Source of the DNA: a bacterium
GTDB taxonomy: Bacteria; Bacteroidota; Rhodothermia; Balneolales; M1805
Direction: 5' to 3'
Assembly (NCBI GenBank): GCA_006226965.1
Contig: SBGQ01000018.1
Span: forward strand, 605 to 64,604
DNA: 64,000 bases
In this document: positions 1 to 64,000 of the stretch, one piece after another
How the letters are laid out: each line of letters opens with the position of its first letter
Numbering within the stretch: position 1 is the first letter of the stretch
Program-made: the position numbers and the translations under genes
The notes under the pieces: model-generated
What the model was told of the DNA's origin: nothing
Database searches by the model: none
Seen by the model: only the letters and a program-made list of their open reading frames with translations

Positions 1-540
1 TTATCTCTTGTTTACATCGGGCGACAAGTGTATTTAAAAACTCAAGGTGAACAAATTAATGGTGCAAAGATGTTATTCTTGCTTGCAGTAGTGCCGCTCC
101 ATGTGTTCATTTGTTATTCTGATGCTGTTCTAGCAACAGGTTTTTTTGCTTTTGGAGCGTTTGTGACAGTTTTCCATGATCTTCAATATCACGCCATTGT
201 CTGGTTTCATCACAAAAACAGATACCACAAACCCGGAGTTGATGCTTCTCGATTCGGTGTTGCTGCAAAAATCTCAAAAAACTTAGCCGTATTTATCTGT
301 TGTGCAATATTTATGGGTGTACTCGTTCGTTTATTAGGTTGTTCAATTGAAGTGCATCCGGGATGCTTTCCATTTTATATATCCAGCGAGAAAATGCTTT
401 TTGCGGATATGGGCGCGGATAAATTATTTCAAGGAGTGCTTATTGGATTTGCTTTACAGCATTACTTTTTAGATCAATTCATTTGGAGAACATCAAAAGA
501 CAAAGAATTGAATAAGGATTTAAAATTGGCTGAGAAGTAA
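1..540 (+). CDS. Hypothetical integral membrane protein, 3' portion (ORF open to the window edge)
   Basis: Frame 1 has no stop from nt 1 to the TAA at 538-540, so the listed GTG at 28 need not be the true start. It has several hydrophobic segments and His-rich motifs (HDLQYH, HHKNRYH). I cannot name a family. Confidence 0.4.
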   Translation, partial: LSLVYIGRQVYLKTQGEQINGAKMLFLLAVVPLHVFICYSDAVLATGFFAFGAFVTVFHDLQYHAIVWFHHKNRYHKPGVDASRFGVAAKISKNLAVFICCAIFMGVLVRLLGCSIEVHPGCFPFYISSEKMLFADMGADKLFQGVLIGFALQHYFLDQFIWRTSKDKELNKDLKLAEK

Positions 541-636
541 GCCTGAGTTCATAATCAAAATGTATTAGTTGGTTTTGATACCAAATTTTACCTATTTAAA
601 ATCCCTATCTTCCGCATGGATTAATTAGGAATAGGT

Positions 637-1419
637 ATGGCCCTTACATATACATCGTATTTAAAAATTGACGAATTACTTGAATTACAGGAAGTAAAAT
701 CGAGTCCGGCACAGCATGATGAAATGCTTTTTATCATTATCCATCAGACGTATGAGCTTTGGTTTAAGCAGATTTTGCACGAGATAGATTTAGTAAGAGA
801 GCAATTTGAATCAGGTAAGTCTTGGGCTGCCATTAAAACATTGCGTCGAATTTTAGTAATTATGAAAACGATTGTGGGGCAGAATGACATCCTTGAAACG
901 ATGACGCCGCTTTCCTTTGCATCTTTCAGAAAGTTTTTAGAATCAGCTTCGGGTTTTCAGTCCGTTCAATTTCGAGAGCTAGAAATTTTATTAGGTCTGA
1001 GACACAAACGTATGTTTAGCTTGCATGAAGAGCACAGTTCTGCTTATCAAACTTTAAAAAGAAGAACTGGAGAAGACACGATTTGGGAGTCGTTTGTAAA
1101 GTTACTTCAAGTGAAAGGATATGATGTGCCAAATCCTGTCAGATTAAACGAATCTGGATTGATGTTTAACCCTGACCCAGCAACACAAGATGTGATTTTT
1201 ACCATTTTACAAGAAAAAGACGAAATAGGTTTACTTTGCGAGTTGCTTGTAGATTTTGATGAAGGTTTGCAAGAATGGCGTTACCGCCATGTGAAAATGG
1301 TTGAAAGAACCATTGGAAATAAAATGGGAACGGGTGGAAGTGACGGCGTTAAATATTTAAAAAACACACTTCATAACTTCGTATTCCCAGATTTATGGGA
1401 AGTTAGAACCCGTTTTTAA
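637..1419 (+). CDS. kynA: Tryptophan 2,3-dioxygenase
   Basis: 260 aa. The motifs YTSYLKIDELLELQ, HDEMLFIIIHQTYELWFKQILHE and the C-terminal GTGGSDGVKYL are the conserved blocks of bacterial heme TDO. Confidence 0.85.
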   Translation: MALTYTSYLKIDELLELQEVKSSPAQHDEMLFIIIHQTYELWFKQILHEIDLVREQFESGKSWAAIKTLRRILVIMKTIVGQNDILETMTPLSFASFRKFLESASGFQSVQFRELEILLGLRHKRMFSLHEEHSSAYQTLKRRTGEDTIWESFVKLLQVKGYDVPNPVRLNESGLMFNPDPATQDVIFTILQEKDEIGLLCELLVDFDEGLQEWRYRHVKMVERTIGNKMGTGGSDGVKYLKNTLHNFVFPDLWEVRTRF

Positions 1420-1430
1420 TAGGTGTTGAA

Positions 1431-2600
1431 ATGAATCTTGATCAAATCGCTTTAAGCCTTCAATCTCATTATTCTGATTTTAAGGTTTCTGAACGTCTGT
1501 TATTTACAGGTCATTCACATCAGGCCTGGCCCAATGTCGCAAAGCAAGGTTTGTTAGAATGTTACTATGATGCCGCTAATTTGGTTGATGAAAAATGGGA
1601 AAAAGCATTCGAACGCATAGAACAATTAAGAAGCTATTTGAGAAACTGGTATAAGGACCCGAGAGGAAAATATACTCCGGCATCCAGTACGCATGATTTA
1701 TTGATTAAGTGGTTGTCAGCCTTAGCTTTAAAGCCGAATGATGAAATTGTTACTACAGGCGGAGAATTCTATTCCATTTTCAGACAAACAAAAGCATTAC
1801 ACGAAAACGGCGTTAAGGTGACTTTTGTTGACACAGAAGAGTTCCAAACGATTGATGAACGACTTTATGCTGCTATTCATCCGGATACAAAGGCAGTAAT
1901 TATTTCACGTGTTTTTTTTGAATCAGGTTTAAGAATGCAAAACTTGGAAGCCATTGCTCAAAAATGTGTGTCATTTGGTGTGCCATGTTTAATAGATGAC
2001 TATCACGGAACGAATGTTGTACTCGAAACAATTGGCGGAACAGTGTTTGAACAGGTGTATTGGTTGATTGGCGGTTATAAATACTTGCAGTGGGGCGAAG
2101 GAAATTGTTTTCTGAGATACCCTGAGACCTGTACGCTTAAACCTACGTTAACTGGCTGGTTTGCTTCATTTTCAACCCTCAAACTCAAAAAAAGTGAATA
2201 TACCATTCAATATGATGACCAGATGAAGTTTGCCGGTGCCACTTTCGACCCGACATCGGCTTACAGGGCATCAAAAGTAGTTTCATTTTTTGAAGAACAT
2301 CAACTTAACAAAGAAATATTGCCTGTGATTTACAGGAGAAGAGTAAGTGAATTGCGTGATGTGTTTCAAAGTTTAGGCTTAGATGAGAAAAAAATAGCCC
2401 TTGCTCATCACGAACCGGAAGAATCACGTGCAGGATTTATGACATTGAGAACAAAAGATGCACTTGGACTTCAAAAAAGATTGCTTAAAAAAGATGTCTT
2501 TACTGATGCGCGTGGGGAAATCATTCGATTCGGTCCGGCACCGTATACAACTTCAAGGCAAATTGAACAGGTGATGGAGCTTCTAAAATCTGCTATTTAA
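1431..2600 (+). CDS. kynU: Kynureninase-like PLP-dependent hydrolase (aminotransferase class V fold)
   Basis: 389 aa, starting 11 nt after kynA. GGYKYLQWGEGNCFL resembles the kynureninase PLP-lysine block (x-YKYLN-x-GPG-xxx-FL). The size fits and the gene is linked to TDO. Confidence 0.6.
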   Translation: MNLDQIALSLQSHYSDFKVSERLLFTGHSHQAWPNVAKQGLLECYYDAANLVDEKWEKAFERIEQLRSYLRNWYKDPRGKYTPASSTHDLLIKWLSALALKPNDEIVTTGGEFYSIFRQTKALHENGVKVTFVDTEEFQTIDERLYAAIHPDTKAVIISRVFFESGLRMQNLEAIAQKCVSFGVPCLIDDYHGTNVVLETIGGTVFEQVYWLIGGYKYLQWGEGNCFLRYPETCTLKPTLTGWFASFSTLKLKKSEYTIQYDDQMKFAGATFDPTSAYRASKVVSFFEEHQLNKEILPVIYRRRVSELRDVFQSLGLDEKKIALAHHEPEESRAGFMTLRTKDALGLQKRLLKKDVFTDARGEIIRFGPAPYTTSRQIEQVMELLKSAI

Positions 2601-2826
2601 ACGGAGCAAATTGGAAATTCAAGTTTAAATTTTAATACATCAAAAAAATATTTTTACTACGTAAAGGCTGCGAAGTCGTCTGTTGTATCAGCTTAAACCT
2701 GTAAGAAATAAAAATTTATCGGGTCTATTCGCCAGAACATGACAAGAATCGTCACCTTGCAAACTTATTTTTGCTTTGAAAGATGATTCACATATATTTC
2801 ACACATATACTTAACGGAATTTTATT

Positions 2827-3885
2827 ATGGCAAAAGAAATTAAAGCTGAAGAACCTAAAAACGAGCGATTAAAAGCCCTTCAACTGGCAATGGATCAACT
2901 CGAAAAGCAACACGGAAAAGGTACCATCATGCGCTTAGGTGATGGAGTAAGTGTTGATGTAGATGTTATTTCAACCGGTTCTTTATCGGTGGATTATGCA
3001 TTGGGCGTTGGCGGAATTCCTCGCGGACGAATTACAGAAATCTACGGTCCAGAATCGTCCGGTAAAACGACTTTGGCTTTGCATGTAATTGCCGAAGCTC
3101 AAAAAGCAGGCGGTTATGCAGCGTTTATTGATGCGGAACATGCTTTTGATCCTAAATATGCACGGTCATTAGGTATCAAAATCGATGAATTATTAGTCTC
3201 TCAGCCTGATAGCGGTGAACAAGCTTTAGAAATTGCCGAAACCTTAATTCGTTCAGCAGCTTTAGATGTCGTAGTTATCGACTCTGTTGCGGCCTTAGTT
3301 CCAAGAGCGGAATTAGAAGGTGATATGGGGGATTCCCACATGGGTTTGCAAGCTCGTTTGATGTCTCAAGCCCTCAGAAAATTAACAGGTATTGTTAACA
3401 AAACACGCACCGCTGTAATTTTTATCAACCAAGTTCGTGATAAAATTGGTGTAATGTTTGGCAACCCGGAAACTACTACAGGTGGACGTGCACTTAAGTT
3501 TTATGCTTCTGTTCGTGTTGATATTCGCCGAGTTGGTGCTATTAAAAAAGGTGAAGATGTAATCGGTAACCGAACAAAGGTTAAAGTAGTTAAGAACAAA
3601 GTTGCACCTCCTTTCAAACAAGTAGAATTTGATATTCTATATGGTAAAGGAATTTCAAAATTGGGAGAAATCCTTGATTTGGCTGTAAATATGGACATTA
3701 TCCAAAAACGCGGATCTTGGTTCAGATATAATGGCGAACCAATTGGTCAAGGAGCAGATGCCGCCATGCAGTTCTTAGCTGAGGATCCAAGCTTATGTAA
3801 AACCGTGGAAGACGCAGTAAAAGCTCAAATGGCTGGTGTTCCAATGTTAGCTAACGATGAGGATAGCCCGTCTTCTGATGATTAA
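2827..3885 (+). CDS. recA: Recombinase RecA
   Basis: 352 aa. Walker [10 protein letters not shown], plus [13 protein letters not shown] and [22 protein letters not shown], are canonical RecA blocks. Confidence 0.97.
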
Positions 3886-3906
3886 TCGAATCGTTTGAAA
3901 AGAATT

Positions 3907-3931
3907 GGCCGCTAAATGCGGCCTTTTTTTT
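3907..3931 (+). terminator. Rho-independent terminator after recA
   Basis: GGCCGC-TAAAT-GCGGCC hairpin (3907-3923) followed by eight T (3924-3931). Confidence 0.7.
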
Positions 3932-3951
3932 AGAAAAAAGTAGTTTATCCA

Positions 3952-4638
3952 ATGCTTGTAAAAAAAATACAATTAACACCACCGGAGTCACCTGTTACTT
4001 TACCCGGAAAGATTACATCCATAACCGTTCAGTCTGTAAAGAAAGACAGATGCTCAATTTTTGTTGAAGGTGAGTTTTTAATCGGTATTGAGCAAAACTT
4101 GTTATTACAGTTTGGATTCAAAAAAGGTGAAATTGTACAGCCTGAGCATTATGAAGAATTGTGGGAGATAGAACAGCAAAACAAGGTTTTCCATTGGTTG
4201 TTAAGTCGTTTAGAGACACGAGCACACGGCAAAGAAGAACTGCGTCAAAAAGCAAAACTCAAAGGTTTTCCTAATCATTGGATTGAGCCTGCCATTCAAA
4301 AAGTTGAAAAATTAAGCTTGTTGAATGATGAACAATTTGCCAGAAGTTTCTGCAATGATAAATTTCGGTTTAAAAAATGGGGCCCTGTTAAAATAAAAGT
4401 TGAATTAAAAAAGAAGGGGATTGCTGATTCCGTGATTCAAAAAGTAGTAGCTGAATTACATCGAGAACAGGATTTTAAACAAGAAATAAATGCCTTACTT
4501 GCAAAGAGAGAGCGTCATTTTAATCGAGAATCAGATATTCAAAAGAGAAAACAAAAAATGATGAGTTATTTGGCAGGTAAAGGTTATCCCATGCAAGAAA
4601 TTATGAATGTGTTAAGAAACTTAAATTCATCAAAATAA
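3952..4638 (+). CDS. recX: RecX-family regulatory protein (long form)
   Basis: 228 aa immediately downstream of recA. The helical-repeat region (EQFARSFCNDKFRFKKWGPVKIKVELKKKGI) is typical of RecX. It also has an N-terminal extension of about 80 aa. Confidence 0.7.
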   Translation: MLVKKIQLTPPESPVTLPGKITSITVQSVKKDRCSIFVEGEFLIGIEQNLLLQFGFKKGEIVQPEHYEELWEIEQQNKVFHWLLSRLETRAHGKEELRQKAKLKGFPNHWIEPAIQKVEKLSLLNDEQFARSFCNDKFRFKKWGPVKIKVELKKKGIADSVIQKVVAELHREQDFKQEINALLAKRERHFNRESDIQKRKQKMMSYLAGKGYPMQEIMNVLRNLNSSK

Positions 4639-4692
4639 GTTTTAATTAGTTCGGTTTACATCAGTTCAAAATAATATCTTGTCGAAAATTAG

Positions 4693-5766
4693 ATGAGTAT
4701 GAAATTTTTAACCATTGAGCGGGTCTTAAAAACACTTTTTGTTGTGGGTGTAGTCATCACATTGACTTTCCTCATGGTTACCTATTCAACGATTGTTATC
4801 TACACCTTAATTGCCGTTGTTTTATCCTACGTAATTGAGCCGATTGTAAATAAAATTCAGGCGAAAGGCCTGCCTCGGGTTCCGGCGATTTTAATATCGA
4901 TGAATGTTGTTTTATTGCTGTTAATTTGGGTGTTTACCAGTGTTTTCCCATCAGTTATCGGGCAAATTATTAATCTTGCTCAGCAATTAAACATTCCGAA
5001 TGTTCAGGCAATTGCAACCAAGATTGAAACACGAGTGATTGAAGTGATTCCATTTTTACCCGCCGGTTTTTTGAGAGATGCAGCTGTTAATTTGCTAACT
5101 AAAGTATTTGAATTCGGTGGTCTACAAGACACTATTTCACAAGTGCTAAATGTGTTTACAAATGTATTTTATGCCGTTTTGATTATTCCTTTTTCTACGT
5201 TTTTCTTTCTAAAAGACGGCTCGAATTTTCGTAGAAAAGTATTAGAGTGGGTTCCGAACGATTATTTTGAGATGACCCTAACCATTTTATCTAAAATTGA
5301 ATACCGACTCGTTCAGTATTTCAAAAGTGTTGGTCTACAAAGTTTATTTGTTGGTTTATTATCGTGGATATTGCTTTCTCTGTTTGGATTTAAAAACGCC
5401 TTAGCGATTGCAGTCGTTACCGGAGTTGCTAATACCATACCCTATTTTGGTCCGGTTATGGGTTACGTGTTAGCAATAATTGTGGCGATTTTTGAAACCG
5501 GAAATTTTGATTTAGTGCTGTTTGGTGTACTTGCCATTTTTATAACACAAGTGGTAGATAACATCGTGTTTCAACCTGTTTTATTTTCGAAATCAGCTGA
5601 TTTACACCCCGTTTTGATTTTATTTGCAGTACTTGTAGGTGCAGAGACCGCTGGTATTGTTGGTATGTTGATGGCGATTCCATTGGCAACAACCTTGAAA
5701 ATATTAATTCGTGAAATCTCAAAATCTTTAAATCGATACCATGTTTTCAGAGTTCGAAATACCTGA
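4693..5766 (+). CDS. AI-2E family transporter (PerM/UPF0118-like permease)
   Basis: 357 aa polytopic membrane protein. FFFLKDG, the IPYFGP motif and the C-terminal MLMAIPLA are typical of the AI-2E/UPF0118 family. Confidence 0.7.
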   Translation: MSMKFLTIERVLKTLFVVGVVITLTFLMVTYSTIVIYTLIAVVLSYVIEPIVNKIQAKGLPRVPAILISMNVVLLLLIWVFTSVFPSVIGQIINLAQQLNIPNVQAIATKIETRVIEVIPFLPAGFLRDAAVNLLTKVFEFGGLQDTISQVLNVFTNVFYAVLIIPFSTFFFLKDGSNFRRKVLEWVPNDYFEMTLTILSKIEYRLVQYFKSVGLQSLFVGLLSWILLSLFGFKNALAIAVVTGVANTIPYFGPVMGYVLAIIVAIFETGNFDLVLFGVLAIFITQVVDNIVFQPVLFSKSADLHPVLILFAVLVGAETAGIVGMLMAIPLATTLKILIREISKSLNRYHVFRVRNT

Positions 5767-6700
5767 TATCAAATTAAAACCGCTACCAAAAAACGGTACC
5801 ATTGCAATTACTTGTCCGGCTTCAACCCCAAATTCAGAGAAGTTAGAAAAAGGGGTGGCCTATTTGGAAAACAGAGGTTATACAGTTGTAATAGGTGATA
5901 CTTGTTATGCAAAACAAGATTATACAGCCGGTGATGAACCCATGCGCGCAAATGAGTTATTGGATTTTATTGATGATGATTCTGTAAATGCTATTTTTTG
6001 TGCAAGAGGCGGTTTCGGCAGCATGAAACTGCTACGAATGCTAGATTATGAACTTGTCAAAGAAAAACGAAAATTGATAACAGGTTTTTCGGATTTAACA
6101 GCATTATTGTGGGGGATTTACACTCAAACCGGAGTGCCATCAATTTCGGGAATGTTGCCGGCAGTAGATTTTTGCAGTGCTGATATTCCAACACAATTTG
6201 AAAATCAGTTTTGGGAACTTATAAATACCGGACATTTTCGGACAGAGCTTAATGTAAGTCCTGTTTTTTTTAATGAAAAGGTATTATCTGAAGTTGAAGG
6301 AGTAATATTTCCGGGAACGTTATCCTTAATCTCAAAATTGATTGGGTCGCCATATTTGCCGGATACCCAAAACGGAATTTTGATGCTGGAAGATATTGGT
6401 GAGCCAATTCATAAAGTGGATGGTTATTTAGAGCATTTGTCGCTTTCAGGTATGTTAAGCTCCTCAAAAGCAGTTTGTTTAGGGGCGTTTTCTCCGGCAG
6501 AAAAAGAAGAATATGATGAAGTGCCAAGTTGGCAAACGATGTTCCAACGAGTATTCCGTTCGATTCCAACTCCGGCAATTACAGGGTTTCCTTATGGGCA
6601 TATTCCTGCAAAATTAAGTTTACCATTGGGTGTACCTGTTCGTGTATCTTTCGATTCCAAAATTACCATTGAAACACTTAGTCCACTTTTTGAATCGTGA
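5741..6700 (+). CDS. ldcA: LD-carboxypeptidase (peptidase S66, muramoyltetrapeptide carboxypeptidase-like)
   Basis: 319 aa. ARGGFGS and the GFSDLTALL nucleophile block, plus a C-terminal GH region, match the S66 family. It overlaps the upstream gene by 26 nt. Confidence 0.8.
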   Translation: MFSEFEIPDIKLKPLPKNGTIAITCPASTPNSEKLEKGVAYLENRGYTVVIGDTCYAKQDYTAGDEPMRANELLDFIDDDSVNAIFCARGGFGSMKLLRMLDYELVKEKRKLITGFSDLTALLWGIYTQTGVPSISGMLPAVDFCSADIPTQFENQFWELINTGHFRTELNVSPVFFNEKVLSEVEGVIFPGTLSLISKLIGSPYLPDTQNGILMLEDIGEPIHKVDGYLEHLSLSGMLSSSKAVCLGAFSPAEKEEYDEVPSWQTMFQRVFRSIPTPAITGFPYGHIPAKLSLPLGVPVRVSFDSKITIETLSPLFES

Positions 6701-7284
6701 AAAAGACCATTCTAGTATTTGCATCAGGTTCTGGTTCCAATTTTCAATCAATTATTGATGCAATCGATTCAGGAGCATTAGATGCTCAGATTTGTGGACT
6801 CATTGTAAATAAAGAAGGAATTGGAGCGATAGAGAGAGCACAAAAAAAAGGAATTCCGGTTTTTCATATATCAGAAAAACAGACAGCGGATTATTCCTCA
6901 TTTGCTCAACTGATGCTTGCAACTTGTTTAAAATTAGATCCTGATGTTATTGCTCTGGCCGGATATATGCGTAAAATTCCGGTACAGCTCATTCAAGCGT
7001 TTGAAGGCCGGATATTAAATATTCATCCTGCATTATTACCGAAATTCGGTGGAAAAGGCATGTATGGTATGAATGTGCATCGCGCGGTAGTTGAAGCTAA
7101 AGAATCAGAAACGGGTTGTACAATTCATGTTGTAACAGAAGAGTTCGACGAAGGGCCGATACTCGCACAGGCAAAAGTCCCCGTTTATGAAACCGATTCG
7201 GCTGAAGATGTTCAAAAACGAGTACTAACAGAAGAGCATAAGTTGTACCCCAACGTGTTACAACAGTTTTTGAATAGTATTTGA
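6697..7284 (+). CDS. purN: Phosphoribosylglycinamide formyltransferase
   Basis: 195 aa. The motifs VFASGSGSNFQ, ILNIHPALLPKFGG and GCTIHVVTEEFDEGPIL match PurN. Its GTG start overlaps the ldcA stop (GTGA). Confidence 0.9.
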   Translation: MKKTILVFASGSGSNFQSIIDAIDSGALDAQICGLIVNKEGIGAIERAQKKGIPVFHISEKQTADYSSFAQLMLATCLKLDPDVIALAGYMRKIPVQLIQAFEGRILNIHPALLPKFGGKGMYGMNVHRAVVEAKESETGCTIHVVTEEFDEGPILAQAKVPVYETDSAEDVQKRVLTEEHKLYPNVLQQFLNSI

Positions 7285-7285
7285 A

Positions 7286-7321
7286 TAAAAAATGGAGATG
7301 CATTATTCATACATCTCCATC
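7286..7321 (-). terminator. Terminator hairpin downstream of maeB
   Basis: ATGGAGATG (7292-7300) pairs with CATCTCCAT (7312-7320). On the minus strand the hairpin is followed by a TTTTT run (7287-7291). Confidence 0.5.
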
Positions 7322-7333
7322 CGTCAAAAGAAA

Positions 7334-9601
7334 TTAAGAATTGCTCTGCGCATCAACTACAGCAATAGTTGCCAAGTTAATGATTTCTTTTACTGAGCAA
7401 CCCAAAGGCAATACGTGCATTGGTTTCTTCATTCCCAATAAAATTGGTCCGATAAGTTCCGCTCCGCCTAATTCCTGCATCAATTTGTAAGCGATGTTAC
7501 CGGATGAAAGGTTCGGGAAAATGAGCGTATTTACATTGTTATCTACTAATGTAGAGAATGGGAATTGCTCTTTCATCAAGTCTTTATTCACAGCAAAGTT
7601 AGCTTGAATCTCACCATCTACAATAATTTCCGGATGATGCTTATGCAAGTATTCTACAGCTTCTTTTACTTTATTTGGCGATTCTCCTTCACTGGAACCA
7701 AAATTTGAATAGGACAACATGGCAATGCGCGGAGTAATTCCAAAGCGTTGAATAGCCTGTGCAGTAATCAATGTAATATCAACCAAATCTGATGCGGTCG
7801 GGTCAACATTTACCGTAGTATCAGCAAAGAAGAAAGTACCGCGCTTGGTTGTAACGATATACATACCGGCTGCTTTTCGAACACCTTCTTGCATTCCGAT
7901 AATTTGAAGTGCCGGTTTAATCGGACTCGCATAATTTTTTGTGATACCTGAAACCATAGCGTCAGCAAAGCCTTTTTCAACCATCATGGCGCCAAAATGA
8001 TTTCGATTACGCATTTGTTGTACAGCGTCGCTTAATGTCACACCTTTGCGTTGGCGTTTTTCAAAATAGGTTTGAGCGAATTCTTTACCCATTTTTATGC
8101 CTGTTTCACTACGCGGATCCATCATAGCAATATCAGTTAAGTCTAAACTGAAATCATCGGCAATTTCTCGGATGGCTTTGGGATTCCCTAATAAAATAGG
8201 TTCTGCAATTCCGTCTTCTTTTAAAGCCTGAGCAGCTTTTAAGATTTTGTAGTTATCAGCTTCAGCAAAAACAACACGTTTCGGATGTTCTTTTGCTTTT
8301 CCTGTTAAAGCACGAATTAATTTGTTGTCATTTCCTAAAAGTGACATCAAACTAAGTTTATATTCTTCCCAATTTTCGATGTTTTTTCCAGCCACACCGG
8401 AATCAACGGCAGCTTTAGCAACAGCCGGAGAAATAGTGTAAATCAATCGAGGATCAGTAGGTTTGGGGATGATGTAATCTTTCCCGAAACTCAAATTCTT
8501 AGAACTGTAAGCCATGTTTACAGAATCAGGAACCGGTTCTTTAGCAAGCTCTGCAAGTGCGTAAGTTGCCGCCATTTTCATTTCTTCGTTGATTTTTGAT
8601 GCACGTACATCTAAAGCACCTCTGAAGATGTATGGAAAACCAAGTACGTTATTTACCTGATTGGGATGATCAGAACGACCAGTAGCAATAATAATATCGT
8701 CTCTGGAATCAACCGCATCTTGATAAGAGATTTCTGGTGTCGGGTTTGCAAGCGCAAAAACGATTGGGTTTTTTGCCATGCTTTGAACCATCAGTTTACT
8801 AACCACATTTCCTTTGGATAAACCCACAAATACATCGGCGCCGCGCATGGCTTCTTCCAAAGTCGTGAGTTCGGTATCAACGGCGAAAAATTGTTTTTGC
8901 TCGTCCAGATTGGTGCGTTTGGTGCTGATAACACCTTTACTATCAAGCATTAAAATATTCTCTTTTTTAACACCTACAGCTATATATAATTTAGCGCAGG
9001 AAATAGCAGAAGCACCCGCACCGTTTATAACCAATTTAACATCAGCTAAATTCTTTTCAGCAATTTCACAGGCATTAATCAAAGCGGCGGCAGAAATAAT
9101 GGCAGTTCCATGCTGGTCGTCGTGCATTAAAGGAATATCCAATTCTTCTTTTAAGCGACGTTCGATTTCGAAACACTCAGGGGCTTTGATATCCTCTAAG
9201 TTAATTCCTCCGAACGTAGGAGCAATGTTTTTAACGGTTTCAATGAATGCATCTACGTTTTCTGTGCCGATTTCTATATCAAACACATCGATACCTGCAT
9301 AGATTTTGAAAAGCATTCCTTTGCCTTCCATCACAGGTTTTGATGCCAAAGCACCAATGTTTCCTAAGCCTAATACTGCTGTTCCGTTCGAAATCACGGC
9401 AACTAAATTTCCTTTCGCGGTGTAGGCATACACATCCTCAGGTTTATCTGCAATTTCTAAACAAGGGTCGGCTACACCCGGAGAATAAGCCAAAGATAAG
9501 TCGCGCTGAGTTTGATATGGTTTTGTTGGGACAACTTCAATTTTTCCCGGACGCCCTTCACTATGATAACTTAGAGCATCTTGTTTTTTCAAATTTAACA
9601 T
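7334..9601 (-). CDS. maeB: NADP-dependent malic enzyme (malic enzyme domain plus phosphate-acetyltransferase-like domain)
   Basis: 755 aa. The N-terminus ([34 protein letters not shown]) is a malic enzyme domain. The C-terminal 330 aa or so is PTA-like, as in MaeB. Confidence 0.93.
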
Positions 9602-9784
9602 GGGTATGTACTTCCAATAGATTTTACGAGTTGAACGTATGCGCTAAGGTACTTGATTCTATTGGTGCCTTACAAGTAAATAATGATTGCCGAACGTAAA
9701 AAGACTGTTTGGGCTTAATATGCTAACTGTCTGTTTGCTAATTAGTTAGATTAAGCTTGATTTTATGCATTGTGAAGCGGATGG

Positions 9785-11029
9785 CTATGGGTTTCGAGTC
9801 GATCCGTTGCTGCTCACGAGCCACTTGTAGCTGGTAAGTTCGGCTAAACCCATCGGGCCGCGAGCATGTAGTTTTTGTGTGCTGATTCCGATTTCAGCGC
9901 CGAGACCGAATTGAGCACCATCGGTAAACGCCGTCGAGGTATTCACATAAACAACGGCAGCATCTACCGACTTCTGAAATAACTCCGCGTTTTCTTTATT
10001 TGCAGTGATAATAGCTTCACTGTGTTTTGATGAATAAATTGCGATATGGTCTAAAGCATCCCGCAGGTTGGCAACCGTTTTAATAGCCATTTTATAGCTC
10101 AGAAATTCTGTGCCAAAATGTGTCGCATCTGCTTTGTGCAGTAATTCATCAGGATAAACGCCGTCTAAATGGCTGAATGCCTGCTCATCTGCAAAAATTT
10201 GTACTTCATGGGAGGACATCTCGCTTACCAATTCATACAAATCAATTAAGCGAGATTCGTGGATAATCAAACAATCTAAAGCATTACAAACCGAAACTCT
10301 GCGGGTTTTTGCATTGGTGATAATTTTTGCAGCAAGCTGCAAATCTGCAGTTTCATCCACAAAGGTATGCACAATTCCGGCCCCGGTTTCAATTACAGGA
10401 ACCTTTGAATTCTCCCGGACAAAATCAATGAGCTGTTGACTCCCACGCGGAATAATGACATCGACATATTCGGTTACTTTTAAAAGCTTTTCCGTAGAAC
10501 TGCGATCACTTGGTAAAAGTTCGATTGCGTTTACCGGTAAATGATTAGCTTCTAATTCAGATTTAATGAGTTCTACAATAGCTTTATTAGAATTTTCAGC
10601 ATCGCTTCCGCCTTTTAGCAGACAAACATTCCCCGATTTTAAGCACAGAGAAAAAACATCGAAGGTGACATTCGGGCGGGCCTCGTAAATGATTCCGACA
10701 ACACCCAAAGGAACCGAAATACGTTTAATTTCCAAACCGTTTGGTAAACTGCGTTCATCCAATTCCATTCCAAGCGGTGAAGGCATCAGAGCGACTTTAC
10801 GCATATCGTTGGCAATTCCGATTAGACGCTCTGAAGTAAGCTTAAGGCGATCGAACTTAGGATCGTCTTTATCCATTCTATCTAAATCCAATTGATTGGC
10901 AGCCAATAAGATATCATGGCTTTGGTCAACTTTATCAGCTAAAAACGTTAAAAACGCACTTATCTGAGCGTTTTCAATTAACGGCAATTGTCTGGCAGCA
11001 AGTTTTGCAGATTCTAAAATTTCTTTCAT
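9785..11029 (-). CDS. proA: Glutamate-5-semialdehyde dehydrogenase
   Basis: 414 aa. [20 protein letters not shown] and [18 protein letters not shown] are ProA blocks. It overlaps proB by 4 nt. Confidence 0.93.
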
Positions 11030-12099
11030 GATTCGTTTAGATACAAATAATCGTAATGGATAAAGGCTTTTTGATTCTTTTTGCCCATCATCTCCTGAGC
11101 ACTTTCAAGATCGTAACTGGTTTTACCTAAACCTAAGATCTTTCCTTGTTCATCCAATATGCGAACAATATCGCCTTTTTTAAAATGTCCTTCGAGTTTT
11201 TTTATACCAACAGGTAACAAACTGGTGGGTTTTGCAGAAAAAAGGGCATTCTTTGCGCCGGAATCTATTACTACATCACCTTGAAATGAAGAAGTAGAAT
11301 GTGCAATCCATGTTTTTGCTGAGGACACTTTTTTAGCTGGAATAAATCGCGTGCCAAGGTCCGCTTTTTTCAATAAATCAACTAAAATAAAGTCTTTTTT
11401 ACCGTTAGCTATTTGAACTGTAATTCCAAGCTGAGCAGTTTTTTGTGCCATGGTTAATTTGGTCATCATGCCACCTCGGCCAAATTGAGATTTTCCGCTG
11501 GCTTTTACTTCAATGGATGTTTTTTGAGTTGATTTAATCTCAGAAATCAAAGTAGAATCGGCTTCACTAGGATTTCCTGTAAACACGCCATCTACATTGG
11601 TTAAGATGATTAGGGTTGATGCGCCGACCATTCCTGCAACTAAACCGGCCAATTCATCATTATCGGTAAACATCAATTCGGTTACTGAAATCACATCATT
11701 TTCATTTATAATCGGCACAACATCGCATTCAACCATATTCTGTATACAGTTTCGCATATTCAGATAATGGCGTCTATCACGGAAATCTTCTTTTGTTACG
11801 AGAATTTGTGCGCACAGTCGGTTGTATTTGCTAAAAGCTATATTGTAGGTTTCGATAAGTTTGATTTGCCCTAAAGCCGCCCAAAGTTGACGTTTACTAA
11901 TAGGGTCGAGAGTTTGCGAAGGTGACATTATTTGTCGCCCGGATGCAACTGCACCTGAGGAAATGAGCACAACTGCGTAACCCATTTCTTTCAATTGATG
12001 AATTTGTTCGACAATATGTTGAAGGCGAGCAGAGTCTAAAGTTCCGTTTTCGTTAGTTAGAACATTGGACCCGACTTTAATAACGAGGGTTTCTTGCAT
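11026..12099 (-). CDS. proB: Glutamate 5-kinase (with C-terminal PUA domain)
   Basis: 357 aa. [28 protein letters not shown] and a PUA-like C-terminus. Confidence 0.93.
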
Positions 12100-12121
12100 G
12101 GTAGATGTATAATTCTGATGA

Positions 12122-12150
12122 TTGCATAAAATACGTAAGTGAATTATATT
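12122..12150 (+). promoter_or_regulatory. Sigma-70-like promoter TTGCAT-N17-TATATT
   Basis: TTGCAT at 12122-12127 and TATATT at 12145-12150, with a 17-nt spacer. Its -10 box overlaps the divergent proBA -10 box. Confidence 0.35.
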
Positions 12151-12169
12151 TATTTAAATCGCTGCGCAA
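12143..12169 (-). promoter_or_regulatory. Possible proBA promoter (TTGCGC-N15-TATAAT)
   Basis: On the minus strand, TTGCGC lies at 12169-12164 and a perfect TATAAT at 12148-12143. The 15-nt spacing is short. Confidence 0.25.
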
Positions 12170-12258
12170 GCAGTCCCTTGTTAGCTGAGGCGCAAGGATA
12201 CTATTATTCACTTTGATTTTCAAAGTCCCCCATGATTGCGGTCATGGGGTTTTTTTTT
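12157..12258 (+). ncRNA. Candidate small structured RNA or terminator-type leader (four hairpins, then an intrinsic terminator)
   Basis: Hairpin 1 is CTGC-GCAA-GCAG, with a GNRA loop (12162-12173). Hairpin 2 is CCTTG-N12-CAAGG (12176-12197). Hairpin 3 is ACTTTG-N5-CAAAGT (12210-12226). Hairpin 4 is CCCCATGA-N6-TCATGGGG (12228-12249), followed by nine T (12250-12258). Confidence 0.35.
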
Positions 12259-12858
12259 ATGAAGAGACGTGTAATTGCATTTATTGATGGGTTTAACTTA
12301 TATCACTCTATCGCCAATTTAGCTGATAATTCTTTAAAGTGGTTGGATATTGTAAAGTTGGTTAATCGTAGTTTGTCATCAAATGATGAGTTAATAAAAG
12401 TGTGTTATTTTACAGCTTTACTTGATGATATTAACAAAAGAAATCGACATCAAAATTATATAAGAGCATTAGAAACATTACATGTAGAAGTACATTACGG
12501 AAGATTTAGATTGTCTAGCAAACGCTCGATTGATAAAGGTTGGGTAAAAGTACTTGAAGAAAAAGAAACAGATGTTAATATTGCAATTCAGATGATTCGA
12601 CTTGCATTTCAAGACCAGTATGATCAAGCTGTGTTAATTTCTGCCGATTCTGACCAAGTTCCTACACTTAAACTTATAACTACAGAATTAGGTAAAGAAG
12701 TCCGTTTACTTTTGCCTCCGAATAGTAAAGCTGATGAATTGAAAACGGTTTCAACAGTATTTGAAAGATTAACAAGAGATAAGATTGAGTCTTGCAAATT
12801 ACCCATTGAAATAGAGTTATCTTCGGGTAAAAAAATTAAAAAACCCTTGGAATGGTAA
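12259..12858 (+). CDS. NYN (LabA/PIN-like) domain protein, putative RNase
   Basis: VIAFIDGFNLYHS, EKETDVNIAIQM and ISADSDQVP are the acidic-residue blocks of NYN domains. I chose the ATG at 12259 because the longer ORF (from 12232) would begin inside the terminator hairpin. Confidence 0.65.
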   Translation: MKRRVIAFIDGFNLYHSIANLADNSLKWLDIVKLVNRSLSSNDELIKVCYFTALLDDINKRNRHQNYIRALETLHVEVHYGRFRLSSKRSIDKGWVKVLEEKETDVNIAIQMIRLAFQDQYDQAVLISADSDQVPTLKLITTELGKEVRLLLPPNSKADELKTVSTVFERLTRDKIESCKLPIEIELSSGKKIKKPLEW

Positions 12859-12922
12859 AAACGAGTAATGAAAAGATTCAAATTTTAAGGCTGTACTTTT
12901 TTTCACAAAATGAATTGTATAC

Positions 12923-13687
12923 TTAATTCTTACTATCTCCGTCGTATGTATTTGTCCAACCGACATACAACTCCCGAACCTCATTCACTTTTTCGTCCAG
13001 ATTTTCATTAGTCCAATCTTTAGTAGATATAGGCGGGTTCACATGAATAGTAATGGTTCCGCTTTTAAAGAAAAGAGAAGAGGATGGAGATAAGTTAAAA
13101 GAGTTTTCATAGTACAGCGGAACGATTGGATAACCAATGTCTTTCGCAGTGTGGAAAGCTCCTTTTTTGAATTTGCCGACTCTGTCTTCATGTTTACGAG
13201 TGCCTTCAGGAGCAATCACCAAGCTTAATTTTTTTCTGATAACACGTTCATAAGCACGTTTCAGTGATTTTACTGCTTTTTCTGATGTGCCTCGATTTAT
13301 AAAAACTTGTCCGGTTGCTAATCCGATAATCCCGAAAACCGGATTGTAAATAAGCTCATATTTTGCAACATAACGTGCGCTTTTCAATCCGACAGATAAG
13401 GTAATCGGAATATCTAAAGTCGATGTATGATTAAAGATATAAACGGCAGGCTCATCGGGAAGAGGGGCGTGAAAAATGATTTCACGTTTTATGCCCATCA
13501 AAAAGAAAGCAACAACACCAATTGTCTTTCCGAATGTGTTAATGAGCCAATTATTGAGTACACCCCAAGTAAGTAGATTAATGAGTGCAACGAGTAATCC
13601 TGCACTTATAAAAACGATTGCTAATATGAACAGAGCAAAGATTGATCTGAATTTTTCCCCAAAAGTGAATGTAGTAGTCTGAGCCAT
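12923..13687 (-). CDS. plsC: 1-acyl-sn-glycerol-3-phosphate acyltransferase
   Basis: 254 aa. It has an N-terminal TM segment, the NHTSTLD (HX4D) motif and the APEGTR motif. Confidence 0.8.
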   Translation of the reverse strand: MAQTTTFTFGEKFRSIFALFILAIVFISAGLLVALINLLTWGVLNNWLINTFGKTIGVVAFFLMGIKREIIFHAPLPDEPAVYIFNHTSTLDIPITLSVGLKSARYVAKYELIYNPVFGIIGLATGQVFINRGTSEKAVKSLKRAYERVIRKKLSLVIAPEGTRKHEDRVGKFKKGAFHTAKDIGYPIVPLYYENSFNLSPSSSLFFKSGTITIHVNPPISTKDWTNENLDEKVNEVRELYVGWTNTYDGDSKN

Positions 13688-13892
13688 GTAATTTTAAAAT
13701 GAATGCGCGTGTAATATAAACGGATTTTTTAAAACGGATTCCATTCCACATCGGCAAAAGCAAAAAGAAGAGCTGATTTTTTGAGAGAAAATGTAAAATT
13801 TACAGTAAAAGATGCGTTCAATCAAAAATAGAAAAGCGCTTTTCTTGTTCAATCGAATTATATTTGCGCCGAAATTAAAGGAAGAGTTTACC

Positions 13893-14990
13893 ATGAAATT
13901 TGCCGTAGTACCAGAACATATCAGAGATTTGCAGCCATATAAAGCAGGAAAAACATTGCAAGAGGTATTGGATGTGTATAAGCCTGAACGTATTGCAAAA
14001 CTTGCATCAAATGAAAACAGAATGGGTTGCAGCCCGGCTGCGTTAAAAGCTGCGCAAGATACATTTGGTCAAATCATGAATTATCCCGACCCAAGTTCCA
14101 GAGCATTACGAGCGGAAATTGCAAAAATGCACGGAATAAAGCCGGAAAATGTAATTGCCGGAAATGGTTCAGAAGGAGTAATGAGTTTAATAACCAGAAC
14201 TTTTTTTAAAGACACCGACCAAGCTCTGACAGCTGCCGGTACATTCATCGGATTTTGGGTGTTGATTAATTCCCGAGGCGTAAAATTGGTGAAAGTGCCG
14301 CTTACTCAAAACTATGCGTTCGATTTACAAGCCTTAGCTGATGCAATCACGGAAGAAACCAGAGTTGTTTATTTGGCAAATCCTAATAACCCAACCGGTA
14401 CATATTTCACAAAGCAGGAATTTGAATGGTTTATGACTCAGGTTCCCGAACATGTACTCGTAATTATGGATGAAGCCTATTACGAATATGCAAAAGATGA
14501 ACCAAATTATCCGGATTCAATGAGATACAGAATGGATAATGTGATTACACTCCGAACATTTTCAAAAGGATATGGCTTAGCGGGATTCCGAGTCGGTTAC
14601 GGAATGGCACACGAAGATTTAATCGGAAATCTAATGAAAGTAAAATTGCCGTTCGAGCCGGGTTCTCCCTCACAAGCTGCTGCATTGGCTGCATTAAGAG
14701 ATACGGAATTCATTGAGCGTTCTGTTGAATTAGTACTTCGGGGAAAAGAACGCTTATATGCGTTTTTAGATAAAAAAGGTATGAACTATGTTAAATCAGC
14801 CTCAAATTCAGTGATGATGGTATTCGATAATGAAAATGACGCTGCACATTTCACAGATAAGATGTTAGAGCGTGGAGTTGTTCTCAGACATTTGCCGGCC
14901 TTTGGCATCCCAGAAGGAGTTCGAATAACAATTGGTTTAGAAGAAGATATGACTCAGTTTGAATGGGCGTTTGAGCAGGTTGTGAAGTAA
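13893..14990 (+). CDS. hisC: Histidinol-phosphate aminotransferase (class II aminotransferase)
   Basis: LASNENRMGCSP, NPNNPTG, and TFSKGYGLAGFRVGY with the PLP lysine. I chose the ATG at 13893 because the upstream 27 codons look non-coding. Confidence 0.8.
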   Translation: MKFAVVPEHIRDLQPYKAGKTLQEVLDVYKPERIAKLASNENRMGCSPAALKAAQDTFGQIMNYPDPSSRALRAEIAKMHGIKPENVIAGNGSEGVMSLITRTFFKDTDQALTAAGTFIGFWVLINSRGVKLVKVPLTQNYAFDLQALADAITEETRVVYLANPNNPTGTYFTKQEFEWFMTQVPEHVLVIMDEAYYEYAKDEPNYPDSMRYRMDNVITLRTFSKGYGLAGFRVGYGMAHEDLIGNLMKVKLPFEPGSPSQAAALAALRDTEFIERSVELVLRGKERLYAFLDKKGMNYVKSASNSVMMVFDNENDAAHFTDKMLERGVVLRHLPAFGIPEGVRITIGLEEDMTQFEWAFEQVVK

Positions 14991-15112
14991 TCCAGTCCAC
15001 ATCAAGTTATTGTTTCCCTTTCTCATAATTACTTTTCTCAATCATTGATAGCATCATTTGATTTTTGTACAATGCAAGTACTTAAGAAATTGGTTATTTA
15101 TGTGATGGTAAT

Positions 15113-16168
15113 ATGATGGAAGTGTTAGAGTATGCATTAAAAGTCTCTTCGATTTTTATTTTTGGTGCGCTGGTTATTTATTGGGTGAACGGGAAGAATA
15201 TCGTAATGCGATTTGTGTCGTTCGCTATACCGCTTTCCTTTATAGCCATGATTATAGTTTACGCGGTGCATGTTCAATTTCAAGGAGATTTTTGGGCGGG
15301 AATAATCGGATACGGTTTGTTTGTGCTGAGCGCATTTTTAGCCTTAGAGGGTTTGGGAAGATTTTTGATGAAACGGGTAATGCAGCAATTAAAAAAGATT
15401 TCAACTTCTACAGAATCATTAAACAAAAGCATTAGTCAGAATTCGAATCGGACTACTCAGATGAGCCATTCCTACATGCGTCAGGCATCAGAAATTAAGC
15501 AGGTAAAGCATATGCTGGATCAAATGAATGAAGCATCACAAAAGAATATTTCACTGGTCGGTAAAAACACAAAGTTAACGATGGAAATTGCCGGAAAAGC
15601 AAAAGATGTTGAACGTGCATCTGAACAGGTTCAAACGGCCATAAGTAATATGGAAACAAGTGTTAATGAAATTTCTAAGATTGTGAATTCCATACAAAGC
15701 ATTGCGTTTCAAACCAATTTATTGGCCTTGAATGCATCAGTTGAAGCAGCTAGAGCCGGAGCTGCCGGAACAGGATTTGCGGTTGTAGCTGAAGAAGTAC
15801 GTAACCTGGCATTAAAAGCATCGGAAGCGGCATCAAACACACAACAAATTATTGATCAAAATTTGGGCGATATCCATAAAGGAATTGAGTCGGCACAAAC
15901 AATGTATGAGTTGTTTAAGAATTTAAATTCGAATGTATTACAAACAAAAGAAGTAGCTGAGCAAGTGGCTCATATTTCCGGAGAGCAGACGGAATGGGTA
16001 AAAAACGGACATCATGGAATTGAAGTCATTTTTCCGATGATACAACAAGGAGTACAGGGCGCAGAAGAAACATTAAAAGACAATCGCCAGATTGAGAGTA
16101 ATATGCAGGAATTGAGTTCCGGATTAGATGATTTGTATACAGTTGTGAGAGGTTTTTCGAAGAGATAG
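15113..16168 (+). CDS. Methyl-accepting chemotaxis protein (short; two N-terminal TM segments)
   Basis: The highly conserved signalling hairpin [37 protein letters not shown] is present. Confidence 0.85.
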
Positions 16169-16183
16169 ATAAAAACTAATAAA

Positions 16184-16220
16184 AAAAGCCGCTTTATTTA
16201 AGATAAAGCGGCTTTTTTTG
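16184..16220 (+). terminator. Bidirectional rho-independent terminator (MCP gene / tRNA)
   Basis: AGCCGCTTTAT (16187-16197) pairs with ATAAAGCGGCT (16203-16213). It is flanked by an A-run upstream and a T-run downstream. Confidence 0.7.
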
Positions 16221-16294
16221 TGGGCCCAGAGGGACTTGAACCCCCGACCAATCGATTATGAGTCGACTGCTCTAACCGACTGAGCTATGGGCCC
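16221..16294 (-). tRNA. tRNA with CAT anticodon (elongator Met, or tRNA-Ile2 read after lysidine modification)
   Basis: The reverse complement is GGGCCCATAGCTCAGTCGGTTAGAGCAGTCGACTCATAATCGATTGGTCGGGGGTTCAAGTCCCTCTGGGCCCA. It forms a cloverleaf with a 7-bp acceptor stem, a GTTCAAGTC T-loop and a CTCATAA anticodon loop. Confidence 0.9.
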
Positions 16295-16507
16295 GGTTAG
16301 ACTTTTGCAAGGCGCGAAATTTACAAGATTAGGCTTCTTTTCACAAGCTAATTTTTTTTCCGAACTCAATTCCTTTCATAAAACTTAAATCAGACACTTG
16401 ATTTTGCAATTTATTGTAACAGAATCACAGATAGCGTAACAATTTCAGTCTTATAGACTCAAGTTTTCTATTTTGTTCTGTTGTTTTTGATTTAATTCTC
16501 ATGATGT

Positions 16508-19003
16508 ATGTTTAAAAGTAATGCGTTCTCAATTTTGTTTAAACTAGTATTTAGTTTAGGGTTTGTCGTTCAGGTTTCAGCGCAGTCTGCTTCGGTAACG
16601 TTTCGCGTAAATATGAGCAATTCTATTCGACAAGGTTTGTTTGATGAGAAAACAGAGTTTGTGGATGTTGCCGGAAGCTTTAATAATTGGGGAAACACGC
16701 TTCTAAAGCTCACTAAAGGGGAAAATGATTCTATTTATTATCGAACAGTTACCGGATTTACGGTAGGTCAATCTTTTGAGTTTAAATTTAGGATAAACGG
16801 TCAATGGCTTGGCAGAGAAGAGTTTTCGGGCGGCGGTGATAATCGGAAGTTTACAGTTTCTAAAACGCAGGATTCTTTATTGGTTTGGTATAATGATGAG
16901 GAACCGAAAATCGGTCCGCCGATAAGTTCATTTAGCGCCTTAACGACCGATTTGGTTGTCGGGCAACAAATTGTATTTACGAATACATCAAGCGGAAATA
17001 TTGATTCTTTTCAATGGGATTTTGAAGGCGGAATTCCGGCTACATCAACAGAAAAAAATCCACTGGTTGCTTATCCACAAGCCGGGACATATTCTGTGAG
17101 ACTTATCGCATCAAATGAAGGCGGAGAAGCCGATACCTTGTTGATGGAAGAGTATATCTCGGTATCAAACACAAAAGAATCCTTAGCAAAATGGTGGAAC
17201 GACCGTGTGTTTTATGAAATTTTTGTGCGCAGTTTTTACGATTCTGACGGCGATGGAATCGGGGATATAAACGGAATAATCGAAAAGTTAGATTATTTGA
17301 ATGATGGCGATCCGAACACAAAAGATGATTTGGGAATCGGCGGAATCTGGCTTATGCCTGTAAATCCGTCGCCCAGTTATCACGGTTACGACGTTACGAA
17401 TTACAAAGAAATTAACCCGCAATACGGAACTTTGGATGATTTCAAACGCTTAGTTCAGGAAGCGCATAATCGGGGAATTGCCATAATTATTGATTATGTC
17501 ATGAATCACACTTCAACCGAGCATCCTTGGTTTCAACAATCAAAGAATAATAATCCAACATATCGAGATTATTATGTGTGGAGCGCAACAAATCCGGCTA
17601 CTGTAGGTCCGTGGGGGCAAGATGTTTGGCACAGTTCGAACGGTAGTTATTATTACGGAATTTTTTGGGGAGGAATGCCTGATTTGAACTATTCGAACGA
17701 GGCAGTGAAAGATAGTATGTTTGATGCGGCTTCATTTTGGATTAATGAAACAGGAGTTGATGGTTTCAGGCTTGATGCGGTAAAATACATTTTCGAAGAC
17801 GGTTCCATTATGGAAGATTTACCGGCTACGCATGAGTTCTTCGGTGATTTTTCTGCGCACATTAAACAAGATAATCCTGATGTATTTACCGTCGGTGAAG
17901 CTTGGACATCAACCGAGAAAGTGCTTGAATACGTAATTCCGAACCGAATAGACTATTGTTTCGAATTTGATGTAGCGGAATCTATTCTGCAAAGTGTGTT
18001 GGATGCAAATACAACATCAATGCGTAAGGCGTTTACGAATGCCTATTATTCGTATCCTGATAAACAGTTTGGTGTGTTTTTAACCAATCATGACCAAAAT
18101 CGGGTGAATAATGTGCTTTTAGATTCCATTCCGATGAATAAGGTGGCGGCATCGATGTATTTAACCCTTCCTGGCGTTCCATATCTCTATTACGGTGAGG
18201 AAATCGGGATGAGCGGACTTAAACCGGATGAATATATTCGTACTCCGATGATGTGGAATGCGTCTTCAAATGCAGGTTTTACTACCGGAAATCCGTGGTT
18301 GAGAGTAAATTCAGAATACAGCAAAAAGAATGTGGCGAGTTTATCGGATGACAGCAACTCTCTTTTCTCTCATTATAGAAATTTGATTCAAGCGAGAAAT
18401 ACATTTGCAGAATTACGCAGAGGTAACTTTACTTTTTTCCCGACTGATGATGATGAAATAGTGGTTTATAGCCGTTCAACACAGGTTTCAAACGTAGATT
18501 CAACACTAATGGTGTTAATAAATGTGAGCTCAAACAGTATGTATGATGCTGTTATTCATCCGATTGGTATAGATACAGAGATTCTGAATTATCAATTAGA
18601 AGATGTCATAACAGGAAAGAAAATAAACTTGGTTTCTAATGGTGACGGAAGTTATTCCTTGCCTGTTTTAGAAGCGTACGAAACTATAATCGCAAGAGCG
18701 GTGCCAATAACTGTCGCGATTGAACCACCCCAAAAAGCAAGTCGATTTGAGTTGTATCAGGCTTATCCGAATCCGTTTAATCCAAGTACAACGCTTTCCT
18801 TTCACTTAGACAAAGCAAGTGATGTACGTTTATGTGTGTATGATGCGCTTGGAAGAGAAGTACAACGGTTGCTTCAAGAACCCATGCAAGCAGGTTTTCA
18901 TAAAATTACGTTTGATGCGAGTACGTTGGCAAGCGGAGTATATATGTATCAATTACGAACTGCTTCTGGTGTGTTAACTCAAAAAATGACCTTGTTGAAG
19001 TAA
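16508..19003 (+). CDS. Secreted GH13 alpha-amylase-family glycosidase with an N-terminal carbohydrate-binding beta-sandwich, a PKD domain and a T9SS C-terminal sorting domain
   Basis: It has a signal peptide and all four GH13 regions: DYVMNHTS, GFRLDAVKY, VGEAW and FLTNHDQNR. The PKD-like segment is WDFEGG...GTYSVRLIASN. The C-terminal tail is YPNPFNPSTTLSF...GVYMYQL...KMTLLK. Confidence 0.9.
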   Translation: MFKSNAFSILFKLVFSLGFVVQVSAQSASVTFRVNMSNSIRQGLFDEKTEFVDVAGSFNNWGNTLLKLTKGENDSIYYRTVTGFTVGQSFEFKFRINGQWLGREEFSGGGDNRKFTVSKTQDSLLVWYNDEEPKIGPPISSFSALTTDLVVGQQIVFTNTSSGNIDSFQWDFEGGIPATSTEKNPLVAYPQAGTYSVRLIASNEGGEADTLLMEEYISVSNTKESLAKWWNDRVFYEIFVRSFYDSDGDGIGDINGIIEKLDYLNDGDPNTKDDLGIGGIWLMPVNPSPSYHGYDVTNYKEINPQYGTLDDFKRLVQEAHNRGIAIIIDYVMNHTSTEHPWFQQSKNNNPTYRDYYVWSATNPATVGPWGQDVWHSSNGSYYYGIFWGGMPDLNYSNEAVKDSMFDAASFWINETGVDGFRLDAVKYIFEDGSIMEDLPATHEFFGDFSAHIKQDNPDVFTVGEAWTSTEKVLEYVIPNRIDYCFEFDVAESILQSVLDANTTSMRKAFTNAYYSYPDKQFGVFLTNHDQNRVNNVLLDSIPMNKVAASMYLTLPGVPYLYYGEEIGMSGLKPDEYIRTPMMWNASSNAGFTTGNPWLRVNSEYSKKNVASLSDDSNSLFSHYRNLIQARNTFAELRRGNFTFFPTDDDEIVVYSRSTQVSNVDSTLMVLINVSSNSMYDAVIHPIGIDTEILNYQLEDVITGKKINLVSNGDGSYSLPVLEAYETIIARAVPITVAIEPPQKASRFELYQAYPNPFNPSTTLSFHLDKASDVRLCVYDALGREVQRLLQEPMQAGFHKITFDASTLASGVYMYQLRTASGVLTQKMTLLK

Positions 19004-19133
19004 GTGTTTACAGCTTTTTTTCGCTTTTAAACACTAAATAAACTACAACGACTAAGCTTAAAACGATTGAAACCGGAATGTGATTTTAAGTTGATCTACT
19101 TCGCCACGGAAAAACAAAGCAATTAGGCGCATA

Positions 19134-19976
19134 CTATAAATGTTCTTCAATTTCGGTAATTAGGTTTTCAAAACCACGATGAAAAGCTTTTAAATGATGT
19201 TCTTTTTCTAAATAAAGCTCATCATGATAGGTTTGAAATTCAGCTTTTATGTCAGCAGTTAAATATTCACCTTTTTCCATCACGCATTGCTCAAGCAATA
19301 AACCCACATTTACAAGGTCGTGCCAATCACCTAAAATCTCAGTAATCGGAACACACCATTTGGGATGGATTAACAATCGGTCTTTATAATCTTCTTTGCG
19401 AATAAATCGAAGGGTGTAATACAGCATTTTCAACAATCGACGAATCTCATGATAGGTCTCGTCGCTTACATATTTTGTTATAAGAGCGCGAGAAACAGTT
19501 GAAATGATTTCGTGAGAATACTGATTGATGAGCTCCATCACAATTTTATTCTTTTTGTGCTCATCAAGTGACTTATACGCTTTTTTTAGAGCTTTTTTAT
19601 CCGGTGATTCAAACGTTTTGAGAGCTTCAAAAACTCGGTGATGATGAATTTCTTTTTGTTCGTTAAGATAATTCAGAATAAAAGGAGTGCTAAGGGGAAA
19701 CGACTCTTGTTTCCTTATGAAAAATTCTTCGAGAACACACAAATCTCGAAACGAACCGCTTCGCTCATGTAAGTCTTTGTAGGGTTTCCATAACTTTTTT
19801 GAGTTAATTTCATCCGGAGAAAGCCATTCCATCAAGTGAAAAGCCGTTCGTTGACGTTTTAAAATCAGACGAAGTTTATGCACCCAATCTGAAGTAATTT
19901 CGACAGGTACGGCTTCAGTATGTTTATTAAAAGCACGAACTTGTTTATTGATAAACGGGCGAAGAATAGCTTTCAT
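19134..19976 (-). CDS. CHAD domain-containing protein
   Basis: 280 aa, all-helical and His-rich. VHKLRLILKRQRTAFHLM, HEIRRLLKMLYYTLRFI and ILGDWHDLVNV resemble the conserved CHAD blocks. Confidence 0.55.
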   Translation of the reverse strand: MKAILRPFINKQVRAFNKHTEAVPVEITSDWVHKLRLILKRQRTAFHLMEWLSPDEINSKKLWKPYKDLHERSGSFRDLCVLEEFFIRKQESFPLSTPFILNYLNEQKEIHHHRVFEALKTFESPDKKALKKAYKSLDEHKKNKIVMELINQYSHEIISTVSRALITKYVSDETYHEIRRLLKMLYYTLRFIRKEDYKDRLLIHPKWCVPITEILGDWHDLVNVGLLLEQCVMEKGEYLTADIKAEFQTYHDELYLEKEHHLKAFHRGFENLITEIEEHL

Positions 19977-19990
19977 CCGAATGACCCCAA

Positions 19991-21898
19991 TTACAATTTA
20001 ATTTTTGATTTAATCAGGTCTTTGGCTTTGCCTGTAGTCTGTTTAATCAATTCGTCTTTTTTGGCTTCGAGTTCTTTTTTCTTCGCATCAAAAGCAGCTA
20101 ATTGCTCATTTACTTTGGATTCAATGGCTTTCTTTTGAGCTTCCAACTTTTGTTTCTGTTCGTCAACTAGTTTGTTGAGTTCCTGTTTTTTAGCGTTTAC
20201 TTCCGCGTCAACTTTAGCCTGAATTTGTTTTTTTACTTTGTTCACTTCTTCGTTGGCAACGGCTTTAATTTGTCTGGAAACCTGATCGTCAATGTCTGAG
20301 TCAATGGCGATTTTTAAACCTTTTGCATTCGAAGCGACTTTTGCTGTCACATCAAAAGAATTAATCTTATCCATGATATTTCGGAATGTTTTTTCTGATT
20401 TTCCGGATGCCGCTTTATCAAATTTGAAATCAACTTCAGTGTTTTTCATCGAAATTAAAGCAGTTGGAGCGCCACTTAAAACGGTTAAATCAGCGGTAAT
20501 TGCAGCATTACCTTTAGTAAATCCATTAGGAAGAGAACCGCCTCCGCCCAAAGCAACCGTTCTTAGACTCATTTTTGGCATGGTGAAAACGAATTGCTCT
20601 TTTGTTTTTTCACCCAAATAGTTGAACTCTCCGGTAAGATTTAAAGATTCACCTGAATTGTTCGTTCCTGAAAAAGCTAGGGTTGTAGGACGTTTAATCA
20701 GTTTTTGATTGTCGATAATGTCTTTGATTTCACCTTTAAGCTGAATCGCGTTCGGAGTTGTAAGGTTTACATCAACCTGTTTAATCCAAAAGTTAGGATT
20801 GGCTTCTCGCAACGGAAAACGTATATCCTGACCTTTTAAACGCTGAGGTTCTTCAACTTTTTCTTGTTCTTCTGATTTGAAGTAAGCTAGGTATTCGCGT
20901 CCGGTTTCAGCATAACCCAAATATTCGTTTATGGATTGCATCAACTCTTTACCAAGAAGCAATTCACCGATTTTTTGTGAATCAAAATCCGGGAGTTTTG
21001 CTGCTTCACGAGCTTTTTTGTAATCATCCTGAATCCAATCATCCACTTTTCCTGTGCCGGAGGTTACCAATTTTGTTCCGTTTGATAATTCCGTTTTTGC
21101 CGTTTCCATGCGAGTTTTTAGCTCTTTGGTATCTTTAGCCATCGTTTCAAGCGATTTGATGGCGTTTTCAGCCGCCTTAACATCCTTAATCTCTTTAATG
21201 TTGATAGCTTTTAATTTGGTATCCAAATCAGAAACAGTTTGGTTGATTTTTAAATCATCAACGGATTTGGTGATACCATCAACTTGGGCAGAAATCGCTT
21301 GTTTTAACGAATCGATTTTATGGGGTGATTCAAGTTTTAACATCGCCATCAAACTATCTGTATTAACAGAAGTGTTTGCTAACTGGAATAAGGGTTGATT
21401 TTTGATTTCGTTGCTAAGTGCCGCTTTTGCTGCTTTTGTGCGCTCTTTGGCTTCTTTCGAAAGTTCTGATTCAGTGCTGTCAACAGGTTCAACGGCAGGG
21501 ATCCACTCTTTTGGTAACTCACCGGATTTGCTTCGAGCAGTGCCCGTTAAAATATCTGAAATTTGGACTTTATCGATGATTACTTTCTTTTGAAGCAACT
21601 TCCAGGCTTGGATGGAAACACCTGTTTTCCCGGTTTCAAATTTGTTTTTCATCAAATCTTCTGAATCTGCAACCTGTAGTTTTTGCCAACCCATCGTTCC
21701 GCCAAAAAATGAAATAGTAAACCCGTCGAATTCAACCATTGCACCATTTTGCACACTAAGAGTTTGCTCTAATTGCGATTCAATAAAATCGTCGGTAAGA
21801 AAATAGATTCCGGCAGCGGTTAGTAAACCCAGAATCAAGAATAAAATTAGTCCGCCTTTTCTGAATAGTTTCATTGTATTATCCTCCGAATTTTTCAT
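19991..21898 (-). CDS. Uncharacterized envelope protein, TIGR03545-like (N-terminal TM anchor, C-terminal Lys/Glu-rich coiled coil)
   Basis: 635 aa. It has a single N-terminal TM segment (LILFLILGLLTAAGIYFL), a beta-rich middle and a coiled-coil tail of about 90 aa. It is paired with, and overlaps by 20 nt, a DUF2062-like gene, as described for the TIGR03545/TIGR03546 pair. This assignment is from memory, not a search. Confidence 0.45.
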   Translation of the reverse strand: MKNSEDNTMKLFRKGGLILFLILGLLTAAGIYFLTDDFIESQLEQTLSVQNGAMVEFDGFTISFFGGTMGWQKLQVADSEDLMKNKFETGKTGVSIQAWKLLQKKVIIDKVQISDILTGTARSKSGELPKEWIPAVEPVDSTESELSKEAKERTKAAKAALSNEIKNQPLFQLANTSVNTDSLMAMLKLESPHKIDSLKQAISAQVDGITKSVDDLKINQTVSDLDTKLKAINIKEIKDVKAAENAIKSLETMAKDTKELKTRMETAKTELSNGTKLVTSGTGKVDDWIQDDYKKAREAAKLPDFDSQKIGELLLGKELMQSINEYLGYAETGREYLAYFKSEEQEKVEEPQRLKGQDIRFPLREANPNFWIKQVDVNLTTPNAIQLKGEIKDIIDNQKLIKRPTTLAFSGTNNSGESLNLTGEFNYLGEKTKEQFVFTMPKMSLRTVALGGGGSLPNGFTKGNAAITADLTVLSGAPTALISMKNTEVDFKFDKAASGKSEKTFRNIMDKINSFDVTAKVASNAKGLKIAIDSDIDDQVSRQIKAVANEEVNKVKKQIQAKVDAEVNAKKQELNKLVDEQKQKLEAQKKAIESKVNEQLAAFDAKKKELEAKKDELIKQTTGKAKDLIKSKIKL

Positions 21899-22391
21899 AT
21901 AACATGAATAGTTTGGAGCCTTTCATCAGTTTGCTCACTTTGGAATTTTGGAACCATTTTAAAGCATGAGTTCTGTACTTTTTCACCAGAAAAAGGAAAA
22001 TAGGAAACATAATAGGCGCAGCTAAAACAGAAGCTACAAAACTTCCCATCAAAACCGTGTTATTGAAATTTGTTAAAACCATTGCAGAATTATACCAATC
22101 GGTATAAATGGCTCGCATGCTTTCAAGATTAAGCAAATAAAACCCGAAATCGTGAAAAACGCCGTCGAGTGCAAAGCCGGCCATTGCAAAAATACCCATG
22201 CCAAGTATTGCCATCGAAAAGTTGACATTAAACAGAATGAGAACAATAATGAGTATTACATGGTGAAAACTAAACCATGGGGTGAGCCCCATAATCATTC
22301 CGATTGTTAAACCGCCAGCCAATTGAGCCGGACTGTGTTTTTCGGAATTCAGCAGTTTTATGAGTTTAAAGATGATATCGATTCCAAACAT
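21879..22391 (-). CDS. Small polytopic membrane protein, DUF2062/TIGR03546-like
   Basis: 170 aa. SPAQLAGGLTIGMIMGLTPWFSFHHVILIIVLILFNVN resembles the DUF2062 core. It has four predicted TM segments. Confidence 0.5.
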   Translation of the reverse strand: MFGIDIIFKLIKLLNSEKHSPAQLAGGLTIGMIMGLTPWFSFHHVILIIVLILFNVNFSMAILGMGIFAMAGFALDGVFHDFGFYLLNLESMRAIYTDWYNSAMVLTNFNNTVLMGSFVASVLAAPIMFPIFLFLVKKYRTHALKWFQNSKVSKLMKGSKLFMLYEKFGG

Positions 22392-22764
22392 AGGTCTCCT
22401 TTATGTTGATTCAGCAAAATACAAAAGCCGCTAAAATCTTTTTTGAAAAAAGGCGAAGGAAGATGTTAAGGTTTCAGGTTTTGGGAGTATTCAGTTTAAG
22501 TATTCAGCATTCAGGTTTTAGGTTTCGACATCAAAAATTTGTTATCAACTATCAACAAATTCTAAACTCCTATCCGAAGCGCAACGCAGAAGCGTGAAAC
22601 GATACGATAGTACTTCGAAGCAAAATCCAAGTTAACATTTATCAAACCCTCTTCAGTTCACGTTTCGTGAAGTTCTCGGGTTTTCAGGCGTAAGAGGGAT
22701 TTTTCGTTTCGAGATCTAACATCAACAATCAAAAATCAGCCATCATCCATCAAAAATTTCTACA

Positions 22765-22841
22765 ATCCGACATCCGACATCCGACATCCGACATCCGACA
22801 TCCGACATCCGACATCCGACATCTTACATCCGACATCCGAC
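22765..22841. repeat. Heptanucleotide microsatellite (ATCCGAC)x11, with one variant unit
   Basis: Eleven head-to-tail 7-bp units, counted directly. The ninth unit (22821-22827) reads ATCTTAC. Confidence 0.97.
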
Positions 22842-22879
22842 AAAAAAAAGGGGTGCGTCCTACTACAGATCACAACCCC
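22842..22879 (-). terminator. Possible terminator of the 1796-aa gene
   Basis: On the minus strand, GGGGT...ACCCC forms a 5-bp stem with a large loop, followed by eight T (22849-22842). The stem is weak. Confidence 0.4.
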
Positions 22880-22904
22880 GCTATCTTGATTACCCCGTTT
22901 AAGG

Positions 22905-25900
22905 TTATTTCAGTAAAGTCATTTTCTTCACATCAACTACTTGGTTATCTATGGTGAGTCGATACAGATAAACACCACTCGCAAGTTGCATGCCATTAAA
23001 ATTAGTTGTGTGATATCCTGCGTCAAATGCACTATTTACAAGGGTTGAAATTTTTCTGCCAAGTATATCGAACACTTCGAGGCGAACATGAGCCGGTTTG
23101 GTGACGGCAAAACGCAACACGGTTGTTGGGTTAAACGGATTCGGGAAGTTATCAAATAAGAAAGGTTGTTCCGGAAGAACGTGTTTTTCAACCAATTCTC
23201 TGGTTCCGATATAGGCTTTAAATACTCTTTCTTTAGAAGCATCCAACCATTTTAATGAATCGCCCGGCTCTAATACTTTGTACATATCGTTACTAACTAA
23301 AGCAAGAACATGGGTGTCATTAAACATATTTCCGCTCCAGCTGATTTTGCGATGGCCTTTTGGAATCACAATTTCTCTGTAAGAATTAACAAAGTCTTCA
23401 TCTGTAAAAGCAAGCGGCTGTGCATCTGTTGTAAGTGCCACACCATCGCCTTTAATGTAAGCCGGCAGCGTTTTGATATCAGGCGCTGATGGTAAAAGCG
23501 GTTCATCAAATTCATCAAACTCAGAAATCGCTGAACTTCTGTTCACTAAACGTAGCCATTCATTATCAATAATAATGTCTGATAATAGTTGAAACTCATC
23601 TGGAAGTGCTTGTTTTAATGGAACATCTGAATTCATTGAAGTTGGCGTAACCGTGTCGAGACTCAAGGTTACAGTTGCGTTACTACTCGAATAAACTAAA
23701 TAACCACCCCAAGGTTTGAGCTTTTCAGTAGTTTGAACCGTTGTCCAGTTTTGTGAAACAGCAGAGAACTTCCACATTTTAACTGTACTTAAATTCGCAG
23801 ACCAACTCACTTCTGTTTCGTAAGGGTTTGCAATGAATCTATAGTTATTAAAATTGATAGAGAAGGTTCGATTTGTCATTCGACTACCTGCACCTGTTTG
23901 CAGTTCAAATTTTTGATCTAAACCAAGAGTTTTGAACCACAACGATTTACCTGTTCCGAATACCGGTCCAGCTTCCTCAGAAACATCATAATATTCACCG
24001 CTAGTATTCATATCGAATAACCTGTAATCTTTTCCCGGGATGATATCAGCAAATAAATCTGCCGGTGCGGTATTAATACCTGTTCCGGGAATGGATAACA
24101 ACGTCCAGTTTTTTACAATAATTCCATCTGAATAAGCAGATACTGCGGAATTTGAACTTTGTGTAGAAAACGCTTGGGTTTTTACTGTTACGTTTATGGT
24201 AAGTACGGAAGATTCTGTTGTCGCATCTTGAGCTTTAACGGTTACAGAAGTTTCGCCTTCACTAAATGCTGTAATTGTAAGCGAGTTATTTACGGAGTTA
24301 GCGGCAATGTTTGCTACAGAAGGGTTATTGGATGAGGTTTGGTAAGTCATAGATTCACCATTATCATCTGTAAATAAACTATTCAGCGTATAAATAGCAG
24401 AATTTCCGCCTAAAACAAGAACCACATCAGCAATATTTCCGGTTATTCTCGGGCGTGCATTCACATAAATGTTAAACGCCGAAGAATTTGTTTTTCCGCC
24501 CGGATCTTGAGCGGTTACCGTAAGTGTAGTTGAACCGGCAGCCGTTCCTGTAATCAAAATTTTGTTATTTCCAGAGTTATAAGAACCTCCGGCAATTGAC
24601 GGATTATCAGCAGTGATGGAATAGGTGAGCACATCGCCGTCAGGGTCGCTGAAGTAAACGCTTGGGTCAAGCTGAATGGCAGCATCACCGAGATTAATCG
24701 ATTGATTCGGTATTACAGATAGAACACTTGGTGCACGATTTTCACGAGGTCCTACAGTAACTACAAACTCGTTTTCTGCTTCGGCTTTGCCGTCGGATGC
24801 GGTTACTTTTACAGTAATACTTCCCAATGCAATTGGTTTAATTATTAAAGTTGAACCGTTGGCAATAGAGATTTCTGCAACAGATGGGTTCGGATTGTTA
24901 GTTGAATAACTCAACACATCACCGGCATCAGGGTCATCAAAAACAGTAGTAAGATTGATGGTTGTTGAATCGTCAGCCACACGAGTTTCAACAGTTGCTA
25001 TTGGTGATGCAACTCGAGGAGTGTAATTATCCGGTGCGTTTACATAAACGATGAAGTTTGTACTCACTACACCGCCACGGTCGTCATCTGCAGTTACGGT
25101 GATGGTTGTGTTGCCGATGGCATTGGGAGTGATACTAAATAATTTATTTACCGCATCTGATACACTAGCAACAGATGGTTTACTTGATAAGACCGTGTAA
25201 GACAAGTCGTTACCATCAGCATCAGAAAAAGTTGAAGTTAAATCGATGTTTTGAGGTGAATCCGTTAATCTTAAATCTAAGTCATCTAAAACATTGGCAA
25301 CCACAGGAGCTGAGTTTGTAGAAACACTGATGTTTTTCAGAATTTGGATTTTTGGCTGACTGGAAGGGTAAATCATATAAACCACATCCAAATCACCGTC
25401 TTTATCAACATCAATCAACTTGGGGAATGATTTTGTTGTTGAGTTATTTGATAAATCGGATTTTTTTGAGAATAGATTATCTGTGTAAGTGTAGTAATTT
25501 AAGTATGTGCTGGTACTTGATACTACATCTAATCTTCCGTTATTATCAAGGTCACCAACATCTAAACCTCCAACTTCAGAACCGCTCGGTACACTAAATG
25601 TGATACCGTTAGAAAGATACCCCGGGTCTGCAGTTATATCATTGAAAAAGTAACCAACTGTATTAAAGCTATAACCAATTACATCAATTTTATTATTGCG
25701 AGTAAAATCATCAAAAATGAATGTATGATAATATCCTGGTCTGTAAAACGTGTTCTCATGTTGGAAGAAATCAGAAATCGAATTATTGGTACCAACATAT
25801 AATTTGCCGTTATTATTTGTAGAGCTGGCTACTACCATATCTAGTAATCCATCTCCTGTTACATCTACAGGGGTTACATCATAAGCCTGCTGTGTGGAAG

Positions 25901-28295
25901 TAACCGCATTTGAAATATTAAACGTACCTGCGTTGTTTTTAATAATCATGATAGTTGATGTAGTTGTATAACTTGGTACTACAATTTCAGGGTAACCATC
26001 GTAATCAAAGTCGGCAAATTTAACATTGTCAACAAATGCGTAAACCGTTGTTTCTAATACATCTTCCAAGCTAAAGGTACCTGCTCCGTTATTCTTGTAT
26101 AGATAGATTTGAGCGGTTTTGTTTGGGCTGGTATCATAAATATTGGTTGCATACACATGGAAAATTCCAATATCTGTGCTTCCGTCTTTATTGTAATCAC
26201 CAAGAAATAAACTAATTCTATGAAATGCTCCTGATGAGGAATTGGTTATTCCTCGAAAACGAACCATATCTGGATAATTTCCATTGCCATCATTGAAATA
26301 CACAAAAACGGAATCGACGGTGTTTCCGTAGTTCATTAAAGCAACTAAGTCAATATCATTATCTCCGTCTAAATCGCCTGCTTGAAAAGACTTCCCATAA
26401 TAAGTTGTGTTTGCTGTGTTTAGAGTGAGTTCAGCGGCCGTTTCAAAAGTGGTTCCACCGTTTGAAACCTGTACTCGATAATGTGTTGAGTACGGAAGAA
26501 CGGTAACTCCCTCTTGAGAAATGTAAGTCGAGTTAATACTTAGAGTCACTTTTTCATTGGCTAAAAGTGATTTTATCGGTTTTATAACCAATACACTGTC
26601 GTTCGATTGAGCAGTTATTTGAAGAGAAAGATTACCTCTCAAATTCGAAACCAGACTCACATTGGTAGAATTAAATGAGTTGTTTACAAACTTTCCGCTA
26701 AAGGAGACAGTGATTTGATCCGTTGCACGCATTTTATTTTCGTAGGGACTCGGGCTGGTTCCTATAACATGTAAGGGCGTTACAACATCAATATCGGTCA
26801 AATTTAATTGTGGAAGATTCGCAGAAATTGATTGCAAGCCTGTTGAGCCGTATGGTGTAATTGCTGCCCCAAGTTTTGTTGTTGAACTCGGTATTAATTT
26901 AGCCTCATAATTCCCGGCTTCTAAAGCTTGAAACGTAAATAAGCCATAATCTTCTGTGGTATCATTTTTTACCCAAACATCATCTTTATACAAACTAATA
27001 ATTCTGTTGGGTTCAAAATTTCCATCTTTCCATACTTGCCCTTGAAAATCTCGTTGATTAGCTATTGTTATGGGCGCAGGAGTCGGCACACCCCACTGCT
27101 CGGTAGCGTCTTTTGTTCGAACATAAATCGCGTGGGAGCCGATTGATTGAGTGAGTGTAACCAATGCTCTTGCATCAACCGTAGTTGAATCATAAAATCC
27201 GGTTAAGGTAACAGGCTGTAAATCCATTCCTTGTCCATCAGATGGGTGTTTTGCCCCGGAAAAGAAATATTCCACATCGGTTATATTTTGTGATTCTGTT
27301 AGAGCTTTAGGAATAAATACTAAACGTGATGTATAATTTCCCCAAGTTCCGCTTTCATCCTTCAAACGAAAGTAGAATCGATTAAATCCCGTTTGAAAAC
27401 CATCAAGTGAAATATCTAATTGTTCTGTTAATGTTGCCGAAGGTTCAACATCTATTACATTTCCTGCACCAAAAGCCGGTCTGTTTCCAGAGAAGTATTC
27501 AAGTTGGTTGATTTTTGAAAGTACACGTTCTTCCGGTTGATAGACTGAAAACCCTCTTGGAATTCCCCATGTATTATCAGAATCTTTAAATCTGAAAAAC
27601 AGGCGATGGAATCCCGCTTCACTTGGAGCATCAACTTGCGTATCTGTAATTGTTGCTAATCCGGTTTCCATGGAACCCGCCGCTTCTACCGCTATTCCGG
27701 TTCCCGGTTGACCCAAATCATCATAAAAATATTCTGCACCTGAAATCGGGGAGATGGTTTTTGTATCTGGTACATAAAACAATCTGGATGCATAATTTCC
27801 CCAAGTACCAAAGTTATCCTGAACCCGCACATAAGCTTTATGAAAACCTGGAGTTAAATTAGTGCTTTCTAAATCTATTTCTTTTTCAATTGAAACTACT
27901 TCGCCAGGATTTACACTTGCTGATATACCTGCACCGAATTCCACATTTCCGTTAAAAAAGATTTCGGCATTTGAAACCGTTTTTTCCGGAATCTCCGCCG
28001 GTTTATAGAACACTCTGCGTAATGGAATGCCCCACAATCCATCGGCATCTTTAAATCGAATATATAAAGCATGAAAACCAACACTTAACTGATCAACATC
28101 AATTTCAACATTATCTATAAATGCTTTTTCAATGGATGTATTTACCACAACGGATATACCGTTGCCGGAACCCGGGTCGGTATCAAAAAAATACTCCGCT
28201 GCGGTTATGCTAACAGGCGGGGCAAGTTCCTGTGCTGTAAGCCTTGCTGTTAGTAGCAAGAAGCAAGCCGTTAGAATTATCTTGAAATTTTTCAT
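22905..28295 (-). CDS. Giant secreted surface protein: 5 novel N-terminal repeats, a CarboxypepD_reg-like domain, 7 FG-GAP/VCBS-like repeats, 4 cadherin-like Ig modules and a T9SS C-terminal sorting domain
   Basis: 1796 aa with signal peptide MKNFKIILTACFLLLTARLTAQ. The seven D-x-D/N-x-D-G-x-x-D loops include GDLDGDNDIDLV and IDVDKDGDLDVV. Four repeats of about 100 aa carry F(S/T/D)D(A/P/D)DG.(D/V/S)L(S/T)Y. The tail is FPNPFNPTTVLRF...GVYLYRL...KMTLLK. Confidence 0.85.
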   Translation of the reverse strand: MKNFKIILTACFLLLTARLTAQELAPPVSITAAEYFFDTDPGSGNGISVVVNTSIEKAFIDNVEIDVDQLSVGFHALYIRFKDADGLWGIPLRRVFYKPAEIPEKTVSNAEIFFNGNVEFGAGISASVNPGEVVSIEKEIDLESTNLTPGFHKAYVRVQDNFGTWGNYASRLFYVPDTKTISPISGAEYFYDDLGQPGTGIAVEAAGSMETGLATITDTQVDAPSEAGFHRLFFRFKDSDNTWGIPRGFSVYQPEERVLSKINQLEYFSGNRPAFGAGNVIDVEPSATLTEQLDISLDGFQTGFNRFYFRLKDESGTWGNYTSRLVFIPKALTESQNITDVEYFFSGAKHPSDGQGMDLQPVTLTGFYDSTTVDARALVTLTQSIGSHAIYVRTKDATEQWGVPTPAPITIANQRDFQGQVWKDGNFEPNRIISLYKDDVWVKNDTTEDYGLFTFQALEAGNYEAKLIPSSTTKLGAAITPYGSTGLQSISANLPQLNLTDIDVVTPLHVIGTSPSPYENKMRATDQITVSFSGKFVNNSFNSTNVSLVSNLRGNLSLQITAQSNDSVLVIKPIKSLLANEKVTLSINSTYISQEGVTVLPYSTHYRVQVSNGGTTFETAAELTLNTANTTYYGKSFQAGDLDGDNDIDLVALMNYGNTVDSVFVYFNDGNGNYPDMVRFRGITNSSSGAFHRISLFLGDYNKDGSTDIGIFHVYATNIYDTSPNKTAQIYLYKNNGAGTFSLEDVLETTVYAFVDNVKFADFDYDGYPEIVVPSYTTTSTIMIIKNNAGTFNISNAVTSTQQAYDVTPVDVTGDGLLDMVVASSTNNNGKLYVGTNNSISDFFQHENTFYRPGYYHTFIFDDFTRNNKIDVIGYSFNTVGYFFNDITADPGYLSNGITFSVPSGSEVGGLDVGDLDNNGRLDVVSSTSTYLNYYTYTDNLFSKKSDLSNNSTTKSFPKLIDVDKDGDLDVVYMIYPSSQPKIQILKNISVSTNSAPVVANVLDDLDLRLTDSPQNIDLTSTFSDADGNDLSYTVLSSKPSVASVSDAVNKLFSITPNAIGNTTITVTADDDRGGVVSTNFIVYVNAPDNYTPRVASPIATVETRVADDSTTINLTTVFDDPDAGDVLSYSTNNPNPSVAEISIANGSTLIIKPIALGSITVKVTASDGKAEAENEFVVTVGPRENRAPSVLSVIPNQSINLGDAAIQLDPSVYFSDPDGDVLTYSITADNPSIAGGSYNSGNNKILITGTAAGSTTLTVTAQDPGGKTNSSAFNIYVNARPRITGNIADVVLVLGGNSAIYTLNSLFTDDNGESMTYQTSSNNPSVANIAANSVNNSLTITAFSEGETSVTVKAQDATTESSVLTINVTVKTQAFSTQSSNSAVSAYSDGIIVKNWTLLSIPGTGINTAPADLFADIIPGKDYRLFDMNTSGEYYDVSEEAGPVFGTGKSLWFKTLGLDQKFELQTGAGSRMTNRTFSINFNNYRFIANPYETEVSWSANLSTVKMWKFSAVSQNWTTVQTTEKLKPWGGYLVYSSSNATVTLSLDTVTPTSMNSDVPLKQALPDEFQLLSDIIIDNEWLRLVNRSSAISEFDEFDEPLLPSAPDIKTLPAYIKGDGVALTTDAQPLAFTDEDFVNSYREIVIPKGHRKISWSGNMFNDTHVLALVSNDMYKVLEPGDSLKWLDASKERVFKAYIGTRELVEKHVLPEQPFLFDNFPNPFNPTTVLRFAVTKPAHVRLEVFDILGRKISTLVNSAFDAGYHTTNFNGMQLASGVYLYRLTIDNQVVDVKKMTLLK

Positions 28296-28375
28296 GTTAA
28301 AATCTGCTTTACGCTTTTAAAATGCTGTATTTTATCTGATTGAAACTCACACAAAACAATCAGATAGTTTAAGAA

Positions 28376-29569
28376 TTAGTTCTTTTTAGATTGACCGGTA
28401 ACATTTAAAATTACTTTTCCGCCGGTTACAGCAGTTGGTAAGCTTAAACGCAAATTGGTAACACTCGGAACAACTGAAATACCAACTGCTCTGGATGGAA
28501 GTACGGTAGGCATCGGGTCTAAACCTCCGAAAATACCTCTGTCAGCTGTTGTACCGTCGATATCTAAACCGGAACCGGAATCTTTAGCACCGGAAGCATC
28601 ATTTAGTGCAAAATTAAAATTGGCGACATCTACGAATTGAGGATTCAAATAATTGTTATTGTTTGCATCATTTGCCCCACCGCCGTCAAGGGTTACTAGA
28701 TTTGTAGGATACGTTAAATATCCAATACCTTGCTCATGGAAGAATGTATTGTTTTGATAGCTTTGTGCGCCTGAAATGGCAGTTGAGTTATATGGATAGT
28801 CATACACATAGGCAAAGATATTATTAGTAAGTGTAACGGCGCCGCCAAAATATGTCGGACGATTATAACCGGTAACCAATCTGAAAATGTTGTTATTAAA
28901 CAATCCAACGGAAGTGTCATCGAGAGTAAGGTAATTCACGTTAGATACTCGAGTATTCACATTTGATAATAAAAATGAATTGGAAACTATAAAGTTTGTA
29001 GTTGTACTAATATCTAAAACAGCTGTGTTGGATAGCTCTTTTAAATACAAATGAAATAGTTTAATACCTGTACATCCGCCAACAGCCATATTTCCTGCTT
29101 CAACATATTCCACTTCGGCACCAACCGAGTTACGTACTCGCAAATGATAATTTGTTGTCGAAATTACTTCCGTAGTTTTTACAGCTTTAATTTTTACACT
29201 GTCAACAAAGTTGATATCAATGGATTTACACTCAAATCCGCCGAGTACAAAACCGTCTAAATTGGTATTGTTTACACTACCGCCATTTAAAGAAATGGCG
29301 CCAAGTTTGGTAACTAAACCTGTTGCACCGTTAGCACCACCACCGGCAATGGTTAATTTTTTTCCGGTTGATGTCATGGATAAATCGCCATAACTCGTTG
29401 CTGATGGAACAACTAAGATAATATCACCTGAAGTAGCTGCTGAAATAGCTGAACTTAATGTGGTGAAATCACCAATCCCGTTTGGATTGTTATCAACGAT
29501 ATGAGTGGTTTGCGCTTGAGCTAAACCGGTAACTAAGCAAAGGCTTAATAAGATGCTTTTTGTTTTCAT
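28376..29569 (-). CDS. Secreted right-handed beta-helix-like protein (pectate-lyase fold suspected)
   Basis: 397 aa with signal peptide MKTKSILLSLCLVTGLAQAQ. The N-terminus (THIVDNNPNGIGDFTTLSSAISAATSGDIILV) is typical of beta-helix proteins. Short N/G/T-rich repeats are spread throughout. Confidence 0.45.
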   Translation of the reverse strand: MKTKSILLSLCLVTGLAQAQTTHIVDNNPNGIGDFTTLSSAISAATSGDIILVVPSATSYGDLSMTSTGKKLTIAGGGANGATGLVTKLGAISLNGGSVNNTNLDGFVLGGFECKSIDINFVDSVKIKAVKTTEVISTTNYHLRVRNSVGAEVEYVEAGNMAVGGCTGIKLFHLYLKELSNTAVLDISTTTNFIVSNSFLLSNVNTRVSNVNYLTLDDTSVGLFNNNIFRLVTGYNRPTYFGGAVTLTNNIFAYVYDYPYNSTAISGAQSYQNNTFFHEQGIGYLTYPTNLVTLDGGGANDANNNNYLNPQFVDVANFNFALNDASGAKDSGSGLDIDGTTADRGIFGGLDPMPTVLPSRAVGISVVPSVTNLRLSLPTAVTGGKVILNVTGQSKKN

Positions 29570-29605
29570 AGTAGGTGTGAGTTTTTTAAGTGTTTAATAA
29601 AATTT

Positions 29606-30778
29606 CTATCGACTAAATGGAGTTGGCAGAGCTGGAGGATTTCCATAACTACCGCTTCCTGTTGTTCCGCCGCCTGAGCCGGCTGTGAAGTAATAAGCAG
29701 CTCCGCCTGCTGCTGCCGCTAAAAGCAGATACAACCAGGTATTAGAGCTTTTTTTAGATTCAATTTTTGGTTGAGTTGCCGAATTCAGCGTAACTGAAAT
29801 CGATTTAGATCCATCGCCGGAATACAAGGTTATTTGTCTGGATTCGTCTTTATAATTCTGTTTAGTGATACGAATCGTGTACGTATCAGGCTCTAAATCA
29901 ATGCTAAATGAGCTTGGTTTGTTTAATTGGTTGATACTCTGTCCCGCCTGATTAACAATTAATAAGTCATATCCTGAAACGTTCACATTCATGGTTAAAC
30001 GAACGGTTTCTTTTTTGAGAGTAACATTCATGGGCGTGGGTTGACCCGCATTCACCCGAATTGTTTTGTTTTCTGTCTGATAACCGCTTTTGGAAATCGA
30101 AATGGAATAATCTCCTTCAGTTAAATCGGTAAAAGTAGCAACACCTGAGCGAACAGTTCCCGTAATGGTTTTGCCTTCCTTAGGTTGAACACTAATTCGA
30201 GCGCCATCACCATCAGGAACAAAGATTTGGAGTGAGCCGAAAATATCTCGGTCGTATTGTGGCGCTTCGGAAACATCAATAGAAAAGAAAACGACCTGTT
30301 GTTTGTAAAATGTAAGAACTTCGTTAAAGGTAAATTCTCTGGAATCAATCTTTAATCGTTTTGAAGTAGCGTCTTCTGCACCTAAAAACTCATAAGCAAA
30401 TTTTAAACGAATCTGATTTCCTTTGATTCTGGAATTTGCGCCGTCAAAAAAGATCCCGTCGATACTCAACGAATTAGAACGAATCCAGTCTAAAACTCCG
30501 TCTTCTTTGAAGTATTTACGCGCGGCATCAGCAATGGTAAATACAATAACCCCTTCATCCTCTTCAAGTTTAGGTACTACCATCTCAGACGAGCTGAACT
30601 GAGCACTTTTATCTACAAAAGTGATTTTAAGTTTCCCTTTTTTTATCACATTCTGCGCCTGAGCGATTGAGAATGTACTCATCAGAGTAACAAAAAGAAC
30701 CATTACCAATCGAATGATGGTTACAGCTGTTTTGGATGATGGATTTCCGTTGTAATTCATAGTTCTAAGGTTTTTCAA
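29606..30778 (-). CDS. Envelope protein with two PEGA-like domains, a C-terminal TM helix and a Gly-rich tail
   Basis: 390 aa with an N-terminal signal anchor. The PEGA-like blocks are GDYSISISKSGYQTENKTIRVNAGQPTPMNVTL and DTYTIRITKQNYKDESRQITLYSGDGSKSISVTL. The C-terminus is WLYLLLAAAAGGAAYYF followed by GSGGGTTGSGSYGNPPALPTPFSR. Confidence 0.45.
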   Translation of the reverse strand: MKNLRTMNYNGNPSSKTAVTIIRLVMVLFVTLMSTFSIAQAQNVIKKGKLKITFVDKSAQFSSSEMVVPKLEEDEGVIVFTIADAARKYFKEDGVLDWIRSNSLSIDGIFFDGANSRIKGNQIRLKFAYEFLGAEDATSKRLKIDSREFTFNEVLTFYKQQVVFFSIDVSEAPQYDRDIFGSLQIFVPDGDGARISVQPKEGKTITGTVRSGVATFTDLTEGDYSISISKSGYQTENKTIRVNAGQPTPMNVTLKKETVRLTMNVNVSGYDLLIVNQAGQSINQLNKPSSFSIDLEPDTYTIRITKQNYKDESRQITLYSGDGSKSISVTLNSATQPKIESKKSSNTWLYLLLAAAAGGAAYYFTAGSGGGTTGSGSYGNPPALPTPFSR

Positions 30779-31832
30779 AGGAAGTAAGATGATCGGTGAG
30801 CGGGTTTAACAACATGCAAAGCACTGACAGTTTTTCAATTTGCTGTTTATTATTCAAGGTTTGATCGATGCGTAACACATGTTCATAACCTAACTCAGTA
30901 TGTTTAAAAAGAAACAAAAAGCGAATACTTAACGCATCTTTTGCAGTTAAAACACCAATTGCTTTTTGTTCGCCAAAAGCAGATAAAAATTGGATGAGGT
31001 GATTCAATGTGTTCGATTTTTCACTCACATCAGAATAATGCAAGGTATCTCGTTTTACAAGTTTAATGGAGAAGTCGGCATTATTCGCGAAATCTTCTTC
31101 CGTAAAACCGGCTTCCAACCATTTTTTTAATAATGGTTGTGTTGAATCCGCTTTAATTAACATTCCGGTCGGGAAGCTGGAATCTTCATTCAAACTGTAG
31201 GATAGTTGCGGACGCGGAACAATGGGTTCTTCTAAAGAGCGGAATAAAAACTCAGTATAAAATTCGGTATTACCACCTAAGACATCCGCCAACTTCGGAC
31301 GGATATCAATATGGCAAAGAGTGTCGGAGTTTTGAATGAAAAATAAACTGCTGTGCTTGTCAGCAGATTCATAGGCGTATGTAATTTTTTTTGATTCCCA
31401 AAGTGATAGAAGGCGTTTATTGTCTTCTTTATCAAATTTCAGAAAAGCGTTTCGAACAGTAAACGAACTGCTGGTAAGATAACTCCAAAGCAAAGGTTCC
31501 ATTTGGTTGTCGAGCGCCCATAAAACCATGCCGGCTAACTGTTTTTCTAAACTTCTATCCGATTGGTCTTTCACTTGGGGCGATTGGAAAAGCCACTCAA
31601 CGGCAAAAGGTTCGCCAAATGTGGATTTATGAATTAAATAGTGTTTGTTATGATGTGTGGCAACTACGTGTTCAGCGCCCGGAATGGTAGTTGGAACAAC
31701 ACTTGATTTCGTTTCCAAGTAGGTTGAAGCTCTCCAGTTTTGATACGAATCTAAAAACAGAGATTGAGCATAACTTGCTGTCGGCAAGATGCTGCATACA
31801 ATCCAAAACCCTATCCTCAACCCCAATTTCAT
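30765..31832 (-). CDS. Hypothetical secreted protein
   Basis: 355 aa with signal peptide MKLGLRIGFWIVCSILPTASYAQS. I recognise no family. It overlaps the downstream gene by 14 nt. Confidence 0.5.
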   Translation of the reverse strand: MKLGLRIGFWIVCSILPTASYAQSLFLDSYQNWRASTYLETKSSVVPTTIPGAEHVVATHHNKHYLIHKSTFGEPFAVEWLFQSPQVKDQSDRSLEKQLAGMVLWALDNQMEPLLWSYLTSSSFTVRNAFLKFDKEDNKRLLSLWESKKITYAYESADKHSSLFFIQNSDTLCHIDIRPKLADVLGGNTEFYTEFLFRSLEEPIVPRPQLSYSLNEDSSFPTGMLIKADSTQPLLKKWLEAGFTEEDFANNADFSIKLVKRDTLHYSDVSEKSNTLNHLIQFLSAFGEQKAIGVLTAKDALSIRFLFLFKHTELGYEHVLRIDQTLNNKQQIEKLSVLCMLLNPLTDHLTSFEKP

Positions 31833-31838
31833 AGTTTT

Positions 31839-32861
31839 CTATTTTATAAGATCGAACATACTCATATCAATCACTTTGTTTTCGCCTTTAACCACAATCG
31901 GTTTTTCGTGCCAGGCTCTAACATAAATCAAAGGACGATTTTCATCCTCATAATCAATCATCAAAAACAAATATCCTTCGTCACTGTAACGTTGTGAGTT
32001 CCAAACTTGAAACAGGTTTACGCCATAAACTTCAGGATAATCAGGGTGACGAGTAATACGAACACCGTCAAATTTTACATCAATAAAGGAATTTGCCTTA
32101 AACAGATTTCGGAGACGCTCAATGTATTCATTTTTGGTCTGGGTGAGGTACTTGTAATTAGAATCGCCGCCAATTTCATCATAAGAAGGTTTTAAGCCGT
32201 CGTGTTCATCATCTTTTTTGATTTTAACCCCGCTGATGATGAGCGCTTTTTCACTAAACTGTGTTTCAATGTAATCTAAATCTTTGCGATTATAAGCTGT
32301 TCGAAACTGTTCTACATAAGAGAGGATTTGTTTACGACGTAGTTCATCCGTTAAATCCACACTGTAACGTAGCATTTTTTGATAACGAGTTTTCTCCAAA
32401 GCAAATCGAACAGAAAGCAATTGTCCCGCATTGTTAAAAAGGAGCACAAGTTCGCGGTCGTTGTCGGTACGACCTTCATTTAAGGACGCATCAATTTCAA
32501 CGGGAATACCTCGAATTTCGTAAATCTGGTCTTTTTGAACGAGTAAATCGGTTTCTATAACTTCTTCTGTTACTTTAATGTGAGTGTTTTTTACCAATTC
32601 TTTAAGTTCTTCGAAACCATCAGCGCCCTCATTCGAACGAATTTCAGTCGGAACATCTAATGAAGAGCCATCTGAATTATTAATAGCTCGCAAGACTACC
32701 GTAGCATGTAATTCTATGAGTTTATCCAAACTGGGTTCAACACCTTTGGATATAACCAACTTGGGCTGAATCTGTGCATCAACCTGAAAAAATGTTGAAG
32801 AGAAAATAAGTAGGGTGATTACAAGTGACTTCATAAACGGGACTAATTCTTTTTTACCCAA
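31839..32861 (-). CDS. Hypothetical secreted protein with a possible C-terminal NTF2-like domain
   Basis: 340 aa. The signal peptide is best read from the internal Met (MKSLVITLLIFSSTFFQVDAQ, start 32834). The C-terminal part (YVEQFRTAYNRKDLDYIETQFSEKALII ... YLFLMIDYEDENRPLIYVRAW) has an NTF2/SnoaL-like pattern. This is a weak call. Confidence 0.45.
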   Translation of the reverse strand: MGKKELVPFMKSLVITLLIFSSTFFQVDAQIQPKLVISKGVEPSLDKLIELHATVVLRAINNSDGSSLDVPTEIRSNEGADGFEELKELVKNTHIKVTEEVIETDLLVQKDQIYEIRGIPVEIDASLNEGRTDNDRELVLLFNNAGQLLSVRFALEKTRYQKMLRYSVDLTDELRRKQILSYVEQFRTAYNRKDLDYIETQFSEKALIISGVKIKKDDEHDGLKPSYDEIGGDSNYKYLTQTKNEYIERLRNLFKANSFIDVKFDGVRITRHPDYPEVYGVNLFQVWNSQRYSDEGYLFLMIDYEDENRPLIYVRAWHEKPIVVKGENKVIDMSMFDLIK

Positions 32862-34924
32862 ATTAGGTACTTACCACGATAGCTTTCAACCAGCGATACA
32901 ACTTCTGTGCCTGTATCCACTTTATAAAAACGATTCTGCGAAAAGACCAAGCGTTCATATACTTTTTCTTGATCGGCTACTAAAATTAATGCACCTTCAG
33001 AATCAGGTAAATCAGCTTGTTTGCCAAAAATAAGCTCACCTTTTGCCTTTTTGTTTGTAAGTAATGTGAGTAAACCCTTGGTAGTATTCGATTCAGAAAT
33101 TTCTTTATAAGCCTGATTAATATTCAATTTTTTAGGCGCATTTGTGTTGGCTAATGCCGACATGTCTGCGATTGCCGAATTGTCTTTTTCTTCTTTAGTG
33201 ATTTGTTCAACTACAGCAATCGGTTCACGAGCACCTTCTTTAGTTCGAATGCGCTTAGAATCTAAATCAACATACCGTTTTATGCCTAAACTTGGTTCAG
33301 CATTAAGTTCAACATCCAACTCAAACTGGCCGGATTCTTCATAGGTGTAACTTAATTTGGGTTCTGATGTGTAACGTTCTTCACCATCGCCTAAAACCCA
33401 TCTCACTTCACGAACAAGTTTCGGATCTATGTTTTCGAGTTCTAAGTCAACTCGTTTTCCGAAAAATGTCCCTTTTACTGAATATTTAAAAATATTTGTG
33501 AAATTCACTTGAATGCTTTTGGAGACTGAAAGACGTTTAATGTCTTCCAGTTCTTTTATGGTAGGATCAGACTTTAAATCGTCTGAAATATCAATAAAGA
33601 GATTAATCGTGAATTCCTCTTTAGGATATTCCGGAACATAGCCCGGCAAGTTTAGTCTGCCGCGTCCATTTCGAAGAACTTCGGTAAAATTGTAAGATTG
33701 AAATTTGAACTGATAAAGGAGTCCGTTCAGCGGATTATCCTTATACAAAATCTGAAAAGGTGCAACGATATCTTTTTCATCAATGAGATAAGCTGGACGA
33801 GCTAATACGCTTACTTGATCTTTGAGTAAAACGTCGATTTTCGAACGCATACTTTCTTGAAGGTTTTCAGTGCGTGTGCCGTCAAGAAAAGAGTAAGGCA
33901 GATTTTCGTAGTAGGTATCCGCCAAAATATACGTCTTGTAATAGCCTTTAAGTCCCGAAACTAAATTGCCGTTGGTAAAAGCCCGGTCAGCTTCATCGGC
34001 AGATGCTATAATTTTACTTTTAACGGTTTCGAAACTTTTGGCTTTGTCTTCTAATGTGATGTAAGTGAATGCATACCATTCGTTGCCGAGGTTTAAGGAA
34101 ATCGTTTGCAAACCTTGAAGAGTCATCTGAGCAAAAACACGATTTTTAGCAGTGAATTCTTCTTCAAAAACAGTTCCAGTCATGTTTTCTTTTATATCAG
34201 AAACTTTGTTACTCGATAAAAATCGGTCATCTACTTTACCGTTAATATCTGTAACAACTTGCTCAGTTGTGGCATTAACAACTGTGCCAGACTGGTTCAC
34301 ATTTACCGTTTTTTCTGAGGTGGTTAAGTTGGTTTCTGTTGTAATTTTGGCTGAGAATTGAGTAATCAAATTTCCGCGTGCGACAGCAATGGCATCATCT
34401 TGTTTTTCAGAAAATGCTTCACCAAAATTATATAATTGAGCATTTCTGTAGCGAATGGTAGCACGTTGAACTGCATAATTTTTAGCTTCATAGTCACTTA
34501 CATATAAATAGACTTCATCATTGCCGGTTTTGCCCCAAGTTAATTCTTTGGCATTCATCGGAAGTTGACGCAATTTAACACGAAGTTGTTGTTCATCTAC
34601 TTCGTCTTGGAGTGAACCGTTTGTAGTTATGGGTTCAGAAACGCGGAATTTAGCTAAAATCTTTTGTTCAATTTGTTTGCGTGCATCTTGGCGGGCATTC
34701 TCTAAAGTGTTGCCTTTTCCATACGCTGCAAAAATGCCGTTTTCTTTTTCAATTTCTTTAATTGCATTTTTAATCGCTCTGGGTTGAGCTAAAGAAACAG
34801 CAAAAAATCCCTCAAATACCAAAAAAATGACAGGAATTAGACCTGTACCCCATTTTTTAAACAATTCCATACCTATAAACGGATTTCTAAGATTCAATAA
34901 TAAAACTTGTTGAAAGTACTTCAT
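32843..34924 (-). CDS. Hypothetical envelope protein with two LPP20-like segments and a PKD-like domain
   Basis: 693 aa. The likely true start is Met19 (nt 34870), giving signal peptide MELFKKWGTGLIPVIFLVFEGFFAVSLAQP. The LPP20-like stretches are YGKGNTLENARQDARKQIEQKI and AFSEKQDDAIAVARGNLITQFSAKI. The PKD-like block is RWVLGDGEERYTSEPKLSYTYEESGQFELDVEL. Confidence 0.5.
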   Translation of the reverse strand: MKYFQQVLLLNLRNPFIGMELFKKWGTGLIPVIFLVFEGFFAVSLAQPRAIKNAIKEIEKENGIFAAYGKGNTLENARQDARKQIEQKILAKFRVSEPITTNGSLQDEVDEQQLRVKLRQLPMNAKELTWGKTGNDEVYLYVSDYEAKNYAVQRATIRYRNAQLYNFGEAFSEKQDDAIAVARGNLITQFSAKITTETNLTTSEKTVNVNQSGTVVNATTEQVVTDINGKVDDRFLSSNKVSDIKENMTGTVFEEEFTAKNRVFAQMTLQGLQTISLNLGNEWYAFTYITLEDKAKSFETVKSKIIASADEADRAFTNGNLVSGLKGYYKTYILADTYYENLPYSFLDGTRTENLQESMRSKIDVLLKDQVSVLARPAYLIDEKDIVAPFQILYKDNPLNGLLYQFKFQSYNFTEVLRNGRGRLNLPGYVPEYPKEEFTINLFIDISDDLKSDPTIKELEDIKRLSVSKSIQVNFTNIFKYSVKGTFFGKRVDLELENIDPKLVREVRWVLGDGEERYTSEPKLSYTYEESGQFELDVELNAEPSLGIKRYVDLDSKRIRTKEGAREPIAVVEQITKEEKDNSAIADMSALANTNAPKKLNINQAYKEISESNTTKGLLTLLTNKKAKGELIFGKQADLPDSEGALILVADQEKVYERLVFSQNRFYKVDTGTEVVSLVESYRGKYLIWVKKN

Positions 34925-34935
34925 TCGAAGTAATT

Positions 34936-34951
34936 GGCAAAAACAAAGCCA
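34936..34951 (-). promoter_or_regulatory. Candidate sigma-54 (-24/-12) promoter TGGCTTTGTTTTTGC
   Basis: The minus strand reads TTGGCTTTGTTTTTGCC. GG (34950-34949) and GC (34938-34937) have the canonical TGGC-N7-TTGC spacing. The element lies in the 80-nt gap upstream of the six-gene block. Confidence 0.3.
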
Positions 34952-35004
34952 AAAAAAACTCAGATATCAGAAAGATTTAATAATCTAGCTGGATATATGT
35001 TGAA

Positions 35005-35706
35005 TTACTTTTTAATAAACTTCTTTTTAAGTGCCGAATATTCACGTATATACATTTTATTTCTGCCGAAAGTAATAATTCCCTCTTTTTTCAACTCATT
35101 TAAAACTGTGGTAACGGTTTGTCTTGATGTAGCAGTTAAATGAGCAATTTCCTCGTGAGTAAAAAACGGTTTAATGAAGGCTTCATCTACTTCTGCTCGT
35201 AAATGAGGTTCACCAACTTCTAATAAAAAACTCAAAATGCGGTCTTCCGAACTCATGAAAATTAAATCGGATAACTTTTTTTCAATGAGTTGCAAACGTT
35301 CGCCGATTCGTTTGTAAACCTGGCGGGCAAGTTGCGGGTGATTGTTTATGATGTCTAAAAACTTCTTTTTCTCGAAGCTGCACACCATTACTTCTTCATC
35401 TAATGCTTCTGCCTGATGTGTTCGTTCTCCGGCATCAACTAAAGACAATTCCCCGAATATTTCACCCGGATTAACCACATACAAAGTGGTTTCTTTACCG
35501 TCTTCGGTGCCTTTTGTTATTTTTACACGACCCTTTTTAAGAAAATAGATGTAATCTGATGGGGAGCCTTGCAGGTAAATGGCTTCTTTTTTATAGGAAT
35601 TATGCAGAGCACTATCATCATCAAATTGTAAAAGCAAATCTCTAGGTATTTCCTTGAGCAAGTCAAATTGCTCGAAATGCCAAATTTTATCCAATTTATT
35701 GCTCAT
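35005..35706 (-). CDS. Crp/Fnr family transcriptional regulator
   Basis: 233 aa. The cNMP-binding fold includes GEIFGELSL, and the C-terminal HTH is EIAHLTATSRQTVTTVLNELKKEGII. Confidence 0.85.
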   Translation of the reverse strand: MSNKLDKIWHFEQFDLLKEIPRDLLLQFDDDSALHNSYKKEAIYLQGSPSDYIYFLKKGRVKITKGTEDGKETTLYVVNPGEIFGELSLVDAGERTHQAEALDEEVMVCSFEKKKFLDIINNHPQLARQVYKRIGERLQLIEKKLSDLIFMSSEDRILSFLLEVGEPHLRAEVDEAFIKPFFTHEEIAHLTATSRQTVTTVLNELKKEGIITFGRNKMYIREYSALKKKFIKK

Positions 35707-35733
35707 TACACCCCATATACCTTTTATTTTTAT

Positions 35734-36999
35734 TTATGAATCATCCCGAACAATGCTTTGCAAGATGTGACTGCTATGGGAATCAAAACCACTTAATTCA
35801 TGTCCCATTTTTTCGCGTTTTGTATTCAAATAACGCTCATTTTCTGGCCATGGTTTAAACTCGATTGGTACGCGTTCTTCAATCTCTAATCCGTAGCCTT
35901 GTAAGCCGACTCTTTTAGTCGGATTGTTAGTGAGCAATTTCATCTTCTTAACATTTAATGAGCGAAGAATTTGTGCTCCAACGCCATAGTCGCGGTGGTC
36001 CGGTTTAAATCCAAGTGCTACATTAGCTTCAACAGTATCTAAGCCTTGCTCCTGTAATTGGTAAGCTTTTAATTTGTTGATTAATCCAATTCCACGCCCT
36101 TCCTGATTCATGTACAGAACGATTCCTTTTCCTGCTTTCTCAACGGCTTCCAATGCAGCGTGTAATTGTTGGCCACAATCACAACGTTTAGAACCGAAAA
36201 TATCGCCGGTTATACAAGAGGAGTGAACGCGAACTAAGACAGGTTCTTCTTCTGTCCACTCACCTTTAGTCATGGCCAAATGAGTACCGCCGTTTAAACG
36301 TTCTTCGAAGGCGTGTAACTGAAAATCGCCATAAATAGTAGGCAGGTTTACACTGATTAAATCACGCACTAAAGTCTCATGCTCCATACGATAAGCAATG
36401 AGGTCTTTAATGGTTATCAGCTTTAAATCTAATTTTTTTGCCACTTTGATGAGGTCGGGAACACGAGCCATCGTTCCGTCTTCATTCATGATTTCGCAAA
36501 TTACACCGGCAGGTTGTAATCCGGCTAAGCGAGCTAAATCTACAGAAGCTTCTGTATGTCCGGCTCTTCTTAAAACACCGCCTTCGGCAGCGATAAGCGG
36601 GAAAATATGTCCCGGACGTCTAAAATCGTAAGGTTTTGCTTTCGGGTCTATAAGCGCCTTTATGGTATTGGAGCGGTCGCTAGCAGAAATCCCTGTAGTT
36701 GTACCTTCACGCAAATCAATAGAAACAGTAAAAGCCGTTTCCATTGATTCGGTGTTTTCGTGAACCATGCGGTCCAAATTTAATTCAAATGCGCGTTGGC
36801 GGGTAACAGGTGCGCAGATTAAACCGCGCCCTAAAGTTGCCATTTTATTTACCGCTTGTGGTGTAACAAGTTCGGCCGCCATCACAAAATCGCCTTCGTT
36901 TTCACGGTCTTCATCATCTACAACGATAATCATATCGCCACGTTTGATGGCTTCAATTGCTGATTCGATGGTATCGAAAACGATTTGTGTGTCGCTCAT
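35734..36999 (-). CDS. ribBA: Bifunctional 3,4-dihydroxy-2-butanone-4-phosphate synthase / GTP cyclohydrolase II
   Basis: 421 aa. The RibB blocks are [12 protein letters not shown] and [14 protein letters not shown]. The RibA blocks are [19 protein letters not shown] and [11 protein letters not shown]. Confidence 0.95.
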
Positions 37000-37000
37000 T

Positions 37001-37315
37001 TTATTTTTTAGGCTCTTTATTTGGGTTTACTTCAACGATAGCTGATTTTAAGAAACGAGCTTTTACGTTTGAGTCGATTTCGGCTAAGAAAGAATCTTCA
37101 TCAACTTGAGTAACAATGGCTAACATTCCGCCTGTAGTTACTACTTTGTCGCCTTTTTTAACGCCGGAAATTTTGGTTTGAAGTTCTTTTTGTTTTTTTG
37201 TTTGAGGGCGAATGATAAATAAATAGAACACCAAGAAAATAGCGCCCATAAAAACCAAACTTTGCATGCTACCGCCTGCTTGATTCGGGTCACCCATCAA
37301 TAATAAAAGATTCAT
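37001..37315 (-). CDS. yajC: Preprotein translocase subunit YajC
   Basis: 104 aa with a single TM segment. [18 protein letters not shown]...[16 protein letters not shown] is the YajC signature. Confidence 0.85.
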
Positions 37316-37387
37316 GTAATAGAAATTTGTTTGTTGAATTTAGTTGCGGACAAAAATACAGGGAATCTGACCCATTTAAAACCAAAA

Positions 37388-37732
37388 TCAAGCCATTTCA
37401 TGAACTCGGTAAAAAGCTTTTCCGACATTGCCCATTTCAGTTAAATTGCTCACACTAATTTTACCGAACATAAATGCCATTTGGGGGCTGGTTGTGCCAA
37501 GCTCTATACCTTCGTAAGTCTTTGCGTCACCTTTTAAGACCAGCTTAGCCTCGCCTAGAAGCGTTTCGTCAACTAAGACAGTATCATTTTCAATTCTGAC
37601 AGTAAATTCACCACCGCCTTCACCTTTTAAAATAAGATGGATGGTGGACGTCCAATCAGGTAAAATTCCTTTTTTGTGACGTAACGGAAGCTGCAAAACC
37701 ATATCTCTGGCATTAGCTGGTTGTGTGGTCAT
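37388..37732 (-). CDS. SCP2 (sterol carrier protein 2-like) domain protein
   Basis: 114 aa. The pattern GGGEFTVRIENDTV ... LKGDAKTYEGIELGTTSPQMAFMFGKISVSN matches the SCP2 fold. Confidence 0.6.
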   Translation of the reverse strand: MTTQPANARDMVLQLPLRHKKGILPDWTSTIHLILKGEGGGEFTVRIENDTVLVDETLLGEAKLVLKGDAKTYEGIELGTTSPQMAFMFGKISVSNLTEMGNVGKAFYRVHEMA

Positions 37733-37811
37733 AATGAATGTGTTGAGTTAGTAGTATTTTTTAACTGTAGTTAATAAGTTAATTTTATGCAACAGCTAAA
37801 TTTACATTTAA

Positions 37812-38186
37812 ATGAACAACATACTAATTATTGATGATGACGAAAGTGTTCGTGATTTATTAAAAATTAAATTTTCGAATACATATAGAATAATAGAAGC
37901 AGATAATGGAATTTCGGGATTGGAACAGTTTAAAAAGCATAATCCCGATTTAGTTATAACAGATATTATAATGCCTGAAGAAGAGGGTTTTAAAACCATA
38001 ATTGATATCAGGAAAATTAATGCTGAAGTTCCCATTATTGCGATAACAGGAATGGTTCATATTGGCGGTTTAAATGCTCTGGAGATAGCCAAAGAGTTTG
38101 GTGCAGATGCTGGATTTCTTAAACCCATTAATATGAAAGAGATAGAAAAAGAATTGAAAGTGCTACTGGTTAATGCAAAAGTCTAA
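37812..38186 (+). CDS. Stand-alone response-regulator receiver domain (CheY-like)
   Basis: 124 aa. ILIIDDDESVRDLL gives the acidic pocket, DLVITDIIMPEEEGF the phospho-acceptor Asp, and FLKPI the conserved Lys. Confidence 0.85.
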   Translation: MNNILIIDDDESVRDLLKIKFSNTYRIIEADNGISGLEQFKKHNPDLVITDIIMPEEEGFKTIIDIRKINAEVPIIAITGMVHIGGLNALEIAKEFGADAGFLKPINMKEIEKELKVLLVNAKV

Positions 38187-39252
38187 ATTTGTTTATTTGA
38201 CTGTATTATCGTTATTGACTACAACATGTATTACATTAAATCCCGGTAAAAAGAGTTCATATAAAAGTGAAGCAGATTCACTAACGCATGTTCCATCATT
38301 ACCGGAAAATTATGATGCTGTTTTTCCAACAAAAGACCCGTCACCATTTTTTGAGGATTTATCGCAAATCGTAAAGCGGATTCAGGTAACGCTGTATTAT
38401 AAGACAACCTATTTTTCTGATGAACAGAATATCACGCCAAAAATGCTTCGGTATCAAAAACCAGATAGATTATCGAAGGATAGCCACATATTTAATTTTT
38501 CTAAAATTGGAACTGCAATTCCACTAGACAAGAACGCCGATGGCGTATTATTAATGACTTGTGCTCATGTAGTAGATGTTGAGGATACCGTTTATTCATA
38601 TAGAAAAGGCCCGAATGTTTTAAAGGATACTTATTTAAATAGTGTAACAGTACTACAAAAGGTTGAGTATTTCATTTTTGAGAGCCCAAAAGTTCATGAG
38701 TTTGAAATTATTGCAAAAGCAGAGAATTCAGACTTAGCATTAATTAGATCTTTATCAGGGGCAACATCAACAGAATCGGTAAAAATTCTCCCCTATAAAC
38801 TAGGCAATTCCAAACGATTACAATGGGGAAGTCACATTTTTATGTTTGGCTTCCCAATCAATAATAGGATGATAAGTCACGGGATTGTAAGTAAACCTGA
38901 GAAAGACGGAACCAATGGTTTTCTAACTAATGCTTATATGAACAAGGGGTTTAGCGGAGGATTAGTAGTTGCAGTTAGAGGTGATGTGCCAAACTTTGAA
39001 TGGGTAGGCGTTGCTAGTGCAATCTCATCAGAATATGAATATTCTATTGTGCCAAATAAGAACATTGAATCATATTTTGAATCAGGCCAATTATATACTG
39101 ATTCTTTATTTCTTGAGAAAAAACTTTCTATTAATCATGGAATAAGTAAATCTGTTTCCTCGGAAGAAATAAAAAAATTTATGGTTGATAGTGAAGGGCT
39201 ATTATTTAAACTAAGTTATAATTTAACCTCTTTTTACAGCGTAGAGGACTGA
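38173..39252 (+). CDS. Putative trypsin-like (S1/S1C-type) serine protease lipoprotein
   Basis: 359 aa with an N-terminal lipoprotein-like signal (VLSLLTTTC). The candidate catalytic triad is MTCAHVV (His), NSDLALIR (Asp) and NKGFSGGLVV (Ser). It overlaps the receiver gene by 14 nt. Confidence 0.55.
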   Translation: MQKSKFVYLTVLSLLTTTCITLNPGKKSSYKSEADSLTHVPSLPENYDAVFPTKDPSPFFEDLSQIVKRIQVTLYYKTTYFSDEQNITPKMLRYQKPDRLSKDSHIFNFSKIGTAIPLDKNADGVLLMTCAHVVDVEDTVYSYRKGPNVLKDTYLNSVTVLQKVEYFIFESPKVHEFEIIAKAENSDLALIRSLSGATSTESVKILPYKLGNSKRLQWGSHIFMFGFPINNRMISHGIVSKPEKDGTNGFLTNAYMNKGFSGGLVVAVRGDVPNFEWVGVASAISSEYEYSIVPNKNIESYFESGQLYTDSLFLEKKLSINHGISKSVSSEEIKKFMVDSEGLLFKLSYNLTSFYSVED

Positions 39253-39345
39253 AAAAACGCCTTGACTCATTAAAACGTCTTGTTTTACTAATTACGTTAA
39301 GATAGCTTACACGCTTCAAATTAAATCAAAAAAAGGAACAGATAC

Positions 39346-41316
39346 GTGTTGTTAAAAAATCTTCGATTTTTATCGTTTGGATTGTTTTTGGTAGCATGCT
39401 CAACTCAAATGCCACAACAAATGGCAGGTGAGTCGGGTACAGAAACAGACAGACCTATTCCATATCCTTTGGAAAAGCCGGAACAGTATACAAATGCTAT
39501 TAAAAAAGGTACAAGAACGGAATCGGGAGCTCCAGGAGATTCTTACTGGATTAATTCCGCGTCCTATGTAATTAATGCAAAGCTTTATCCGGCAGAGAAA
39601 AGAGTAGAAGCCACTGAAACCGTCCAATACACCAATAATTCACCTGATACATTGCGCTCAATCGGTGTAAATCTCAATCTAAATTGGCACAAGGAAGGTG
39701 CTATCAGAAATGAGATGGCTGAGGTGACCGGAGGAATGCCGCTCAGTTTGGTGAAGTTTAATGGTAAAGAGCTCACAGATACACTGAAACAAGGCCCTCG
39801 ATATCGACTAAACGGTACCTATATGGTTATAATTACCGGTGAACCGATTGCTCCGGGCGCAACCGTTAATCTGGAATTTGCATGGAAGTTTAAAGTTCCC
39901 AAAGAAGGCGCTTCCGGTAGAATGGGATGGTCGAAAGATAATTTATTCTATTTCGCATATTTCTATCCACAAGTTGCGGTTTACGACGATGTTATAGGCT
40001 GGCATTTAGACCAGTTTCAAGGAACAGCAGAATTTTATGCAGATTTCGCTGATTATGATGTAACTATTGAAGTGCCGGGTGATTGGTTAGTTATCGGAAC
40101 CGGTGAATTGACAAATGCTAAAAATGTATTGGCTGAGCCAGTTTATAACAGAATGCTCGAAGGGCATGCAAGCGATTCAGTTGTGCATGTAGTTACAGAA
40201 GCTGATTTTGGTGCAGCTGCCACAACCGGGTCTGAAAAAGATTGGTTGCGTTGGAACTTTAAATCTAAAAAAGTTCGTGATGTCGCATTTTCTATAACAA
40301 AAGAGTCGAATTGGGATGCAGCTCGTGCAAATGTCGGCGATTTAGACGGAGATGGTAAAGACGATTATTCCGCCATTAATACAATCTGGAGAAGCGAAGC
40401 TTTCCGTTGGGCGAAAGCTTGGGATTATGCTCGTCACTCAATCGAGTTTTTATCAAAATACACTACATTGAAATACCAATGGCCACATATGACAGCCGTT
40501 GAAGGCTCAGGAATTATTGGCGGTGGGATGGAATTTCCAATGATGACCATTATCGGTGATTACAGCCGTTCAAATGATCGTGGATTATATAGTGTAGTTG
40601 CGCATGAACTTGCGCATATGTGGGTTCCGTTAACCGTAAATAATAATGAGCGCCGTTATGCTTGGATGGATGAAGGAACAACTAGTTTCAATGAAAATCA
40701 GGCTGCACGTGAATATTTCGACGATCCCAATTCAGATCAGGGTGATTTGAGAGGATATTTATACGCTGCAAGAATGGGCATTGAAGGCGAAATTCTACGT
40801 TGGTCAGATTACCATTACAATGGATTTGCTTACGGAACGGCAAGTTACTCAAAACCATCAACCAACTTAAGAACATTACGCAATTTATTGGGCGAAGAAG
40901 TATTTAATAAAGCATACCACGAATATTTAAATCGTTGGAAATATAAACACCCTTACCCTTGGGATATGTTTGCTACGTTTAATGATGTTTCAGGGAAAAA
41001 TTTAGACTGGTTCTGGACGAGTTGGTATGCTGAAACGTGGACATTAGACCATGCCGTTGCTTCAGTTGTAGCCGGAAAAGACGGAACTGTAATTACGATT
41101 GAAGATAAAGGTGATGCCGTAATGCCCACTTGGTTTACTGTACATTTTGCTGATGGTACGAGCGAAGAAAAACAAATTTCTGAAAAAACGTGGTTGACCG
41201 GAGTTCGTTCAAAGTCGGTAACTATTCCTGCCGGTAAAACAGTTACAAAAGTTGAAATAGACCCCAAAGGCTTATTTCCAGATATTGATACCAAGAATAA
41301 TACTTGGCAGAAATAA
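39346..41316 (+). CDS. M1-family zinc metallopeptidase (aminopeptidase N-like), lipoprotein
   Basis: 656 aa with a GTG start. HELAHMW-X18-E (WMDEGTTSF) is the gluzincin HEXXH-X18-E signature. The signal is FLSFGLFLVACS. Confidence 0.8.
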   Translation: MLLKNLRFLSFGLFLVACSTQMPQQMAGESGTETDRPIPYPLEKPEQYTNAIKKGTRTESGAPGDSYWINSASYVINAKLYPAEKRVEATETVQYTNNSPDTLRSIGVNLNLNWHKEGAIRNEMAEVTGGMPLSLVKFNGKELTDTLKQGPRYRLNGTYMVIITGEPIAPGATVNLEFAWKFKVPKEGASGRMGWSKDNLFYFAYFYPQVAVYDDVIGWHLDQFQGTAEFYADFADYDVTIEVPGDWLVIGTGELTNAKNVLAEPVYNRMLEGHASDSVVHVVTEADFGAAATTGSEKDWLRWNFKSKKVRDVAFSITKESNWDAARANVGDLDGDGKDDYSAINTIWRSEAFRWAKAWDYARHSIEFLSKYTTLKYQWPHMTAVEGSGIIGGGMEFPMMTIIGDYSRSNDRGLYSVVAHELAHMWVPLTVNNNERRYAWMDEGTTSFNENQAAREYFDDPNSDQGDLRGYLYAARMGIEGEILRWSDYHYNGFAYGTASYSKPSTNLRTLRNLLGEEVFNKAYHEYLNRWKYKHPYPWDMFATFNDVSGKNLDWFWTSWYAETWTLDHAVASVVAGKDGTVITIEDKGDAVMPTWFTVHFADGTSEEKQISEKTWLTGVRSKSVTIPAGKTVTKVEIDPKGLFPDIDTKNNTWQK

Positions 41317-41335
41317 TTGGATTAGTTCCATTCTA

Positions 41336-41367
41336 AAGGCTGACTTGATACAAGTCAGCCTTTTTTG
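41336..41367 (+). terminator. Rho-independent terminator after the M1 peptidase gene
   Basis: GGCTGACTTG-ATA-CAAGTCAGCC (41338-41360) followed by TTTTTT. Confidence 0.75.
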
Positions 41368-41438
41368 TTTTCGGGAGTGCAACTATTTGGGTAAATAATC
41401 GAAAGTGCACCATTGTTTAACTCAAAAGGAAACGAATT

Positions 41439-41636
41439 ATGGCAAGTCAAAAACACGGAATTCCGGCAATCATTTCATTTTTTATTCCCGGATTAGGTCA
41501 GGCTATTAAAGGTCAATTCTTAAAAGGATTTCTTATTTGGGCAATTGGCGGAATTATATCCTTTTTCTTATGGTGGACATACATTATTCCTTTCATTATT
41601 TGGGCATGGAATGTGTACGATGCCTATAACTCGTAA
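41439..41636 (+). CDS. Small two-TM membrane protein
   Basis: 65 aa. The pattern IPGLGQAIKG ... WAWNVYDAY recurs in small bacterial membrane proteins. I cannot name the family with confidence. Confidence 0.45.
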   Translation: MASQKHGIPAIISFFIPGLGQAIKGQFLKGFLIWAIGGIISFFLWWTYIIPFIIWAWNVYDAYNS

Positions 41637-41649
41637 TCAAATAATCACA

Positions 41650-41988
41650 ATGGAAGAAAAATTTATAAGCTGGTCTGATTTTGAAAAAGTTGAAATGCGT
41701 GTAGGAACCGTTTTGTCTGCTGAAGTATTCAAAGAAGCAAAAAAGCCGGCTTATAAGTTGCTTATTGATTTTGGTGAATATGGAATAAAAAAGTCATCAG
41801 CTCAGATAACAAAACTGTATCACCCCGAAGAAATTATTGGAAAACAGATAATTGCAGTAGTGAACTTCCCGCCTAAACAAATTGCTAATATTCAAAGTGA
41901 ATGTTTAGTGCTTGGCGCTGTTCAATCGGATGAAGTTACCTTGTTAACATCGGATAAGCCCATTAAAAATGGATTGCGAATTGCATAG
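41650..41988 (+). CDS. csaA: tRNA-binding domain protein (CsaA/EMAP-like)
   Basis: SWSDFEKVEMRVGTVLSAEVF ... KPAYKLLIDFG ... SSAQIT ... NFPPKQIANIQSECLVLG match CsaA. I chose the start at 41650 to avoid overlap with the preceding gene. Confidence 0.8.
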   Translation: MEEKFISWSDFEKVEMRVGTVLSAEVFKEAKKPAYKLLIDFGEYGIKKSSAQITKLYHPEEIIGKQIIAVVNFPPKQIANIQSECLVLGAVQSDEVTLLTSDKPIKNGLRIA

Positions 41989-41990
41989 GC

Positions 41991-44900
41991 TTAGTTGCCG
42001 AATAAGTTTTTCAAGGCACCCTCAACGGCATCTCCCGCTTTCTTTTTCAGATACTCTGTTACCATTTTTTTGATGGCATCTGTATCGGTTTTTACCTGTG
42101 GTTTTTCACTGGAACCTGTGAGTTTTATAGGAATAATTACAGTGCCGTTTTTATTGGTCAGCGCATCAACTCCGTCTTTTGTAATCCATTTTGCTAACTG
42201 CGTATTGTAGGATTTCGGAAGAAAAAGACTCATGGCAAAGTTCATTTTGTCGTTCACTAAATCGTACGTTCCGTTTAATTCAGCACCGATATTGCCGGAC
42301 GTTAATTTCATGTTCGAAATGGTCATCAAGCCATTTTTAATCACGTAATTTGCCGTCCAGTTATCCAATGCAATATTACTCAACTCTTTGATACCGGATA
42401 AGTTGGCAACCTCAAGTTGTATCGGATGATTTTTGATTCGTGATTTAGTCATTCCAAAAGTTCCGGTGCCGTTACTGGTTTTTAAATCGGGACTCATCAA
42501 CGAATCAATTTCACTGAGATAACTCGCATTTATTTGAAGTCCACCGCTCACATATTGGTCGAGTTTACTGTCCTTGCCTGTAATTTTATACTCTTTGAAA
42601 AAAGATTCAGCCCGAACATTATTGATGTTTCCTTTGAAGTCGATTTTAGAACGAGTTGGTCTTAAAATGCTAAACACCATATTCCCATCAATACTTCCGC
42701 CAAAAACATCCACTTTTGCAGAATTTAAACGCACTTCTTTCGAATTCAGTTGAGCATCAGCTTTTAGCTGTTGCATGGGAACGCCCATTACGACTAAAGA
42801 TTCAGCCTGAGCATTTAATTTGGCTACGATAGCTGGTAATTCCAACAATAAAGGTTCTGTGCGATCTTCAGTTTCGGAATCCCAATCCATCCACTCATCA
42901 ACCTGAATCATTTTTGCATTAAATGAACCGTTTAAACTGGCTGTACCTTTCTGTTTTTCATCAATAAAAATTTTATAGTTATTTAGATCGCCCGTTAAAT
43001 TGAATTTTGTGGATGCACTCCATACATACAAGTTTTTTAGCTGAACGGTTTTATCAGAAAACACCAATTGTACGTCAATTTGATTAATTGGCTGAGGCAA
43101 GGAATCGTGCGTTACAGAGAATTTATTAAGTTGTACAGAACCTGAGTAAGCAATCTTTTGTATATCAAAGTCTAAACCTTTACCTGATAAATCCAAGTTT
43201 GTAATTGCGGTGCCGGAAATGTTTTTCAAACCTTCAATTTTGCCCGTAAAATCTTGGAGTTCATTCAGATAAACAGTTCCGCTCATGTTCATTTTGTATG
43301 ATGGAACTTCTTTCAAATAATTGGTAATTACACCTTTCAGCGTTAACTGGTTACTTTTTGTTTTGAATGATGCACTGCTCAGCGTTATCTGATTTTGATT
43401 TCCGCTTGCTTCAATAGTAATATTTTGAATGGGTTGAGGTAAAATCGCCATTTTTACTGCACCATTGCTCAATTTTACGGAACTTGTAATCGCTAATTTT
43501 TCGGGGTATGCGATGTTTCCTCGCGCTTGAATTTTTCCCGTTAACATTCCTGCCAATTGAATACTGTCAGGATTAAGCGGATAAAATTCTTTTATAGTTC
43601 CAAGGTTTAGACGAATGTCGGCAGTTGAATTAATAATACGATTGGCTTCAGAAAGAGGATTATCTAATGTTCCGGTAGCCGTTAACAAGTTTCCAGCTGC
43701 TTGCGCCTGTAATTCAGAAATCGTAACTCGTTTTGGGTTGGCTGTTACACGAACTTTAATATTCTCGATAGGTTTAGTTACTCCGGGGTATTGATATCGA
43801 ATAAAACCATTGTCTAATTGAACTTGAGCCGAATAATCGGTTTTCTCAAGCTCTGTACTTTTCCCTTTTGCAGTTGCCTGAACGGTTAATTTTCCGCGTA
43901 AATCTGCGATATCGAACTGCTTTATATCGTAGTAATTTTTTATGGTTGATAAATCTGCCGATATGGAACTTTTCAACGAATAAGTGATGCTTTCTTTAAG
44001 AATATCGTTTAGAGAGCCGCTTACTGACACTGAGTTAATACCGGCTTTCGCTTTTAATTGACTCAAGTTCACACGCTCATTATTTGCGGTAAAATCTACT
44101 TGAATATCAGTGATGGCTTCATAGCCGGGATATTTTACAAAACCGTCATTTATAGCCACGGTTGCCTCAAAATGGGGGATTTCTCCGCTTTTAATTTTTC
44201 CTATTAAAGCTGCTTTTAACGTTAAATTTCCTTTGGTTTCTATTCCTTTTATGTCAGCAGTATAGGCTTCCGGAATCAATTTTAACAGATTATTGAGATT
44301 TGGCGCTGAGCTGTTGAGTTCGATGTTAAGTTCAGGCTCTGTATCATTTAAATGGGTGATTTCACCCTGAATTCCCAAAGACAATCCTTCAATTTCAAGA
44401 TTCCCTTTAGTTAATTGAAGAGTACCGTTTTTTGCATCGAAAATAGATTCTTGAGTCAAGCCCAGTTTTAGATTGTTTACATAAACCGTTTGCTTGTCAC
44501 GCGCACTCAGGGCACCGATTTGAATAGATGTCTTGCTTTCTATTTTCTCATTTAATGATGCAGATAAACTGATATCCGTTTCAGCAATTAAAACCTTATA
44601 GCCGCTTTGGGCATCGTTGTAATCAATTTTTGCGTGCTCAATTTGAAATGCCTCAATTTGAATAGCAAATGATGCAGAACTGGTATCTGATGAAGATTCG
44701 GTTGTGGGGGATTCAGAACTGAATTGTTGCAGAAGTTTATCAATATTAGTTTTTCCCTTTGCATCTACGCTATACAAAATTTCAGGTGCTTTTGCCGTGA
44801 GTTGAGCAATCTCTAACTGTTTGTCTAACAATGGCATTAAGTGAATGCTAACCTGAACTTCATCAATCTTAATCAAATTGTTTTTTTCACTGTCGTCAGG

Positions 44901-45116
44901 AATGGCAACTTGCGAAAGACTTAGCGTTGCATTGGGAAAACTATTGAAAAGAGATAAACTTAATGTCTCAATCTGAACAGGTCTTCCTAATTGTTCTTCT
45001 GCAATAGGAAGTATGATTTCTCTTAGTTTTGCATCATTAAAATAAAATCCTGCGCCTATTGCCGCTACCACAACTAAGCCGATTAAGATTCCAAAAACAA
45101 TCAGTAATTTTTTCAT
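41991..45116 (-). CDS. AsmA-family outer-membrane biogenesis protein
   Basis: 1041 aa. It has an N-terminal TM anchor (LLIVFGILIGLVVVAAIGAGFYF), a long repetitive beta-rich body, and the AsmA-like C-terminus SGNIGAELNGTYDL... Confidence 0.7.
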   Translation of the reverse strand: MKKLLIVFGILIGLVVVAAIGAGFYFNDAKLREIILPIAEEQLGRPVQIETLSLSLFNSFPNATLSLSQVAIPDDSEKNNLIKIDEVQVSIHLMPLLDKQLEIAQLTAKAPEILYSVDAKGKTNIDKLLQQFSSESPTTESSSDTSSASFAIQIEAFQIEHAKIDYNDAQSGYKVLIAETDISLSASLNEKIESKTSIQIGALSARDKQTVYVNNLKLGLTQESIFDAKNGTLQLTKGNLEIEGLSLGIQGEITHLNDTEPELNIELNSSAPNLNNLLKLIPEAYTADIKGIETKGNLTLKAALIGKIKSGEIPHFEATVAINDGFVKYPGYEAITDIQVDFTANNERVNLSQLKAKAGINSVSVSGSLNDILKESITYSLKSSISADLSTIKNYYDIKQFDIADLRGKLTVQATAKGKSTELEKTDYSAQVQLDNGFIRYQYPGVTKPIENIKVRVTANPKRVTISELQAQAAGNLLTATGTLDNPLSEANRIINSTADIRLNLGTIKEFYPLNPDSIQLAGMLTGKIQARGNIAYPEKLAITSSVKLSNGAVKMAILPQPIQNITIEASGNQNQITLSSASFKTKSNQLTLKGVITNYLKEVPSYKMNMSGTVYLNELQDFTGKIEGLKNISGTAITNLDLSGKGLDFDIQKIAYSGSVQLNKFSVTHDSLPQPINQIDVQLVFSDKTVQLKNLYVWSASTKFNLTGDLNNYKIFIDEKQKGTASLNGSFNAKMIQVDEWMDWDSETEDRTEPLLLELPAIVAKLNAQAESLVVMGVPMQQLKADAQLNSKEVRLNSAKVDVFGGSIDGNMVFSILRPTRSKIDFKGNINNVRAESFFKEYKITGKDSKLDQYVSGGLQINASYLSEIDSLMSPDLKTSNGTGTFGMTKSRIKNHPIQLEVANLSGIKELSNIALDNWTANYVIKNGLMTISNMKLTSGNIGAELNGTYDLVNDKMNFAMSLFLPKSYNTQLAKWITKDGVDALTNKNGTVIIPIKLTGSSEKPQVKTDTDAIKKMVTEYLKKKAGDAVEGALKNLFGN

Positions 45117-45117
45117 A

Positions 45118-46116
45118 TTAGTAAGAGTTTAAAATTGCTTCCGCTGTATGTAATCCAGCCAACCATGCGCTTTCTACACGTCCGTTTATGAAAACATCTC
45201 CAGTAAACCAAAGTCTGTTGTAGTATTCATCACGCAAAAAAGATTTATTTACAATGTTACTTGGTTGAGAATAACGCCATTTATGAATAGCCGTTTTAAC
45301 CCATTTGCCAGGAACCAAACTTTTTAAATCGTCATATAAATCGGCTAAAATTATAGCATCCGATGCATCGAAATGTTCTTTACTGAAAGCAGGTGCTAAG
45401 TGTACAGTAACAGCTGTTATCGGACTGACATTTTTTTTCTTGTTATCGGCAGCCCATCGAATAGGATGCGTATCATCAAACCAAATACCGCCGGGTTCCG
45501 GAATGGTTGAATTGGTATCTGAAGCGATTAAAATAGCAATACAAGGATTGTATTTTTGTTGATTAAAAAAAGTAACGGTGCTGTCAGACGGGATAATTCC
45601 TGATAAATAACATAAGTCTAAAGATTGAGTGAGAGGCGCAGAGCAGACGAGCGTTTTTGCATAGAACGTATCGCCTTTTTCTGTAATTACTTCCCATGTC
45701 TCTTGAGTAGTTTCATGAAATTTTACCACCTTTTGCTGCTGATGAACCGTTAAGCCATTCGCCATTTGTTCACAGATAGCGCGCATGGTAGGAACACCTT
45801 TGTATCTGATTTTTTGCTCTCGGTGTTCGTTTTCGTTAGCCGAAGCAAAAATAGTTGACCATTTTTCAACCGCACCGTCTTTAATCCATCGATTTACCTG
45901 TTTTTGAAATTCAAGCTCATAAACCGTGAAATATTGAGCACCGTAGTCAAAAATGGCGGTTCCAATTGGTGTTTCTATATTCTTTGAAGCAGTTCTACCA
46001 CCGACTTTGAATCCTTTGTCGAGAACGCAGACTTTTAAACCTTCTTCATGTAACCGTTGAGCGCAGGAAAGTCCGCTTAAGCCGGATCCTATAATTAATA
46101 CATCATAAGTTTCCAT
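45118..46116 (-). CDS. FAD-dependent oxidoreductase (amine-oxidase/renalase-like)
   Basis: Rossmann motif YDVLIIGSGLSGLSCA...VLDKGFKVGGR. I chose the start at 46116 because the longer ORF would read through the terminator at 46127-46163. Confidence 0.75.
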   Translation of the reverse strand: METYDVLIIGSGLSGLSCAQRLHEEGLKVCVLDKGFKVGGRTASKNIETPIGTAIFDYGAQYFTVYELEFQKQVNRWIKDGAVEKWSTIFASANENEHREQKIRYKGVPTMRAICEQMANGLTVHQQQKVVKFHETTQETWEVITEKGDTFYAKTLVCSAPLTQSLDLCYLSGIIPSDSTVTFFNQQKYNPCIAILIASDTNSTIPEPGGIWFDDTHPIRWAADNKKKNVSPITAVTVHLAPAFSKEHFDASDAIILADLYDDLKSLVPGKWVKTAIHKWRYSQPSNIVNKSFLRDEYYNRLWFTGDVFINGRVESAWLAGLHTAEAILNSY

Positions 46117-46126
46117 GTTTATAACA

Positions 46127-46163
46127 TAAAAAAAGGTTGACCCGTTTGCACAAGTCAACCTTA
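46127..46163 (-). terminator. Rho-independent terminator of the 46181-46948 gene
   Basis: AAGGTTGAC (46133-46141) pairs with GTCAACCTT (46154-46162). On the minus strand it is followed by a 7-T run. Confidence 0.6.
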
Positions 46164-46180
46164 AAAAAATGTAATTAATC

Positions 46181-46948
46181 TTAAATACGTTCCATAACCA
46201 ACTCTTTACCGTTAGCCAAGATTTGTACAACCTTTAAAATAGAGCGAGTGTTTTTTGCAACGGTGTATGTTTTAGTGCCGGTTGAGTTAGAAATTTCAAC
46301 TATATAGGCGTTAGTTAATTGGTCGTTTCCAGCTTTAGTCTGTACTTCTCCTAGAACGGCTAATTTTTGATATTCAACATTTGATTCATTTTCAGTTGAA
46401 TATGTCCAGAATGTTGCTTGGTACCCAATGTTTAATGGCAACGATTGAACAACAAGGTCAGTTGATTGTTCATCAAAAGCCGGAGCCATTGTTTGGTAAG
46501 CAAATGTTGCAGTAGTGGAATTCATCATTACATTACCTTCAACACCTTCGCTTGTGTACGAAATTAATGTAACAGCCTTGTCGTCTTTATTAATTACGTA
46601 TTTAGGCTTAAGTGTTTTATCAGCCATCAATGCAACATCAGATTGCTCTTTTCCATTAATAAAAAGCTGTTCTTTTTTGATTCGGATATCAGACTGAGCT
46701 TTTGACTGAATTTTTCTCATTTGGTAGTTGTATAAACCAATCAAATGTCTGTTATTGTTTTCATCATTTTCATAAACAACATACTTATGGTTAAAATCAG
46801 AAATTTCTGATGTATTTAAAGTAGGATGGTTAGGTGTGATGATTTCAATTTTATTAGGATTGCGTTCGTTTTTATTCTCTTCTTGAATGGAATGTGAATT
46901 GGTTACGTGCAATCCCGAAATAGCTATGGCGAATATTAGAGTTTTCAT
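46181..46948 (-). CDS. Hypothetical secreted protein
   Basis: The signal peptide MKTLIFAIAISGLHV starts at the internal Met (46948). I recognise no family. Confidence 0.5.
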   Translation of the reverse strand: MKTLIFAIAISGLHVTNSHSIQEENKNERNPNKIEIITPNHPTLNTSEISDFNHKYVVYENDENNNRHLIGLYNYQMRKIQSKAQSDIRIKKEQLFINGKEQSDVALMADKTLKPKYVINKDDKAVTLISYTSEGVEGNVMMNSTTATFAYQTMAPAFDEQSTDLVVQSLPLNIGYQATFWTYSTENESNVEYQKLAVLGEVQTKAGNDQLTNAYIVEISNSTGTKTYTVAKNTRSILKVVQILANGKELVMERI

Positions 46949-47152
46949 AATGAAGGGGAGATTGAATAACAAGTTTGATTTTGATGGTGCCCTACGCAAG
47001 CCTCTAAAATCTTGTTGCACTAGAATGTTAAAAAACGTGTAAAAACACATAAAATCGCCGATAATCTTATTCGGTAAAGGAATTTAATTTTTCAGAAACT
47101 TTTCTTAAATAGTATCGAATAGGAGTTGGTTTTTTACTTATTTATTGAGGTT

Positions 47153-49501
47153 ATGCTTTCCGGTTATTTAAAAATATCTGTTCGAAATTTTAAGTTACAT
47201 CCAATAAATTTTTTCATAAATGTTTTCGGATTATCACTTGGTTTGTCTGCATTCATATTAATCATGTTATGGGTGCAAGACGAAAAATCTGTAAATCGCT
47301 TTTTGCCGGATATTCAAAGAGTGAGTCAAATACTGGAACATCAAACCTATTCCGATAATATTTTAACTACAAACTCAACGCCCGGGATTCTAGCCGAAGC
47401 GTTGATGGACGAAATACCTGAAATCGAATATGCAGCAGGTTTTTCTTGGTCAAACAGTCAGTTATTCAGCGTTGGCGATAAGCATCTGAAGTTTCAAAAC
47501 ATATTCGCAGGTAAATATTTTCTAAGCATTTATCAATTACCATTACTTGCCGGAACAGCAGAAGCGTCACTTGCTAACCCAAATGTAATTTCGATTTCAA
47601 AAGATGTAGCCTTAGCATTCTTTAATTCAGTTGATGAAGCTATTGGTAAAACGATTGTTGTTGAAAATCAAACGCCTTTTCAAGTTGCCGCGGTTTTCGA
47701 TCAGAAAAAAACAGGCACTTCTCTCACATTCGATGTGTTGACCCCCTTTTCTGTGTTTTTGGATGAGAACGGATGGGCACGCGAATGGGGAAATAATGGG
47801 CCCAGAACTATTGTGAAAATTGCGAATAACGTAGATTTAAACCATTTGAATCATAAAATCGGGGATTTCATCAAACAAAGAAACGATGGTTCTAATGTTG
47901 AATTATTTGCCTATCCATACGAGAAAATGTACTTATATGGTCGGTTTGTAAATGGTGTAGAGCAAGGCGGAAGAATTCAGTATGTACAATTATTTTCCAT
48001 TATCGCCATTTTTGTGTTGCTCATAGCGTGTATCAACTTTATGAATTTATCTACCGCACGATCAGTGAAGCGAGCTAGGGAAGTAGGAATTCGCAAAACA
48101 TTGGGAGCCAATAATCTATCTCTGATTGCACAGTTTTTATTGGAGTCGATAGTAATTGCTTTTATCGCTGGTTTAGTTTCTTTGGTGATGGTGTACATTT
48201 TACGTGAACCGTTCAACCAAATTACAGGAAAAGAAGTAGTATTAAACTGGTTAGACCCCAAATTGTGGGGTTTATTGTTGGGTACTTCAGCAATTACCGG
48301 GATTGTAGCCGGCTCTTACCCTGCATTTTATCTTTCTTCGTTTGAACCTGCTCGTGTGCTTAAAGGAAGTATTAAGTCTAAAGGAATTGAAGTCTTTGTT
48401 CGTAAAGGATTGGTAACGTTACAATTCGTTTTGTCCTTCATTTTAATTGTAAGCACACTTGTTGTGTATCAACAAATTGATTTTATACAGTCAAAGAAAT
48501 TAGGATTTAATAAGGAGCAACTGGTTTCTGTTACCTTAGATGGCAATTTGGGTACTCAATTCGATGTGTTTAAGCAACGTCTTTTGCAAAGTCCTGAAAT
48601 TGTTAGTGTCACCAGAACAAGTGCATCATTCACAGGGAGAAATTCGAATTTTGGAAATATTCGTCACTTAGATAAACGATATCAGATTTTAACGGAGAAC
48701 ATAAGAACGGATTACGATTTTATAGAAACAATGGGTATTAACCTGTTAGCGGGGCGTACATTCACACCGGATTTTCCTAATGATTCGAATCGGATTGTAG
48801 TTAACGAAGCATTGGCTAAAATGATTAGTGTCGAAAATCCGATTGGTGAAACCATTAATTTTTGGGGACGAGATTGGGAAATCATCGGTTTAATCAACGA
48901 CTTCCATTTTCAATCTATACACAATCAAATTGCGCCTACAGTTTTATTTCATTCACCAGAATCCACTTGGTCGTCAATGGTTCGGACAAAAGCAGGTTCA
49001 ACAAAAGAGGCATTAAATTACATTCAGGAAGTTGCGAAAGACATTAACCCTTTATATCCGGTTGATTATCGTTTCTTGGATGATTCCATTCAGCAGATGT
49101 ACAGAAGTGAACAGCGTGTAGGAAAGTTATCTTGGTATTTTTCGATTTTAGCCATTTTGATTTCGTGTTTAGGATTATTTGGACTTTCATCATTTACAGC
49201 GGAACAAAGAACCAAAGAAATCGGAATTCGAAAAGTGATGGGTGCTTCAGTTTCAAATCTGGTATTCTTGCTAACCAAAGAGTTTACCCTCATTATACTG
49301 ATTGCTATAATCGTTGCAACTCCGGTTGCATTGTATTTATTGAATGATTGGTTAAAAACCTTTGCTTTCACAAACGGATTGTCGGTAGTCGTATTTATTA
49401 TCGCTGCGGTTATTTCCTTGGTAATCGGTTGGTTAACCGTAAGTTATCAATCCTACAAAGCGGCAAGTTCCGACCCTATAAATAGCCTGCGCTACGAATA
49501 A
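47153..49501 (+). CDS. ABC transporter permease, FtsX/MacB-like (duplicated FtsX domains)
   Basis: The N-terminus MLSGYLKISVRNFKLHP is typical of these roughly 790-aa permeases. There are two FtsX-type 4-TM modules (RAREVGIRKTLGA and RTKEIGIRKVMGA). No ATPase gene is adjacent. Confidence 0.85.
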   Translation: MLSGYLKISVRNFKLHPINFFINVFGLSLGLSAFILIMLWVQDEKSVNRFLPDIQRVSQILEHQTYSDNILTTNSTPGILAEALMDEIPEIEYAAGFSWSNSQLFSVGDKHLKFQNIFAGKYFLSIYQLPLLAGTAEASLANPNVISISKDVALAFFNSVDEAIGKTIVVENQTPFQVAAVFDQKKTGTSLTFDVLTPFSVFLDENGWAREWGNNGPRTIVKIANNVDLNHLNHKIGDFIKQRNDGSNVELFAYPYEKMYLYGRFVNGVEQGGRIQYVQLFSIIAIFVLLIACINFMNLSTARSVKRAREVGIRKTLGANNLSLIAQFLLESIVIAFIAGLVSLVMVYILREPFNQITGKEVVLNWLDPKLWGLLLGTSAITGIVAGSYPAFYLSSFEPARVLKGSIKSKGIEVFVRKGLVTLQFVLSFILIVSTLVVYQQIDFIQSKKLGFNKEQLVSVTLDGNLGTQFDVFKQRLLQSPEIVSVTRTSASFTGRNSNFGNIRHLDKRYQILTENIRTDYDFIETMGINLLAGRTFTPDFPNDSNRIVVNEALAKMISVENPIGETINFWGRDWEIIGLINDFHFQSIHNQIAPTVLFHSPESTWSSMVRTKAGSTKEALNYIQEVAKDINPLYPVDYRFLDDSIQQMYRSEQRVGKLSWYFSILAILISCLGLFGLSSFTAEQRTKEIGIRKVMGASVSNLVFLLTKEFTLIILIAIIVATPVALYLLNDWLKTFAFTNGLSVVVFIIAAVISLVIGWLTVSYQSYKAASSDPINSLRYE

Positions 49502-49576
49502 GTGGTTAAAAAATAATTCACTATTGCTGATACAGGTTTAGTACCTTTGTGCGTCACGAAGCTCTGTACTATTCCT

Positions 49577-50392
49577 ATGGATTTTTTACCCCTACTCCTT
49601 ATCGGTCTTGTTGCCGGTTTTTTATCAGGACTTTTAGGTATTGGCGGAGGTTTAGTTTTTACTCCGATTTTATTTTACCTATTCACCAGTAACGGTATCG
49701 AAACTCCGGTTTCATTCACGATTGCAACGTCCTTGTTTTGCATTATTCTGGTATCTGCCTCAAGTACTTACAAACACATCAAACAAAAGAACTTCAATTT
49801 AAATGAGAGTATTTTTGTTGCTTTATTTGGGGTTTTAGGGACTACAATCGGAAAACAAATTACTACTTCCGGTTATTATTCTGAGCCGGTTTTCTCCGCA
49901 GTTTTTATGATGATATTGTTGTACACCGCGTATTCTTTTCTAGTAAAACAAGATGGGAATTCAGCATCTGGAAAGAGCCAAGAACTGCCAATAAAAGCGA
50001 AAGATGGTTTTATGGTCGGCGGTTTAGGCGGATTTGTTGCGGCTTTAGCCGGAGTTGGCGGCGGTATAATTATGGTACCTTTTTTGAATCTTCGCTATCA
50101 CAAACCATTTCACCAAACAGTTAGCATTACATCGTTTGCTATAATGATTATCTCACTCGCAGCGGTTTTTCAATTTGCTTTGTCTGATGTCGCGGTTTCC
50201 ACATTAAGTCCGTACTCGTTGGGTTATGTTGATTTTGGGGCAGCTTTTCCGCTCGCATTAGGAGGTATGATTACTGCAAATTACGGCGCAAAACTAAGCA
50301 CCAAGCTTAACAGAGTGTTGTTAAAACGTTTGTTTGCAATAATGGCCATTCTGGAAGCCATTCGTTTAGCGAGTGAATTTATTGTGAATTAA
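49577..50392 (+). CDS. TauE/SafE family sulfite/anion exporter (DUF81)
   Basis: Polytopic membrane protein with two GxxxGxxGxGGG-type motifs (GFLSGLLGIGGGLVFTP and AALAGVGGGIIMVP). Confidence 0.8.
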   Translation: MDFLPLLLIGLVAGFLSGLLGIGGGLVFTPILFYLFTSNGIETPVSFTIATSLFCIILVSASSTYKHIKQKNFNLNESIFVALFGVLGTTIGKQITTSGYYSEPVFSAVFMMILLYTAYSFLVKQDGNSASGKSQELPIKAKDGFMVGGLGGFVAALAGVGGGIIMVPFLNLRYHKPFHQTVSITSFAIMIISLAAVFQFALSDVAVSTLSPYSLGYVDFGAAFPLALGGMITANYGAKLSTKLNRVLLKRLFAIMAILEAIRLASEFIVN

Positions 50393-50438
50393 TTTCACTG
50401 TAATCCGGATTCATCGCCGATTTTATCATCCAGTTTCC

Positions 50439-51317
50439 ATGTTCTCTCGTATATTCTCGCGCCTGAAAAAACGAATTCTTCGACTTTTGAATATCAAAAC
50501 TTTCGACGATTATTTTATTCGCATTGAACCGTTTCAATCCCGTTTTGTGGAGCCAAGAAATGTGGACATCTTGTTACCGTCAGATTATTATTCATCCGGT
50601 GATAAGCGTTATCCGGTTATTTATATGCACGATGGTCAGAATTTGTTTGATGATTCGCTCTCGTTTTCAGGAACCTCTTGGGGAGTAGGGGAAACGGTTC
50701 ATCAATTATCAGAAAAAGGTGAAATTCCGAAAGTTATTGTAGTTGGGATTTGGAATACAGCAGCTCGATTGGGCGAATATATGCCGCAAAAGCCATTGGA
50801 AAAGACGGTTTCAAATATTAAAGATTGTTGGTTTACTCAGGCTTACGACACCCAAATAGTTTCAGACAACTATCTCAAATATATCGTTGAAGAAATCAAG
50901 CCCTATGTTGATGCGAATTACAAAACAGATTCCGGTCAGCATAAAACAGCGATAATGGGTTCCAGTATGGGTGGTCTAATTTCTATGTATGCCTTGTGTG
51001 AGTATCCGAATGTATTTAGATCTGCCGGTTGTTTATCTGCCAGCTGGACAATAGGTGGTGAACCTATGATGGATTACATGAAAAAACATGTTCCGCATCC
51101 CGGTAATTTCCGAGTGTATGTAGATTATGGAGTCGAAGAAAAAGTGGGTAACTACAAGCATTACATCAAAGAAATCAACCATTTGGCGAAAGATAAATCC
51201 TATCAAATGCAGAACAATTGGCTTGTAGCGCGATTTCCCGGAGAAGAACATTCGGAAGGCGCATGGAGAAATCGTTTAGATGTTCCCTTGAAATTTCTCC
51301 TTAAAGAATTGTTTTAA
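50439..51317 (+). CDS. Alpha/beta-hydrolase esterase (putative esterase / esterase D family)
   Basis: YPVIYMHDGQNLFD together with the nucleophile elbow GSSMGG. Confidence 0.7.
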   Translation: MFSRIFSRLKKRILRLLNIKTFDDYFIRIEPFQSRFVEPRNVDILLPSDYYSSGDKRYPVIYMHDGQNLFDDSLSFSGTSWGVGETVHQLSEKGEIPKVIVVGIWNTAARLGEYMPQKPLEKTVSNIKDCWFTQAYDTQIVSDNYLKYIVEEIKPYVDANYKTDSGQHKTAIMGSSMGGLISMYALCEYPNVFRSAGCLSASWTIGGEPMMDYMKKHVPHPGNFRVYVDYGVEEKVGNYKHYIKEINHLAKDKSYQMQNNWLVARFPGEEHSEGAWRNRLDVPLKFLLKELF

Positions 51318-51380
51318 TCCTTTTTCTTCTATTCATAACTAGTCCCGTATATTCATTGGGCGGATAACAAAACTAAGATT

Positions 51381-52196
51381 ATGAAATCAATTTTAATTGT
51401 AGGATGTGGTTGGTTTGGCTGGCCATTAGCTGAGTTTTTGGCTCAAAAAGGGTTTACAATTCACGGCTCAACAACAACAGAGGATAAAATACCTCTACTG
51501 AAAAAGAATAACATTCAGGCTTTTTTATTCAAATTGACTGATAGTCTTGAAGTAATTCCCGTTGATGCCTTAAAATCCGATTATCTCATTTTTAACATTC
51601 CGCCGGGTAACAATCAAGATAACGGGTATAATTTTAGTTTTGAAGTTCGTCGTTTAATTCAATACATCTGGCTCAAGAATCCCAAAATCAAAATTATATT
51701 TATTAGTTCTACCAGTGTACTCGATGGTCATTCAGGAGAAGTTGATGAAAATACGGCTTCAATCACAAAAGAAGGAAACGGAGCAGTTTTAGCCCATTTG
51801 GAACAGTGGTTGTTAAACATGCTTCCAAATTCAACCATAGTAAGATTCGCCGGATTATATGGGGAAGAAAGACATCCGGCTCATTATCTATCAGGGAAAG
51901 CAAATATTCGATACGGTTCAATGCCGGTGAATATGACTCATTTAGACGATGCTATTGGTGCAACTGTTCATGTATTAGCCCAACAAATTGAAGGTGAAAT
52001 ATTGCATGTTTGCGGAAGTGATCATCCGACAAGAAAAGAATATTATACAAAAGCTTGTGAGCGTTTAAATATTGACAAACCGCATTTTTCATCAGATGAT
52101 GAAAGCCCTGAAAACAAGGTAATTCTTAATCACAAACTCACCCAAAAATATAACTACAAGCTGATTCGTCCGTCTGTGTATATGGGTATTGTGTAA
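51381..52196 (+). CDS. NAD(P)-binding Rossmann-fold protein (atypical SDR / epimerase-like)
   Basis: The N-terminal ILIVGCGWFGWPLA is a dinucleotide-binding motif, and the protein is of SDR-like length. Confidence 0.6.
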   Translation: MKSILIVGCGWFGWPLAEFLAQKGFTIHGSTTTEDKIPLLKKNNIQAFLFKLTDSLEVIPVDALKSDYLIFNIPPGNNQDNGYNFSFEVRRLIQYIWLKNPKIKIIFISSTSVLDGHSGEVDENTASITKEGNGAVLAHLEQWLLNMLPNSTIVRFAGLYGEERHPAHYLSGKANIRYGSMPVNMTHLDDAIGATVHVLAQQIEGEILHVCGSDHPTRKEYYTKACERLNIDKPHFSSDDESPENKVILNHKLTQKYNYKLIRPSVYMGIV

Positions 52197-52267
52197 ACCA
52201 GTTTTAATAATTTGAAACAAAAATTTCTGTTAGATTGATAACCGTTCAACAAAGTAATTCAACCGTT

Positions 52268-53407
52268 ATGAAAACTCGCGCTCTGTTTCTAGTAGTTTTA
52301 GCTTTGGTTTGTGTATCTGTAACTGCACAACCTGTTTATTTTGATTTAGGTTTGCCGACATCTGAATCCATTGAATCTGAAAAAATGAGTTTTAAAACTC
52401 AAACTGTTGTTACAGGATTAGATGTGCCTTGGTCGATGGCATTTTTGCCAAACGGATCTATGTTAATTACCGAAAGAGCAGGGCGTTTACGTATTGTTGA
52501 AAACGGTGTTTTAAGAGAAGAACCCATTAAAAATGTTCCGGAAGTGTATGCAAAAGGTCAAGGCGGTTTACTTGATGTTGTGCTCCATCCTGATTATGAA
52601 AAAAATGGCTGGATTTATATTTCTCACTCCTATGCAACTGGAATGGTTGGCGGACATACCAAAATTATTCGTGCTAAGCTTAAAGATTATACCCTTACAA
52701 ATATAGAGACCATTTTTGAAGGTGGGCCAGGAACGGTTACGAGAGTGCATTTTGGCGGAAGAATGGTTTTAACTGAAGGCAAATTGTTTTTTTCTATCGG
52801 CGAGCGTGGTGAAATGAAAAACGCTCAAAATTTGGAAAATCACTCAGGTAAAATATTTCGTATTAATGATGATGGCAGTGTTCCAAAAGACAATCCATTT
52901 GTAAATACAAAAGGTGCTAAACCGGAGATATGGACATATGGTAATAGAAATCCGCAAGGTTTGGCATTAAACCCATTTACGAATGAATTGTGGGCTCATG
53001 AGCATGGTCCAAAAGGCGGTGATGAAGTAAACATCATCAAAAAAGGAAACAATTATGGTTGGCCATTAATTACGTATGGAATTAATTACAATGGCGAAAT
53101 TATTTCGGAAGACACGGCTAAAGCCGGTTTAACCCAACCTATTCATTATTGGAACCCTTCTATTGCGCCATCTGGTTTAGCGTTTTTGAAATCTGATAAA
53201 TACCCCGCATGGAATGGAAATGCAATGGTAGGTGCACTGGCATTTGCTTCATTGTACCGCTGTGAAATCACAAAAGATGACGTAGTTCATGTAGAACGCT
53301 TATTGGCAGGAGACGGTAGAATTCGTGATGTTCGATTAGCCCCCGACGGATATGTGTATATAGCCAATGAGACAAATGGAACAATAATCAGGATTTTACC
53401 TAATTGA
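52268..53407 (+). CDS. PQQ-dependent soluble sugar (glucose/sorbosone) dehydrogenase, YliI-like
   Basis: Signal peptide MKTRALFLVVLALVCVSVTAQ. LDVPWSMAFLPNGSMLITERAGRLRIV, GNRNPQG and NYGWP are family blocks. Confidence 0.85.
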   Translation: MKTRALFLVVLALVCVSVTAQPVYFDLGLPTSESIESEKMSFKTQTVVTGLDVPWSMAFLPNGSMLITERAGRLRIVENGVLREEPIKNVPEVYAKGQGGLLDVVLHPDYEKNGWIYISHSYATGMVGGHTKIIRAKLKDYTLTNIETIFEGGPGTVTRVHFGGRMVLTEGKLFFSIGERGEMKNAQNLENHSGKIFRINDDGSVPKDNPFVNTKGAKPEIWTYGNRNPQGLALNPFTNELWAHEHGPKGGDEVNIIKKGNNYGWPLITYGINYNGEIISEDTAKAGLTQPIHYWNPSIAPSGLAFLKSDKYPAWNGNAMVGALAFASLYRCEITKDDVVHVERLLAGDGRIRDVRLAPDGYVYIANETNGTIIRILPN

Positions 53408-53426
53408 TTGATTGATGGGACTCATA

Positions 53427-53996
53427 TTATCGTAATATGGTTATGCCTACAAGTAAACTGACAGAGTAACCGGATAGCCTTCCTGCCGGCAGATTTGAAA
53501 AACCATTCTGCGCTCTGAGCTGGATGTTAAATCGGAAATTATCTAATTGATTAAAGTCATATCCGGCACTAAATAGACTTCCGAAGCCCGGATAATAAGC
53601 GCTCTCGTTAGTGCCTGATGGTTTAACATCATAAAAAACGGGAGTATCTAAGTTTAGCCCGGCTCCCGCCGAAATCCATAAAGCGGGTTTAATCCAATAC
53701 TGATATGAAGCGAACAAACCCTCAAAGCCACGTTTTCTATTTCTGTCGGGGCCTTTATAAGCGTAAATTGAGCTGGAACCATTTAATACAAGAGCAGATT
53801 GTTGAGTTAAAAAATATCCAAGTTGCCAGTTATAGGCTAAGTCAAATTCAGATACGGATTGATGAGGGCTCTTTAGGTTGGAATATCCGGTTCCCATCGA
53901 GATAGAGAAGAGGATGCGATTAGCTGAAGATTTTTGCGCCTGGCTTATTGTTGTTGCACCGATAATACATATCAGTAAAAGAAAAACGTGTTTCAT
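53427..53996 (-). CDS. Putative outer-membrane beta-barrel protein
   Basis: 189 aa with a signal peptide. It shows an alternating amphipathic beta-strand pattern rich in G, Y and S. Confidence 0.45.
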   Translation of the reverse strand: MKHVFLLLICIIGATTISQAQKSSANRILFSISMGTGYSNLKSPHQSVSEFDLAYNWQLGYFLTQQSALVLNGSSSIYAYKGPDRNRKRGFEGLFASYQYWIKPALWISAGAGLNLDTPVFYDVKPSGTNESAYYPGFGSLFSAGYDFNQLDNFRFNIQLRAQNGFSNLPAGRLSGYSVSLLVGITILR

Positions 53997-54055
53997 GGGG
54001 GTGTATTATGTTTATATTTCCCCAAATATCCGGTTGTGGTAATCCAAAAAAATTA

Positions 54056-54682
54056 TCATTTGGTAATAAATGAACGGCCAATTTCTTTTCTGATGCGGCT
54101 TAAGCTCTGAGTTGTAATTCCTAAATAGGATGCAATGTGTTTTTGATGTACGGATTGAATTAAATCCGGTCGGTTTTTGATGAGGTCTAAATAGCGCTCT
54201 TTGGCTGTTTTAAGTAATAAATCAATTTGTTGTTGCTGCTTTTCTGCAAAAGAATGTTCTGCCGAAAGTAAAAAGAGCTGTTTCCCTATAGGTGTTTCTT
54301 TCAGTAGTTCGATGTTTTTTGCTGATATCCTGAATAAAGTGGACGGTTCAAGTGTCATGGTTTCAATTAGGGTTGCTTTTCCGGTAATCAAAGACATATA
54401 ATCCCCGAAGAAGTCATTTTTCGTCATGATATCAAGACAAATAAAATTAGGGTCTTTCCAAATGAATAACCCTGCACTTCCTTCAACTATAAAATAACCG
54501 TGTGTCTCAATAGTGTTATAGTGTTTTATTATTTCATTCTTTTTGTAGTGTACATAGTCGCCAAGTTCCTCGAAGTGTTTCCATACTTCAAGTTCCGTTT
54601 TGCTGTACTTCTCAAAGGCTTCTTGCAATTGGGTTTCAATCATATCACAGTGGGTTTGTCTGGGAAAAATAGAACCATTCAA
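54056..54682 (-). CDS. Crp/Fnr family transcriptional regulator
   Basis: It has a cNMP-binding-like beta-roll (FFGDYMSL) and a C-terminal HTH (HIASYLGITTQSLSRIRKE). The start may instead be Met13 (54646). Confidence 0.7.
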   Translation of the reverse strand: MNGSIFPRQTHCDMIETQLQEAFEKYSKTELEVWKHFEELGDYVHYKKNEIIKHYNTIETHGYFIVEGSAGLFIWKDPNFICLDIMTKNDFFGDYMSLITGKATLIETMTLEPSTLFRISAKNIELLKETPIGKQLFLLSAEHSFAEKQQQQIDLLLKTAKERYLDLIKNRPDLIQSVHQKHIASYLGITTQSLSRIRKEIGRSFITK

Positions 54683-54692
54683 CTAAATGAGT

Positions 54693-54712
54693 TTAAATGT
54701 CAACATTTAAAT
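54693..54712. promoter_or_regulatory. Perfect 20-bp palindrome TTTAAATGT-CA-ACATTTAAA (candidate operator)
   Basis: Read directly. It lies 11 to 47 nt upstream of the Crp/Fnr gene start, depending on the start chosen, within the divergent intergenic region. Confidence 0.3.
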
Positions 54713-54912
54713 TATAATAAATAGAGAGTTTAAAGGGTGTAACAAAACAAAAATTTGGATATGGTATTATACTAAATATGTTGCCATTGCGTATTCGATA
54801 TGATTACTTAGGCCTGCTAATTATTATCAGCCGCAAAAAGGGTTTATTTTTTTGAATCTTAGTGCCTGAAAAATCGTAGCTTTTCAGCTGAATAAATGCT
54901 TGGAGTTAGAAC

Positions 54913-57429
54913 TTGAAACAACGCTCATTTAATGCTTGGTACTACTTTGGTATAGTTGGTCTATTGGTGTTTGTACTTACTCGCCCGATTATCGACTTTA
55001 ATGCCAATAGCCCCGTTAGCGATACTCCACGCGTAATTGAAGATAAAGTTCGTTTTATTGCGGAAGAACTTGGAATAAACACCGATACCTTAGCAATTTT
55101 TGTACAGAGAGAACAGTCGGTTACTTTGTATAAAAATCTGAAAGATTCATTGAGTTATTTGCCTTCTCCTGCAACCTTGCAAAGTAAGGATATTCCCGTA
55201 ACCTATTGGGATATAAAATTGTACAGAAAAAATGTAAGGATGCCGTTTAACCCGGGAGAGAATTTAGATGAACTCTCCATATTTAATTTGAGCTTACAGG
55301 ATGACGGCAAAATTTTTCGCATAAAAAGTAATCAAAGGTATGCTGATGCCAGTTTTTATGAAGGAGATTCATTGCCGGAAATAAGTGAATCCATTGTTCA
55401 AAATGTGCTGGGATTCAGTTTGTCTAATTATACTTTAGATGCTCGAATAGACACCACAATTTTGACTGAAAGTGTTGAACAGGTTAGGCAATTAAATACG
55501 ACATCAAGCAAAATAAAAGAAGAACGTTTCAAATTTACATGGCGAAAGGTTGATTTATCACAAGCCGGTCCTTTAAAAATTTATGTTGAATTAAAGCCGG
55601 TTGTGCGAACAAATGAGTTTGGCACAATTAGACAGGGCGTTTCCATTCAATCTGTATCAACGGTTTATATTAATGAAATCATTGAGCAGCAACCATCTAA
55701 AGAGAACCCGATGGTTGAAGCATTCTATTTCTTCATTTCATTGTTGAGTTTAGTCGGATTGGTTGTAGCTGTTTCTGTTCGCCAAATTTTAAAGAATATG
55801 GTTGAATGGAAACGCGGATTCATCATGCTGTTTTTAGCAATTGTAATAATTGGCAGTTGGAGAACCTTTTATTATTTCCAATCTCAGTTTTGGATATTAA
55901 ACGGACCCGCATCAATAACATATTTATTCAATACACTTCTTTATGCATTATTGCTTGGAGTCTTTACGGCATTAGCATACATGGGATGGGATTCATTAGC
56001 TCGCCAACAAAAACATAAACAACTCCCGATTTTTGATGCAATTTGGCAAGGGAAACTGTTTTTTAAAGAAACAGGTATTGCCATTATTTATGGTTATACC
56101 ATTGCCGGTGTATTAGTGGGAGTGTTAGCGGTTGGGTTGTTGGGCTTAAATCTGAGCTTTCATCAATATAACAGCCAATTTGGTTATACAGAAGCGACGA
56201 GTGTTTTACCTGTTCTTACCGTACCACTGAACGCACTGGGCGTTAGCGTTTTTGGTTTAATTGCTCATTTTGGCTTAACAAGTGCTTTTTTTCAGGATGT
56301 ATTTAAAAAGCAATGGTTAAATGTGGCCTTTACATTTGTTTTTGCCTCGTTTTTCTTGAGTGGTGTTGGTCGCTTTTTTGGAACTGAAGGTTCTTTCTTC
56401 AATGATATGTTGCTCTACCTGTTGCTGATTATTCCCATTTACATGGCGTACAAGCAATTAGGTTTTTTTAGTGTGACTATAGCTTGGGGCGTTTTTGCCA
56501 TGATTGTGTTTATGAGTCCGTTTTTTAACACGAGTTCATCCAGCATTATTATTCAGTTTTTGATACTCACGGGAATTTTATTGCTTCCGCTCATTTTTGG
56601 GTTTATTGCCGCTAATTTTGGGGATTCTTTAGCAGATGAACGGGGTTACATTCCTGAGTATGAAGAAAAAATATCTCGTCAACTTCGTTTTGAAAAAGAG
56701 ATTGAAATTGCCAGAGAATCTCAATTTGAATTGCTTCCTGTAAATACCCCTGAATTGCCGGAAGCCATGATTTTTGGTTTTTTTATACCGTCATTCGAAG
56801 TAGGGGGTGATTATTATGATTATTTCCTCAAATATGATGAAGCCAAAAAGCCAAAGTCTTTAGCTATTACAGTTGTAGATGTTTCCGGAAAGGCTATGAA
56901 AGCCGCCATGCATGCCGTTCACACAAGCGGACTCATTTTATCCCGTTTTCCTACGGATACTCCTGAGCAAGTGCTTTCGATGATAAACCCGTTTATTCAT
57001 CAAAAAACAGATAAAAAAACGTTTATTACCGGAATAGCAGCTGAATATCAATTCGATTCAAAAATACTGAGTTTGGCAAATGCCGGACATTGCTTGCCTG
57101 TTTTAAAGCGTAATGGTAAAGCAACATTTATTGATACACCGGCTCCAAAGTTTCCGCTCGGTATCATTAAACAGGTTGATTACAAATCCGTTGATATTCA
57201 ATTACAAGCCGGAGATGTAGTTTTATTTTATTCTGATGGACTCCCGGAAGCACAGAACACTAAAGGGAAACGATTTGGATTCGATACGGTACTCAGCTTA
57301 ATGGAAGAAATTGATACAGAAACAGAAACCTCGGCTGGAATATGTCAGTACATTAAGCGAAAAGTTCAGCAGTTTAGTGCGTATCAAATGGCCGACGATA
57401 CTACTATCGTAGCTCTCAAAATTGTTTAA
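54913..57429 (+). CDS. Multi-pass membrane PP2C/SpoIIE-family protein phosphatase
   Basis: 838 aa with a TTG start. It has a periplasmic N-terminal region, about 10 TM segments and a C-terminal PP2C domain (GGDYYDY, VVDVSGKAM, FYSDGLPEA, DDTTIVALK). Confidence 0.85.
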   Translation: MKQRSFNAWYYFGIVGLLVFVLTRPIIDFNANSPVSDTPRVIEDKVRFIAEELGINTDTLAIFVQREQSVTLYKNLKDSLSYLPSPATLQSKDIPVTYWDIKLYRKNVRMPFNPGENLDELSIFNLSLQDDGKIFRIKSNQRYADASFYEGDSLPEISESIVQNVLGFSLSNYTLDARIDTTILTESVEQVRQLNTTSSKIKEERFKFTWRKVDLSQAGPLKIYVELKPVVRTNEFGTIRQGVSIQSVSTVYINEIIEQQPSKENPMVEAFYFFISLLSLVGLVVAVSVRQILKNMVEWKRGFIMLFLAIVIIGSWRTFYYFQSQFWILNGPASITYLFNTLLYALLLGVFTALAYMGWDSLARQQKHKQLPIFDAIWQGKLFFKETGIAIIYGYTIAGVLVGVLAVGLLGLNLSFHQYNSQFGYTEATSVLPVLTVPLNALGVSVFGLIAHFGLTSAFFQDVFKKQWLNVAFTFVFASFFLSGVGRFFGTEGSFFNDMLLYLLLIIPIYMAYKQLGFFSVTIAWGVFAMIVFMSPFFNTSSSSIIIQFLILTGILLLPLIFGFIAANFGDSLADERGYIPEYEEKISRQLRFEKEIEIARESQFELLPVNTPELPEAMIFGFFIPSFEVGGDYYDYFLKYDEAKKPKSLAITVVDVSGKAMKAAMHAVHTSGLILSRFPTDTPEQVLSMINPFIHQKTDKKTFITGIAAEYQFDSKILSLANAGHCLPVLKRNGKATFIDTPAPKFPLGIIKQVDYKSVDIQLQAGDVVLFYSDGLPEAQNTKGKRFGFDTVLSLMEEIDTETETSAGICQYIKRKVQQFSAYQMADDTTIVALKIV

Positions 57430-57505
57430 GAGCTTGTTGCTTTCAAGTAACTATCTCGTAATTGATGTATCTTAATTTTTAGGATATGTTTACTGCGGAG
57501 GTTTT

Positions 57506-59128
57506 ATGAATACCCTAAAAACTCAACGAAATCAACTGTTTGAGGATATTGAAAATCAAGAGTGGGATGTAGTAGTAATCGGAGCCGGTGCAACAGGTGC
57601 CGGAGTTGCTTTAGATGCAGCTAAGCGCGGACTAAAAACACTTTTGATTGATAAAGGGGATTTTGCAGGACAGACGTCCAGCGCTTCAACAAAACTTATT
57701 CATGGTGGTGTTCGATATCTAGAAAAAGCCGTAAAAGATTTGGATCCCGGACAATTGTCTTTGGTTTTTGAAGCGCTCCGCGAACGGTCAACGATGTTAA
57801 AACTAGCTCCGCATCTTACAGAAATTCGTCCGATAATCATCCCTTGTTACTCACTTATTGAATTGGCTTATTTCAAAACAGGAACCTTTTTTTACGACAA
57901 ATTAGCCCCATCGGATGACGATTTTCCTGATAGTAGAATGTTAACCAAAGATCAGGTTTTATCACTTGTTCCCGAACTGCAAAACGAACAATTAGCCGGA
58001 GGAATTTTATATACTGACGGGCAATTCGATGACGCAGCATATACACTTGAATTGGTAAAAACGGCGTCATTTTTCGGAGCACGAGTAATAAATTATGCCT
58101 CATGTCAGTCATTAGAAAAAGACTCAACAGGTAAAATTACTTCTGTTCATGTTTTTGATGAGATAAATCAAACCAAACATCTCATTAAAACACGATTTAC
58201 GGTGAATTGTGCGGGTCCATTTTCTGATCATGTGAGACAATTTGCAAAACCTGAAGCCACAGAAAGATTGCGTCCGTCACAGGGAATCCATCTGGTTTTC
58301 GATAGAGATTTATTAGGAGGAAACTCAGGATTTTTGATTCCAAAAACAGAAGATGGTAGATTGATTTTTGCACTACCATGGTTTGAAGGAGTTTTAATCG
58401 GTACTACTGAGAGAGAGATGCAAGATGAGGAAGATTACCATCAGATTTTTGAAGAGGATGTGCAGTATTTGTTAGAGTATCTGCAAAAGTACGTTTCTAA
58501 ACCAATCCATCGGACAGATATAAAAAGCATTTTAGTTGGAGTCCGCCCATTGGTTTCATCAGAAAAAGCAAATACATCCGAATTAATTCGAAACCACGAA
58601 ATTGAGCTGATTGAAGAGGCTCGATTTTTATCTGTTTTAGGTGGTAAGTGGACTACTTATCGTAAAATGGCAGAAGATGCAGTTGATGAAGTTTGTAAAC
58701 AGTTAACTATTGACGCAGATTCTGAAACCGAAGAAACGTTTTTAATGCACAGCCTTTCCTTTGATGAATACGAAGAGTTGATAAAAGAGTATCAGCTAGA
58801 TACAATTCTAAAAGATTATTTATTTAAATATGGGAAAGACGTTCTTAAGGTGTTGAGCTATTCAACAAATAAAAAAACTGAGAGAATTGACGCAAATTAC
58901 CCTTATATCTGGGAAGAAATCGATTATTCAATTGAGCATTCGTACGCATTAAAACCTTCTGATGTATTGGCAAGAAGAACACGAATTCAGTTTAGTAATG
59001 TTGAATTGGCAAAAAGGATTGCGCCTGAAGTGGTTAATCGATTAGCAAAATATCATGGCTATTCAGAAACAGAAAAACAAAAGATGCTGTCAGAATATTT
59101 GGCTACAGTGACTTACTCGTTTAAATAA
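57506..59128 (+). CDS. glpD: FAD-dependent glycerol-3-phosphate dehydrogenase
   Basis: 540 aa. DVVVIGAGATGAGVALDAAKRG, SSASTKLIHGGVRYLE and GGKWTTYR are GlpD blocks. Confidence 0.88.
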   Translation: MNTLKTQRNQLFEDIENQEWDVVVIGAGATGAGVALDAAKRGLKTLLIDKGDFAGQTSSASTKLIHGGVRYLEKAVKDLDPGQLSLVFEALRERSTMLKLAPHLTEIRPIIIPCYSLIELAYFKTGTFFYDKLAPSDDDFPDSRMLTKDQVLSLVPELQNEQLAGGILYTDGQFDDAAYTLELVKTASFFGARVINYASCQSLEKDSTGKITSVHVFDEINQTKHLIKTRFTVNCAGPFSDHVRQFAKPEATERLRPSQGIHLVFDRDLLGGNSGFLIPKTEDGRLIFALPWFEGVLIGTTEREMQDEEDYHQIFEEDVQYLLEYLQKYVSKPIHRTDIKSILVGVRPLVSSEKANTSELIRNHEIELIEEARFLSVLGGKWTTYRKMAEDAVDEVCKQLTIDADSETEETFLMHSLSFDEYEELIKEYQLDTILKDYLFKYGKDVLKVLSYSTNKKTERIDANYPYIWEEIDYSIEHSYALKPSDVLARRTRIQFSNVELAKRIAPEVVNRLAKYHGYSETEKQKMLSEYLATVTYSFK

Positions 59129-59862
59129 GCACTAAAAATACTTTCGAAATCTTCTAAAAGATTTTGTTTGATGGAAAGTGATGCGAATTCCGCCAAACAA
59201 TTTAAAATGACGATGGCATTCAAATTGGCGTCTTTTTCAAATAATCTGCCTAAGCGTTCACAGAATGTTTGATTTACAATTTTAATTTCATCATAAATAT
59301 CAGCCAAGCCTTCTAGCGTCCAATCCGGTTTTAAGCTTTTTCTGGAGCGCATATATTGAGCCATGAAATACATGGAAATTACCCGAAACAGATTTTCTTT
59401 GATGGAGGCAAATGGAAGATGATTTCTAACCATCGGGCGCAATTTATCTAAAACGGGGCAACCGCTTGTTACCATCACGATGCCCATTAAGGAACTCAAA
59501 CTATCCTGAATCGCCACTCGTTTTTTATAAATTCTATCGGGTGTAACAATGGTGACATCTGCTAATTCATAGGAAAATAAACCGGAAAAAAACTCGGTTA
59601 TATGCTTCATATTTAAAGCGATCGGGCAATAAGGAGTTACTTCTTTTGTAAGTGGGCAATTTGGGCACTGAGAAACTTCCAGCCTAGTCCAATCAGGAAA
59701 AGTAGAATGTTCAACTTGGATATCTAACGTATCAGGGTCTAAATCAATCGTAAATGATTTGGAAGTTCCGTCTTCTAAAACAAACGTATAATTGAAATAA
59801 AGCTTTTCGTCCTCAAAAGATTCCATGAATTGCAACTTAATGGCTTGTATATTGTAGTGCAA
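59113..59862 (-). CDS. Hypothetical protein with conserved Cys motifs
   Basis: 249 aa. It has CPNCP...YCP and SGCP motifs, and I recognise no family. Its 3' end overlaps the glpD 3' end by 16 nt. Confidence 0.5.
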   Translation of the reverse strand: MHYNIQAIKLQFMESFEDEKLYFNYTFVLEDGTSKSFTIDLDPDTLDIQVEHSTFPDWTRLEVSQCPNCPLTKEVTPYCPIALNMKHITEFFSGLFSYELADVTIVTPDRIYKKRVAIQDSLSSLMGIVMVTSGCPVLDKLRPMVRNHLPFASIKENLFRVISMYFMAQYMRSRKSLKPDWTLEGLADIYDEIKIVNQTFCERLGRLFEKDANLNAIVILNCLAEFASLSIKQNLLEDFESIFSAYLNE

Positions 59863-59912
59863 GTATATTCATCTAATTTGATGAAAACTATTGGAATTAA
59901 AAAATCTCGTAT

Positions 59913-60899
59913 ATGGCAAAACAAAATTTTTCAGAAATAAAAATGCCACCAGAATTTGAGCGTTATAAAAAAATTATCAAATATGCAGCGGTGGTTTTGT
60001 TGGGAGTAATTGTTGTGAGCACAACGTTTGTGACAGTCTCAACAGAAGAAAATGCAGTGGTTCTCCGCTTTGGAGAGTACCAAAGAACACTCGATCCAGG
60101 CTTAAGCTTCGTAATGCCTTTTGGTATTGAAAGAGTGTATAAAATTCCGGTTGAGCGTCAATTAAAATTAGAGTTTGGTTATCGCACCGAGCAAGCCGGA
60201 ACACGCTCCAGATATTCCAGTCGCGATTTCAAAGAGGAATCGCTGATGTTAACCGGAGATCTAAACTTAGCACAAGTTGAGTGGGTTGTTCAATATCGTA
60301 TTAATGACCCTTACCGCTTTTTGTTTAAAGTGAGAAATCCTGAAAAAACATTGGAAGACATGTCAGAATCTGCTATGCGCCAGATTGTTGGTGACAGAAC
60401 GGTTGATGAAGTGTTAACTATTGGTCGCCAGGAAGTAGCTATGCAAGTAGAGCAACTCCTTCAGGAAATGTGTATCGAATACGAAAACGGAATCAAAATT
60501 GAACAAATCGTTTTGCAGGATGTGAATCCGCCGGATCCGGTAAAACCATCGTTTAACGGTGTAAACGAAGCTCAGCAACAGCGCGAGCGTTTAATCAACG
60601 AGGCGAAAGCTGAATTCAATAAAGTGATTCCAAGTGCGAAAGGTGAAGCTCAGGAAAAAATTCAACAAGCTGAAGGTTACGCTTTTCAACGTATTAACGA
60701 ATCGAAAGGTGAAGTAGCTCGTTTTAATGCTTTGTATCAGGAATATGTAAAAGCACCTGAAATTACTAAACGACGCATGTACCTTGAAACCATGACTAAA
60801 ATTCTTCCGAAAATGGGTAATAAAGTTATTCTTGATGAAAAAGGAAGAAATGTACTTCCATTGCTTCAAATGCAAAATGGTAAAGGAGGTACAAAATGA
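59913..60899 (+). CDS. hflK: FtsH protease modulator HflK (SPFH/band-7)
   Basis: 328 aa with an N-terminal TM segment. The SPFH domain includes TGDLNLAQVEWVVQYRINDP, and the protein is paired with hflC. Confidence 0.9.
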   Translation: MAKQNFSEIKMPPEFERYKKIIKYAAVVLLGVIVVSTTFVTVSTEENAVVLRFGEYQRTLDPGLSFVMPFGIERVYKIPVERQLKLEFGYRTEQAGTRSRYSSRDFKEESLMLTGDLNLAQVEWVVQYRINDPYRFLFKVRNPEKTLEDMSESAMRQIVGDRTVDEVLTIGRQEVAMQVEQLLQEMCIEYENGIKIEQIVLQDVNPPDPVKPSFNGVNEAQQQRERLINEAKAEFNKVIPSAKGEAQEKIQQAEGYAFQRINESKGEVARFNALYQEYVKAPEITKRRMYLETMTKILPKMGNKVILDEKGRNVLPLLQMQNGKGGTK

Positions 60900-61840
60900 G
60901 ACAGTTTAGAACAACTCTAATCGGTGTTATCTTATTCATTGTTTTTCTAGTTGTAAACGCGTCTATTTTTATTGTAGATGAAACAGAGCAGGTAATAATT
61001 ACTCAGTTTGGTCAACCTGTAGGCCAAACAATTACAACGCCCGGAATTCATTTCAAAGTTCCTTTCATTCAAGATGCGAATGTGTTTGACAAACGTTATT
61101 TAGAATGGGACGGTGATCGCAATCAAGTTCCGACCAAAGACAAAAAATTCATTTTTGTGGATACCTATGCACGTTGGCAAATTACAGACCCTTTGCAGTT
61201 TTTCATTCGTTTGAAGGATGAAAGAGGTGCTCAATCCCGATTAGATGATATTTTGGATGGTGAAACTCGAAATGCAGTTGCAGCACACGACTTATTGGAA
61301 GTAGTTCGTTCAACAAACAGAACTCCTGTGCAAATCGAACTTATCAGCGATGAAATAGAAGCTCGATTAGATAGAATTGCAATCGGGCGTGATTCCATTC
61401 AGAAAATTGTGCTTAAAGCTGCAAACGAACGTTCAGCAGATCTCGGAATTAAAATTCTGGATTTCAGATTTAAACGAATCAAATACGTGGAAGAAGTTCA
61501 GCAACGTGTGTACGAACGTATGATTTCTGAACGTGTTCGAATTGCTGAAAAATTCCGTTCTGAAGGTCGCGGAGAAGCCAGTAAGATTTCGGGTGAACGT
61601 GAAAAAGAATTGGCTAAGATTTTATCCGATGCAGAACGTTTGGCAGCCGAAATTCGTGGTAAAGCCGACGCTGATGCTGCTGCTATTTATAACAATTCGT
61701 ATAACAAAAGCGCACAAAGCCGCGAATTGTATGAGTTCTTAAAAACAATGGAAGCCTACGAAGCTTCTTTCGATAAAGAAACTCAAATTATACTATCTAC
61801 GGAAAGCGAGTTTTATAAATACTTAAATCGCTTGAAATAA
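60896..61840 (+). CDS. hflC: FtsH protease modulator HflC (SPFH/band-7)
   Basis: 314 aa. It overlaps hflK by 4 nt and carries an SPFH domain (KFIFVDTYARWQITDPLQFF). Confidence 0.9.
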   Translation: MRQFRTTLIGVILFIVFLVVNASIFIVDETEQVIITQFGQPVGQTITTPGIHFKVPFIQDANVFDKRYLEWDGDRNQVPTKDKKFIFVDTYARWQITDPLQFFIRLKDERGAQSRLDDILDGETRNAVAAHDLLEVVRSTNRTPVQIELISDEIEARLDRIAIGRDSIQKIVLKAANERSADLGIKILDFRFKRIKYVEEVQQRVYERMISERVRIAEKFRSEGRGEASKISGEREKELAKILSDAERLAAEIRGKADADAAAIYNNSYNKSAQSRELYEFLKTMEAYEASFDKETQIILSTESEFYKYLNRLK

Positions 61841-61850
61841 CTCAGGAATT

Positions 61851-61887
61851 AAAAAAGGCTTACTCAGAAATGTGTAAGCCTTTTTTG
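61851..61887. terminator. Bidirectional terminator between hflC and the ABC1 kinase gene
   Basis: GGCTTAC (61857-61863) pairs with GTAAGCC (61874-61880). It is flanked by A6 upstream and T6 downstream. Confidence 0.7.
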
Positions 61888-61915
61888 TTTAAATACGAAC
61901 CTTGAAGTTTGTGAC

Positions 61916-63235
61916 TTAGGACTCAATATCAGCGAAAGTATCCAAATAGGAAGTCAGTTTTTGAATACTTTGTTTCGTTTTGATTTCCGCTTTTAGCTCG
62001 AAAAGCATGTTGTATAAACCCATGTGTGTTCGGGTTGAATACAAAAAATGTCGCGAACCTACGGGCTCTTTGAAACTGGTTGCTTTTTTAAGTTGGTCGC
62101 TTATTTCTTGTCTGTATTCCGGATTATCAAATGAGAAAGAATCAACTTTATATGGTCTTATAAAGGTGTTTCCGAAAGATTTAAAAAAGGTGTAAAACGA
62201 TTCATCAACGCCGGCATGTTCATCATCAGAACGGATAAGCTCCAATTTTTTATAAAGTTTATGAAGATGTGCGTCATCATTATTGTCATGAAAAGGTAGT
62301 GCACTCATATATCCGTCAAAAAACTCTTTTGGAAAGTGTTTCATACACCCAAAATCAAGAATTCCGAGTTTTCCGTTTTCCATAAACATGTAATTTCCCG
62401 GATGCGCATCAGCATGGATGGTGCGACTTTCATTAATTTGGTTGTGGAAGAAATCCCAAAGTAATTGTCCGTAATGATTACGTTCCTCTTGATTCGGTTC
62501 CGCTTGAAGATATTCTTGTAGGTGTTTGCCTTCCAAAAAGGTCATTGTTAATACTTTTGAAGTAGAAAGTGAGGAAATAAAACGAGGTGTTTCAAAAAAG
62601 TCTGATGCATATGTAGCATGAAACGTTTCCATGCTGTTTCCTTCTAAGATGTAATCAGTTTCCTCTATAAGTCGGTCGCGAATTTCCTCAAAATAACTAT
62701 CTGTCTGCGCTGATTTAACAACTTGTTTAAAAATAGTTTTTGCCATTTTTAAATCACTTTGAATGGTTTCACGCACATTCGGATATTGAATTTTTACAGC
62801 TACTTTGCCGAAATCTTTATGATGTGCCACATGAACTTGTCCGATTGATGCTGCGGCAATGGCGTGTAAATCAAACGATTCAAATAGGTTTTCGGGATAA
62901 TCACCCAATTCTCTCTTAATGATAGTTCGAACTAATACCGGATTAATTGGCGGAACTTTATACTGTGCCTGACTCATCACATGTATAAACTCATCAGGTA
63001 AAATTCCGCTGTTATCTACGCTAATGCTTTGCGCAATTTTTAAAGCAGTTCCACGAAGTTGGGTAAATGCTTTGTACAATTCGTTGGCATTATTTCTGTG
63101 TAAGTCAGATGAATCCGTTTCTTTTTTTCGGATAACTCTGTCAAGATGATGTTTTGCGTAATTAGTGCCGACTTTTAAACCGGCTTTGGTAAAAATTTTA
63201 CCGCGTTCAAATTTGGATGACGGAAATTGGTCCAT
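61916..63235 (-). CDS. ABC1/UbiB-family atypical protein kinase
   Basis: 439 aa. It has the AASIGQVH and VAVKIQYP blocks and the HADAHPGNY catalytic-loop equivalent, all typical of ABC1/AarF. Confidence 0.85.
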   Translation of the reverse strand: MDQFPSSKFERGKIFTKAGLKVGTNYAKHHLDRVIRKKETDSSDLHRNNANELYKAFTQLRGTALKIAQSISVDNSGILPDEFIHVMSQAQYKVPPINPVLVRTIIKRELGDYPENLFESFDLHAIAAASIGQVHVAHHKDFGKVAVKIQYPNVRETIQSDLKMAKTIFKQVVKSAQTDSYFEEIRDRLIEETDYILEGNSMETFHATYASDFFETPRFISSLSTSKVLTMTFLEGKHLQEYLQAEPNQEERNHYGQLLWDFFHNQINESRTIHADAHPGNYMFMENGKLGILDFGCMKHFPKEFFDGYMSALPFHDNNDDAHLHKLYKKLELIRSDDEHAGVDESFYTFFKSFGNTFIRPYKVDSFSFDNPEYRQEISDQLKKATSFKEPVGSRHFLYSTRTHMGLYNMLFELKAEIKTKQSIQKLTSYLDTFADIES

Positions 63236-63238
63236 GTG

Positions 63239-63889
63239 TTAAAAAAGCCATTTCTTTAGAGAAAATTCTCCTTGTGAATACAAGGTTTTTAAATAATCAA
63301 AGCCTTTGTCCGGTAAGGTGTTGTGCAACGCAGAATCTAAAAAAGAAGCATATTTATCAATGCGTTCTGTCCATTGATCGGATTCTAATTCTTCGTTTAA
63401 ATCGAGCTTTAAGAAGTGTTCAACATCGCGAATCAATTGACCGAAAAAAATATCACCAATTAATAAATGAGCAGAAGCACTGATATTGGTGTCATGCTGA
63501 ATAAGTTCGTAAAAAATAGATTTTAATTCAGATTCTATTGCAGAGCTAAAAAAGATGCCGGACTCAATCACATTCAAGCCAATTTTTGAAAAAACAGGTT
63601 CTGATTTGAGTACATCAGCTAAAGAATAAATCCAATGGGCAAAACCTTCACCGAAAGACAAACTTTCGTACGCTTCAATCTCATTATTTTGCTCTGAAAT
63701 AACAGCAATGGCTTCTCTGAAAAAATCTTTCACTAATTCATCTGTATCCGAATAAACCTGAAGGATATCTTCATGTTCAATATCTAAATATGCAGCTAGT
63801 TCATTGGTTTCAGGAATAAAACCTTTTTCATTTGTAAAATTAATGGCTGCTTGTAGTAAATCTGATTTATTCATGATGTTGATTTTCAA
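63239..63889 (-). CDS. Hypothetical helical protein (weak TetR-like N-terminus)
   Basis: 216 aa, ending 3 nt upstream of the ABC1 kinase start. The N-terminal LLQAAINFTNEKGF hints at a TetR-type HTH, but the rest is not diagnostic. Confidence 0.35.
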   Translation of the reverse strand: MKINIMNKSDLLQAAINFTNEKGFIPETNELAAYLDIEHEDILQVYSDTDELVKDFFREAIAVISEQNNEIEAYESLSFGEGFAHWIYSLADVLKSEPVFSKIGLNVIESGIFFSSAIESELKSIFYELIQHDTNISASAHLLIGDIFFGQLIRDVEHFLKLDLNEELESDQWTERIDKYASFLDSALHNTLPDKGFDYLKTLYSQGEFSLKKWLF

Positions 63890-64000
63890 ATTTGTATTAT
63901 GAAACGAAATAAATAGCTTGAATCGTTCGGCTTAGTTACGAAAAAAGTTTTTTAATGTTTGTGATTTATGAAAACGGAATCAAATCAATTCGAATATAAA

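Follow-up and report, generated by a model that had tools for sequence, protein, structure and literature searches.

A conserved four-hairpin RNA abutting an NYN ribonuclease gene, and its possible role as partner of the nuclease

A structured RNA ahead of an NYN nuclease gene

An intergenic interval of the window (the whole 64,000-nt stretch of DNA analysed here) carries a structured RNA of four hairpins that runs up to the start codon of an NYN-domain ribonuclease gene (Table 1). The encoded protein is a MARF1/LabA-like NYN RNase and a member of the HEC-09 family: it matches Pfam NYN (PF01936; E = 9.7e-15, 55.8 bits vs a cut-off of 24.2) and, at full length, the PADLOC HEC-09 profile (PDLC04163; E = 4e-49, 2-202 of 203 profile positions). 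A search of PDB sequences with the protein gave no match; its AlphaFold2 model (pLDDT 93) has its best Foldseek matches in 2QIP and the MARF1 NYN domains 5YAA and 6FDL. Four aspartates (D10, D105, D130, and D132) are invariant in 15 NYN homologues, and the alignment of these homologues confirms a start at 12259; an alternative start at ATG 12232, which would give an N-terminal extension, is not conserved.

Table 1. Features of the RNA-NYN locus, in window positions
Feature	Positions	Strand	Details
-35 hexamer of the earlier note, TTGCAT	12122..12127	+	3/6 match to TTGACA; probably not the relevant element
Probable promoter -7 box, TATATTTA	12145..12152	+	5/6 specified positions of the Bacteroidota TAnnTTTG consensus
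Whole NYN-associated structured RNA, ~103 nt	12156..12258	+	AAAUC leader, four hairpins, U-tract
P1 hairpin (H1, proposed unit 1)	12161..12174	+	G.U + CUGC/GCAG, GCAA tetraloop
P2 bulged hairpin (H2, proposed unit 1)	12176..12197	+	CCCUUGU/GCAAGG, UA bulge, inner GC/GC, UGAG loop
Linker, single-stranded, A/U-rich; leader of proposed second unit	12198..12209	+	no pairing in MFE or consensus folds
P3 hairpin (H1, proposed unit 2)	12210..12226	+	ACUUUGA/UCAAAGU, UUU loop
P4 hairpin (H2, proposed unit 2) and predicted terminator stem	12228..12249	+	CCCCAUGAU/GUCAUGGGG, 9 bp, UGCG tetraloop, U.G closing
U9 tract of predicted terminator	12250..12258	+	read from sequence; abuts NYN ATG
NYN-domain ribonuclease gene, 199 aa	12259..12858	+	HEC-09 candidate defence family

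The four-hairpin RNA before the NYN gene, first described in an earlier note on this DNA, is confirmed. All hairpins and the U-tract are present in the sequence, and the minimum free energy structure from RNAfold consists of precisely P1-P4 (-34.2 kcal/mol, z = -3.2; 2/200 shuffles equally stable) and coincides with the centroid. P2 is flanked by U on its 5′ side and AU on its 3′ side. Its G.U pairs and U-tract place the RNA on the plus strand and rule out a reverse-strand RNA. An ORF conservation check across relatives found no conserved ORF or leader peptide inside the RNA, and the ATGs within P4, which relatives do not conserve, share the NYN reading frame in the window alone. The single-sequence fold statistics are modest, and the decisive evidence is comparative.

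At its 3′ end, P4 and the U9 tract form a predicted intrinsic (Rho-independent) terminator, the sole terminator-like site that a terminator scan reported in 11000-14000, with 9 pairs (5 G-C), a 4-nt loop, and 9 U on the transcribed strand; from this anatomy it would be expected to terminate transcription in vivo. As the earlier note observed, the U-tract runs straight into the ATG at 12259 with 0 nt between them; a promoter for NYN alone has no space there, and NYN transcription must therefore come from terminator read-through. Its statement that no upstream plus-strand gene needs this terminator also agrees with the gene layout of the window, where no such gene lies 5′. Two further claims fared worse. 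The missing ribosome-binding site was read as an anomaly, an inference that fails because the genome is mostly without Shine-Dalgarno sequences (a Shine-Dalgarno-like tetramer precedes 5/33 ATG-start ORFs of the window). The proposed near-consensus sigma-70 promoter is not upheld either: with its 3/6 match to TTGACA the TTGCAT site falls below the promoter-scan threshold, and the box that keeps its position in relatives resembles the Bacteroidota type.

That box, TATATTTA, lies 11 nt before the RNA start and overlaps the TATATT of the earlier note. Among the nine members of the window clade (the window RNA and its eight closest relatives, below), six have a TAnnTTTG-like box 11-13 nt 5′ of the first modelled RNA base, such words being common in AT-rich DNA, and L082 and L085 match at 6/6 specified positions. 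Promoter-like matches in the region as a whole are at chance level (11 found vs 10.8 expected). The predicted promoter is probably of the Bacteroidota type, and the transcription start would lie accordingly. A U-tract follows the last hairpin in 8/9 clade members, L127 having four U only.

Known RNA families do not account for this element. The only match to Rfam 15 in the whole window is a tRNA at 16221-16294; a permissive scan of 11900-12500 reached at best 22 bits vs thresholds of 39-100, and no model stands at or above its gathering threshold at the RNA. Across 36 NYN loci Rfam matches were limited to tRNA and plasmid RNAI, elsewhere in the loci. We found no description of an NYN-leader RNA in PMC (7.7 million papers) or bioRxiv, and nothing relevant in the literature tying NYN, LabA, DUF88, or HEC-09 to type III toxin-antitoxin (TA) systems, RNA antitoxins, or structured RNAs; a literature match on NYN codons used NYN in an unrelated sense. 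Given the covariation described below and no Rfam match, the novelty suggested in the earlier note stands: the structured RNA is genuine and conserved, and apparently no one has described it before.

Conservation, covariation, and modular units

Related RNAs lie upstream of NYN homologues of only 44-80% identity in eight other loci (L082, L083, L085, L088, L090, L127, L197, and L198). In all eight the RNA accompanies the NYN gene, while the neighbouring genes are unrelated from locus to locus. A covariance model (R1), seeded with three co-linear sequences and then used to re-align the clade, scores 121.9 bits at the window RNA and 37-119 bits upstream of NYN in the eight other loci, vs at best 21 bits across 791 kb of unrelated loci. 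The nine sequences share descent, and their alignment was fitted to the model; in it, pairing holds in 99.2% of 238 cells (29-45% in slid controls). Conservation and covariation of the hairpins, on which the earlier note had staked its claim in advance, are both present: compensatory changes on both sides occur in 17/28 pairs, and 0/500 shuffles reach any of five covariation measures. RNAalifold independently returns the same four helices as the consensus.

The helices differ in how they are conserved. P1 varies at 5/5 pairs, four of them with compensatory double changes, and P4 has compensatory changes in 6/8 modelled pairs; both have 100% of cells paired in the nine sequences. P3 is optional, being present in 7/9 clade members and missing from L085 and L090, and 3/7 of its pairs are compensatory, mostly through L127. 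P2 shows compensatory changes in 4/8 pairs and is the most sequence-conserved element: L083, L085, and L090 share a 26-nt P2 segment at 100% identity, although their NYN proteins agree at just 55-57%. Since P2 is conserved beyond the protein, sequence-specific recognition is favoured over a mere stable stem, and P2 is a candidate protein-recognition site. The single-stranded stretches are the least conserved parts of the RNA; the linker of L083 and L198 carries AUCAAC, like the 5′ leader AUCAACGC of L085 and L090.

A ProB-based scan of GTDB genomes found only distant Bacteroidota relatives (<=58% identity). A degenerate P2 pattern had 0 matches in viral contigs and 21 in metagenome contigs, which we read as chance in GC-rich coding DNA; AT-rich L097 is the lone ambiguous match among the latter.

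The comparison also covered a wider set of some 70 non-redundant NYN loci, drawn among others from E. coli 3.5-kb plasmids, Leptospira, Methylobacterium, and IMG/VR contigs. Analogous leaders precede NYN genes in other phyla, and a structured leader with a terminator is typical of the set. A sense-strand terminator-like hairpin lies within 150 nt upstream in 46/69 loci, vs 1.2% of dinucleotide shuffles and 0/69 coding regions, its distance to the first conserved NYN codon being 0-79 nt (median 23.5), and the upstream regions have a median fold-energy z-score of -3.2. A unit of two hairpins joined by <=3 nt with CCC occurs in 38/71 loci, vs 3.8% of shuffles and 1/71 coding controls. The CCC required at the junction makes this descriptor discriminating; a generic descriptor of adjacent hairpins was too unspecific, matching 88% of real regions but also 40% of shuffles and 39% of coding controls.

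Unit number ranges from one to three among relatives. Many NYN loci have a single unit, the E. coli 3.5-kb plasmids have two and a separate terminator besides, and L142, L144, L150, and L166 have three in tandem. In L144 and L166 the H2 copies are spaced 50-52 nt apart and are 69-76% identical, forming degenerate repeats of 29-34 nt. Tandem Repeats Finder (minimum score 30) reported nothing in window positions 12050-12320, L144, or L166, and direct repeats were likewise not found in the window RNA. A unit model (R2) built from P3-P4 detects homologous hairpin pairs upstream of NYN in the GC-rich loci L124 (E = 2e-5) and the L115 group (E = 2e-4; re-alignment misplaced the H1 of this group), and gave no detection on P1-P2 of the window RNA. 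MAFFT found no structural register for P1 or for generic units, and a family-wide unit model was not obtained. Because R2 misses P1-P2, the two-unit reading of the window RNA is argued purely from architecture, which suggests that P1-P2 and P3-P4 may be duplicates of a single unit. Other arrangements occur elsewhere. In a clade comprising L126, L134, L136, and L172 the U-tract is missing and a small upstream ORF may span the hairpins (the two hairpins of this clade lie 5 nt from the ATG), L091 and L199 have two successive hairpins with a U-run after each, and in the distant relatives L151 and L163 H1 has a 3′ arm similar to the 5′ arm of H2.

NYN genes of this family occur on mobile elements. 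A protein search gave 1,685 homologues, and the family is present in 396 PLSDB plasmid records and 89 IMG/VR contigs. Carriers include ColE1-type 3.5-kb E. coli plasmids whose annotated cargo is an HTH gene and NYN only, and NYN plasmids are also carried by Klebsiella, Xanthomonas, and Leptospira strains. An integrase adjoins L090 and another Zc3h12a-type RNase adjoins L085. No conserved protein-coding partner gene that could be a protein antitoxin stands beside NYN in the compared loci.

A possible RNA-nuclease module and rival readings

The RNA is co-inherited with NYN through unrelated neighbourhoods and across phyla. We tentatively propose that 12145-12858 is a two-part module in which the RNA is the nuclease's partner, in the manner of a type III antitoxin without being a member of that class. 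A Bacteroidota-type promoter would drive a non-coding RNA of ~103 nt made of two units, P1-P2 and P3-P4, each comprising a hairpin, one nucleotide, and a hairpin opening with CCC. Most transcripts would stop at 12250-12258, giving a discrete RNA of ~100 nt, and a leaky terminator would leave NYN encoded by read-through transcripts only, so that, as we propose, the RNA greatly outnumbers the nuclease. NYN, which we infer binds this RNA, would recognise it chiefly through the conserved bulged P2 and be held inactive or titrated; should the RNA supply fall, because transcription stops, a phage infects the cell, or the element is lost, the nuclease would be freed. The earlier note had offered a choice between an independent RNA and NYN expression by read-through: read-through is indeed needed for NYN, and a free-standing sRNA does not fit an element linked to NYN in 8/8 related loci.

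A stand-alone bacterial NYN protein is a sequence-nonspecific, Mn-dependent single-strand RNase (bioRxiv 10.1101/2024.04.08.588522), and by analogy toxicity of NYN in the window module is plausible. In the only published test of a HEC-09 gene, a representative cloned into E. coli together with its own upstream region did not protect against the phages used, and the accessible part of that source does not report toxicity either (bioRxiv 10.1101/2024.01.29.577857). With less confidence than for the window module itself, we suggest that NYN/HEC-09 loci across phyla could be an unrecognised class of RNA-protein TA or abortive-infection systems, in which one to three co-transcribed, terminator-gated two-hairpin units restrain an NYN RNase.

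The main rival, though we consider it rather unlikely, is that the RNA is a purely cis-acting autoregulatory leader: NYN would bind or cleave its own 5′ leader and so tune termination, translation, or mRNA stability, and the short terminated RNA would be a by-product that inhibits no enzyme in trans. All facts established above suit this reading equally well. The element never lies outside the 5′ leader, within 0-79 nt (median 23.5) of the first conserved codon; P2, with its sequence-specific conservation, suits a protein operator; and the hairpins of the L126/L134 clade, 5 nt from the ATG and with no U-tract, are easier to reconcile with control of translation than with termination. In eukaryotes, NYN/PIN RNases of the Regnase/ZC3H12 type recognise stem-loops, and Regnase-1 reportedly targets its own mRNA. 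However, a strong constitutive terminator with no competing structure would yield short RNA for the most part, a wasteful arrangement if the leader were no more than an operator, and two to three copies of a unit are more in keeping with a stoichiometric RNA partner than with an operator. The cis-acting leader and the RNA partner are not mutually exclusive.

Less probable again is passive insulation, whereby a constitutive attenuator of stable hairpins and at least one terminator holds expression of a harmful nuclease very low and shields the 5′ end of its mRNA, with no specific factor involved. Simple hairpins with extra-stable GNRA or UNCG tetraloops, the U-run after each of two hairpins in L091 and L199, and terminator-like hairpins before NYN genes family-wide would all be expected, but insulation leaves unexplained why P2 is 100% identical across proteins of 55-57% identity, why the AUC leader, the U/CCC junction, and the UA bulge are conserved, and why the hairpin pair is retained in the clade with no U-tract. 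The earlier note also raised a riboswitch-like attenuator, with P1-P3 as aptamer or sensor and P4 as expression platform. The window element has the matching layout, a structured leader whose terminator immediately precedes a gene, and the resemblance between the H1 3′ arm and the H2 5′ arm in L151 and L163 makes antiterminator pairing conceivable there. We nevertheless judge a small-molecule riboswitch or classical attenuator very unlikely, because there is no junction or alternative pairing, P3 is dispensable, and the units are modular and number one to three. More specifically, the RNA consists of independent simple hairpins with stable tetraloops and lacks a pseudoknot, a conserved junction of several helices, and any set of unpaired nucleotides under conservation; in the window clade P4 has no competing pairing (centroid and MFE structures coincide, and the consensus has the same four helices); and neither a leader peptide nor an Rfam riboswitch match was found.

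Its predicted promoter and terminator and its size of ~100 nt would also suit an independent trans-acting sRNA that base-pairs with other mRNAs and sits beside NYN by accident of inheritance. Yet the single-stranded stretches that would bear a seed are the least conserved, NYN is present in 8/8 related loci despite unrelated neighbours, and analogous leaders occur in other phyla, making this reading scarcely credible. Chance folding of AT-rich intergenic DNA next to an ordinary terminator could draw on the modest z of -3.2 and on counts of promoter-like and terminator-like sites at chance level in the region, but it is already refuted by conservation with compensatory changes in nine sequences and by family-wide enrichment over shuffled and coding controls; nor is there an upstream plus-strand gene to need a terminator.

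Should the RNA prove to be a working partner of the nuclease, it would add to the catalogue an RNA family outside Rfam 15, and a widespread, uncharacterised single-gene candidate defence family (NYN/HEC-09) would become a two-component RNA-protein system. NYN genes would then best be cloned and judged both with and apart from their leaders, and the E. coli ColE1-type 3.5-kb plasmids, which share the architecture, offer a tractable system; in one of them, pPK8568-3kb (NZ_CP080131.1), the RNA lies at about 1250-1400 and NYN at 1417-2142. Even as a cis-acting leader the RNA would represent a new and phylogenetically broad class of regulatory RNA, in a field, bacterial NYN nuclease biology, that has been little studied.

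Relation to known systems

Protein-binding attenuation leaders, such as those of ribosomal-protein genes, resemble the window element in being structured 5′ leaders with an intrinsic terminator immediately before the regulated gene. The Rfam L10_leader model reaches only 20.6 bits here vs a gathering threshold of 44, with essentially the terminator alone aligning, and, unlike ribosomal-protein leaders, the window element has neither a ribosomal context nor an antiterminator alternative. The Regnase-1/ZC3H12A type pairs an NYN/PIN-like RNase with a specific stem-loop RNA element, as the window module may also do. These eukaryotic proteins carry an added CCCH zinc finger, act on 3′ UTR targets, and have no terminator-gated module, and we take the parallel as a lead for how NYN might read P2.

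Among prokaryotic candidates, HEC-09, an Hma-embedded candidate defence gene, shares with the window protein a full-length profile match, a MARF1-like NYN fold, and the conserved aspartates. It differs in being described as a single protein gene, with the upstream RNA unmentioned in the accessible part of the source (Payne et al., bioRxiv 10.1101/2024.01.29.577857). A conserved leader RNA would turn it into a two-component system.

A close parallel lies with type III TA loci (ToxIN, CptIN, TenpIN; Blower et al. 2012), which are defined by the order promoter, RNA, terminator, endoribonuclease gene, and in which the terminator sets the RNA:toxin ratio (PMC3401426). The NYN loci have the same gene order, with a predicted terminator and an endoribonuclease gene within 0-50 nt; in the window this is P4 (9 bp) and U9 to 12258 followed by the ATG at 12259, and such a terminator-like hairpin is found in 46/69 family loci. 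Both have a modular RNA, here with one to three units of about 45-55 nt, both occur in plasmid and defence contexts, and neither has a protein antitoxin gene. In contrast, the nuclease here is NYN/PIN-like (Pfam NYN, with fold matches to 2QIP and MARF1) and outside the ToxN/CptN/TenpN structural class, the fold of ToxN having been likened to Kid and MazF (PMC3401426). The units also differ: they are plain hairpin pairs where ToxI has pseudoknots, and they are structural repeats with little or no sequence identity, unseen by Tandem Repeats Finder. Those in the window share no detectable sequence, and repeats appear only in degenerate form, in L144 and L166. The module thus falls outside the type III class because it lacks sequence repeats and its toxin fold differs. 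If the proposed partnership is true, it would extend the type III principle to an unrelated nuclease fold, as the first type III-like system with an NYN toxin and with structural rather than sequence repeats.

A conserved RNA directly upstream of an NYN nuclease gene

The region at 12100–12258, between the proB start and a plus-strand NYN-domain ORF, encodes a four-hairpin RNA. RNAfold gives exactly the hairpins P1–P4 (−34.2 kcal/mol, the centroid being identical to the MFE structure; z = −3.2 against dinucleotide shuffles), and in a terminator scan P4 with its U9 is the sole terminator-like site within 11000–14000, so the earlier note described four hairpins and a terminator abutting the NYN ATG accurately. 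The NYN start was set by alignment of 15 homologues; ATGs within P4, the basis of the gene callers' 208-aa product, are in frame in the window sequence only.

Features of the RNA–NYN locus and other window features
Feature	Position	Strand	Remark
proB	11026–12099	−	
TAnnTTTG-like box TATATTTA	12145–12152	+	candidate promoter element
Leader AAAUC	from 12156	+	
P1	12161–12174	+	GCAA loop
P2	12176–12197	+	UA bulge, UGAG loop
Sigma-70-like match	12195–12223	−	TTGAAA-17-TATCCT
Linker	12198–12209	+	A/U-rich, single-stranded
P3	12210–12226	+	UUU loop
P4	12228–12249	+	9 bp, UGCG loop
U-tract U9	12250–12258	+	
NYN start ATG	12259	+	
Chemotaxis signalling domain	15113–16168		methyl-accepting chemotaxis protein
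tRNA-Met (CAT)	16220–16294	−	before alpha-amylase gene
Alpha-amylase	16508–19003	+	831 aa; PKD and T9SS C-terminal sorting domains
Very large ORF	22905–28295	−	1,796 aa

Related loci were found through contigs encoding the closest NYN homologues. The same RNA lies directly upstream of NYN in L082, L083, L085, L088, L090, L197 and L198, and a diverged form in L091 and L199. Neighbouring genes differ at each locus: proBA and an acyltransferase gene in the window, DUF2914 and AIR-synthase-like (AIRS-domain) genes in L083, Zc3h12a-type RNase and oxidoreductase genes in L085, and an integrase island in L090. A covariance model of the whole RNA (R1), seeded on three sequences, scores 37–122 bits across the window, the related NYN loci and the viral contig L127; the best score in 791 kb of unrelated loci is 21 bits. 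An AT-rich stretch near the end of a metagenome contig (L097, JGI Ga0315289_10049094, 5107–5188) with a P2-like hairpin CCCUUGUUGGAUGAGGCGCAAGG also scores 21 bits with R1; neither P1 nor a terminator can be recognised in it, no gene is reached before the contig stops, and the match may reflect chance or a degenerate orphan copy.

In an alignment of nine sequences related by descent and fitted to R1, standard pairs occupy 99.2% of cells, 17/28 pairs change on both sides and every helix holds compensatory pairs. None of 500 shuffles reached any of five covariation measures, and sliding partner columns by 1–3 lowers pairing to 29–45%; RNAalifold independently gives the same four helices, of which P3 is absent from L085 and L090. 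The hairpins thus pass a check for conservation and covariation, and frequent G·U pairs together with the U-tract fix the RNA strand as plus. P2 is the most conserved part of the whole module: it is identical over 26 nt in L083, L085 and L090, whose NYN proteins are 55–57% identical, which points to sequence-specific recognition of P2.

Rfam 15 at gathering thresholds has no match to the window RNA (whole-window scan) or to the leader RNAs in 36 NYN loci, and a permissive scan of the window RNA region gave only sub-threshold, terminator-driven matches. Searches of full-text literature, with most subscription journals outside their scope, found no paper tying NYN, LabA, DUF88 or HEC-09 to type III systems, to antitoxins made of RNA or to any RNA encoded upstream. 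The earlier claim of a novel RNA is therefore upheld: the RNA element associated with NYN is real and conserved, and it appears not to have been described before.

Leader units across the wider NYN family

The window protein carries Pfam NYN, matches PADLOC's HEC-09 profile over its whole length (E = 4e-49) and shares D10, D105, D130 and D132 with all 15 aligned homologues. Its AlphaFold2 model (pLDDT 93) has VPA0982 (2QIP) and MARF1 NYN domains as top fold matches. A MARF1-like fold match is likewise reported for HEC-09, which was put forward as a defence candidate on account of its location inside Hma systems but did not protect against the phages it was tested with (bioRxiv 10.1101/2024.01.29.577857). 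Relatives at 25–40% identity occur in 396 PLSDB plasmid records, 89 IMG/VR contigs and 3/50,697 GenBank phage records.

NYN upstream regions are unusually structured (median z −3.2, 81% below −2, ~70 non-redundant loci). A sense-strand terminator-like hairpin lies ≤150 nt upstream of NYN in 46/69 loci (1.2% of shuffles; controls: 0/69 coding, 6/69 antisense); its median distance to the first conserved NYN codon is 23.5 nt. Two hairpins joined by ≤3 nt with CCC form a unit at 38/71 NYN loci, compared with 3.8% of shuffles and 1/71 coding controls, and R1 or R2, a half-model from P3–P4, matches at the expected position and on the expected strand in several wider-family loci (L124, E = 2e-5; L115 group, E = 2e-4). 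Three tandem units, UCAUCCC-H1-N-CCC-H2 (H1 and H2 being the two hairpins), occur in L142, L144, L150 and L166, with U's after the last unit only; H2 copies in L144 and L166 are 50–52 nt apart and 69–76% identical. In the 3.5-kb ColE1-type plasmids of E. coli there are two covarying units, and the terminator is distinct from them; analogous NYN leaders occur on plasmids of Leptospira, Methylobacterium, Klebsiella, Xanthomonas and Thermus. The window RNA itself looks like two units, P1-U-P2 and P3-U-P4; in both halves H2 begins with CCC and an AUC-like leader precedes. A direct-repeat search of this RNA detected no sequence shared between P1–P2 and P3–P4, and R2 does not match P1–P2.

Other arrangements were also seen. 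One NYN clade (L126, L128, L134, L136, L172) has two hairpins 5 nt from the ATG without a U-tract (~110 nt upstream of NYN, ~1390–1500 in each locus), and a small upstream ORF may run across them (MNKTFFKLICDNIPAFNLIATAINRAS in L134, MVKTAFKLTNGNIPICHLVATATNRVLRMGARIL in L126). Within the hairpin, L134 and L126 differ by compensatory substitutions (UUAAUAGC/GCUAUUAA vs UUAGUAGC/GCUACUAA); the segment may act as a peptide, as an RNA or as both. A second leader type precedes an NYN subfamily (L203, a Klebsiella IncF/IncR plasmid; L204, Xanthomonas pXAC47; L170, L171, L173, L176, L177) to which 207 Klebsiella and 55 Xanthomonas plasmid records belong. Its parts are a CAC(C/U)ACUC leader, a single long and irregular hairpin whose conserved loop is AUUAAGUU-like, a spacer rich in A, and a strong terminator distinct from the hairpin; no Rfam family matches this type. 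The E. coli plasmid NZ_CP080131.1 (L195, 1098–1416) and the similar L196 bear long perfect intergenic palindromes, GTTACTACCTAACTACTCTTAATATAAGAGTAGTTAGGTAGTAAC and GGATGACATAAATGTCATCC. Beyond RNAI and Rop, the only annotated cargo of such 3.5-kb plasmids, found in 12/5,426 complete E. coli genomes, is the NYN module plus a divergent HTH gene, whose product might use the palindromes as operators. In L085, a contig from a Gracilimonas MAG, the strand opposite the NYN module carries another PIN-like RNase gene (2970–4124; 384 aa, with an RNase_Zc3h12a domain) some 900 nt upstream of the module and adjoining an HTH gene; this region may be a nuclease-rich defence island.

Promoter, host and genomic setting

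The near-consensus sigma-70 promoter of the earlier note fell below the promoter-scan threshold because its −35 hexamer, TTGCAT, matches TTGACA at only 3/6 positions, and promoter-like matches in the AT-rich stretch around the RNA are at chance level (11 vs 10.8 expected). Judged from sequence, the Bacteroidota TAnnTTTG box is more likely the relevant element; such a box lies 11–13 nt upstream of the RNA in 6/9 clade members and is perfect in two. Nor is the lack of room for a ribosome-binding site telling, since the host looks like a member of the Bacteroidota/FCB group and a Shine-Dalgarno-like tetramer precedes only 5/33 window ORFs. That placement rests on this scarcity, the T9SS sorting domain of the amylase and the closest ProB relatives (Sphingobacteriales and Cytophagales, 52–58% identity, GTDB genome scan). 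The methyl-accepting chemotaxis signalling domain is unusual in Bacteroidota, and the genome otherwise looks Bacteroidota-like.

On the strand opposite the RNA gene, the promoter of proB has to be located within that gene or past it, where a sigma-70-like match is listed (12195–12223), and transcription of divergent proBA and the NYN-module RNA may therefore overlap. G+C at 12001–14000 is 0.348 (~0.38 in the whole window), among the lowest 2-kb bins, as would fit acquisition of the NYN module by insertion between proBA and the acyltransferase gene.

Possible modes of action and relation to type III systems

With a canonical terminator directly before the NYN ATG, a promoter for NYN alone could not be fitted in between, and the idea that NYN is expressed through terminator read-through is sound in general terms. 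The RNA is strictly linked to NYN and its unit number is modular across the family. The best single explanation, which we hold tentatively, is an RNA antitoxin-like partner of the NYN nuclease. The majority of transcripts would stop in the U-tract and NYN would be translated only from rare read-through RNAs, in which P4, 9 nt ahead of the ATG, would be a further obstacle to initiation; the short RNA, made in abundance, would be the nuclease's partner. Uncontrolled NYN expression could plausibly be harmful, because a different stand-alone NYN protein from bacteria is an Mn-dependent ssRNase without specificity (bioRxiv 10.1101/2024.04.08.588522). A purely cis-acting autoregulatory operator, a less probable reading, would account for the facts nearly as well, as would passive insulation, which we consider improbable. 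Chance, a free-standing sRNA and a riboswitch are all disfavoured, and with the last the earlier "riboswitch-like" reading falls away.

Of the type III features that sequence and predicted fold can show, the module shares only the terminator: their sequence tandem repeats are absent from the window RNA, and their toxin fold differs from the predicted NYN fold of the window protein. For these two reasons we do not class the module as type III; by analogy, it may work like a type III system without belonging to the class.

Follow-up and report, generated by a model that had tools for sequence, protein, structure and literature searches.

An ATCCGAC heptamer array between a giant secreted-protein gene and a TIGR03546 operon, probably an ordinary intergenic microsatellite

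Introduction

The locus studied here raises the question of whether a tandem array of 7-bp units, lying between the gene of a giant secreted protein and the next operon on the same strand, controls its neighbours or is an ordinary product of DNA replication. According to Rehm et al. 2015 (PMC4692102), heptameric SSRs are over-represented among the long SSRs of many bacteria; they fall into the class of long SSRs with units of 5-11 bp that the same paper takes from Mrazek et al. 2007. The best-understood functional heptamer SSR is the (ATCTTTC)n repeat of hmw1A in Haemophilus influenzae. The ATCCGAC unit of the present array was not found in the searchable literature. An earlier note on this DNA proposed that changes in unit number alter the spacing of regulatory elements or the efficiency of a terminator. 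In the current study, we consider the array within the whole 64-kb stretch of DNA that was analysed (hereafter the window), in related loci and in other genomes, and compare it with the known heptamer systems.

Results

Sequence and composition of the array

The array has the consensus ATCCGAC, which becomes GTCGGAT when read in the direction of the neighbouring genes, and was reported by TRF with 11.1 copies of period 7, 94% matches, 0 indels and a score of 142. Read directly, it consists of eight ATCCGAC units (22765-22820), the variant ATCTTAC as the ninth unit (22821-22827) and two further ATCCGAC units (22828-22841), while the A at 22842 is the first base of an A8 run adjoining the array. 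Both readings bear out the earlier description of eleven 7-bp units, ten of them perfect and one ATCTTAC. No other tandem repeat of the window comes near it in strength, the other TRF rows reaching at most 2.4 copies. A two-unit pattern with up to 2 mismatches gave 10 matches in the window, every one within the array, against an expectation of 0.20 from dinucleotide-preserving shuffles; none of 100 shuffles reached 10, and a chance origin of the array is excluded. With the same pattern, no second ATCCGAC array was found in the 64-kb window, which is part of the genome. The GC content of the unit is 0.54, compared to 0.377 for the genome.

No ORF of at least 60 aa crosses the array, and the only ones that do are repeat-encoded ORFs of 21-37 aa, in line with the earlier view that the array is intergenic and non-coding and that a change in copy number cannot shift a reading frame. 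Pfam, NCBIfam and Rfam gave no signal in the array. Its DNA folds at -0.5 and -5.6 kcal/mol on the two strands, no better than shuffles, which rules out a hairpin, cruciform or G4 potential. A structured RNA in the spacer was likewise rejected, the RNA fold of the whole spacer having a z of 0.10, and Rfam gave nothing at E values up to 1 over the spacer and nothing at gathering thresholds in the whole window apart from a distant tRNA-Met. Considering the lack of an Rfam match, and that neither the spacer RNA nor the array DNA folds better than shuffles, the array is structurally inert.

Table 1. Coordinates of the array, the other elements of its spacer and the flanking genes in the window
Feature	Position	Strand	Basis
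Downstream operon TIGR03546-TIGR03545-CHAD	19134..22391	-	NCBIfam, Pfam
Putative promoter-proximal region of the TIGR03546 operon	22392..22450	-	alignment with L118, L119 and L120; motif search
Older heptamer remnants	22466..22529		register print; alignment with the end of the L118 (ATACTGA)x7.4 array
Paralogous copy of the left flank of the array	22530..22577		76% identity, repeat search
Mid-spacer hairpin	22644..22701		DNA fold z = -2.7 (+ strand), -2.4 (minus strand); inverted repeat
Decayed period-7 block adjoining the array	22714..22757		lag-7 identity 0.75
Live array (ATCCGAC)x11.1	22765..22842		TRF, direct reading, shuffles, DNA folds
Intrinsic terminator of the 1796-aa gene	22842..22879	-	hairpin 22850-22879 and U8 22842-22849
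Conserved 29-nt element CCTTAAACGGGGTAATCAAGATAGCGGGG	22876..22904	-	between stop codon and terminator hairpin
1796-aa secreted protein gene (upstream)	22905..28295	-	Pfam, NCBIfam

Flanking genes and terminator

The upstream gene encodes a 1796-aa protein of FG-GAP and Ig-like repeats with a T9SS C-terminal sorting domain (FG-GAP_3, 9e-24, Big_2 and Por_Secre_tail in Pfam; TIGR04183, 5e-8, in NCBIfam), for which no other record was found. The array lies 62 nt from its stop codon and 373 nt from the TIGR03546 start codon, close to the 375 nt to the next minus-strand operon that had been estimated before. This operon comprises TIGR03546 (21879-22391; 8e-38 in NCBIfam), TIGR03545 (19991-21898; 9e-75 in NCBIfam) and a CHAD-domain protein (19134-19976), with DUF2062 and CHAD as Pfam matches. 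The order giant gene, TIGR03546, TIGR03545 is kept in two related loci, L119 and L120, and the closest relative, L118 (CAZIQX010000300.1, from MAG GCA_964541325.1, labelled Chitinophagales), has 86% aa identity. This label and the T9SS domains of the window indicate a host in the Bacteroidota.

Read along the minus strand, the stop codon is followed by a conserved stretch of 29 nt, a hairpin (22879-22850), U8 (22849-22842) and then (GTCGGAT)n. A simple terminator scan missed the hairpin. The RNA hairpin folds at -16.4 kcal/mol, and its stem has been preserved in both L119 and L120, where one base pair has changed in a compensatory manner and several G-C pairs have become G-U; the fold and the conservation of the stem in two related loci show that the intrinsic terminator is genuine. 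The array was correctly placed by the earlier note directly after the terminator of the 1796-aa gene, hairpin and U8 ending at 22842. Since it begins only after the complete hairpin and U8, the sequence just past the terminator is unchanged by copy number, which argues against the proposed effect of copy change on terminator efficiency.

The 29-nt element CCTTAAACGGGGTAATCAAGATAGCGGGG occurs once in the window. It is 100% identical to positions 3845-3873 of L120 and about 86% identical in L119 (about 985-1012), although the giant proteins of the window and of L119 and L120 are just 47-50% identical. A small RNA derived from the 3' UTR might have its seed in this element, or a protein might bind to it. 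In L120 the 29 nt come after a relic copy of the giant-gene 3' end, about 380 nt past the present terminator, and TIGR03546 begins 95 nt further on. In the stretch 3472-3845 of L120, a second terminator of great strength (z = -4.2) stands directly after the present giant-gene stop codon, with about 300 nt of unassigned DNA between it and the relic 3' end, and this arrangement suggests that the C-terminal part of the giant gene in L120 was replaced by recombination.

Probable position of the promoter and proposed regulatory effects

The last ~60 nt before the ATG of the operon can be aligned among the window, L118, L119 and L120, and all four share an RBS of the AAGGAG type and, some 30-45 nt ahead of the ATG, a box rich in T. 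The box of the window, TATTTTG (22415-22421), is identical in L118. Based on this alignment, the region probably holds the promoter of the TIGR03546 operon. A search of the operon strand from the gene start to 23100 gave no canonical TAnnTTTG box, the sole relaxed match lying at 22556-22564, and no sigma-70-like or TAnnTTTG box was found upstream of the array on the minus strand. A sigma-54 promoter was also considered and rejected, since the distance between its GG and GC exceeds the required one by 2 nt and L118 lacks the motif. The two candidate boxes are located on the gene side of the array, at a distance of 200-340 nt from it, and L119 packs terminator, promoter and leader into 150 nt.

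The unit number could act as a phase-variable switch or rheostat, altering spacing, helical phasing or terminator efficiency and so tuning the TIGR03546 operon or the giant adhesin-like gene. The array would be suited to this in being long and pure, with a unit that is not a multiple of three, and is therefore expected to be mutable; the product of the upstream gene is large, secreted and of the surface type, a class of proteins that is often phase-varied, and the strongly conserved CCTTAAACGGGGTAATCAAGATAGCGGGG lies across the array from the promoter, so that adding or removing a single 7-bp unit would turn it by about 240 degrees relative to whatever lies downstream. The anatomy of the locus speaks against it. 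The array is neither within an ORF nor within the terminator, and any promoter-like box is 200-340 nt away; with both boxes lying that far downstream on the operon strand, the array is not enclosed by any pair of elements known to interact. Moreover, L119 and L120 have both the operon and CCTTAAACGGGGTAATCAAGATAGCGGGG, with about 90 nt from the element to the start codon, and no ATCCGAC array in their homologous spacers (150 nt and 530 nt, respectively). The placements known for contingency SSRs, i.e., in an ORF, between promoter hexamers or in a transcribed leader, were not found, with the promoter positioned as inferred above. Considering that the array lies outside the terminator and the promoter-proximal region, and that relatives run the operon without it, the proposed regulatory effects have no anatomical basis, and the claim that copy change alters regulatory spacing does not agree with the distance of the boxes or with the spacers of L119 and L120. 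The arrays of other genomes, described below, also have no consistent placement, and we regard a regulatory role of this kind as improbable.

The spacer as a mosaic of live and decayed arrays

The spacer measures 513 nt, the second longest of the 43 gaps of the window, the median of which is 72. A lag-identity scan confined the period-7 signal of the 64-kb window to this spacer, where the only segment above threshold besides the live array is the adjoining decayed block, which reads CTAACAT, CAACAAT, CAAAAAT, CAGCCAT, CATCCAT, CAAAAAT, i.e., ATCAnnn units, and is out of phase with the live array. The longest gap of the window (54644-55239, 596 nt, between divergent genes) has no period-7 signal. 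Closer to the operon, the older remnants are GTATTCA units (ATACTGA on the gene strand) nested in AGGTTTY units (RAAACCT on the gene strand), and the paralogous copy of the left flank contains (TATCAAC)x2 and has a single unexpanded ATCCGA unit as its last element.

The mid-spacer hairpin has outer arms AAACCCTCTT/AAGAGGGATT and the inner part TTCACG-TTT-CGTGAA, followed by a T-rich run on the + strand. Its folding is significant on both strands. This segment has no similarity to any locus or to the rest of the window, and a MITE reading was rejected, the segment being single-copy and the flanking direct repeat 41 nt long. A + strand ORF of 64 aa (22403-22597) was also rejected as a gene; it has no family match and overlaps the repeat remnants.

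Turnover of arrays among relatives

At the end of the L118 contig stands a live (ATACTGA)x7.4 array, some 130 nt upstream of the start codon of TIGR03546. This array is followed by an 8-mer array, (ACCTTTAC)x4.8, and the two together (1-96) occupy about 90-185 nt before that codon. The L118 (ATACTGA)x7.4 array aligns with the remnant CTGAATGCTGAATA..CTTAAAC of the window at an equal distance from the start codon, and the window keeps two to three degenerate units at that position. At this orthologous position the array is live in L118 and decayed in the window, and neither L119 nor L120 has the ATCCGAC array in its spacer. This pattern of live, decayed and absent arrays implies that they are born, amplified and lost on the time scale of close species, and the turnover of length and sequence between close relatives that is typical of intergenic heptamer SSRs was found at this locus. 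More distant homologues (L114-L117, L127 and L128) have other upstream genes or lie on short contigs, and have no arrays.

The MAG of the closest relative has a (GTCGGAT) array at another locus (L033, CAZIQX010000134.1, 1658-1699), where at least 6 units stand at the contig end and 5 nt separate them from the start codon that follows, which belongs to the gene of an RlmF-type RNA methyltransferase (Pfam Methyltransf_10, 2.8e-110); no orthologue of this methyltransferase was found in the window. To judge from these two genomes, the ATCCGAC unit is common to the lineage, at different loci.

ATCCGAC and other period-7 arrays across genomes

A scan of species-representative genomes for at least three perfect ATCCGAC units gave at least 112 loci (L002-L113). 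Among the matches listed, Bacteroidota account for at least ~39 and Planctomycetota for at least ~18, with further ones in Acidobacteriota, Proteobacteria, Verrucomicrobiota, Actinomycetota and other phyla; the arrays have 3-64 units, and 22 of the 116 listed have at least 11. The opinion that perfect heptamer arrays of such length are rare in bacteria is contradicted by these numbers, as it is by the over-representation of heptameric SSRs reported for many bacteria (PMC4692102). Because ATCCGAC has no stop codon in any frame, an array was classed as coding only if the open frame extends at least 60 codons on both sides, and with this rule 35 of 40 arrays of low-GC loci were non-coding among the matches listed. 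In co-directional spacers the two orientations occur 8 and 9 times among the matches listed, where all spacer types are represented, and arrays adjoin both 5' and 3' gene ends, with distances to the start codon from ~0 to more than 800 nt.

Many of the arrays are flanked by other heptamer arrays, either unrelated or differing by one mismatch, ATCCGAA being the commonest (8 arrays among the matches listed). The 739 kb of the listed loci contain a further 73 arrays of period 7, in which over 50 different units are represented, compared to 7 arrays of period 6, 12 of period 8 and 33 of period 14. The large number of unrelated units in neighbouring arrays indicates that the common factor is the period of 7 and not the sequence. 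Compound heptamer clusters were seen across Bacteroidota, Planctomycetota, Acidobacteriota and Proteobacteria among the matches listed. Inverted pairs, with (GATGTCG)n a few tens of nt from (ATCCGAC)n, occur at L003, L024, L037, L047 and L087, mostly Planctomycetota loci, and would form long potential stem-loops. The arrays often coincide with the end of a contig (e.g., L009, L012, L013, L046, L049, L058, L059, L096, L103 and L109), and L107 has a run of N within its array (4033-4153). ATCCGAC arrays are systematic assembly breakpoints, and for this reason true copy numbers are under-reported.

The arrays might alternatively constitute a functional dispersed family, as binding arrays or structural elements (e.g., a site for a nucleoid or insulator protein), or be the product of a dedicated sequence-specific process of amplification or transfer, and be kept in this lineage and others. 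Several observations are consistent with this: two related genomes have the unit, each at a locus of its own, it is GC-rich in an AT-rich genome, and 11 genomes supply 29 of the at least 112 loci with 2-4 loci each among the matches listed, which suggests genome-specific ATCCGAC families. Four IMG/VR viral contigs (L121-L124) have at least three perfect ATCCGAC units, slightly above the 1, 0 and 1 of three composition-matched control heptamers, counts that are too small to interpret or to carry weight, and a horizontal spread has been raised for the TAACTGA repeats by MacGregor (PMC4679880). On the other hand, the matches listed follow no rule of position or orientation and vary in copy number from 3 to 64, their neighbouring arrays share with them the period of 7 and not the unit, and the arrays decay and vanish between close relatives. 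Overall, a functional family has little likelihood, and the GC-rich unit, the recurrence within genomes and the weak viral excess leave a small probability for a sequence-specific process or function. It is quite improbable that both ideas hold together, i.e., that ATCCGAC is a sequence-specific STRR-like family, common to this lineage and to scattered ones of other phyla and bound by a protein or maintained by a dedicated process, and that the unit number sets the distance and helical phase between CCTTAAACGGGGTAATCAAGATAGCGGGG and the promoter and so tunes the operon.

Discussion

If transcripts of the giant gene read through the terminator, the array would lie in a long 5' leader of the TIGR03546 operon. 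Such a leader, arising by read-through or from an unrecognised promoter, could in principle contain the repeat as a 5'-UTR element that acts post-transcriptionally through an RNA hairpin, as in hmw. A heptamer SSR upstream of a same-strand gene is the hmw arrangement (PMC12721329), and (GUCGGAU)n RNA could pair with itself through G-U pairs. The hmw1A (ATCTTTC)n repeat, however, needs a promoter directly upstream and a complementary arm downstream, which is G-rich (PMC12721329). What lies directly upstream of the present array is a terminator, with no sigma-70-like or TAnnTTTG box there; no complementary downstream arm was found, the array pairs only with itself, and the leader as a whole folds no better than expected (z = 0.10). 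This mechanism is very improbable here.

A mis-assembly or a chimeric join at the repeat as the source of the array or of its copy number is scarcely credible: tandem repeats do break and confuse short-read assemblers, many ATCCGAC arrays of other genomes lie at contig ends and one across a scaffold gap, and in the independent Logan assembly of k-mers (SRR8389942, L001) the contig stops after 8 nt of the array, but that assembly is identical over the 373-nt flank and the junction, the order from the giant gene to TIGR03546 across the array is the same in L119 and L120, and the longest pure stretch is 56 nt, with the variant unit fixing the register. The exact number of 11 comes from one assembly. 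As this is the only assembly to span the array, active change in copy number is taken here as an assumption, slippage-driven change being the natural expectation.

In our view, the array is probably an ordinary and neutral intergenic microsatellite, made and kept pure by recent slippage in a lineage with intergenic DNA that readily breeds 7-bp arrays. Its neutrality is argued from its position and its lack of conservation, and replication slippage would be the generating process. Slipped-strand mispairing at replication has probably produced the ATCCGAC array recently and kept it pure. The DNA in which it lies may be called free, as the terminator on one side is complete and the next promoter comes only later, and here a gain or loss of 7-bp units would change only the length of a spacer with no fixed length requirement. 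The spacer has probably grown to its 513 nt, compared to 150 nt in L119, as such arrays arose again and again, were amplified, duplicated internally and decayed by mutation, and the eleven-unit array would be its youngest one, still pure. Nothing suggests that the array controls the neighbouring genes.

The array matters little alone, since an excess of 7-bp tandem repeats between bacterial genes is already known and this is a further case of it. The locus displays, within one spacer and between two close relatives, the life stages of a microsatellite, i.e., the single unit, the live array, the nested and the decayed ones. It also adds an undescribed unit, recurring across phyla, to the unexplained preference for period 7 in bacteria. 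Assemblies from short reads are interrupted by arrays of this type, which could also be used to tell strains apart.

Comparison with known systems

STRR are heptamer repeats of heterocystous cyanobacteria with unit sequences of their own. The comparison with them made in the earlier note is a fair analogy, both being tandem non-coding heptamers; as in Calothrix and Nostoc, several unit families occur per genome. The units and the phylum differ, and in the 64 kb of the window a single spacer carries arrays. An assignment to STRR in the strict sense was rejected, given the unit ATCCGAC, a host with T9SS sorting domains and a nearest relative labelled Chitinophagales.

The array shares with those of hmw1A and hmw2A a heptanucleotide SSR of at least 11 units upstream of a same-strand gene. 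It differs from them in that the directly upstream promoter, the transcribed repeats and the complementary arm cut by RNase III have no counterpart in the window. The G-quadruplex heptamers (GGGAATC/GGGGAYT), with at least 3 consecutive G in every unit, differ in another respect, ATCCGAC having no run of G or C longer than 2 on either strand.

A likeness is found in the Bacteroidetes intergenic regions in which several different heptamer direct repeats occur together, with close relatives having shorter spacers without the repeats and with contigs ending partway through them (MacGregor 2015, PMC4679880). The window likewise has a Bacteroidota-type host and a long spacer with several heptamers, with shorter spacers in relatives and contigs that end in repeats, and the array of the related genome (L033) stands a few nt before a start codon. 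The TAACTGA repeats of that study lie mostly a few nt upstream of a start codon, whereas the present array has another unit and lies 373 nt away, and because of this distance the translational role proposed for TAACTGA does not apply to it.

The heptameric SSRs of Rehm et al. differ in length and sequence among close relatives and include inverted pairs, and a footprint of polymerase slippage has been hypothesised for them (PMC4692102); the arrays of Xanthomonas (e.g., GGGAATC) lie between the same gene pairs in related species with extensive variation (PMC4692102). The present array resembles them in its tandem 7-bp unit, in spacers between the same genes that differ in length and sequence, in the inverted pairs of some genomes, in having no link to particular gene functions and in a period of 7 that is favoured over neighbouring periods. 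It differs from them in a unit that lacks G-runs and any quadruplex or hairpin potential, and in its host, a Bacteroidota-like MAG of an uncultured bacterium. The best-supported assignment of the array is as a further instance of this known over-represented class of bacterial heptameric SSRs.

Follow-up and report, generated by a model that had tools for sequence, protein, structure and literature searches.

In sprCDBF-type operons of Flavobacterium, a giant T9SS adhesin is co-transcribed with accessory envelope proteins. As in the gene block described here, the very large, repetitive T9SS surface protein comes last or late among several exported proteins of unknown biochemistry. A different kind of envelope assembly is the basal disk of Campylobacter, which involves FlgP, FlgQ and the TPR proteins PflA and PflB. 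In FlgP, a hairpin sits between the helix and strand 2 of the SHS2 domain and makes the protein form periplasmic rings under the outer membrane; in the wider FlgP family, ring formation is correlated with the presence of an insert there (PMC12222027).

Two further systems are relevant. The LD-carboxypeptidases Csd6, Pgp2 and Bd1075 carry an accessory NTF2 domain (PF24125), and in Pgp2 the NTF2 pocket binds peptidoglycan (PMC8038945). FtsZl1 genes, which encode tubulin-like (Tubulin_2) proteins, associate with lineage-specific envelope proteins (Makarova & Koonin 2010, PMC2875224).

The locus studied here lies in a 64,000-nucleotide stretch of DNA from a member of the Balneolales, referred to as the window, and the systems above are its closest known comparisons. 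The author of an earlier note on this DNA knew of no described system with this composition, and literature searches likewise found no published description of one. Judged by sequence, genes 1–4 are the version present here of a so far undescribed envelope module that occurs across the FCB group (Bacteroidota and allied phyla). Genes 5 and 6 co-occur with them solely in the narrow clade to which the window belongs.

Organization of the six-gene block

The block consists of six tightly packed ORFs on the minus strand, and ORF calls place them at exactly the coordinates first proposed. These are gene 1 (component A; 32843..34924, 693 aa), translation of which probably begins at the ATG of residue 19, gene 2 (component B; 31839–32861, 340 aa), gene 3 (component C; 30765..31832, 355 aa), gene 4 (component D; 29606–30778, 390 aa), gene 5 (28376..29569, 397 aa) and gene 6 (22905..28295, 1796 aa). 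From gene 1 to gene 6, the junctions of these listed ORFs are −19, +6, −14, +36 and +80 nt, as originally reported. The two overlaps hinge on TTG starts, each being the first start codon past a stop. Conserved in-frame ATGs at 32834 in gene 2 (31839..32834, 331 aa) and at 30760 in gene 4 (29606..30760, 384 aa) are the starts chosen by another gene caller, and turn the overlaps into gaps of +8 and +4 nt. Every junction is short regardless.

All six products begin with a cleavable signal peptide, read from sequence as a positive n-region, a hydrophobic core and a cleavage motif ending in A|Q, which agrees with what the earlier note had claimed for the whole set. Its statement that five of the six products lack a clear family also stands, as none of these passes a curated family threshold, generic domains aside. 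The proposed domains fared unevenly: the PEGA domains of gene 4 and the T9SS tail of gene 6 are above threshold, FG-GAP is matched in gene 6 and the TM helix of gene 4 is read from the sequence, the hints for genes 1 and 2 are sub-threshold in Pfam, gene 3 has none, as had been said, and the beta-helix of gene 5 is a candidate.

Gene order is kept in relatives. All six genes occur in order in the window and in locus L004, and locus L088 has genes 1–5 in order, after which its contig stops within the first part of a gene-6 relative. This order is retained even where the gene-3 protein is just 28% identical, and the junctions of 4–36 nt among genes 1–5 are conserved as well. Given this recurrence, the arrangement is far more than chance would produce. 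Within the block there is no excess of promoter-like or terminator-like sites that could split it, and the six genes are probably transcribed as a single unit.

A conserved 3' element on the minus strand (22842..22900) closes the unit. In it, a GGGG...CCCC hairpin comes after the box CCTTAAACGGGGTAATCAAGATAG and leads into 8 consecutive U. The element can be read as an intrinsic terminator and follows gene 6 immediately. The stretch behind gene 6 in L004 is 88% identical to it, and two stem pairs have changed in a compensatory manner. The element is single-copy within the window and has no match in Rfam.

Component A, an LPP20/SHS2-like protein with Ig and PKD domains

The product of gene 1 starts with a signal peptide and two LPP20/SHS2-like domains. 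Next come a helical region and then an Ig-like and a PKD domain, and the protein ends in an alpha/beta domain. These parts, like every feature below, are encoded on the minus strand. The first LPP20/SHS2-like domain spans residues 49–160 (34445..34780), has no long insert and is modeled by AF2 with a pLDDT of ~85. The second comprises residues 165–290 (34055..34432) and is interrupted between the SHS2 helix and strand 2 by a beta-hairpin insert of ~56 residues (residues 201–256; nt 34157–34324). An Ig-like beta-sandwich (residues 371–475; nt 33500–33814) precedes the PKD domain (residues 482–553; 33266..33481), and the C-terminal alpha/beta domain covers residues 600–693 (32846..33127; AF2 pLDDT ~80). 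The complete AF2 model (mfb05da22098d) has a pLDDT of 70 and a pTM of 0.40, with individual domains at ~80–90, and a Foldseek search with the whole model returns tandem Ig/fn3 proteins only.

Close homologues of gene 1 are rare, with only 10 among 5.8 billion proteins, and the wider A family was found in 32 of the gathered loci. Pfam matches are sub-threshold both for PKD (E 0.0016) and for LPP20 (E 0.035; 15 bits against a threshold of 25.9; residues 59–90). Representatives of the gene-1 relatives match LPP20 at E 0.0043 and 0.00048, likewise below threshold. Searching the PDB with a profile of 28 A-family sequences gives PKD domains at E 7e-10 and, from the LPP20 family, chain 4kzs at E 1.2e-3. 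The profile of the second SHS2 domain alone (A7, 17 family members) matches the same entry, described as 'LPP20 lipofamily protein', with E 1.1e-4 for an alignment of 81 positions. Short A-type proteins from Bacteroides (cluster c25) have the same C-terminal domain; aligning c3 with c25 in hhalign gives 98.8% probability over ~90 columns.

In the AF2 model, the second SHS2 domain is built from a strand (165–172), a helix (175–194), the two hairpin strands (201–227 and 230–256) and two further strands (273–278 and 283–290). An SHS2 core with a hairpin between helix and strand 2 is present, as in FlgP; the core is moderately confident, and the hairpin has a pLDDT below 50 in a monomer model built from only 10 similar sequences. 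An insert is found at this position in 17 of 17 aligned A-family members, with a length of ~30 aa in most versus ~72 aa in the window clade, where its roughly doubled length sets it apart from FlgP. The modeled topology suggests that component A may form rings. Gene 1 also differs from FlgP in being six times larger, in having Ig/PKD and additional C-terminal domains and in not meeting the Pfam LPP20 threshold. Moreover, its N-terminus (...FFAVSLA|QPRAIK) is a signal of the signal peptidase I type. The N-terminal sequence has no lipobox cysteine near the cleavage site and hence no lipoprotein signal, unlike LPP20 and FlgP.

Component B, a tandem NTF2-like protein

The AF2 model of gene 2 (mcd32612cd538; pLDDT 89, pTM 0.83) consists solely of two NTF2-like domains. 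The first corresponds to residues 34–154 of the 340-aa ORF (25–145 of the 331-aa model; nt 32400–32762) and the second to residues 169–319 (160–310 of the model; nt 31905–32357). When the model is compared with the PDB using Foldseek, Bd1075 is the top match (E 2.9e-7), and dioxygenase beta subunits, Pgp2 and TcpC are also retrieved. Gene 2 matches Pfam Cds6_C (PF24125) at E 0.004, that is, 18 bits against a threshold of 27. The same family is matched at E ≤ 0.01 by 49 of 55 gene-2 family members, the best at 5.1e-7. From sequence and model together, the second NTF2 domain appears to be of the Csd6/Pgp2/Bd1075 type, with PF24125 as its closest family.

Gene 2 has no LD-carboxypeptidase (YkuD-like) catalytic domain, either by Pfam and NCBIfam or in the AF2 model, and this sets it apart from Csd6, Pgp2 and Bd1075. 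The tandem arrangement is a further difference and resembles that of TcpC. The family is well represented, with 507 homologues in the protein database, and 24 columns are invariant across 55 family sequences, most of them in the second domain. By analogy with Pgp2, the highly conserved pocket may bind peptidoglycan or another envelope ligand. NTF2 folds have many roles, including catalysis, and the pocket could instead be an active site.

Components C and D

Gene 3 encodes a secreted, fast-evolving protein with no recognizable domain in Pfam, NCBIfam, PADLOC or the PDB. A set of 5.8 billion proteins yielded only 3 matches, and one of 1.84 billion yielded only 5 representatives with E ≤ 1e-30. 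When jackhmmer was run locally from the gene following gene 2 in three other loci (L013, L010 and L044), it joined gene 3 full-length to clusters c83 and c150 and tied it to c68 and c1 via a C-terminal domain of ~100 aa. A direct hhalign comparison of gene 3 with c1 gives a probability of just 22%. Gene 3 is best regarded as a divergent member of a larger C family to which it is linked only through intermediate sequences, by iterative searches in a small local database and mainly over the C-terminal 100 aa.

Behind its signal peptide, the gene 4 product continues with an N-terminal region and a pair of PEGA/CarboxypepD_reg beta-sandwich domains (nt 29774–30205). A single TM helix, read from the sequence (residues 348–364 of the 390-aa ORF; nt 29687–29737), and a Gly/Pro-rich tail of 26 aa complete the protein. 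Both Pfam families are matched in two stretches each, with 55.4 bits for CarboxypepD_reg (cut-off 32.3) and 41.9 bits for PEGA (cut-off 20.8). The protein is related to the PEGA proteins of cluster c5 (hhalign 97%). Elsewhere, the last residue of D-type proteins is W or F and an OMP-like beta-signal is present, as seen in 40 of 40 members of cluster c2 and 12 of 23 of c5. The predicted anchor of component D is a TM helix in the window clade versus an outer-membrane barrel elsewhere. Because this anchor is alpha-helical, the topology of D in the window would differ from that of the barrel-anchored versions.

Genes 5 and 6

Gene 5 encodes a secreted protein restricted to the window clade. It is 55% identical to its orthologue in L088, and the last ~60 residues are near-invariant among orthologues. 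The only Pfam match is DUF5123 (E 0.007), in one of three orthologues, and neither the single sequence nor a profile matches the PDB.

Gene 6 encodes an adhesin-like surface protein in which a signal peptide is followed by about five N-terminal repeats of ~90 aa each (nt 27051–28217), Big_5, an FG-GAP propeller region (~nt 25416–26438), cadherin-like/Big_9 modules (~nt 24186–25343) and a type A T9SS C-terminal sorting domain (residues 1717–1791; nt 22923–23147). The propeller and T9SS tail proposed for this 1796-aa product are both borne out. FG-GAP_3 scores 84 bits and TIGR04183 32.8 bits against a cut-off of 23 (residues 1717–1789); Por_Secre_tail, at 25.6 bits, is slightly below its threshold of 27. 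Big_2, Big_9 and Big_5 are the further Pfam matches. Orthologues are present in L004 (1805 aa) and in L088, where identity is 39% over the N-terminal repeats. In contrast to sprCDBF, the sorting domain is type A, not type B, and genes 1–6 include neither a PorP/SprF family member nor a type B CTD by Pfam and NCBIfam. Genes 1–4 are unrelated to SprC and SprD, and occur widely without an adhesin.

The A-B-C-D module in other genomes

A relative of gene 2 is encoded in 546 species genomes. Neighborhoods were read for the best 80 of these 546, and in this set the gene-2 relatives are adjoined by the A-B-C-D module. The taxa among the 546 include Bacteroides, Prevotella, Parabacteroides, Phocaeicola, Balneolales, Ignavibacteria and Marinimicrobia. 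Co-location was counted in the 58 loci having at least 4 kb on each side of gene 2, with partners accepted within four same-strand genes; a D-type gene is near gene 2 in 54 of the 58, a C-family gene in 47 and an LPP20-like A-type gene in 42. The orders C-A-B-D, A-B-C-D and a-x-C-B-d recur. Overall, the four families co-localize in several phyla at 16–45% identity.

What lies around the module varies. In most loci of the best 80 of 546, no giant adhesin follows it. Some of these genomes are from Bacteroides and Phocaeicola, genera in which a T9SS is mostly not known. In other environmental lineages, the module is followed by fn3/beta-propeller proteins, an LVIVD propeller, a vWA protein with a T9SS tail or a cohesin protein.

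In Bacteroidales, one of three alternative heads stands before the module in the same orientation. These are a CHASE2 sensor with a Sel1-caspase (Peptidase_C14) and a DUF4384 protein; a 1000-aa Tubulin_2/FtsZl1 GTPase with a Zn-ribbon/TM/MORN protein; or a TPR/Sel1 protein with an LPP20-like protein. The TPR/Sel1 proteins accompany the module much as PflA and PflB accompany FlgP. A Tubulin_2 gene occurs only in some distant loci, among them L016 (E 2e-42). In ~10 loci of Bacteroidales and Vicingaceae, the 1000-aa Tubulin_2 gene and the TM/MORN gene stand directly before a C-A-B module, an arrangement that fits the association of FtsZl1 with envelope proteins (PMC2875224). The window block differs in having no FtsZl1 (Tubulin_2) gene. 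The vWA, kinase, GTPase and OmpA partners of the FtsZl1 operons are also absent, and the module families are not among the associated families tabulated in that paper. PADLOC gave no match for genes 1–5 or for representatives of c1, c2, CHASE2 and Tubulin_2, and matched only the Prevotella caspase, to a generic 'caspase' model.

Proposed model and alternatives

The reading judged most plausible, though tentative, is that genes 1–4 specify a widespread periplasmic scaffold module that in the window clade has been joined to a T9SS adhesin payload. Here, the six genes would form one transcription unit ended by the terminator, with the products exported via Sec and signal peptidase I. Component A would oligomerize through its LPP20/SHS2-like domain with the long hairpin, probably into rings like FlgP, with the Ig/PKD and C-terminal domains acting as spacers or docking sites. 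Component B would be a soluble tandem-NTF2 protein that grips peptidoglycan or another envelope ligand, and C a rapidly diverging adaptor. The PEGA beta-sandwich protein D would fix the assembly to a membrane, using a TM helix here and an outer-membrane beta-barrel in most other lineages. The payload would comprise two genes, namely gene 5, a secreted protein of no assigned class, and gene 6, an adhesin exported by the T9SS and attached to the surface, which the scaffold may organize, anchor or regulate. A, B, C and D would associate physically. The module may be functionally linked to gene 6, and it also exists in genomes without such cargo.

A bolder version is rather doubtful. In it, A-B-C-D would be a non-flagellar periplasmic ring or disk, with a FlgP-like SHS2 protein, tandem NTF2 domains on peptidoglycan and PEGA on a membrane. 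Its inputs would be lineage-specific (a tubulin-like GTPase or a caspase/CHASE2 pair), as would its outputs (giant T9SS adhesins or propeller/fn3 proteins). In contrast to the FlgP disk, flagellar genes are not near the block, and the module is also present in non-flagellated Bacteroides and Prevotella.

The earlier note suggested a dedicated surface-structure or adhesion apparatus with one giant T9SS cargo and five accessory factors. Spelled out, genes 1–5 would encode specific chaperones, anchors or assembly factors for gene 6, comparable to the accessory genes of sprCDBF. The compact, same-strand, exported unit with tight spacing and a single terminator after gene 6 is real. The order of genes 1–6 in L004, and of genes 1–5 with the gene-6 start in L088, holds behind three upstream contexts, and secreted surface-type proteins come after the module in other lineages. 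However, genes 1–4 behave as an autonomous module, mostly without a giant adhesin, while genes 5 and 6 are clade-only. The gene 1–4 families co-occur in hundreds of species, as read from the best 80 of 546 genomes and with Bacteroides and Phocaeicola among them, without a gene-5 or gene-6 relative nearby, and Pfam and NCBIfam find no PorP/SprF-like or other known T9SS accessory family in genes 1–5. Such a dedicated role for all five genes is judged unlikely. It is less likely still that A-B-C-D acts at the envelope as the output of a regulated system for stress, cell death or membrane remodeling, of which the window has a headless copy that is beside the adhesin only by position. The three same-strand heads of Bacteroidales speak for this, and FtsZl1 operons have been proposed to remodel membranes (PMC2875224). 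Nevertheless, the heads are absent from the window and from the C-A-B-D loci of Ignavibacteria, Marinimicrobia and related groups, the core proteins match no PADLOC model and the module does not appear in the neighborhood tables of the FtsZl1 paper.

Chance neighborhood and enzymatic function were also weighed. Secreted hypothetical proteins are common in these genomes, and the six genes might be functionally unrelated and kept together by the general synteny of close relatives. L004 synteny does run on downstream into unrelated DUF2062/TIGR03545 genes, and only a narrow clade has genes 3, 5 and 6. Against this stand the co-localization of the A, B, C and D families across several phyla despite their low identity, a block order that is constant across three differing upstream contexts and the conserved short junctions among genes 1–5, which together make unrelated neighbors quite improbable. 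The least probable reading, and a very improbable one, is a polysaccharide- or matrix-processing locus with a beta-helix lyase or hydrolase (gene 5), an NTF2-fold enzyme (gene 2) and a carbohydrate-binding surface protein (gene 6). The weak DUF5123 match of gene 5 would suit this, as would the strongly conserved polar and aromatic residues of the second NTF2 domain of gene 2, which are compatible with an active site. Yet no glycoside hydrolase, lyase, glycosyltransferase, SusC/D or export gene was found in or beside the block by Pfam and NCBIfam, and the beta-helix of gene 5 is a candidate only, with no PDB match.

If the favored scaffold reading is correct, the four-gene module encodes an undescribed envelope structure, with a gene-2 relative in at least 546 species genomes, among them abundant Bacteroides, Prevotella, Parabacteroides and Phocaeicola of gut and rumen along with marine Balneolales and Marinimicrobia. 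The ring-building solution of the flagellar basal disk would then also be used outside flagella. In addition, several large families of 'hypothetical' exported proteins would gain a function, and there would be a handle on how some Bacteroidota arrange giant T9SS adhesins at the surface. Mechanism aside, the module families and their three heads are a well-defined target for comparative genomics, testable in genetically tractable gut Bacteroidales.

Upstream neighbors

A Crp/Fnr-family regulator (35005..35706, minus strand; Pfam cNMP_binding and HTH_Crp_2) lies 80 nt upstream of gene 1. The adjacency that had been pointed out is real in the window, but close relatives show three upstream contexts and keep it in one alone, so it provides no evidence for a dedicated regulator. 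These contexts are Crp/ribBA, a methyltransferase and GcvP. The gene upstream of the block is Crp/Fnr in L002 and L008, the methyltransferase in L004 and L091, and GcvP in L088 and L089.

Organization of the six-gene block

The block consists of six minus-strand ORFs, whose coordinates matched exactly those of the earlier note: gene 1 (32843-34924, 693 aa), gene 2 (31839-32861, 340 aa), gene 3 (30765-31832, 355 aa), gene 4 (29606-30778, 390 aa), gene 5 (28376-29569, 397 aa) and gene 6 (22905-28295, 1796 aa). The junctions of -19, +6, -14, +36 and +80 nt were reproduced from these coordinates, with the overlaps of -19 and -14 arising only when TTG is taken as the first possible start codon. On the same contig, an independent gene caller uses the conserved ATGs at 32834 and 30760 as starts, giving junctions of +8 and +4. 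The junctions are short under either choice of start.

In 6 of 6 products the N-terminus reads as a signal peptide, where the earlier note had proposed a signal peptide or signal anchor: the n-region is positive, a hydrophobic core follows, and cleavage falls at A|Q. In order from gene 1 to gene 6, the sites are SLA|QP, VDA|QI, SYA|QS, AQA|QN, AQA|QT and LTA|QE. Such sites follow the pattern for signal peptidase I that is typical of Bacteroidota, and a lipobox is present in none of the six N-termini. Pfam/NCBIfam-type scans of genes 1-6 largely reproduced the domain hints that had been recorded. At NCBI the proteins appear as 'hypothetical protein EP331_009xx [bacterium]'; the source is a MAG and its DNA has a GC content of ~38%.

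Conservation of genes 1-4 across genomes

A pattern scan with tblastn confirmation, run on one genome for each species, found relatives of gene 2 in 546 species, among them members of Bacteroides, Phocaeicola, Parabacteroides, Prevotella, Barnesiella, Cryomorphaceae, Ignavibacteriaceae, Latescibacterota and Neomarinimicrobiota. The neighbourhoods in the best 80 of the 546 genomes were inspected: ORFs were called in these and in the window region, and the resulting 1239 proteins were clustered. In every inspected locus, gene 2 (component B) sits in a same-strand gene cluster. Its immediate upstream neighbour is of the gene-1 type or an unannotated ~375-aa protein, and some loci have both. The gene-1 type (component A, cluster c3) occurs in 32 loci and combines LPP20-like and PKD domains with a C-terminal domain that a short A form, c25, has as well (hhalign 98.8%); the ~375-aa type (c1) occurs in 55 loci. 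Directly downstream of B is a D-type protein, which is either the multi-PEGA c5 (97% by hhalign to gene 4) or the TPR protein c2. In c2, 40 of 40 proteins have W or F as the last residue, preceded by an alternating hydrophobic pattern, and in c5 the last residue is F in 12 of 23; such endings are the signature of outer-membrane beta-barrels.

In 58 loci gene 2 has 4 kb or more to each side; component C is present in 47 of them, D or d in 54, and an LPP20-like A or a gene in 42. Three gene orders recur, C-A-B-D, A-B-C-D (that of the window) and a-x-C-B-d. Because of these counts and orders, genes 1-4 of the window are taken to be the local form of a four-component module.

The genes flanking the module vary. 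In other environmental lineages it is followed by other secreted, surface-type proteins: locus L005 has four fn3/beta-propeller proteins, L044 an fn3-LVIVD propeller together with a T9SS-tailed vWA protein, and L010 a cohesin-domain protein. Unrelated housekeeping genes lie downstream in Bacteroidales, where one of three alternative heads stands ahead of the module: CHASE2, Sel1-caspase and DUF4384; a 1000-aa Tubulin_2 (FtsZl1) protein with a Zn-ribbon/TM/MORN protein; or an LPP20-like protein with a TPR/Sel1 protein.

Several features of these loci were recorded separately. C-B-d follows a same-strand CHASE2 membrane protein, a secreted Sel1-repeat caspase (Peptidase_C14) and a DUF4384 protein in L006/L007, L039, L046, L054, L060, L061, L072, L085 and L087, a conserved six-gene arrangement of gut and rumen Prevotellaceae (Prevotella-type loci). 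The Tubulin_2 head (L016, L017, L027, L029, L051, L052, L064, L069, L078 and L083) is a protein of ~1030 aa whose N-terminus holds the Tubulin_2 (FtsZl1) GTPase domain (E 2e-42), with a small Zn-ribbon/TM/MORN-repeat partner; these loci pair a cytoplasmic tubulin-like protein with the exported module proteins. In four Balneolaceae chromosomes (L034, L041, L043 and L079) a PBP1A-like penicillin-binding protein, an LPP20 lipoprotein, a PEGA/barrel protein, c28, A, B and a lipoprotein (c21) form a run in that order; L036, inspected from the LPP20 lipoprotein onward, has the same run. The peptidoglycan synthase next to the module fits a cell-wall-associated role but may be coincidental.

Components of the module

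Gene 1 has sub-threshold family matches to PKD and LPP20, and 10 matches among 5.8 billion proteins (52-100% identical). Its model, built from only 10 similar sequences, has a pLDDT of 70 and a pTM of 0.40, with the single domains reasonably confident. Two SHS2/LPP20-like domains are predicted at residues 49-160 and 165-290, after which the chain continues through a helical region, Ig-like and PKD domains and, at the C-terminus, an alpha/beta domain. Between the helix and second strand of domain 2 is an insert modelled as strands 201-227 and 230-256, 27 residues each, with pLDDT below 50. A domain-2 profile of 17 family members matched structure 4kzs of the LPP20 family (E 1.1e-4) in an alignment that spans the insert; Foldseek with the full model returned generic tandem Ig/fn3 proteins only, leaving the N-terminal domains without a structural match. 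Every A-family member has the insert at the same place, mostly of ~30 residues and of ~72 in the window clade. In the FlgP/LPP20 family, ring oligomerisation correlates with such an insertion (PMC12222027). Since A has its insertion at the FlgP-like place, A is a candidate ring former, a prediction that draws on a low-confidence part of the monomer model.

Gene 2 matched the NTF2-like Cds6_C family at sub-threshold level. A search of 5.8 billion proteins gave 507 matches down to ~33% identity, all 'hypothetical', from Balneolales, Marinimicrobia, Zixibacteria and others. Modeling with 55 relatives (pLDDT 89, pTM 0.83) produced two NTF2-like domains, for which Foldseek against the PDB found Bd1075 (E 2.9e-7), ring-hydroxylating dioxygenase beta subunits, Pgp2 and the tandem-NTF2 conjugation protein TcpC. 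Pfam PF24125, the accessory NTF2 domain of Csd6/Pgp2-type LD-carboxypeptidases, was matched by 49 of 55 family members at E <= 0.01. In Pgp2, a pocket in this NTF2 domain binds peptidoglycan (PMC8038945). Across the 55 family sequences 24 columns are invariant, mostly in the second domain, where R178, Y181, D185, Y283, D285 and R306 are among them; a conserved active site or ligand is the likely reason. Gene 2 also occurs in tandem copies within the module of two Bacteroidales MAGs (three in L051, two in L064).

Gene 3 had no domain match in Pfam/NCBIfam-type scans and only 3 matches among 5.8 billion proteins. Its profile recovered 5 relatives at E <= 1e-30 from 1.84 billion cluster representatives, all of its own small family, and a profile search of PDB sequences yielded nothing usable for gene 3 or the C family. 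Iterative searches seeded by the gene after gene 2 in L013, L010 and L044 joined gene 3 full-length to those proteins, and to c68 and c1 via a common C-terminal domain of ~100 aa. Direct hhalign of gene 3 against c1 gave 22% probability, and the link needs intermediate sequences. Gene 3 is treated here as a probable divergent C-family member, the direct link being weak and the search database small. Gene 4 combines two PEGA/CarboxypepD_reg domains, both significant, with a TM helix at its C-terminus. A PEP-CTERM/GlyGly-CTERM sorting signal at this C-terminus was considered and rejected, as 26 residues come after the helix.

Gene 5, gene 6 and the window clade

The sole family match of gene 5, DUF5123 (E 0.007), is missing in two orthologues, and single-sequence and profile searches found no relative among PDB sequences; its beta-helix is putative. 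Its C-terminal ~60 aa (window 28376-28560) are near-invariant in three orthologues that are elsewhere 55-59% identical, with the pattern DGTTADRGI.GGLDPMP.VLPS.A.G.SVVPS.TN..LSLPTAVTGGKVIL.V.GQSKKN. This may be an interaction or sorting segment, and T9SS CTD models did not match it. In gene 6, ~5 N-terminal repeats of ~90 aa and Big_5 are followed by an FG-GAP propeller, by Big_9/cadherin-like modules and finally by a type A sorting domain of the T9SS (TIGR04183 at 32.8 bits, cut-off 23).

Relatives of genes 5 and 6 were found in the closest loci only, where the order from gene 1 to gene 6 is seen behind three types of upstream neighbour. These are yajC-ribBA-Crp in the window, L002 and L008 (in L002 and L008 the contig stops inside the module or right behind it); a methyltransferase in L004, which has all six genes, and in L091, where the contig ends in gene 5; and GcvP in L088, which holds genes 1-5 and the start of gene 6, and in L089/L090, whose contigs end after gene 4. 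L088 is only 28% identical to the window in gene 3, 55% in gene 5 and 39% at the start of gene 6. Because the order is kept behind three upstream contexts despite such divergence, the six-gene arrangement is selected within the window clade. The Crp/Fnr regulator is adjacent to gene 1 in the window, as described; it is not a conserved partner, since a methyltransferase or GcvP takes its place in relatives.

Proposed role and alternatives

We propose, at a little less than an even chance, that the module is a periplasmic scaffold. Here, A would oligomerise, B would bind peptidoglycan or another envelope ligand, C would be the adaptor and D would anchor the assembly to a membrane; in the window clade, this scaffold would be coupled to the T9SS-exported giant adhesin (gene 6) and its companion, gene 5. 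That genes 1-4 belong to a conserved, previously undescribed envelope module is far more likely; ring formation by A and a direct role of the module in adhesin display are each less likely than the scaffold.

The earlier note had read the block as a dedicated adhesin apparatus. Its observation was confirmed and its interpretation partly supported, but the idea of an accessory set specific to the giant T9SS protein was not supported: that protein is a clade-specific addition and the module is autonomous elsewhere, making a dedicated apparatus unlikely. The caspase/CHASE2 and FtsZl1 heads of other loci suggest that the module could serve as the output arm in signalling, cell death or membrane remodelling. 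These heads are missing from the window, however, and PADLOC defence models matched no core protein, for which a defence role was rejected and the output arm is judged less likely again. A mere co-location of the six genes is contradicted by cross-phylum synteny and is improbable, and a glycan-processing locus, which is without supporting enzymes, is very improbable. The scaffold reading is preferred.

The four nearest known things each share only one feature with the block. Gene 1 differs from the FlgP/LPP20 ring builders in having no lipobox and no flagellar genes nearby; gene 2, unlike the Pgp2-type NTF2 proteins, is without a carboxypeptidase domain; the block lacks the PorP/SprF-like gene of sprCDBF-like adhesin operons; and the window has no FtsZl1 gene, which sets it apart from FtsZl1-centred operons. 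Searches of open-access full text by domain-name combinations returned no description of the module, in agreement with the claim that no system of this composition is described, and the FtsZl1 paper with its supplementary neighbourhood tables does not include it. Because of these literature results and because the defining features of each known system fail here, the module is rated as a hitherto undescribed kind of system, with a predicted function and parts built from familiar domains. With the giant T9SS protein a clade-specific addition, the finding is less specific than the earlier note had it. Its interest exceeds that of a single adhesin operon, since behind it stands an uncharacterised, broadly conserved envelope module that is testable in tractable gut Bacteroidales.

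Limits of the unit and its 3' element

A sigma-70 scan, which may not suit Bacteroidota promoters, found fewer promoter-like sites inside the block than in shuffled controls, and a simple scan found terminator-like sites at about the control level; neither kind of site fell in a junction. A 10-bp hairpin in the gene 5-6 spacer was dropped (z-score -1.06, absent from L004). Directly 3' of the gene 6 stop is the 24-nt box CCTTAAACGGGGTAATCAAGATAG (window 22877-22900, minus strand), followed by a stem of the form GGGG...CCCC and eight consecutive U. The whole element, single-copy in the window, is 88% identical downstream of the L004 gene-6 orthologue, with two compensatory stem changes. The box itself (L004 20138-20161) is identical in both, whose proteins are only 34-72% identical. 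We read the element as the probable terminator of the six-gene unit. Given the scans, this terminator and a spacer hairpin that is neither significant nor conserved, co-transcription of genes 1-6 is plausible. The box could exceed a terminator role, for example as a protein-binding or RNA-processing site; Rfam had no match to it or elsewhere in the block and 3' region.

Gene order recurs in relatives, complete in L004 for all six genes, and synteny between the window and L004 goes past the block on the gene-6 side only. There, a TIGR03546 (DUF2062) and TIGR03545 pair (window 19991-22391, minus strand) lies downstream of the block, likewise in L004. On the other side, the Rfam scan detected no FMN riboswitch near ribBA (window 35734-36999 and upstream); at gathering threshold, the whole window gave one tRNA only (16221-16294, minus strand). 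Right after the U-run of the gene-6 terminator, in the 513-nt non-coding gap before the DUF2062 gene, begins a perfect-looking heptamer microsatellite (window 22765-22842), which reads (ATCCGAC) x 11 on the plus strand and GTCGGAT on the minus strand; the equivalent place in L004 has none.
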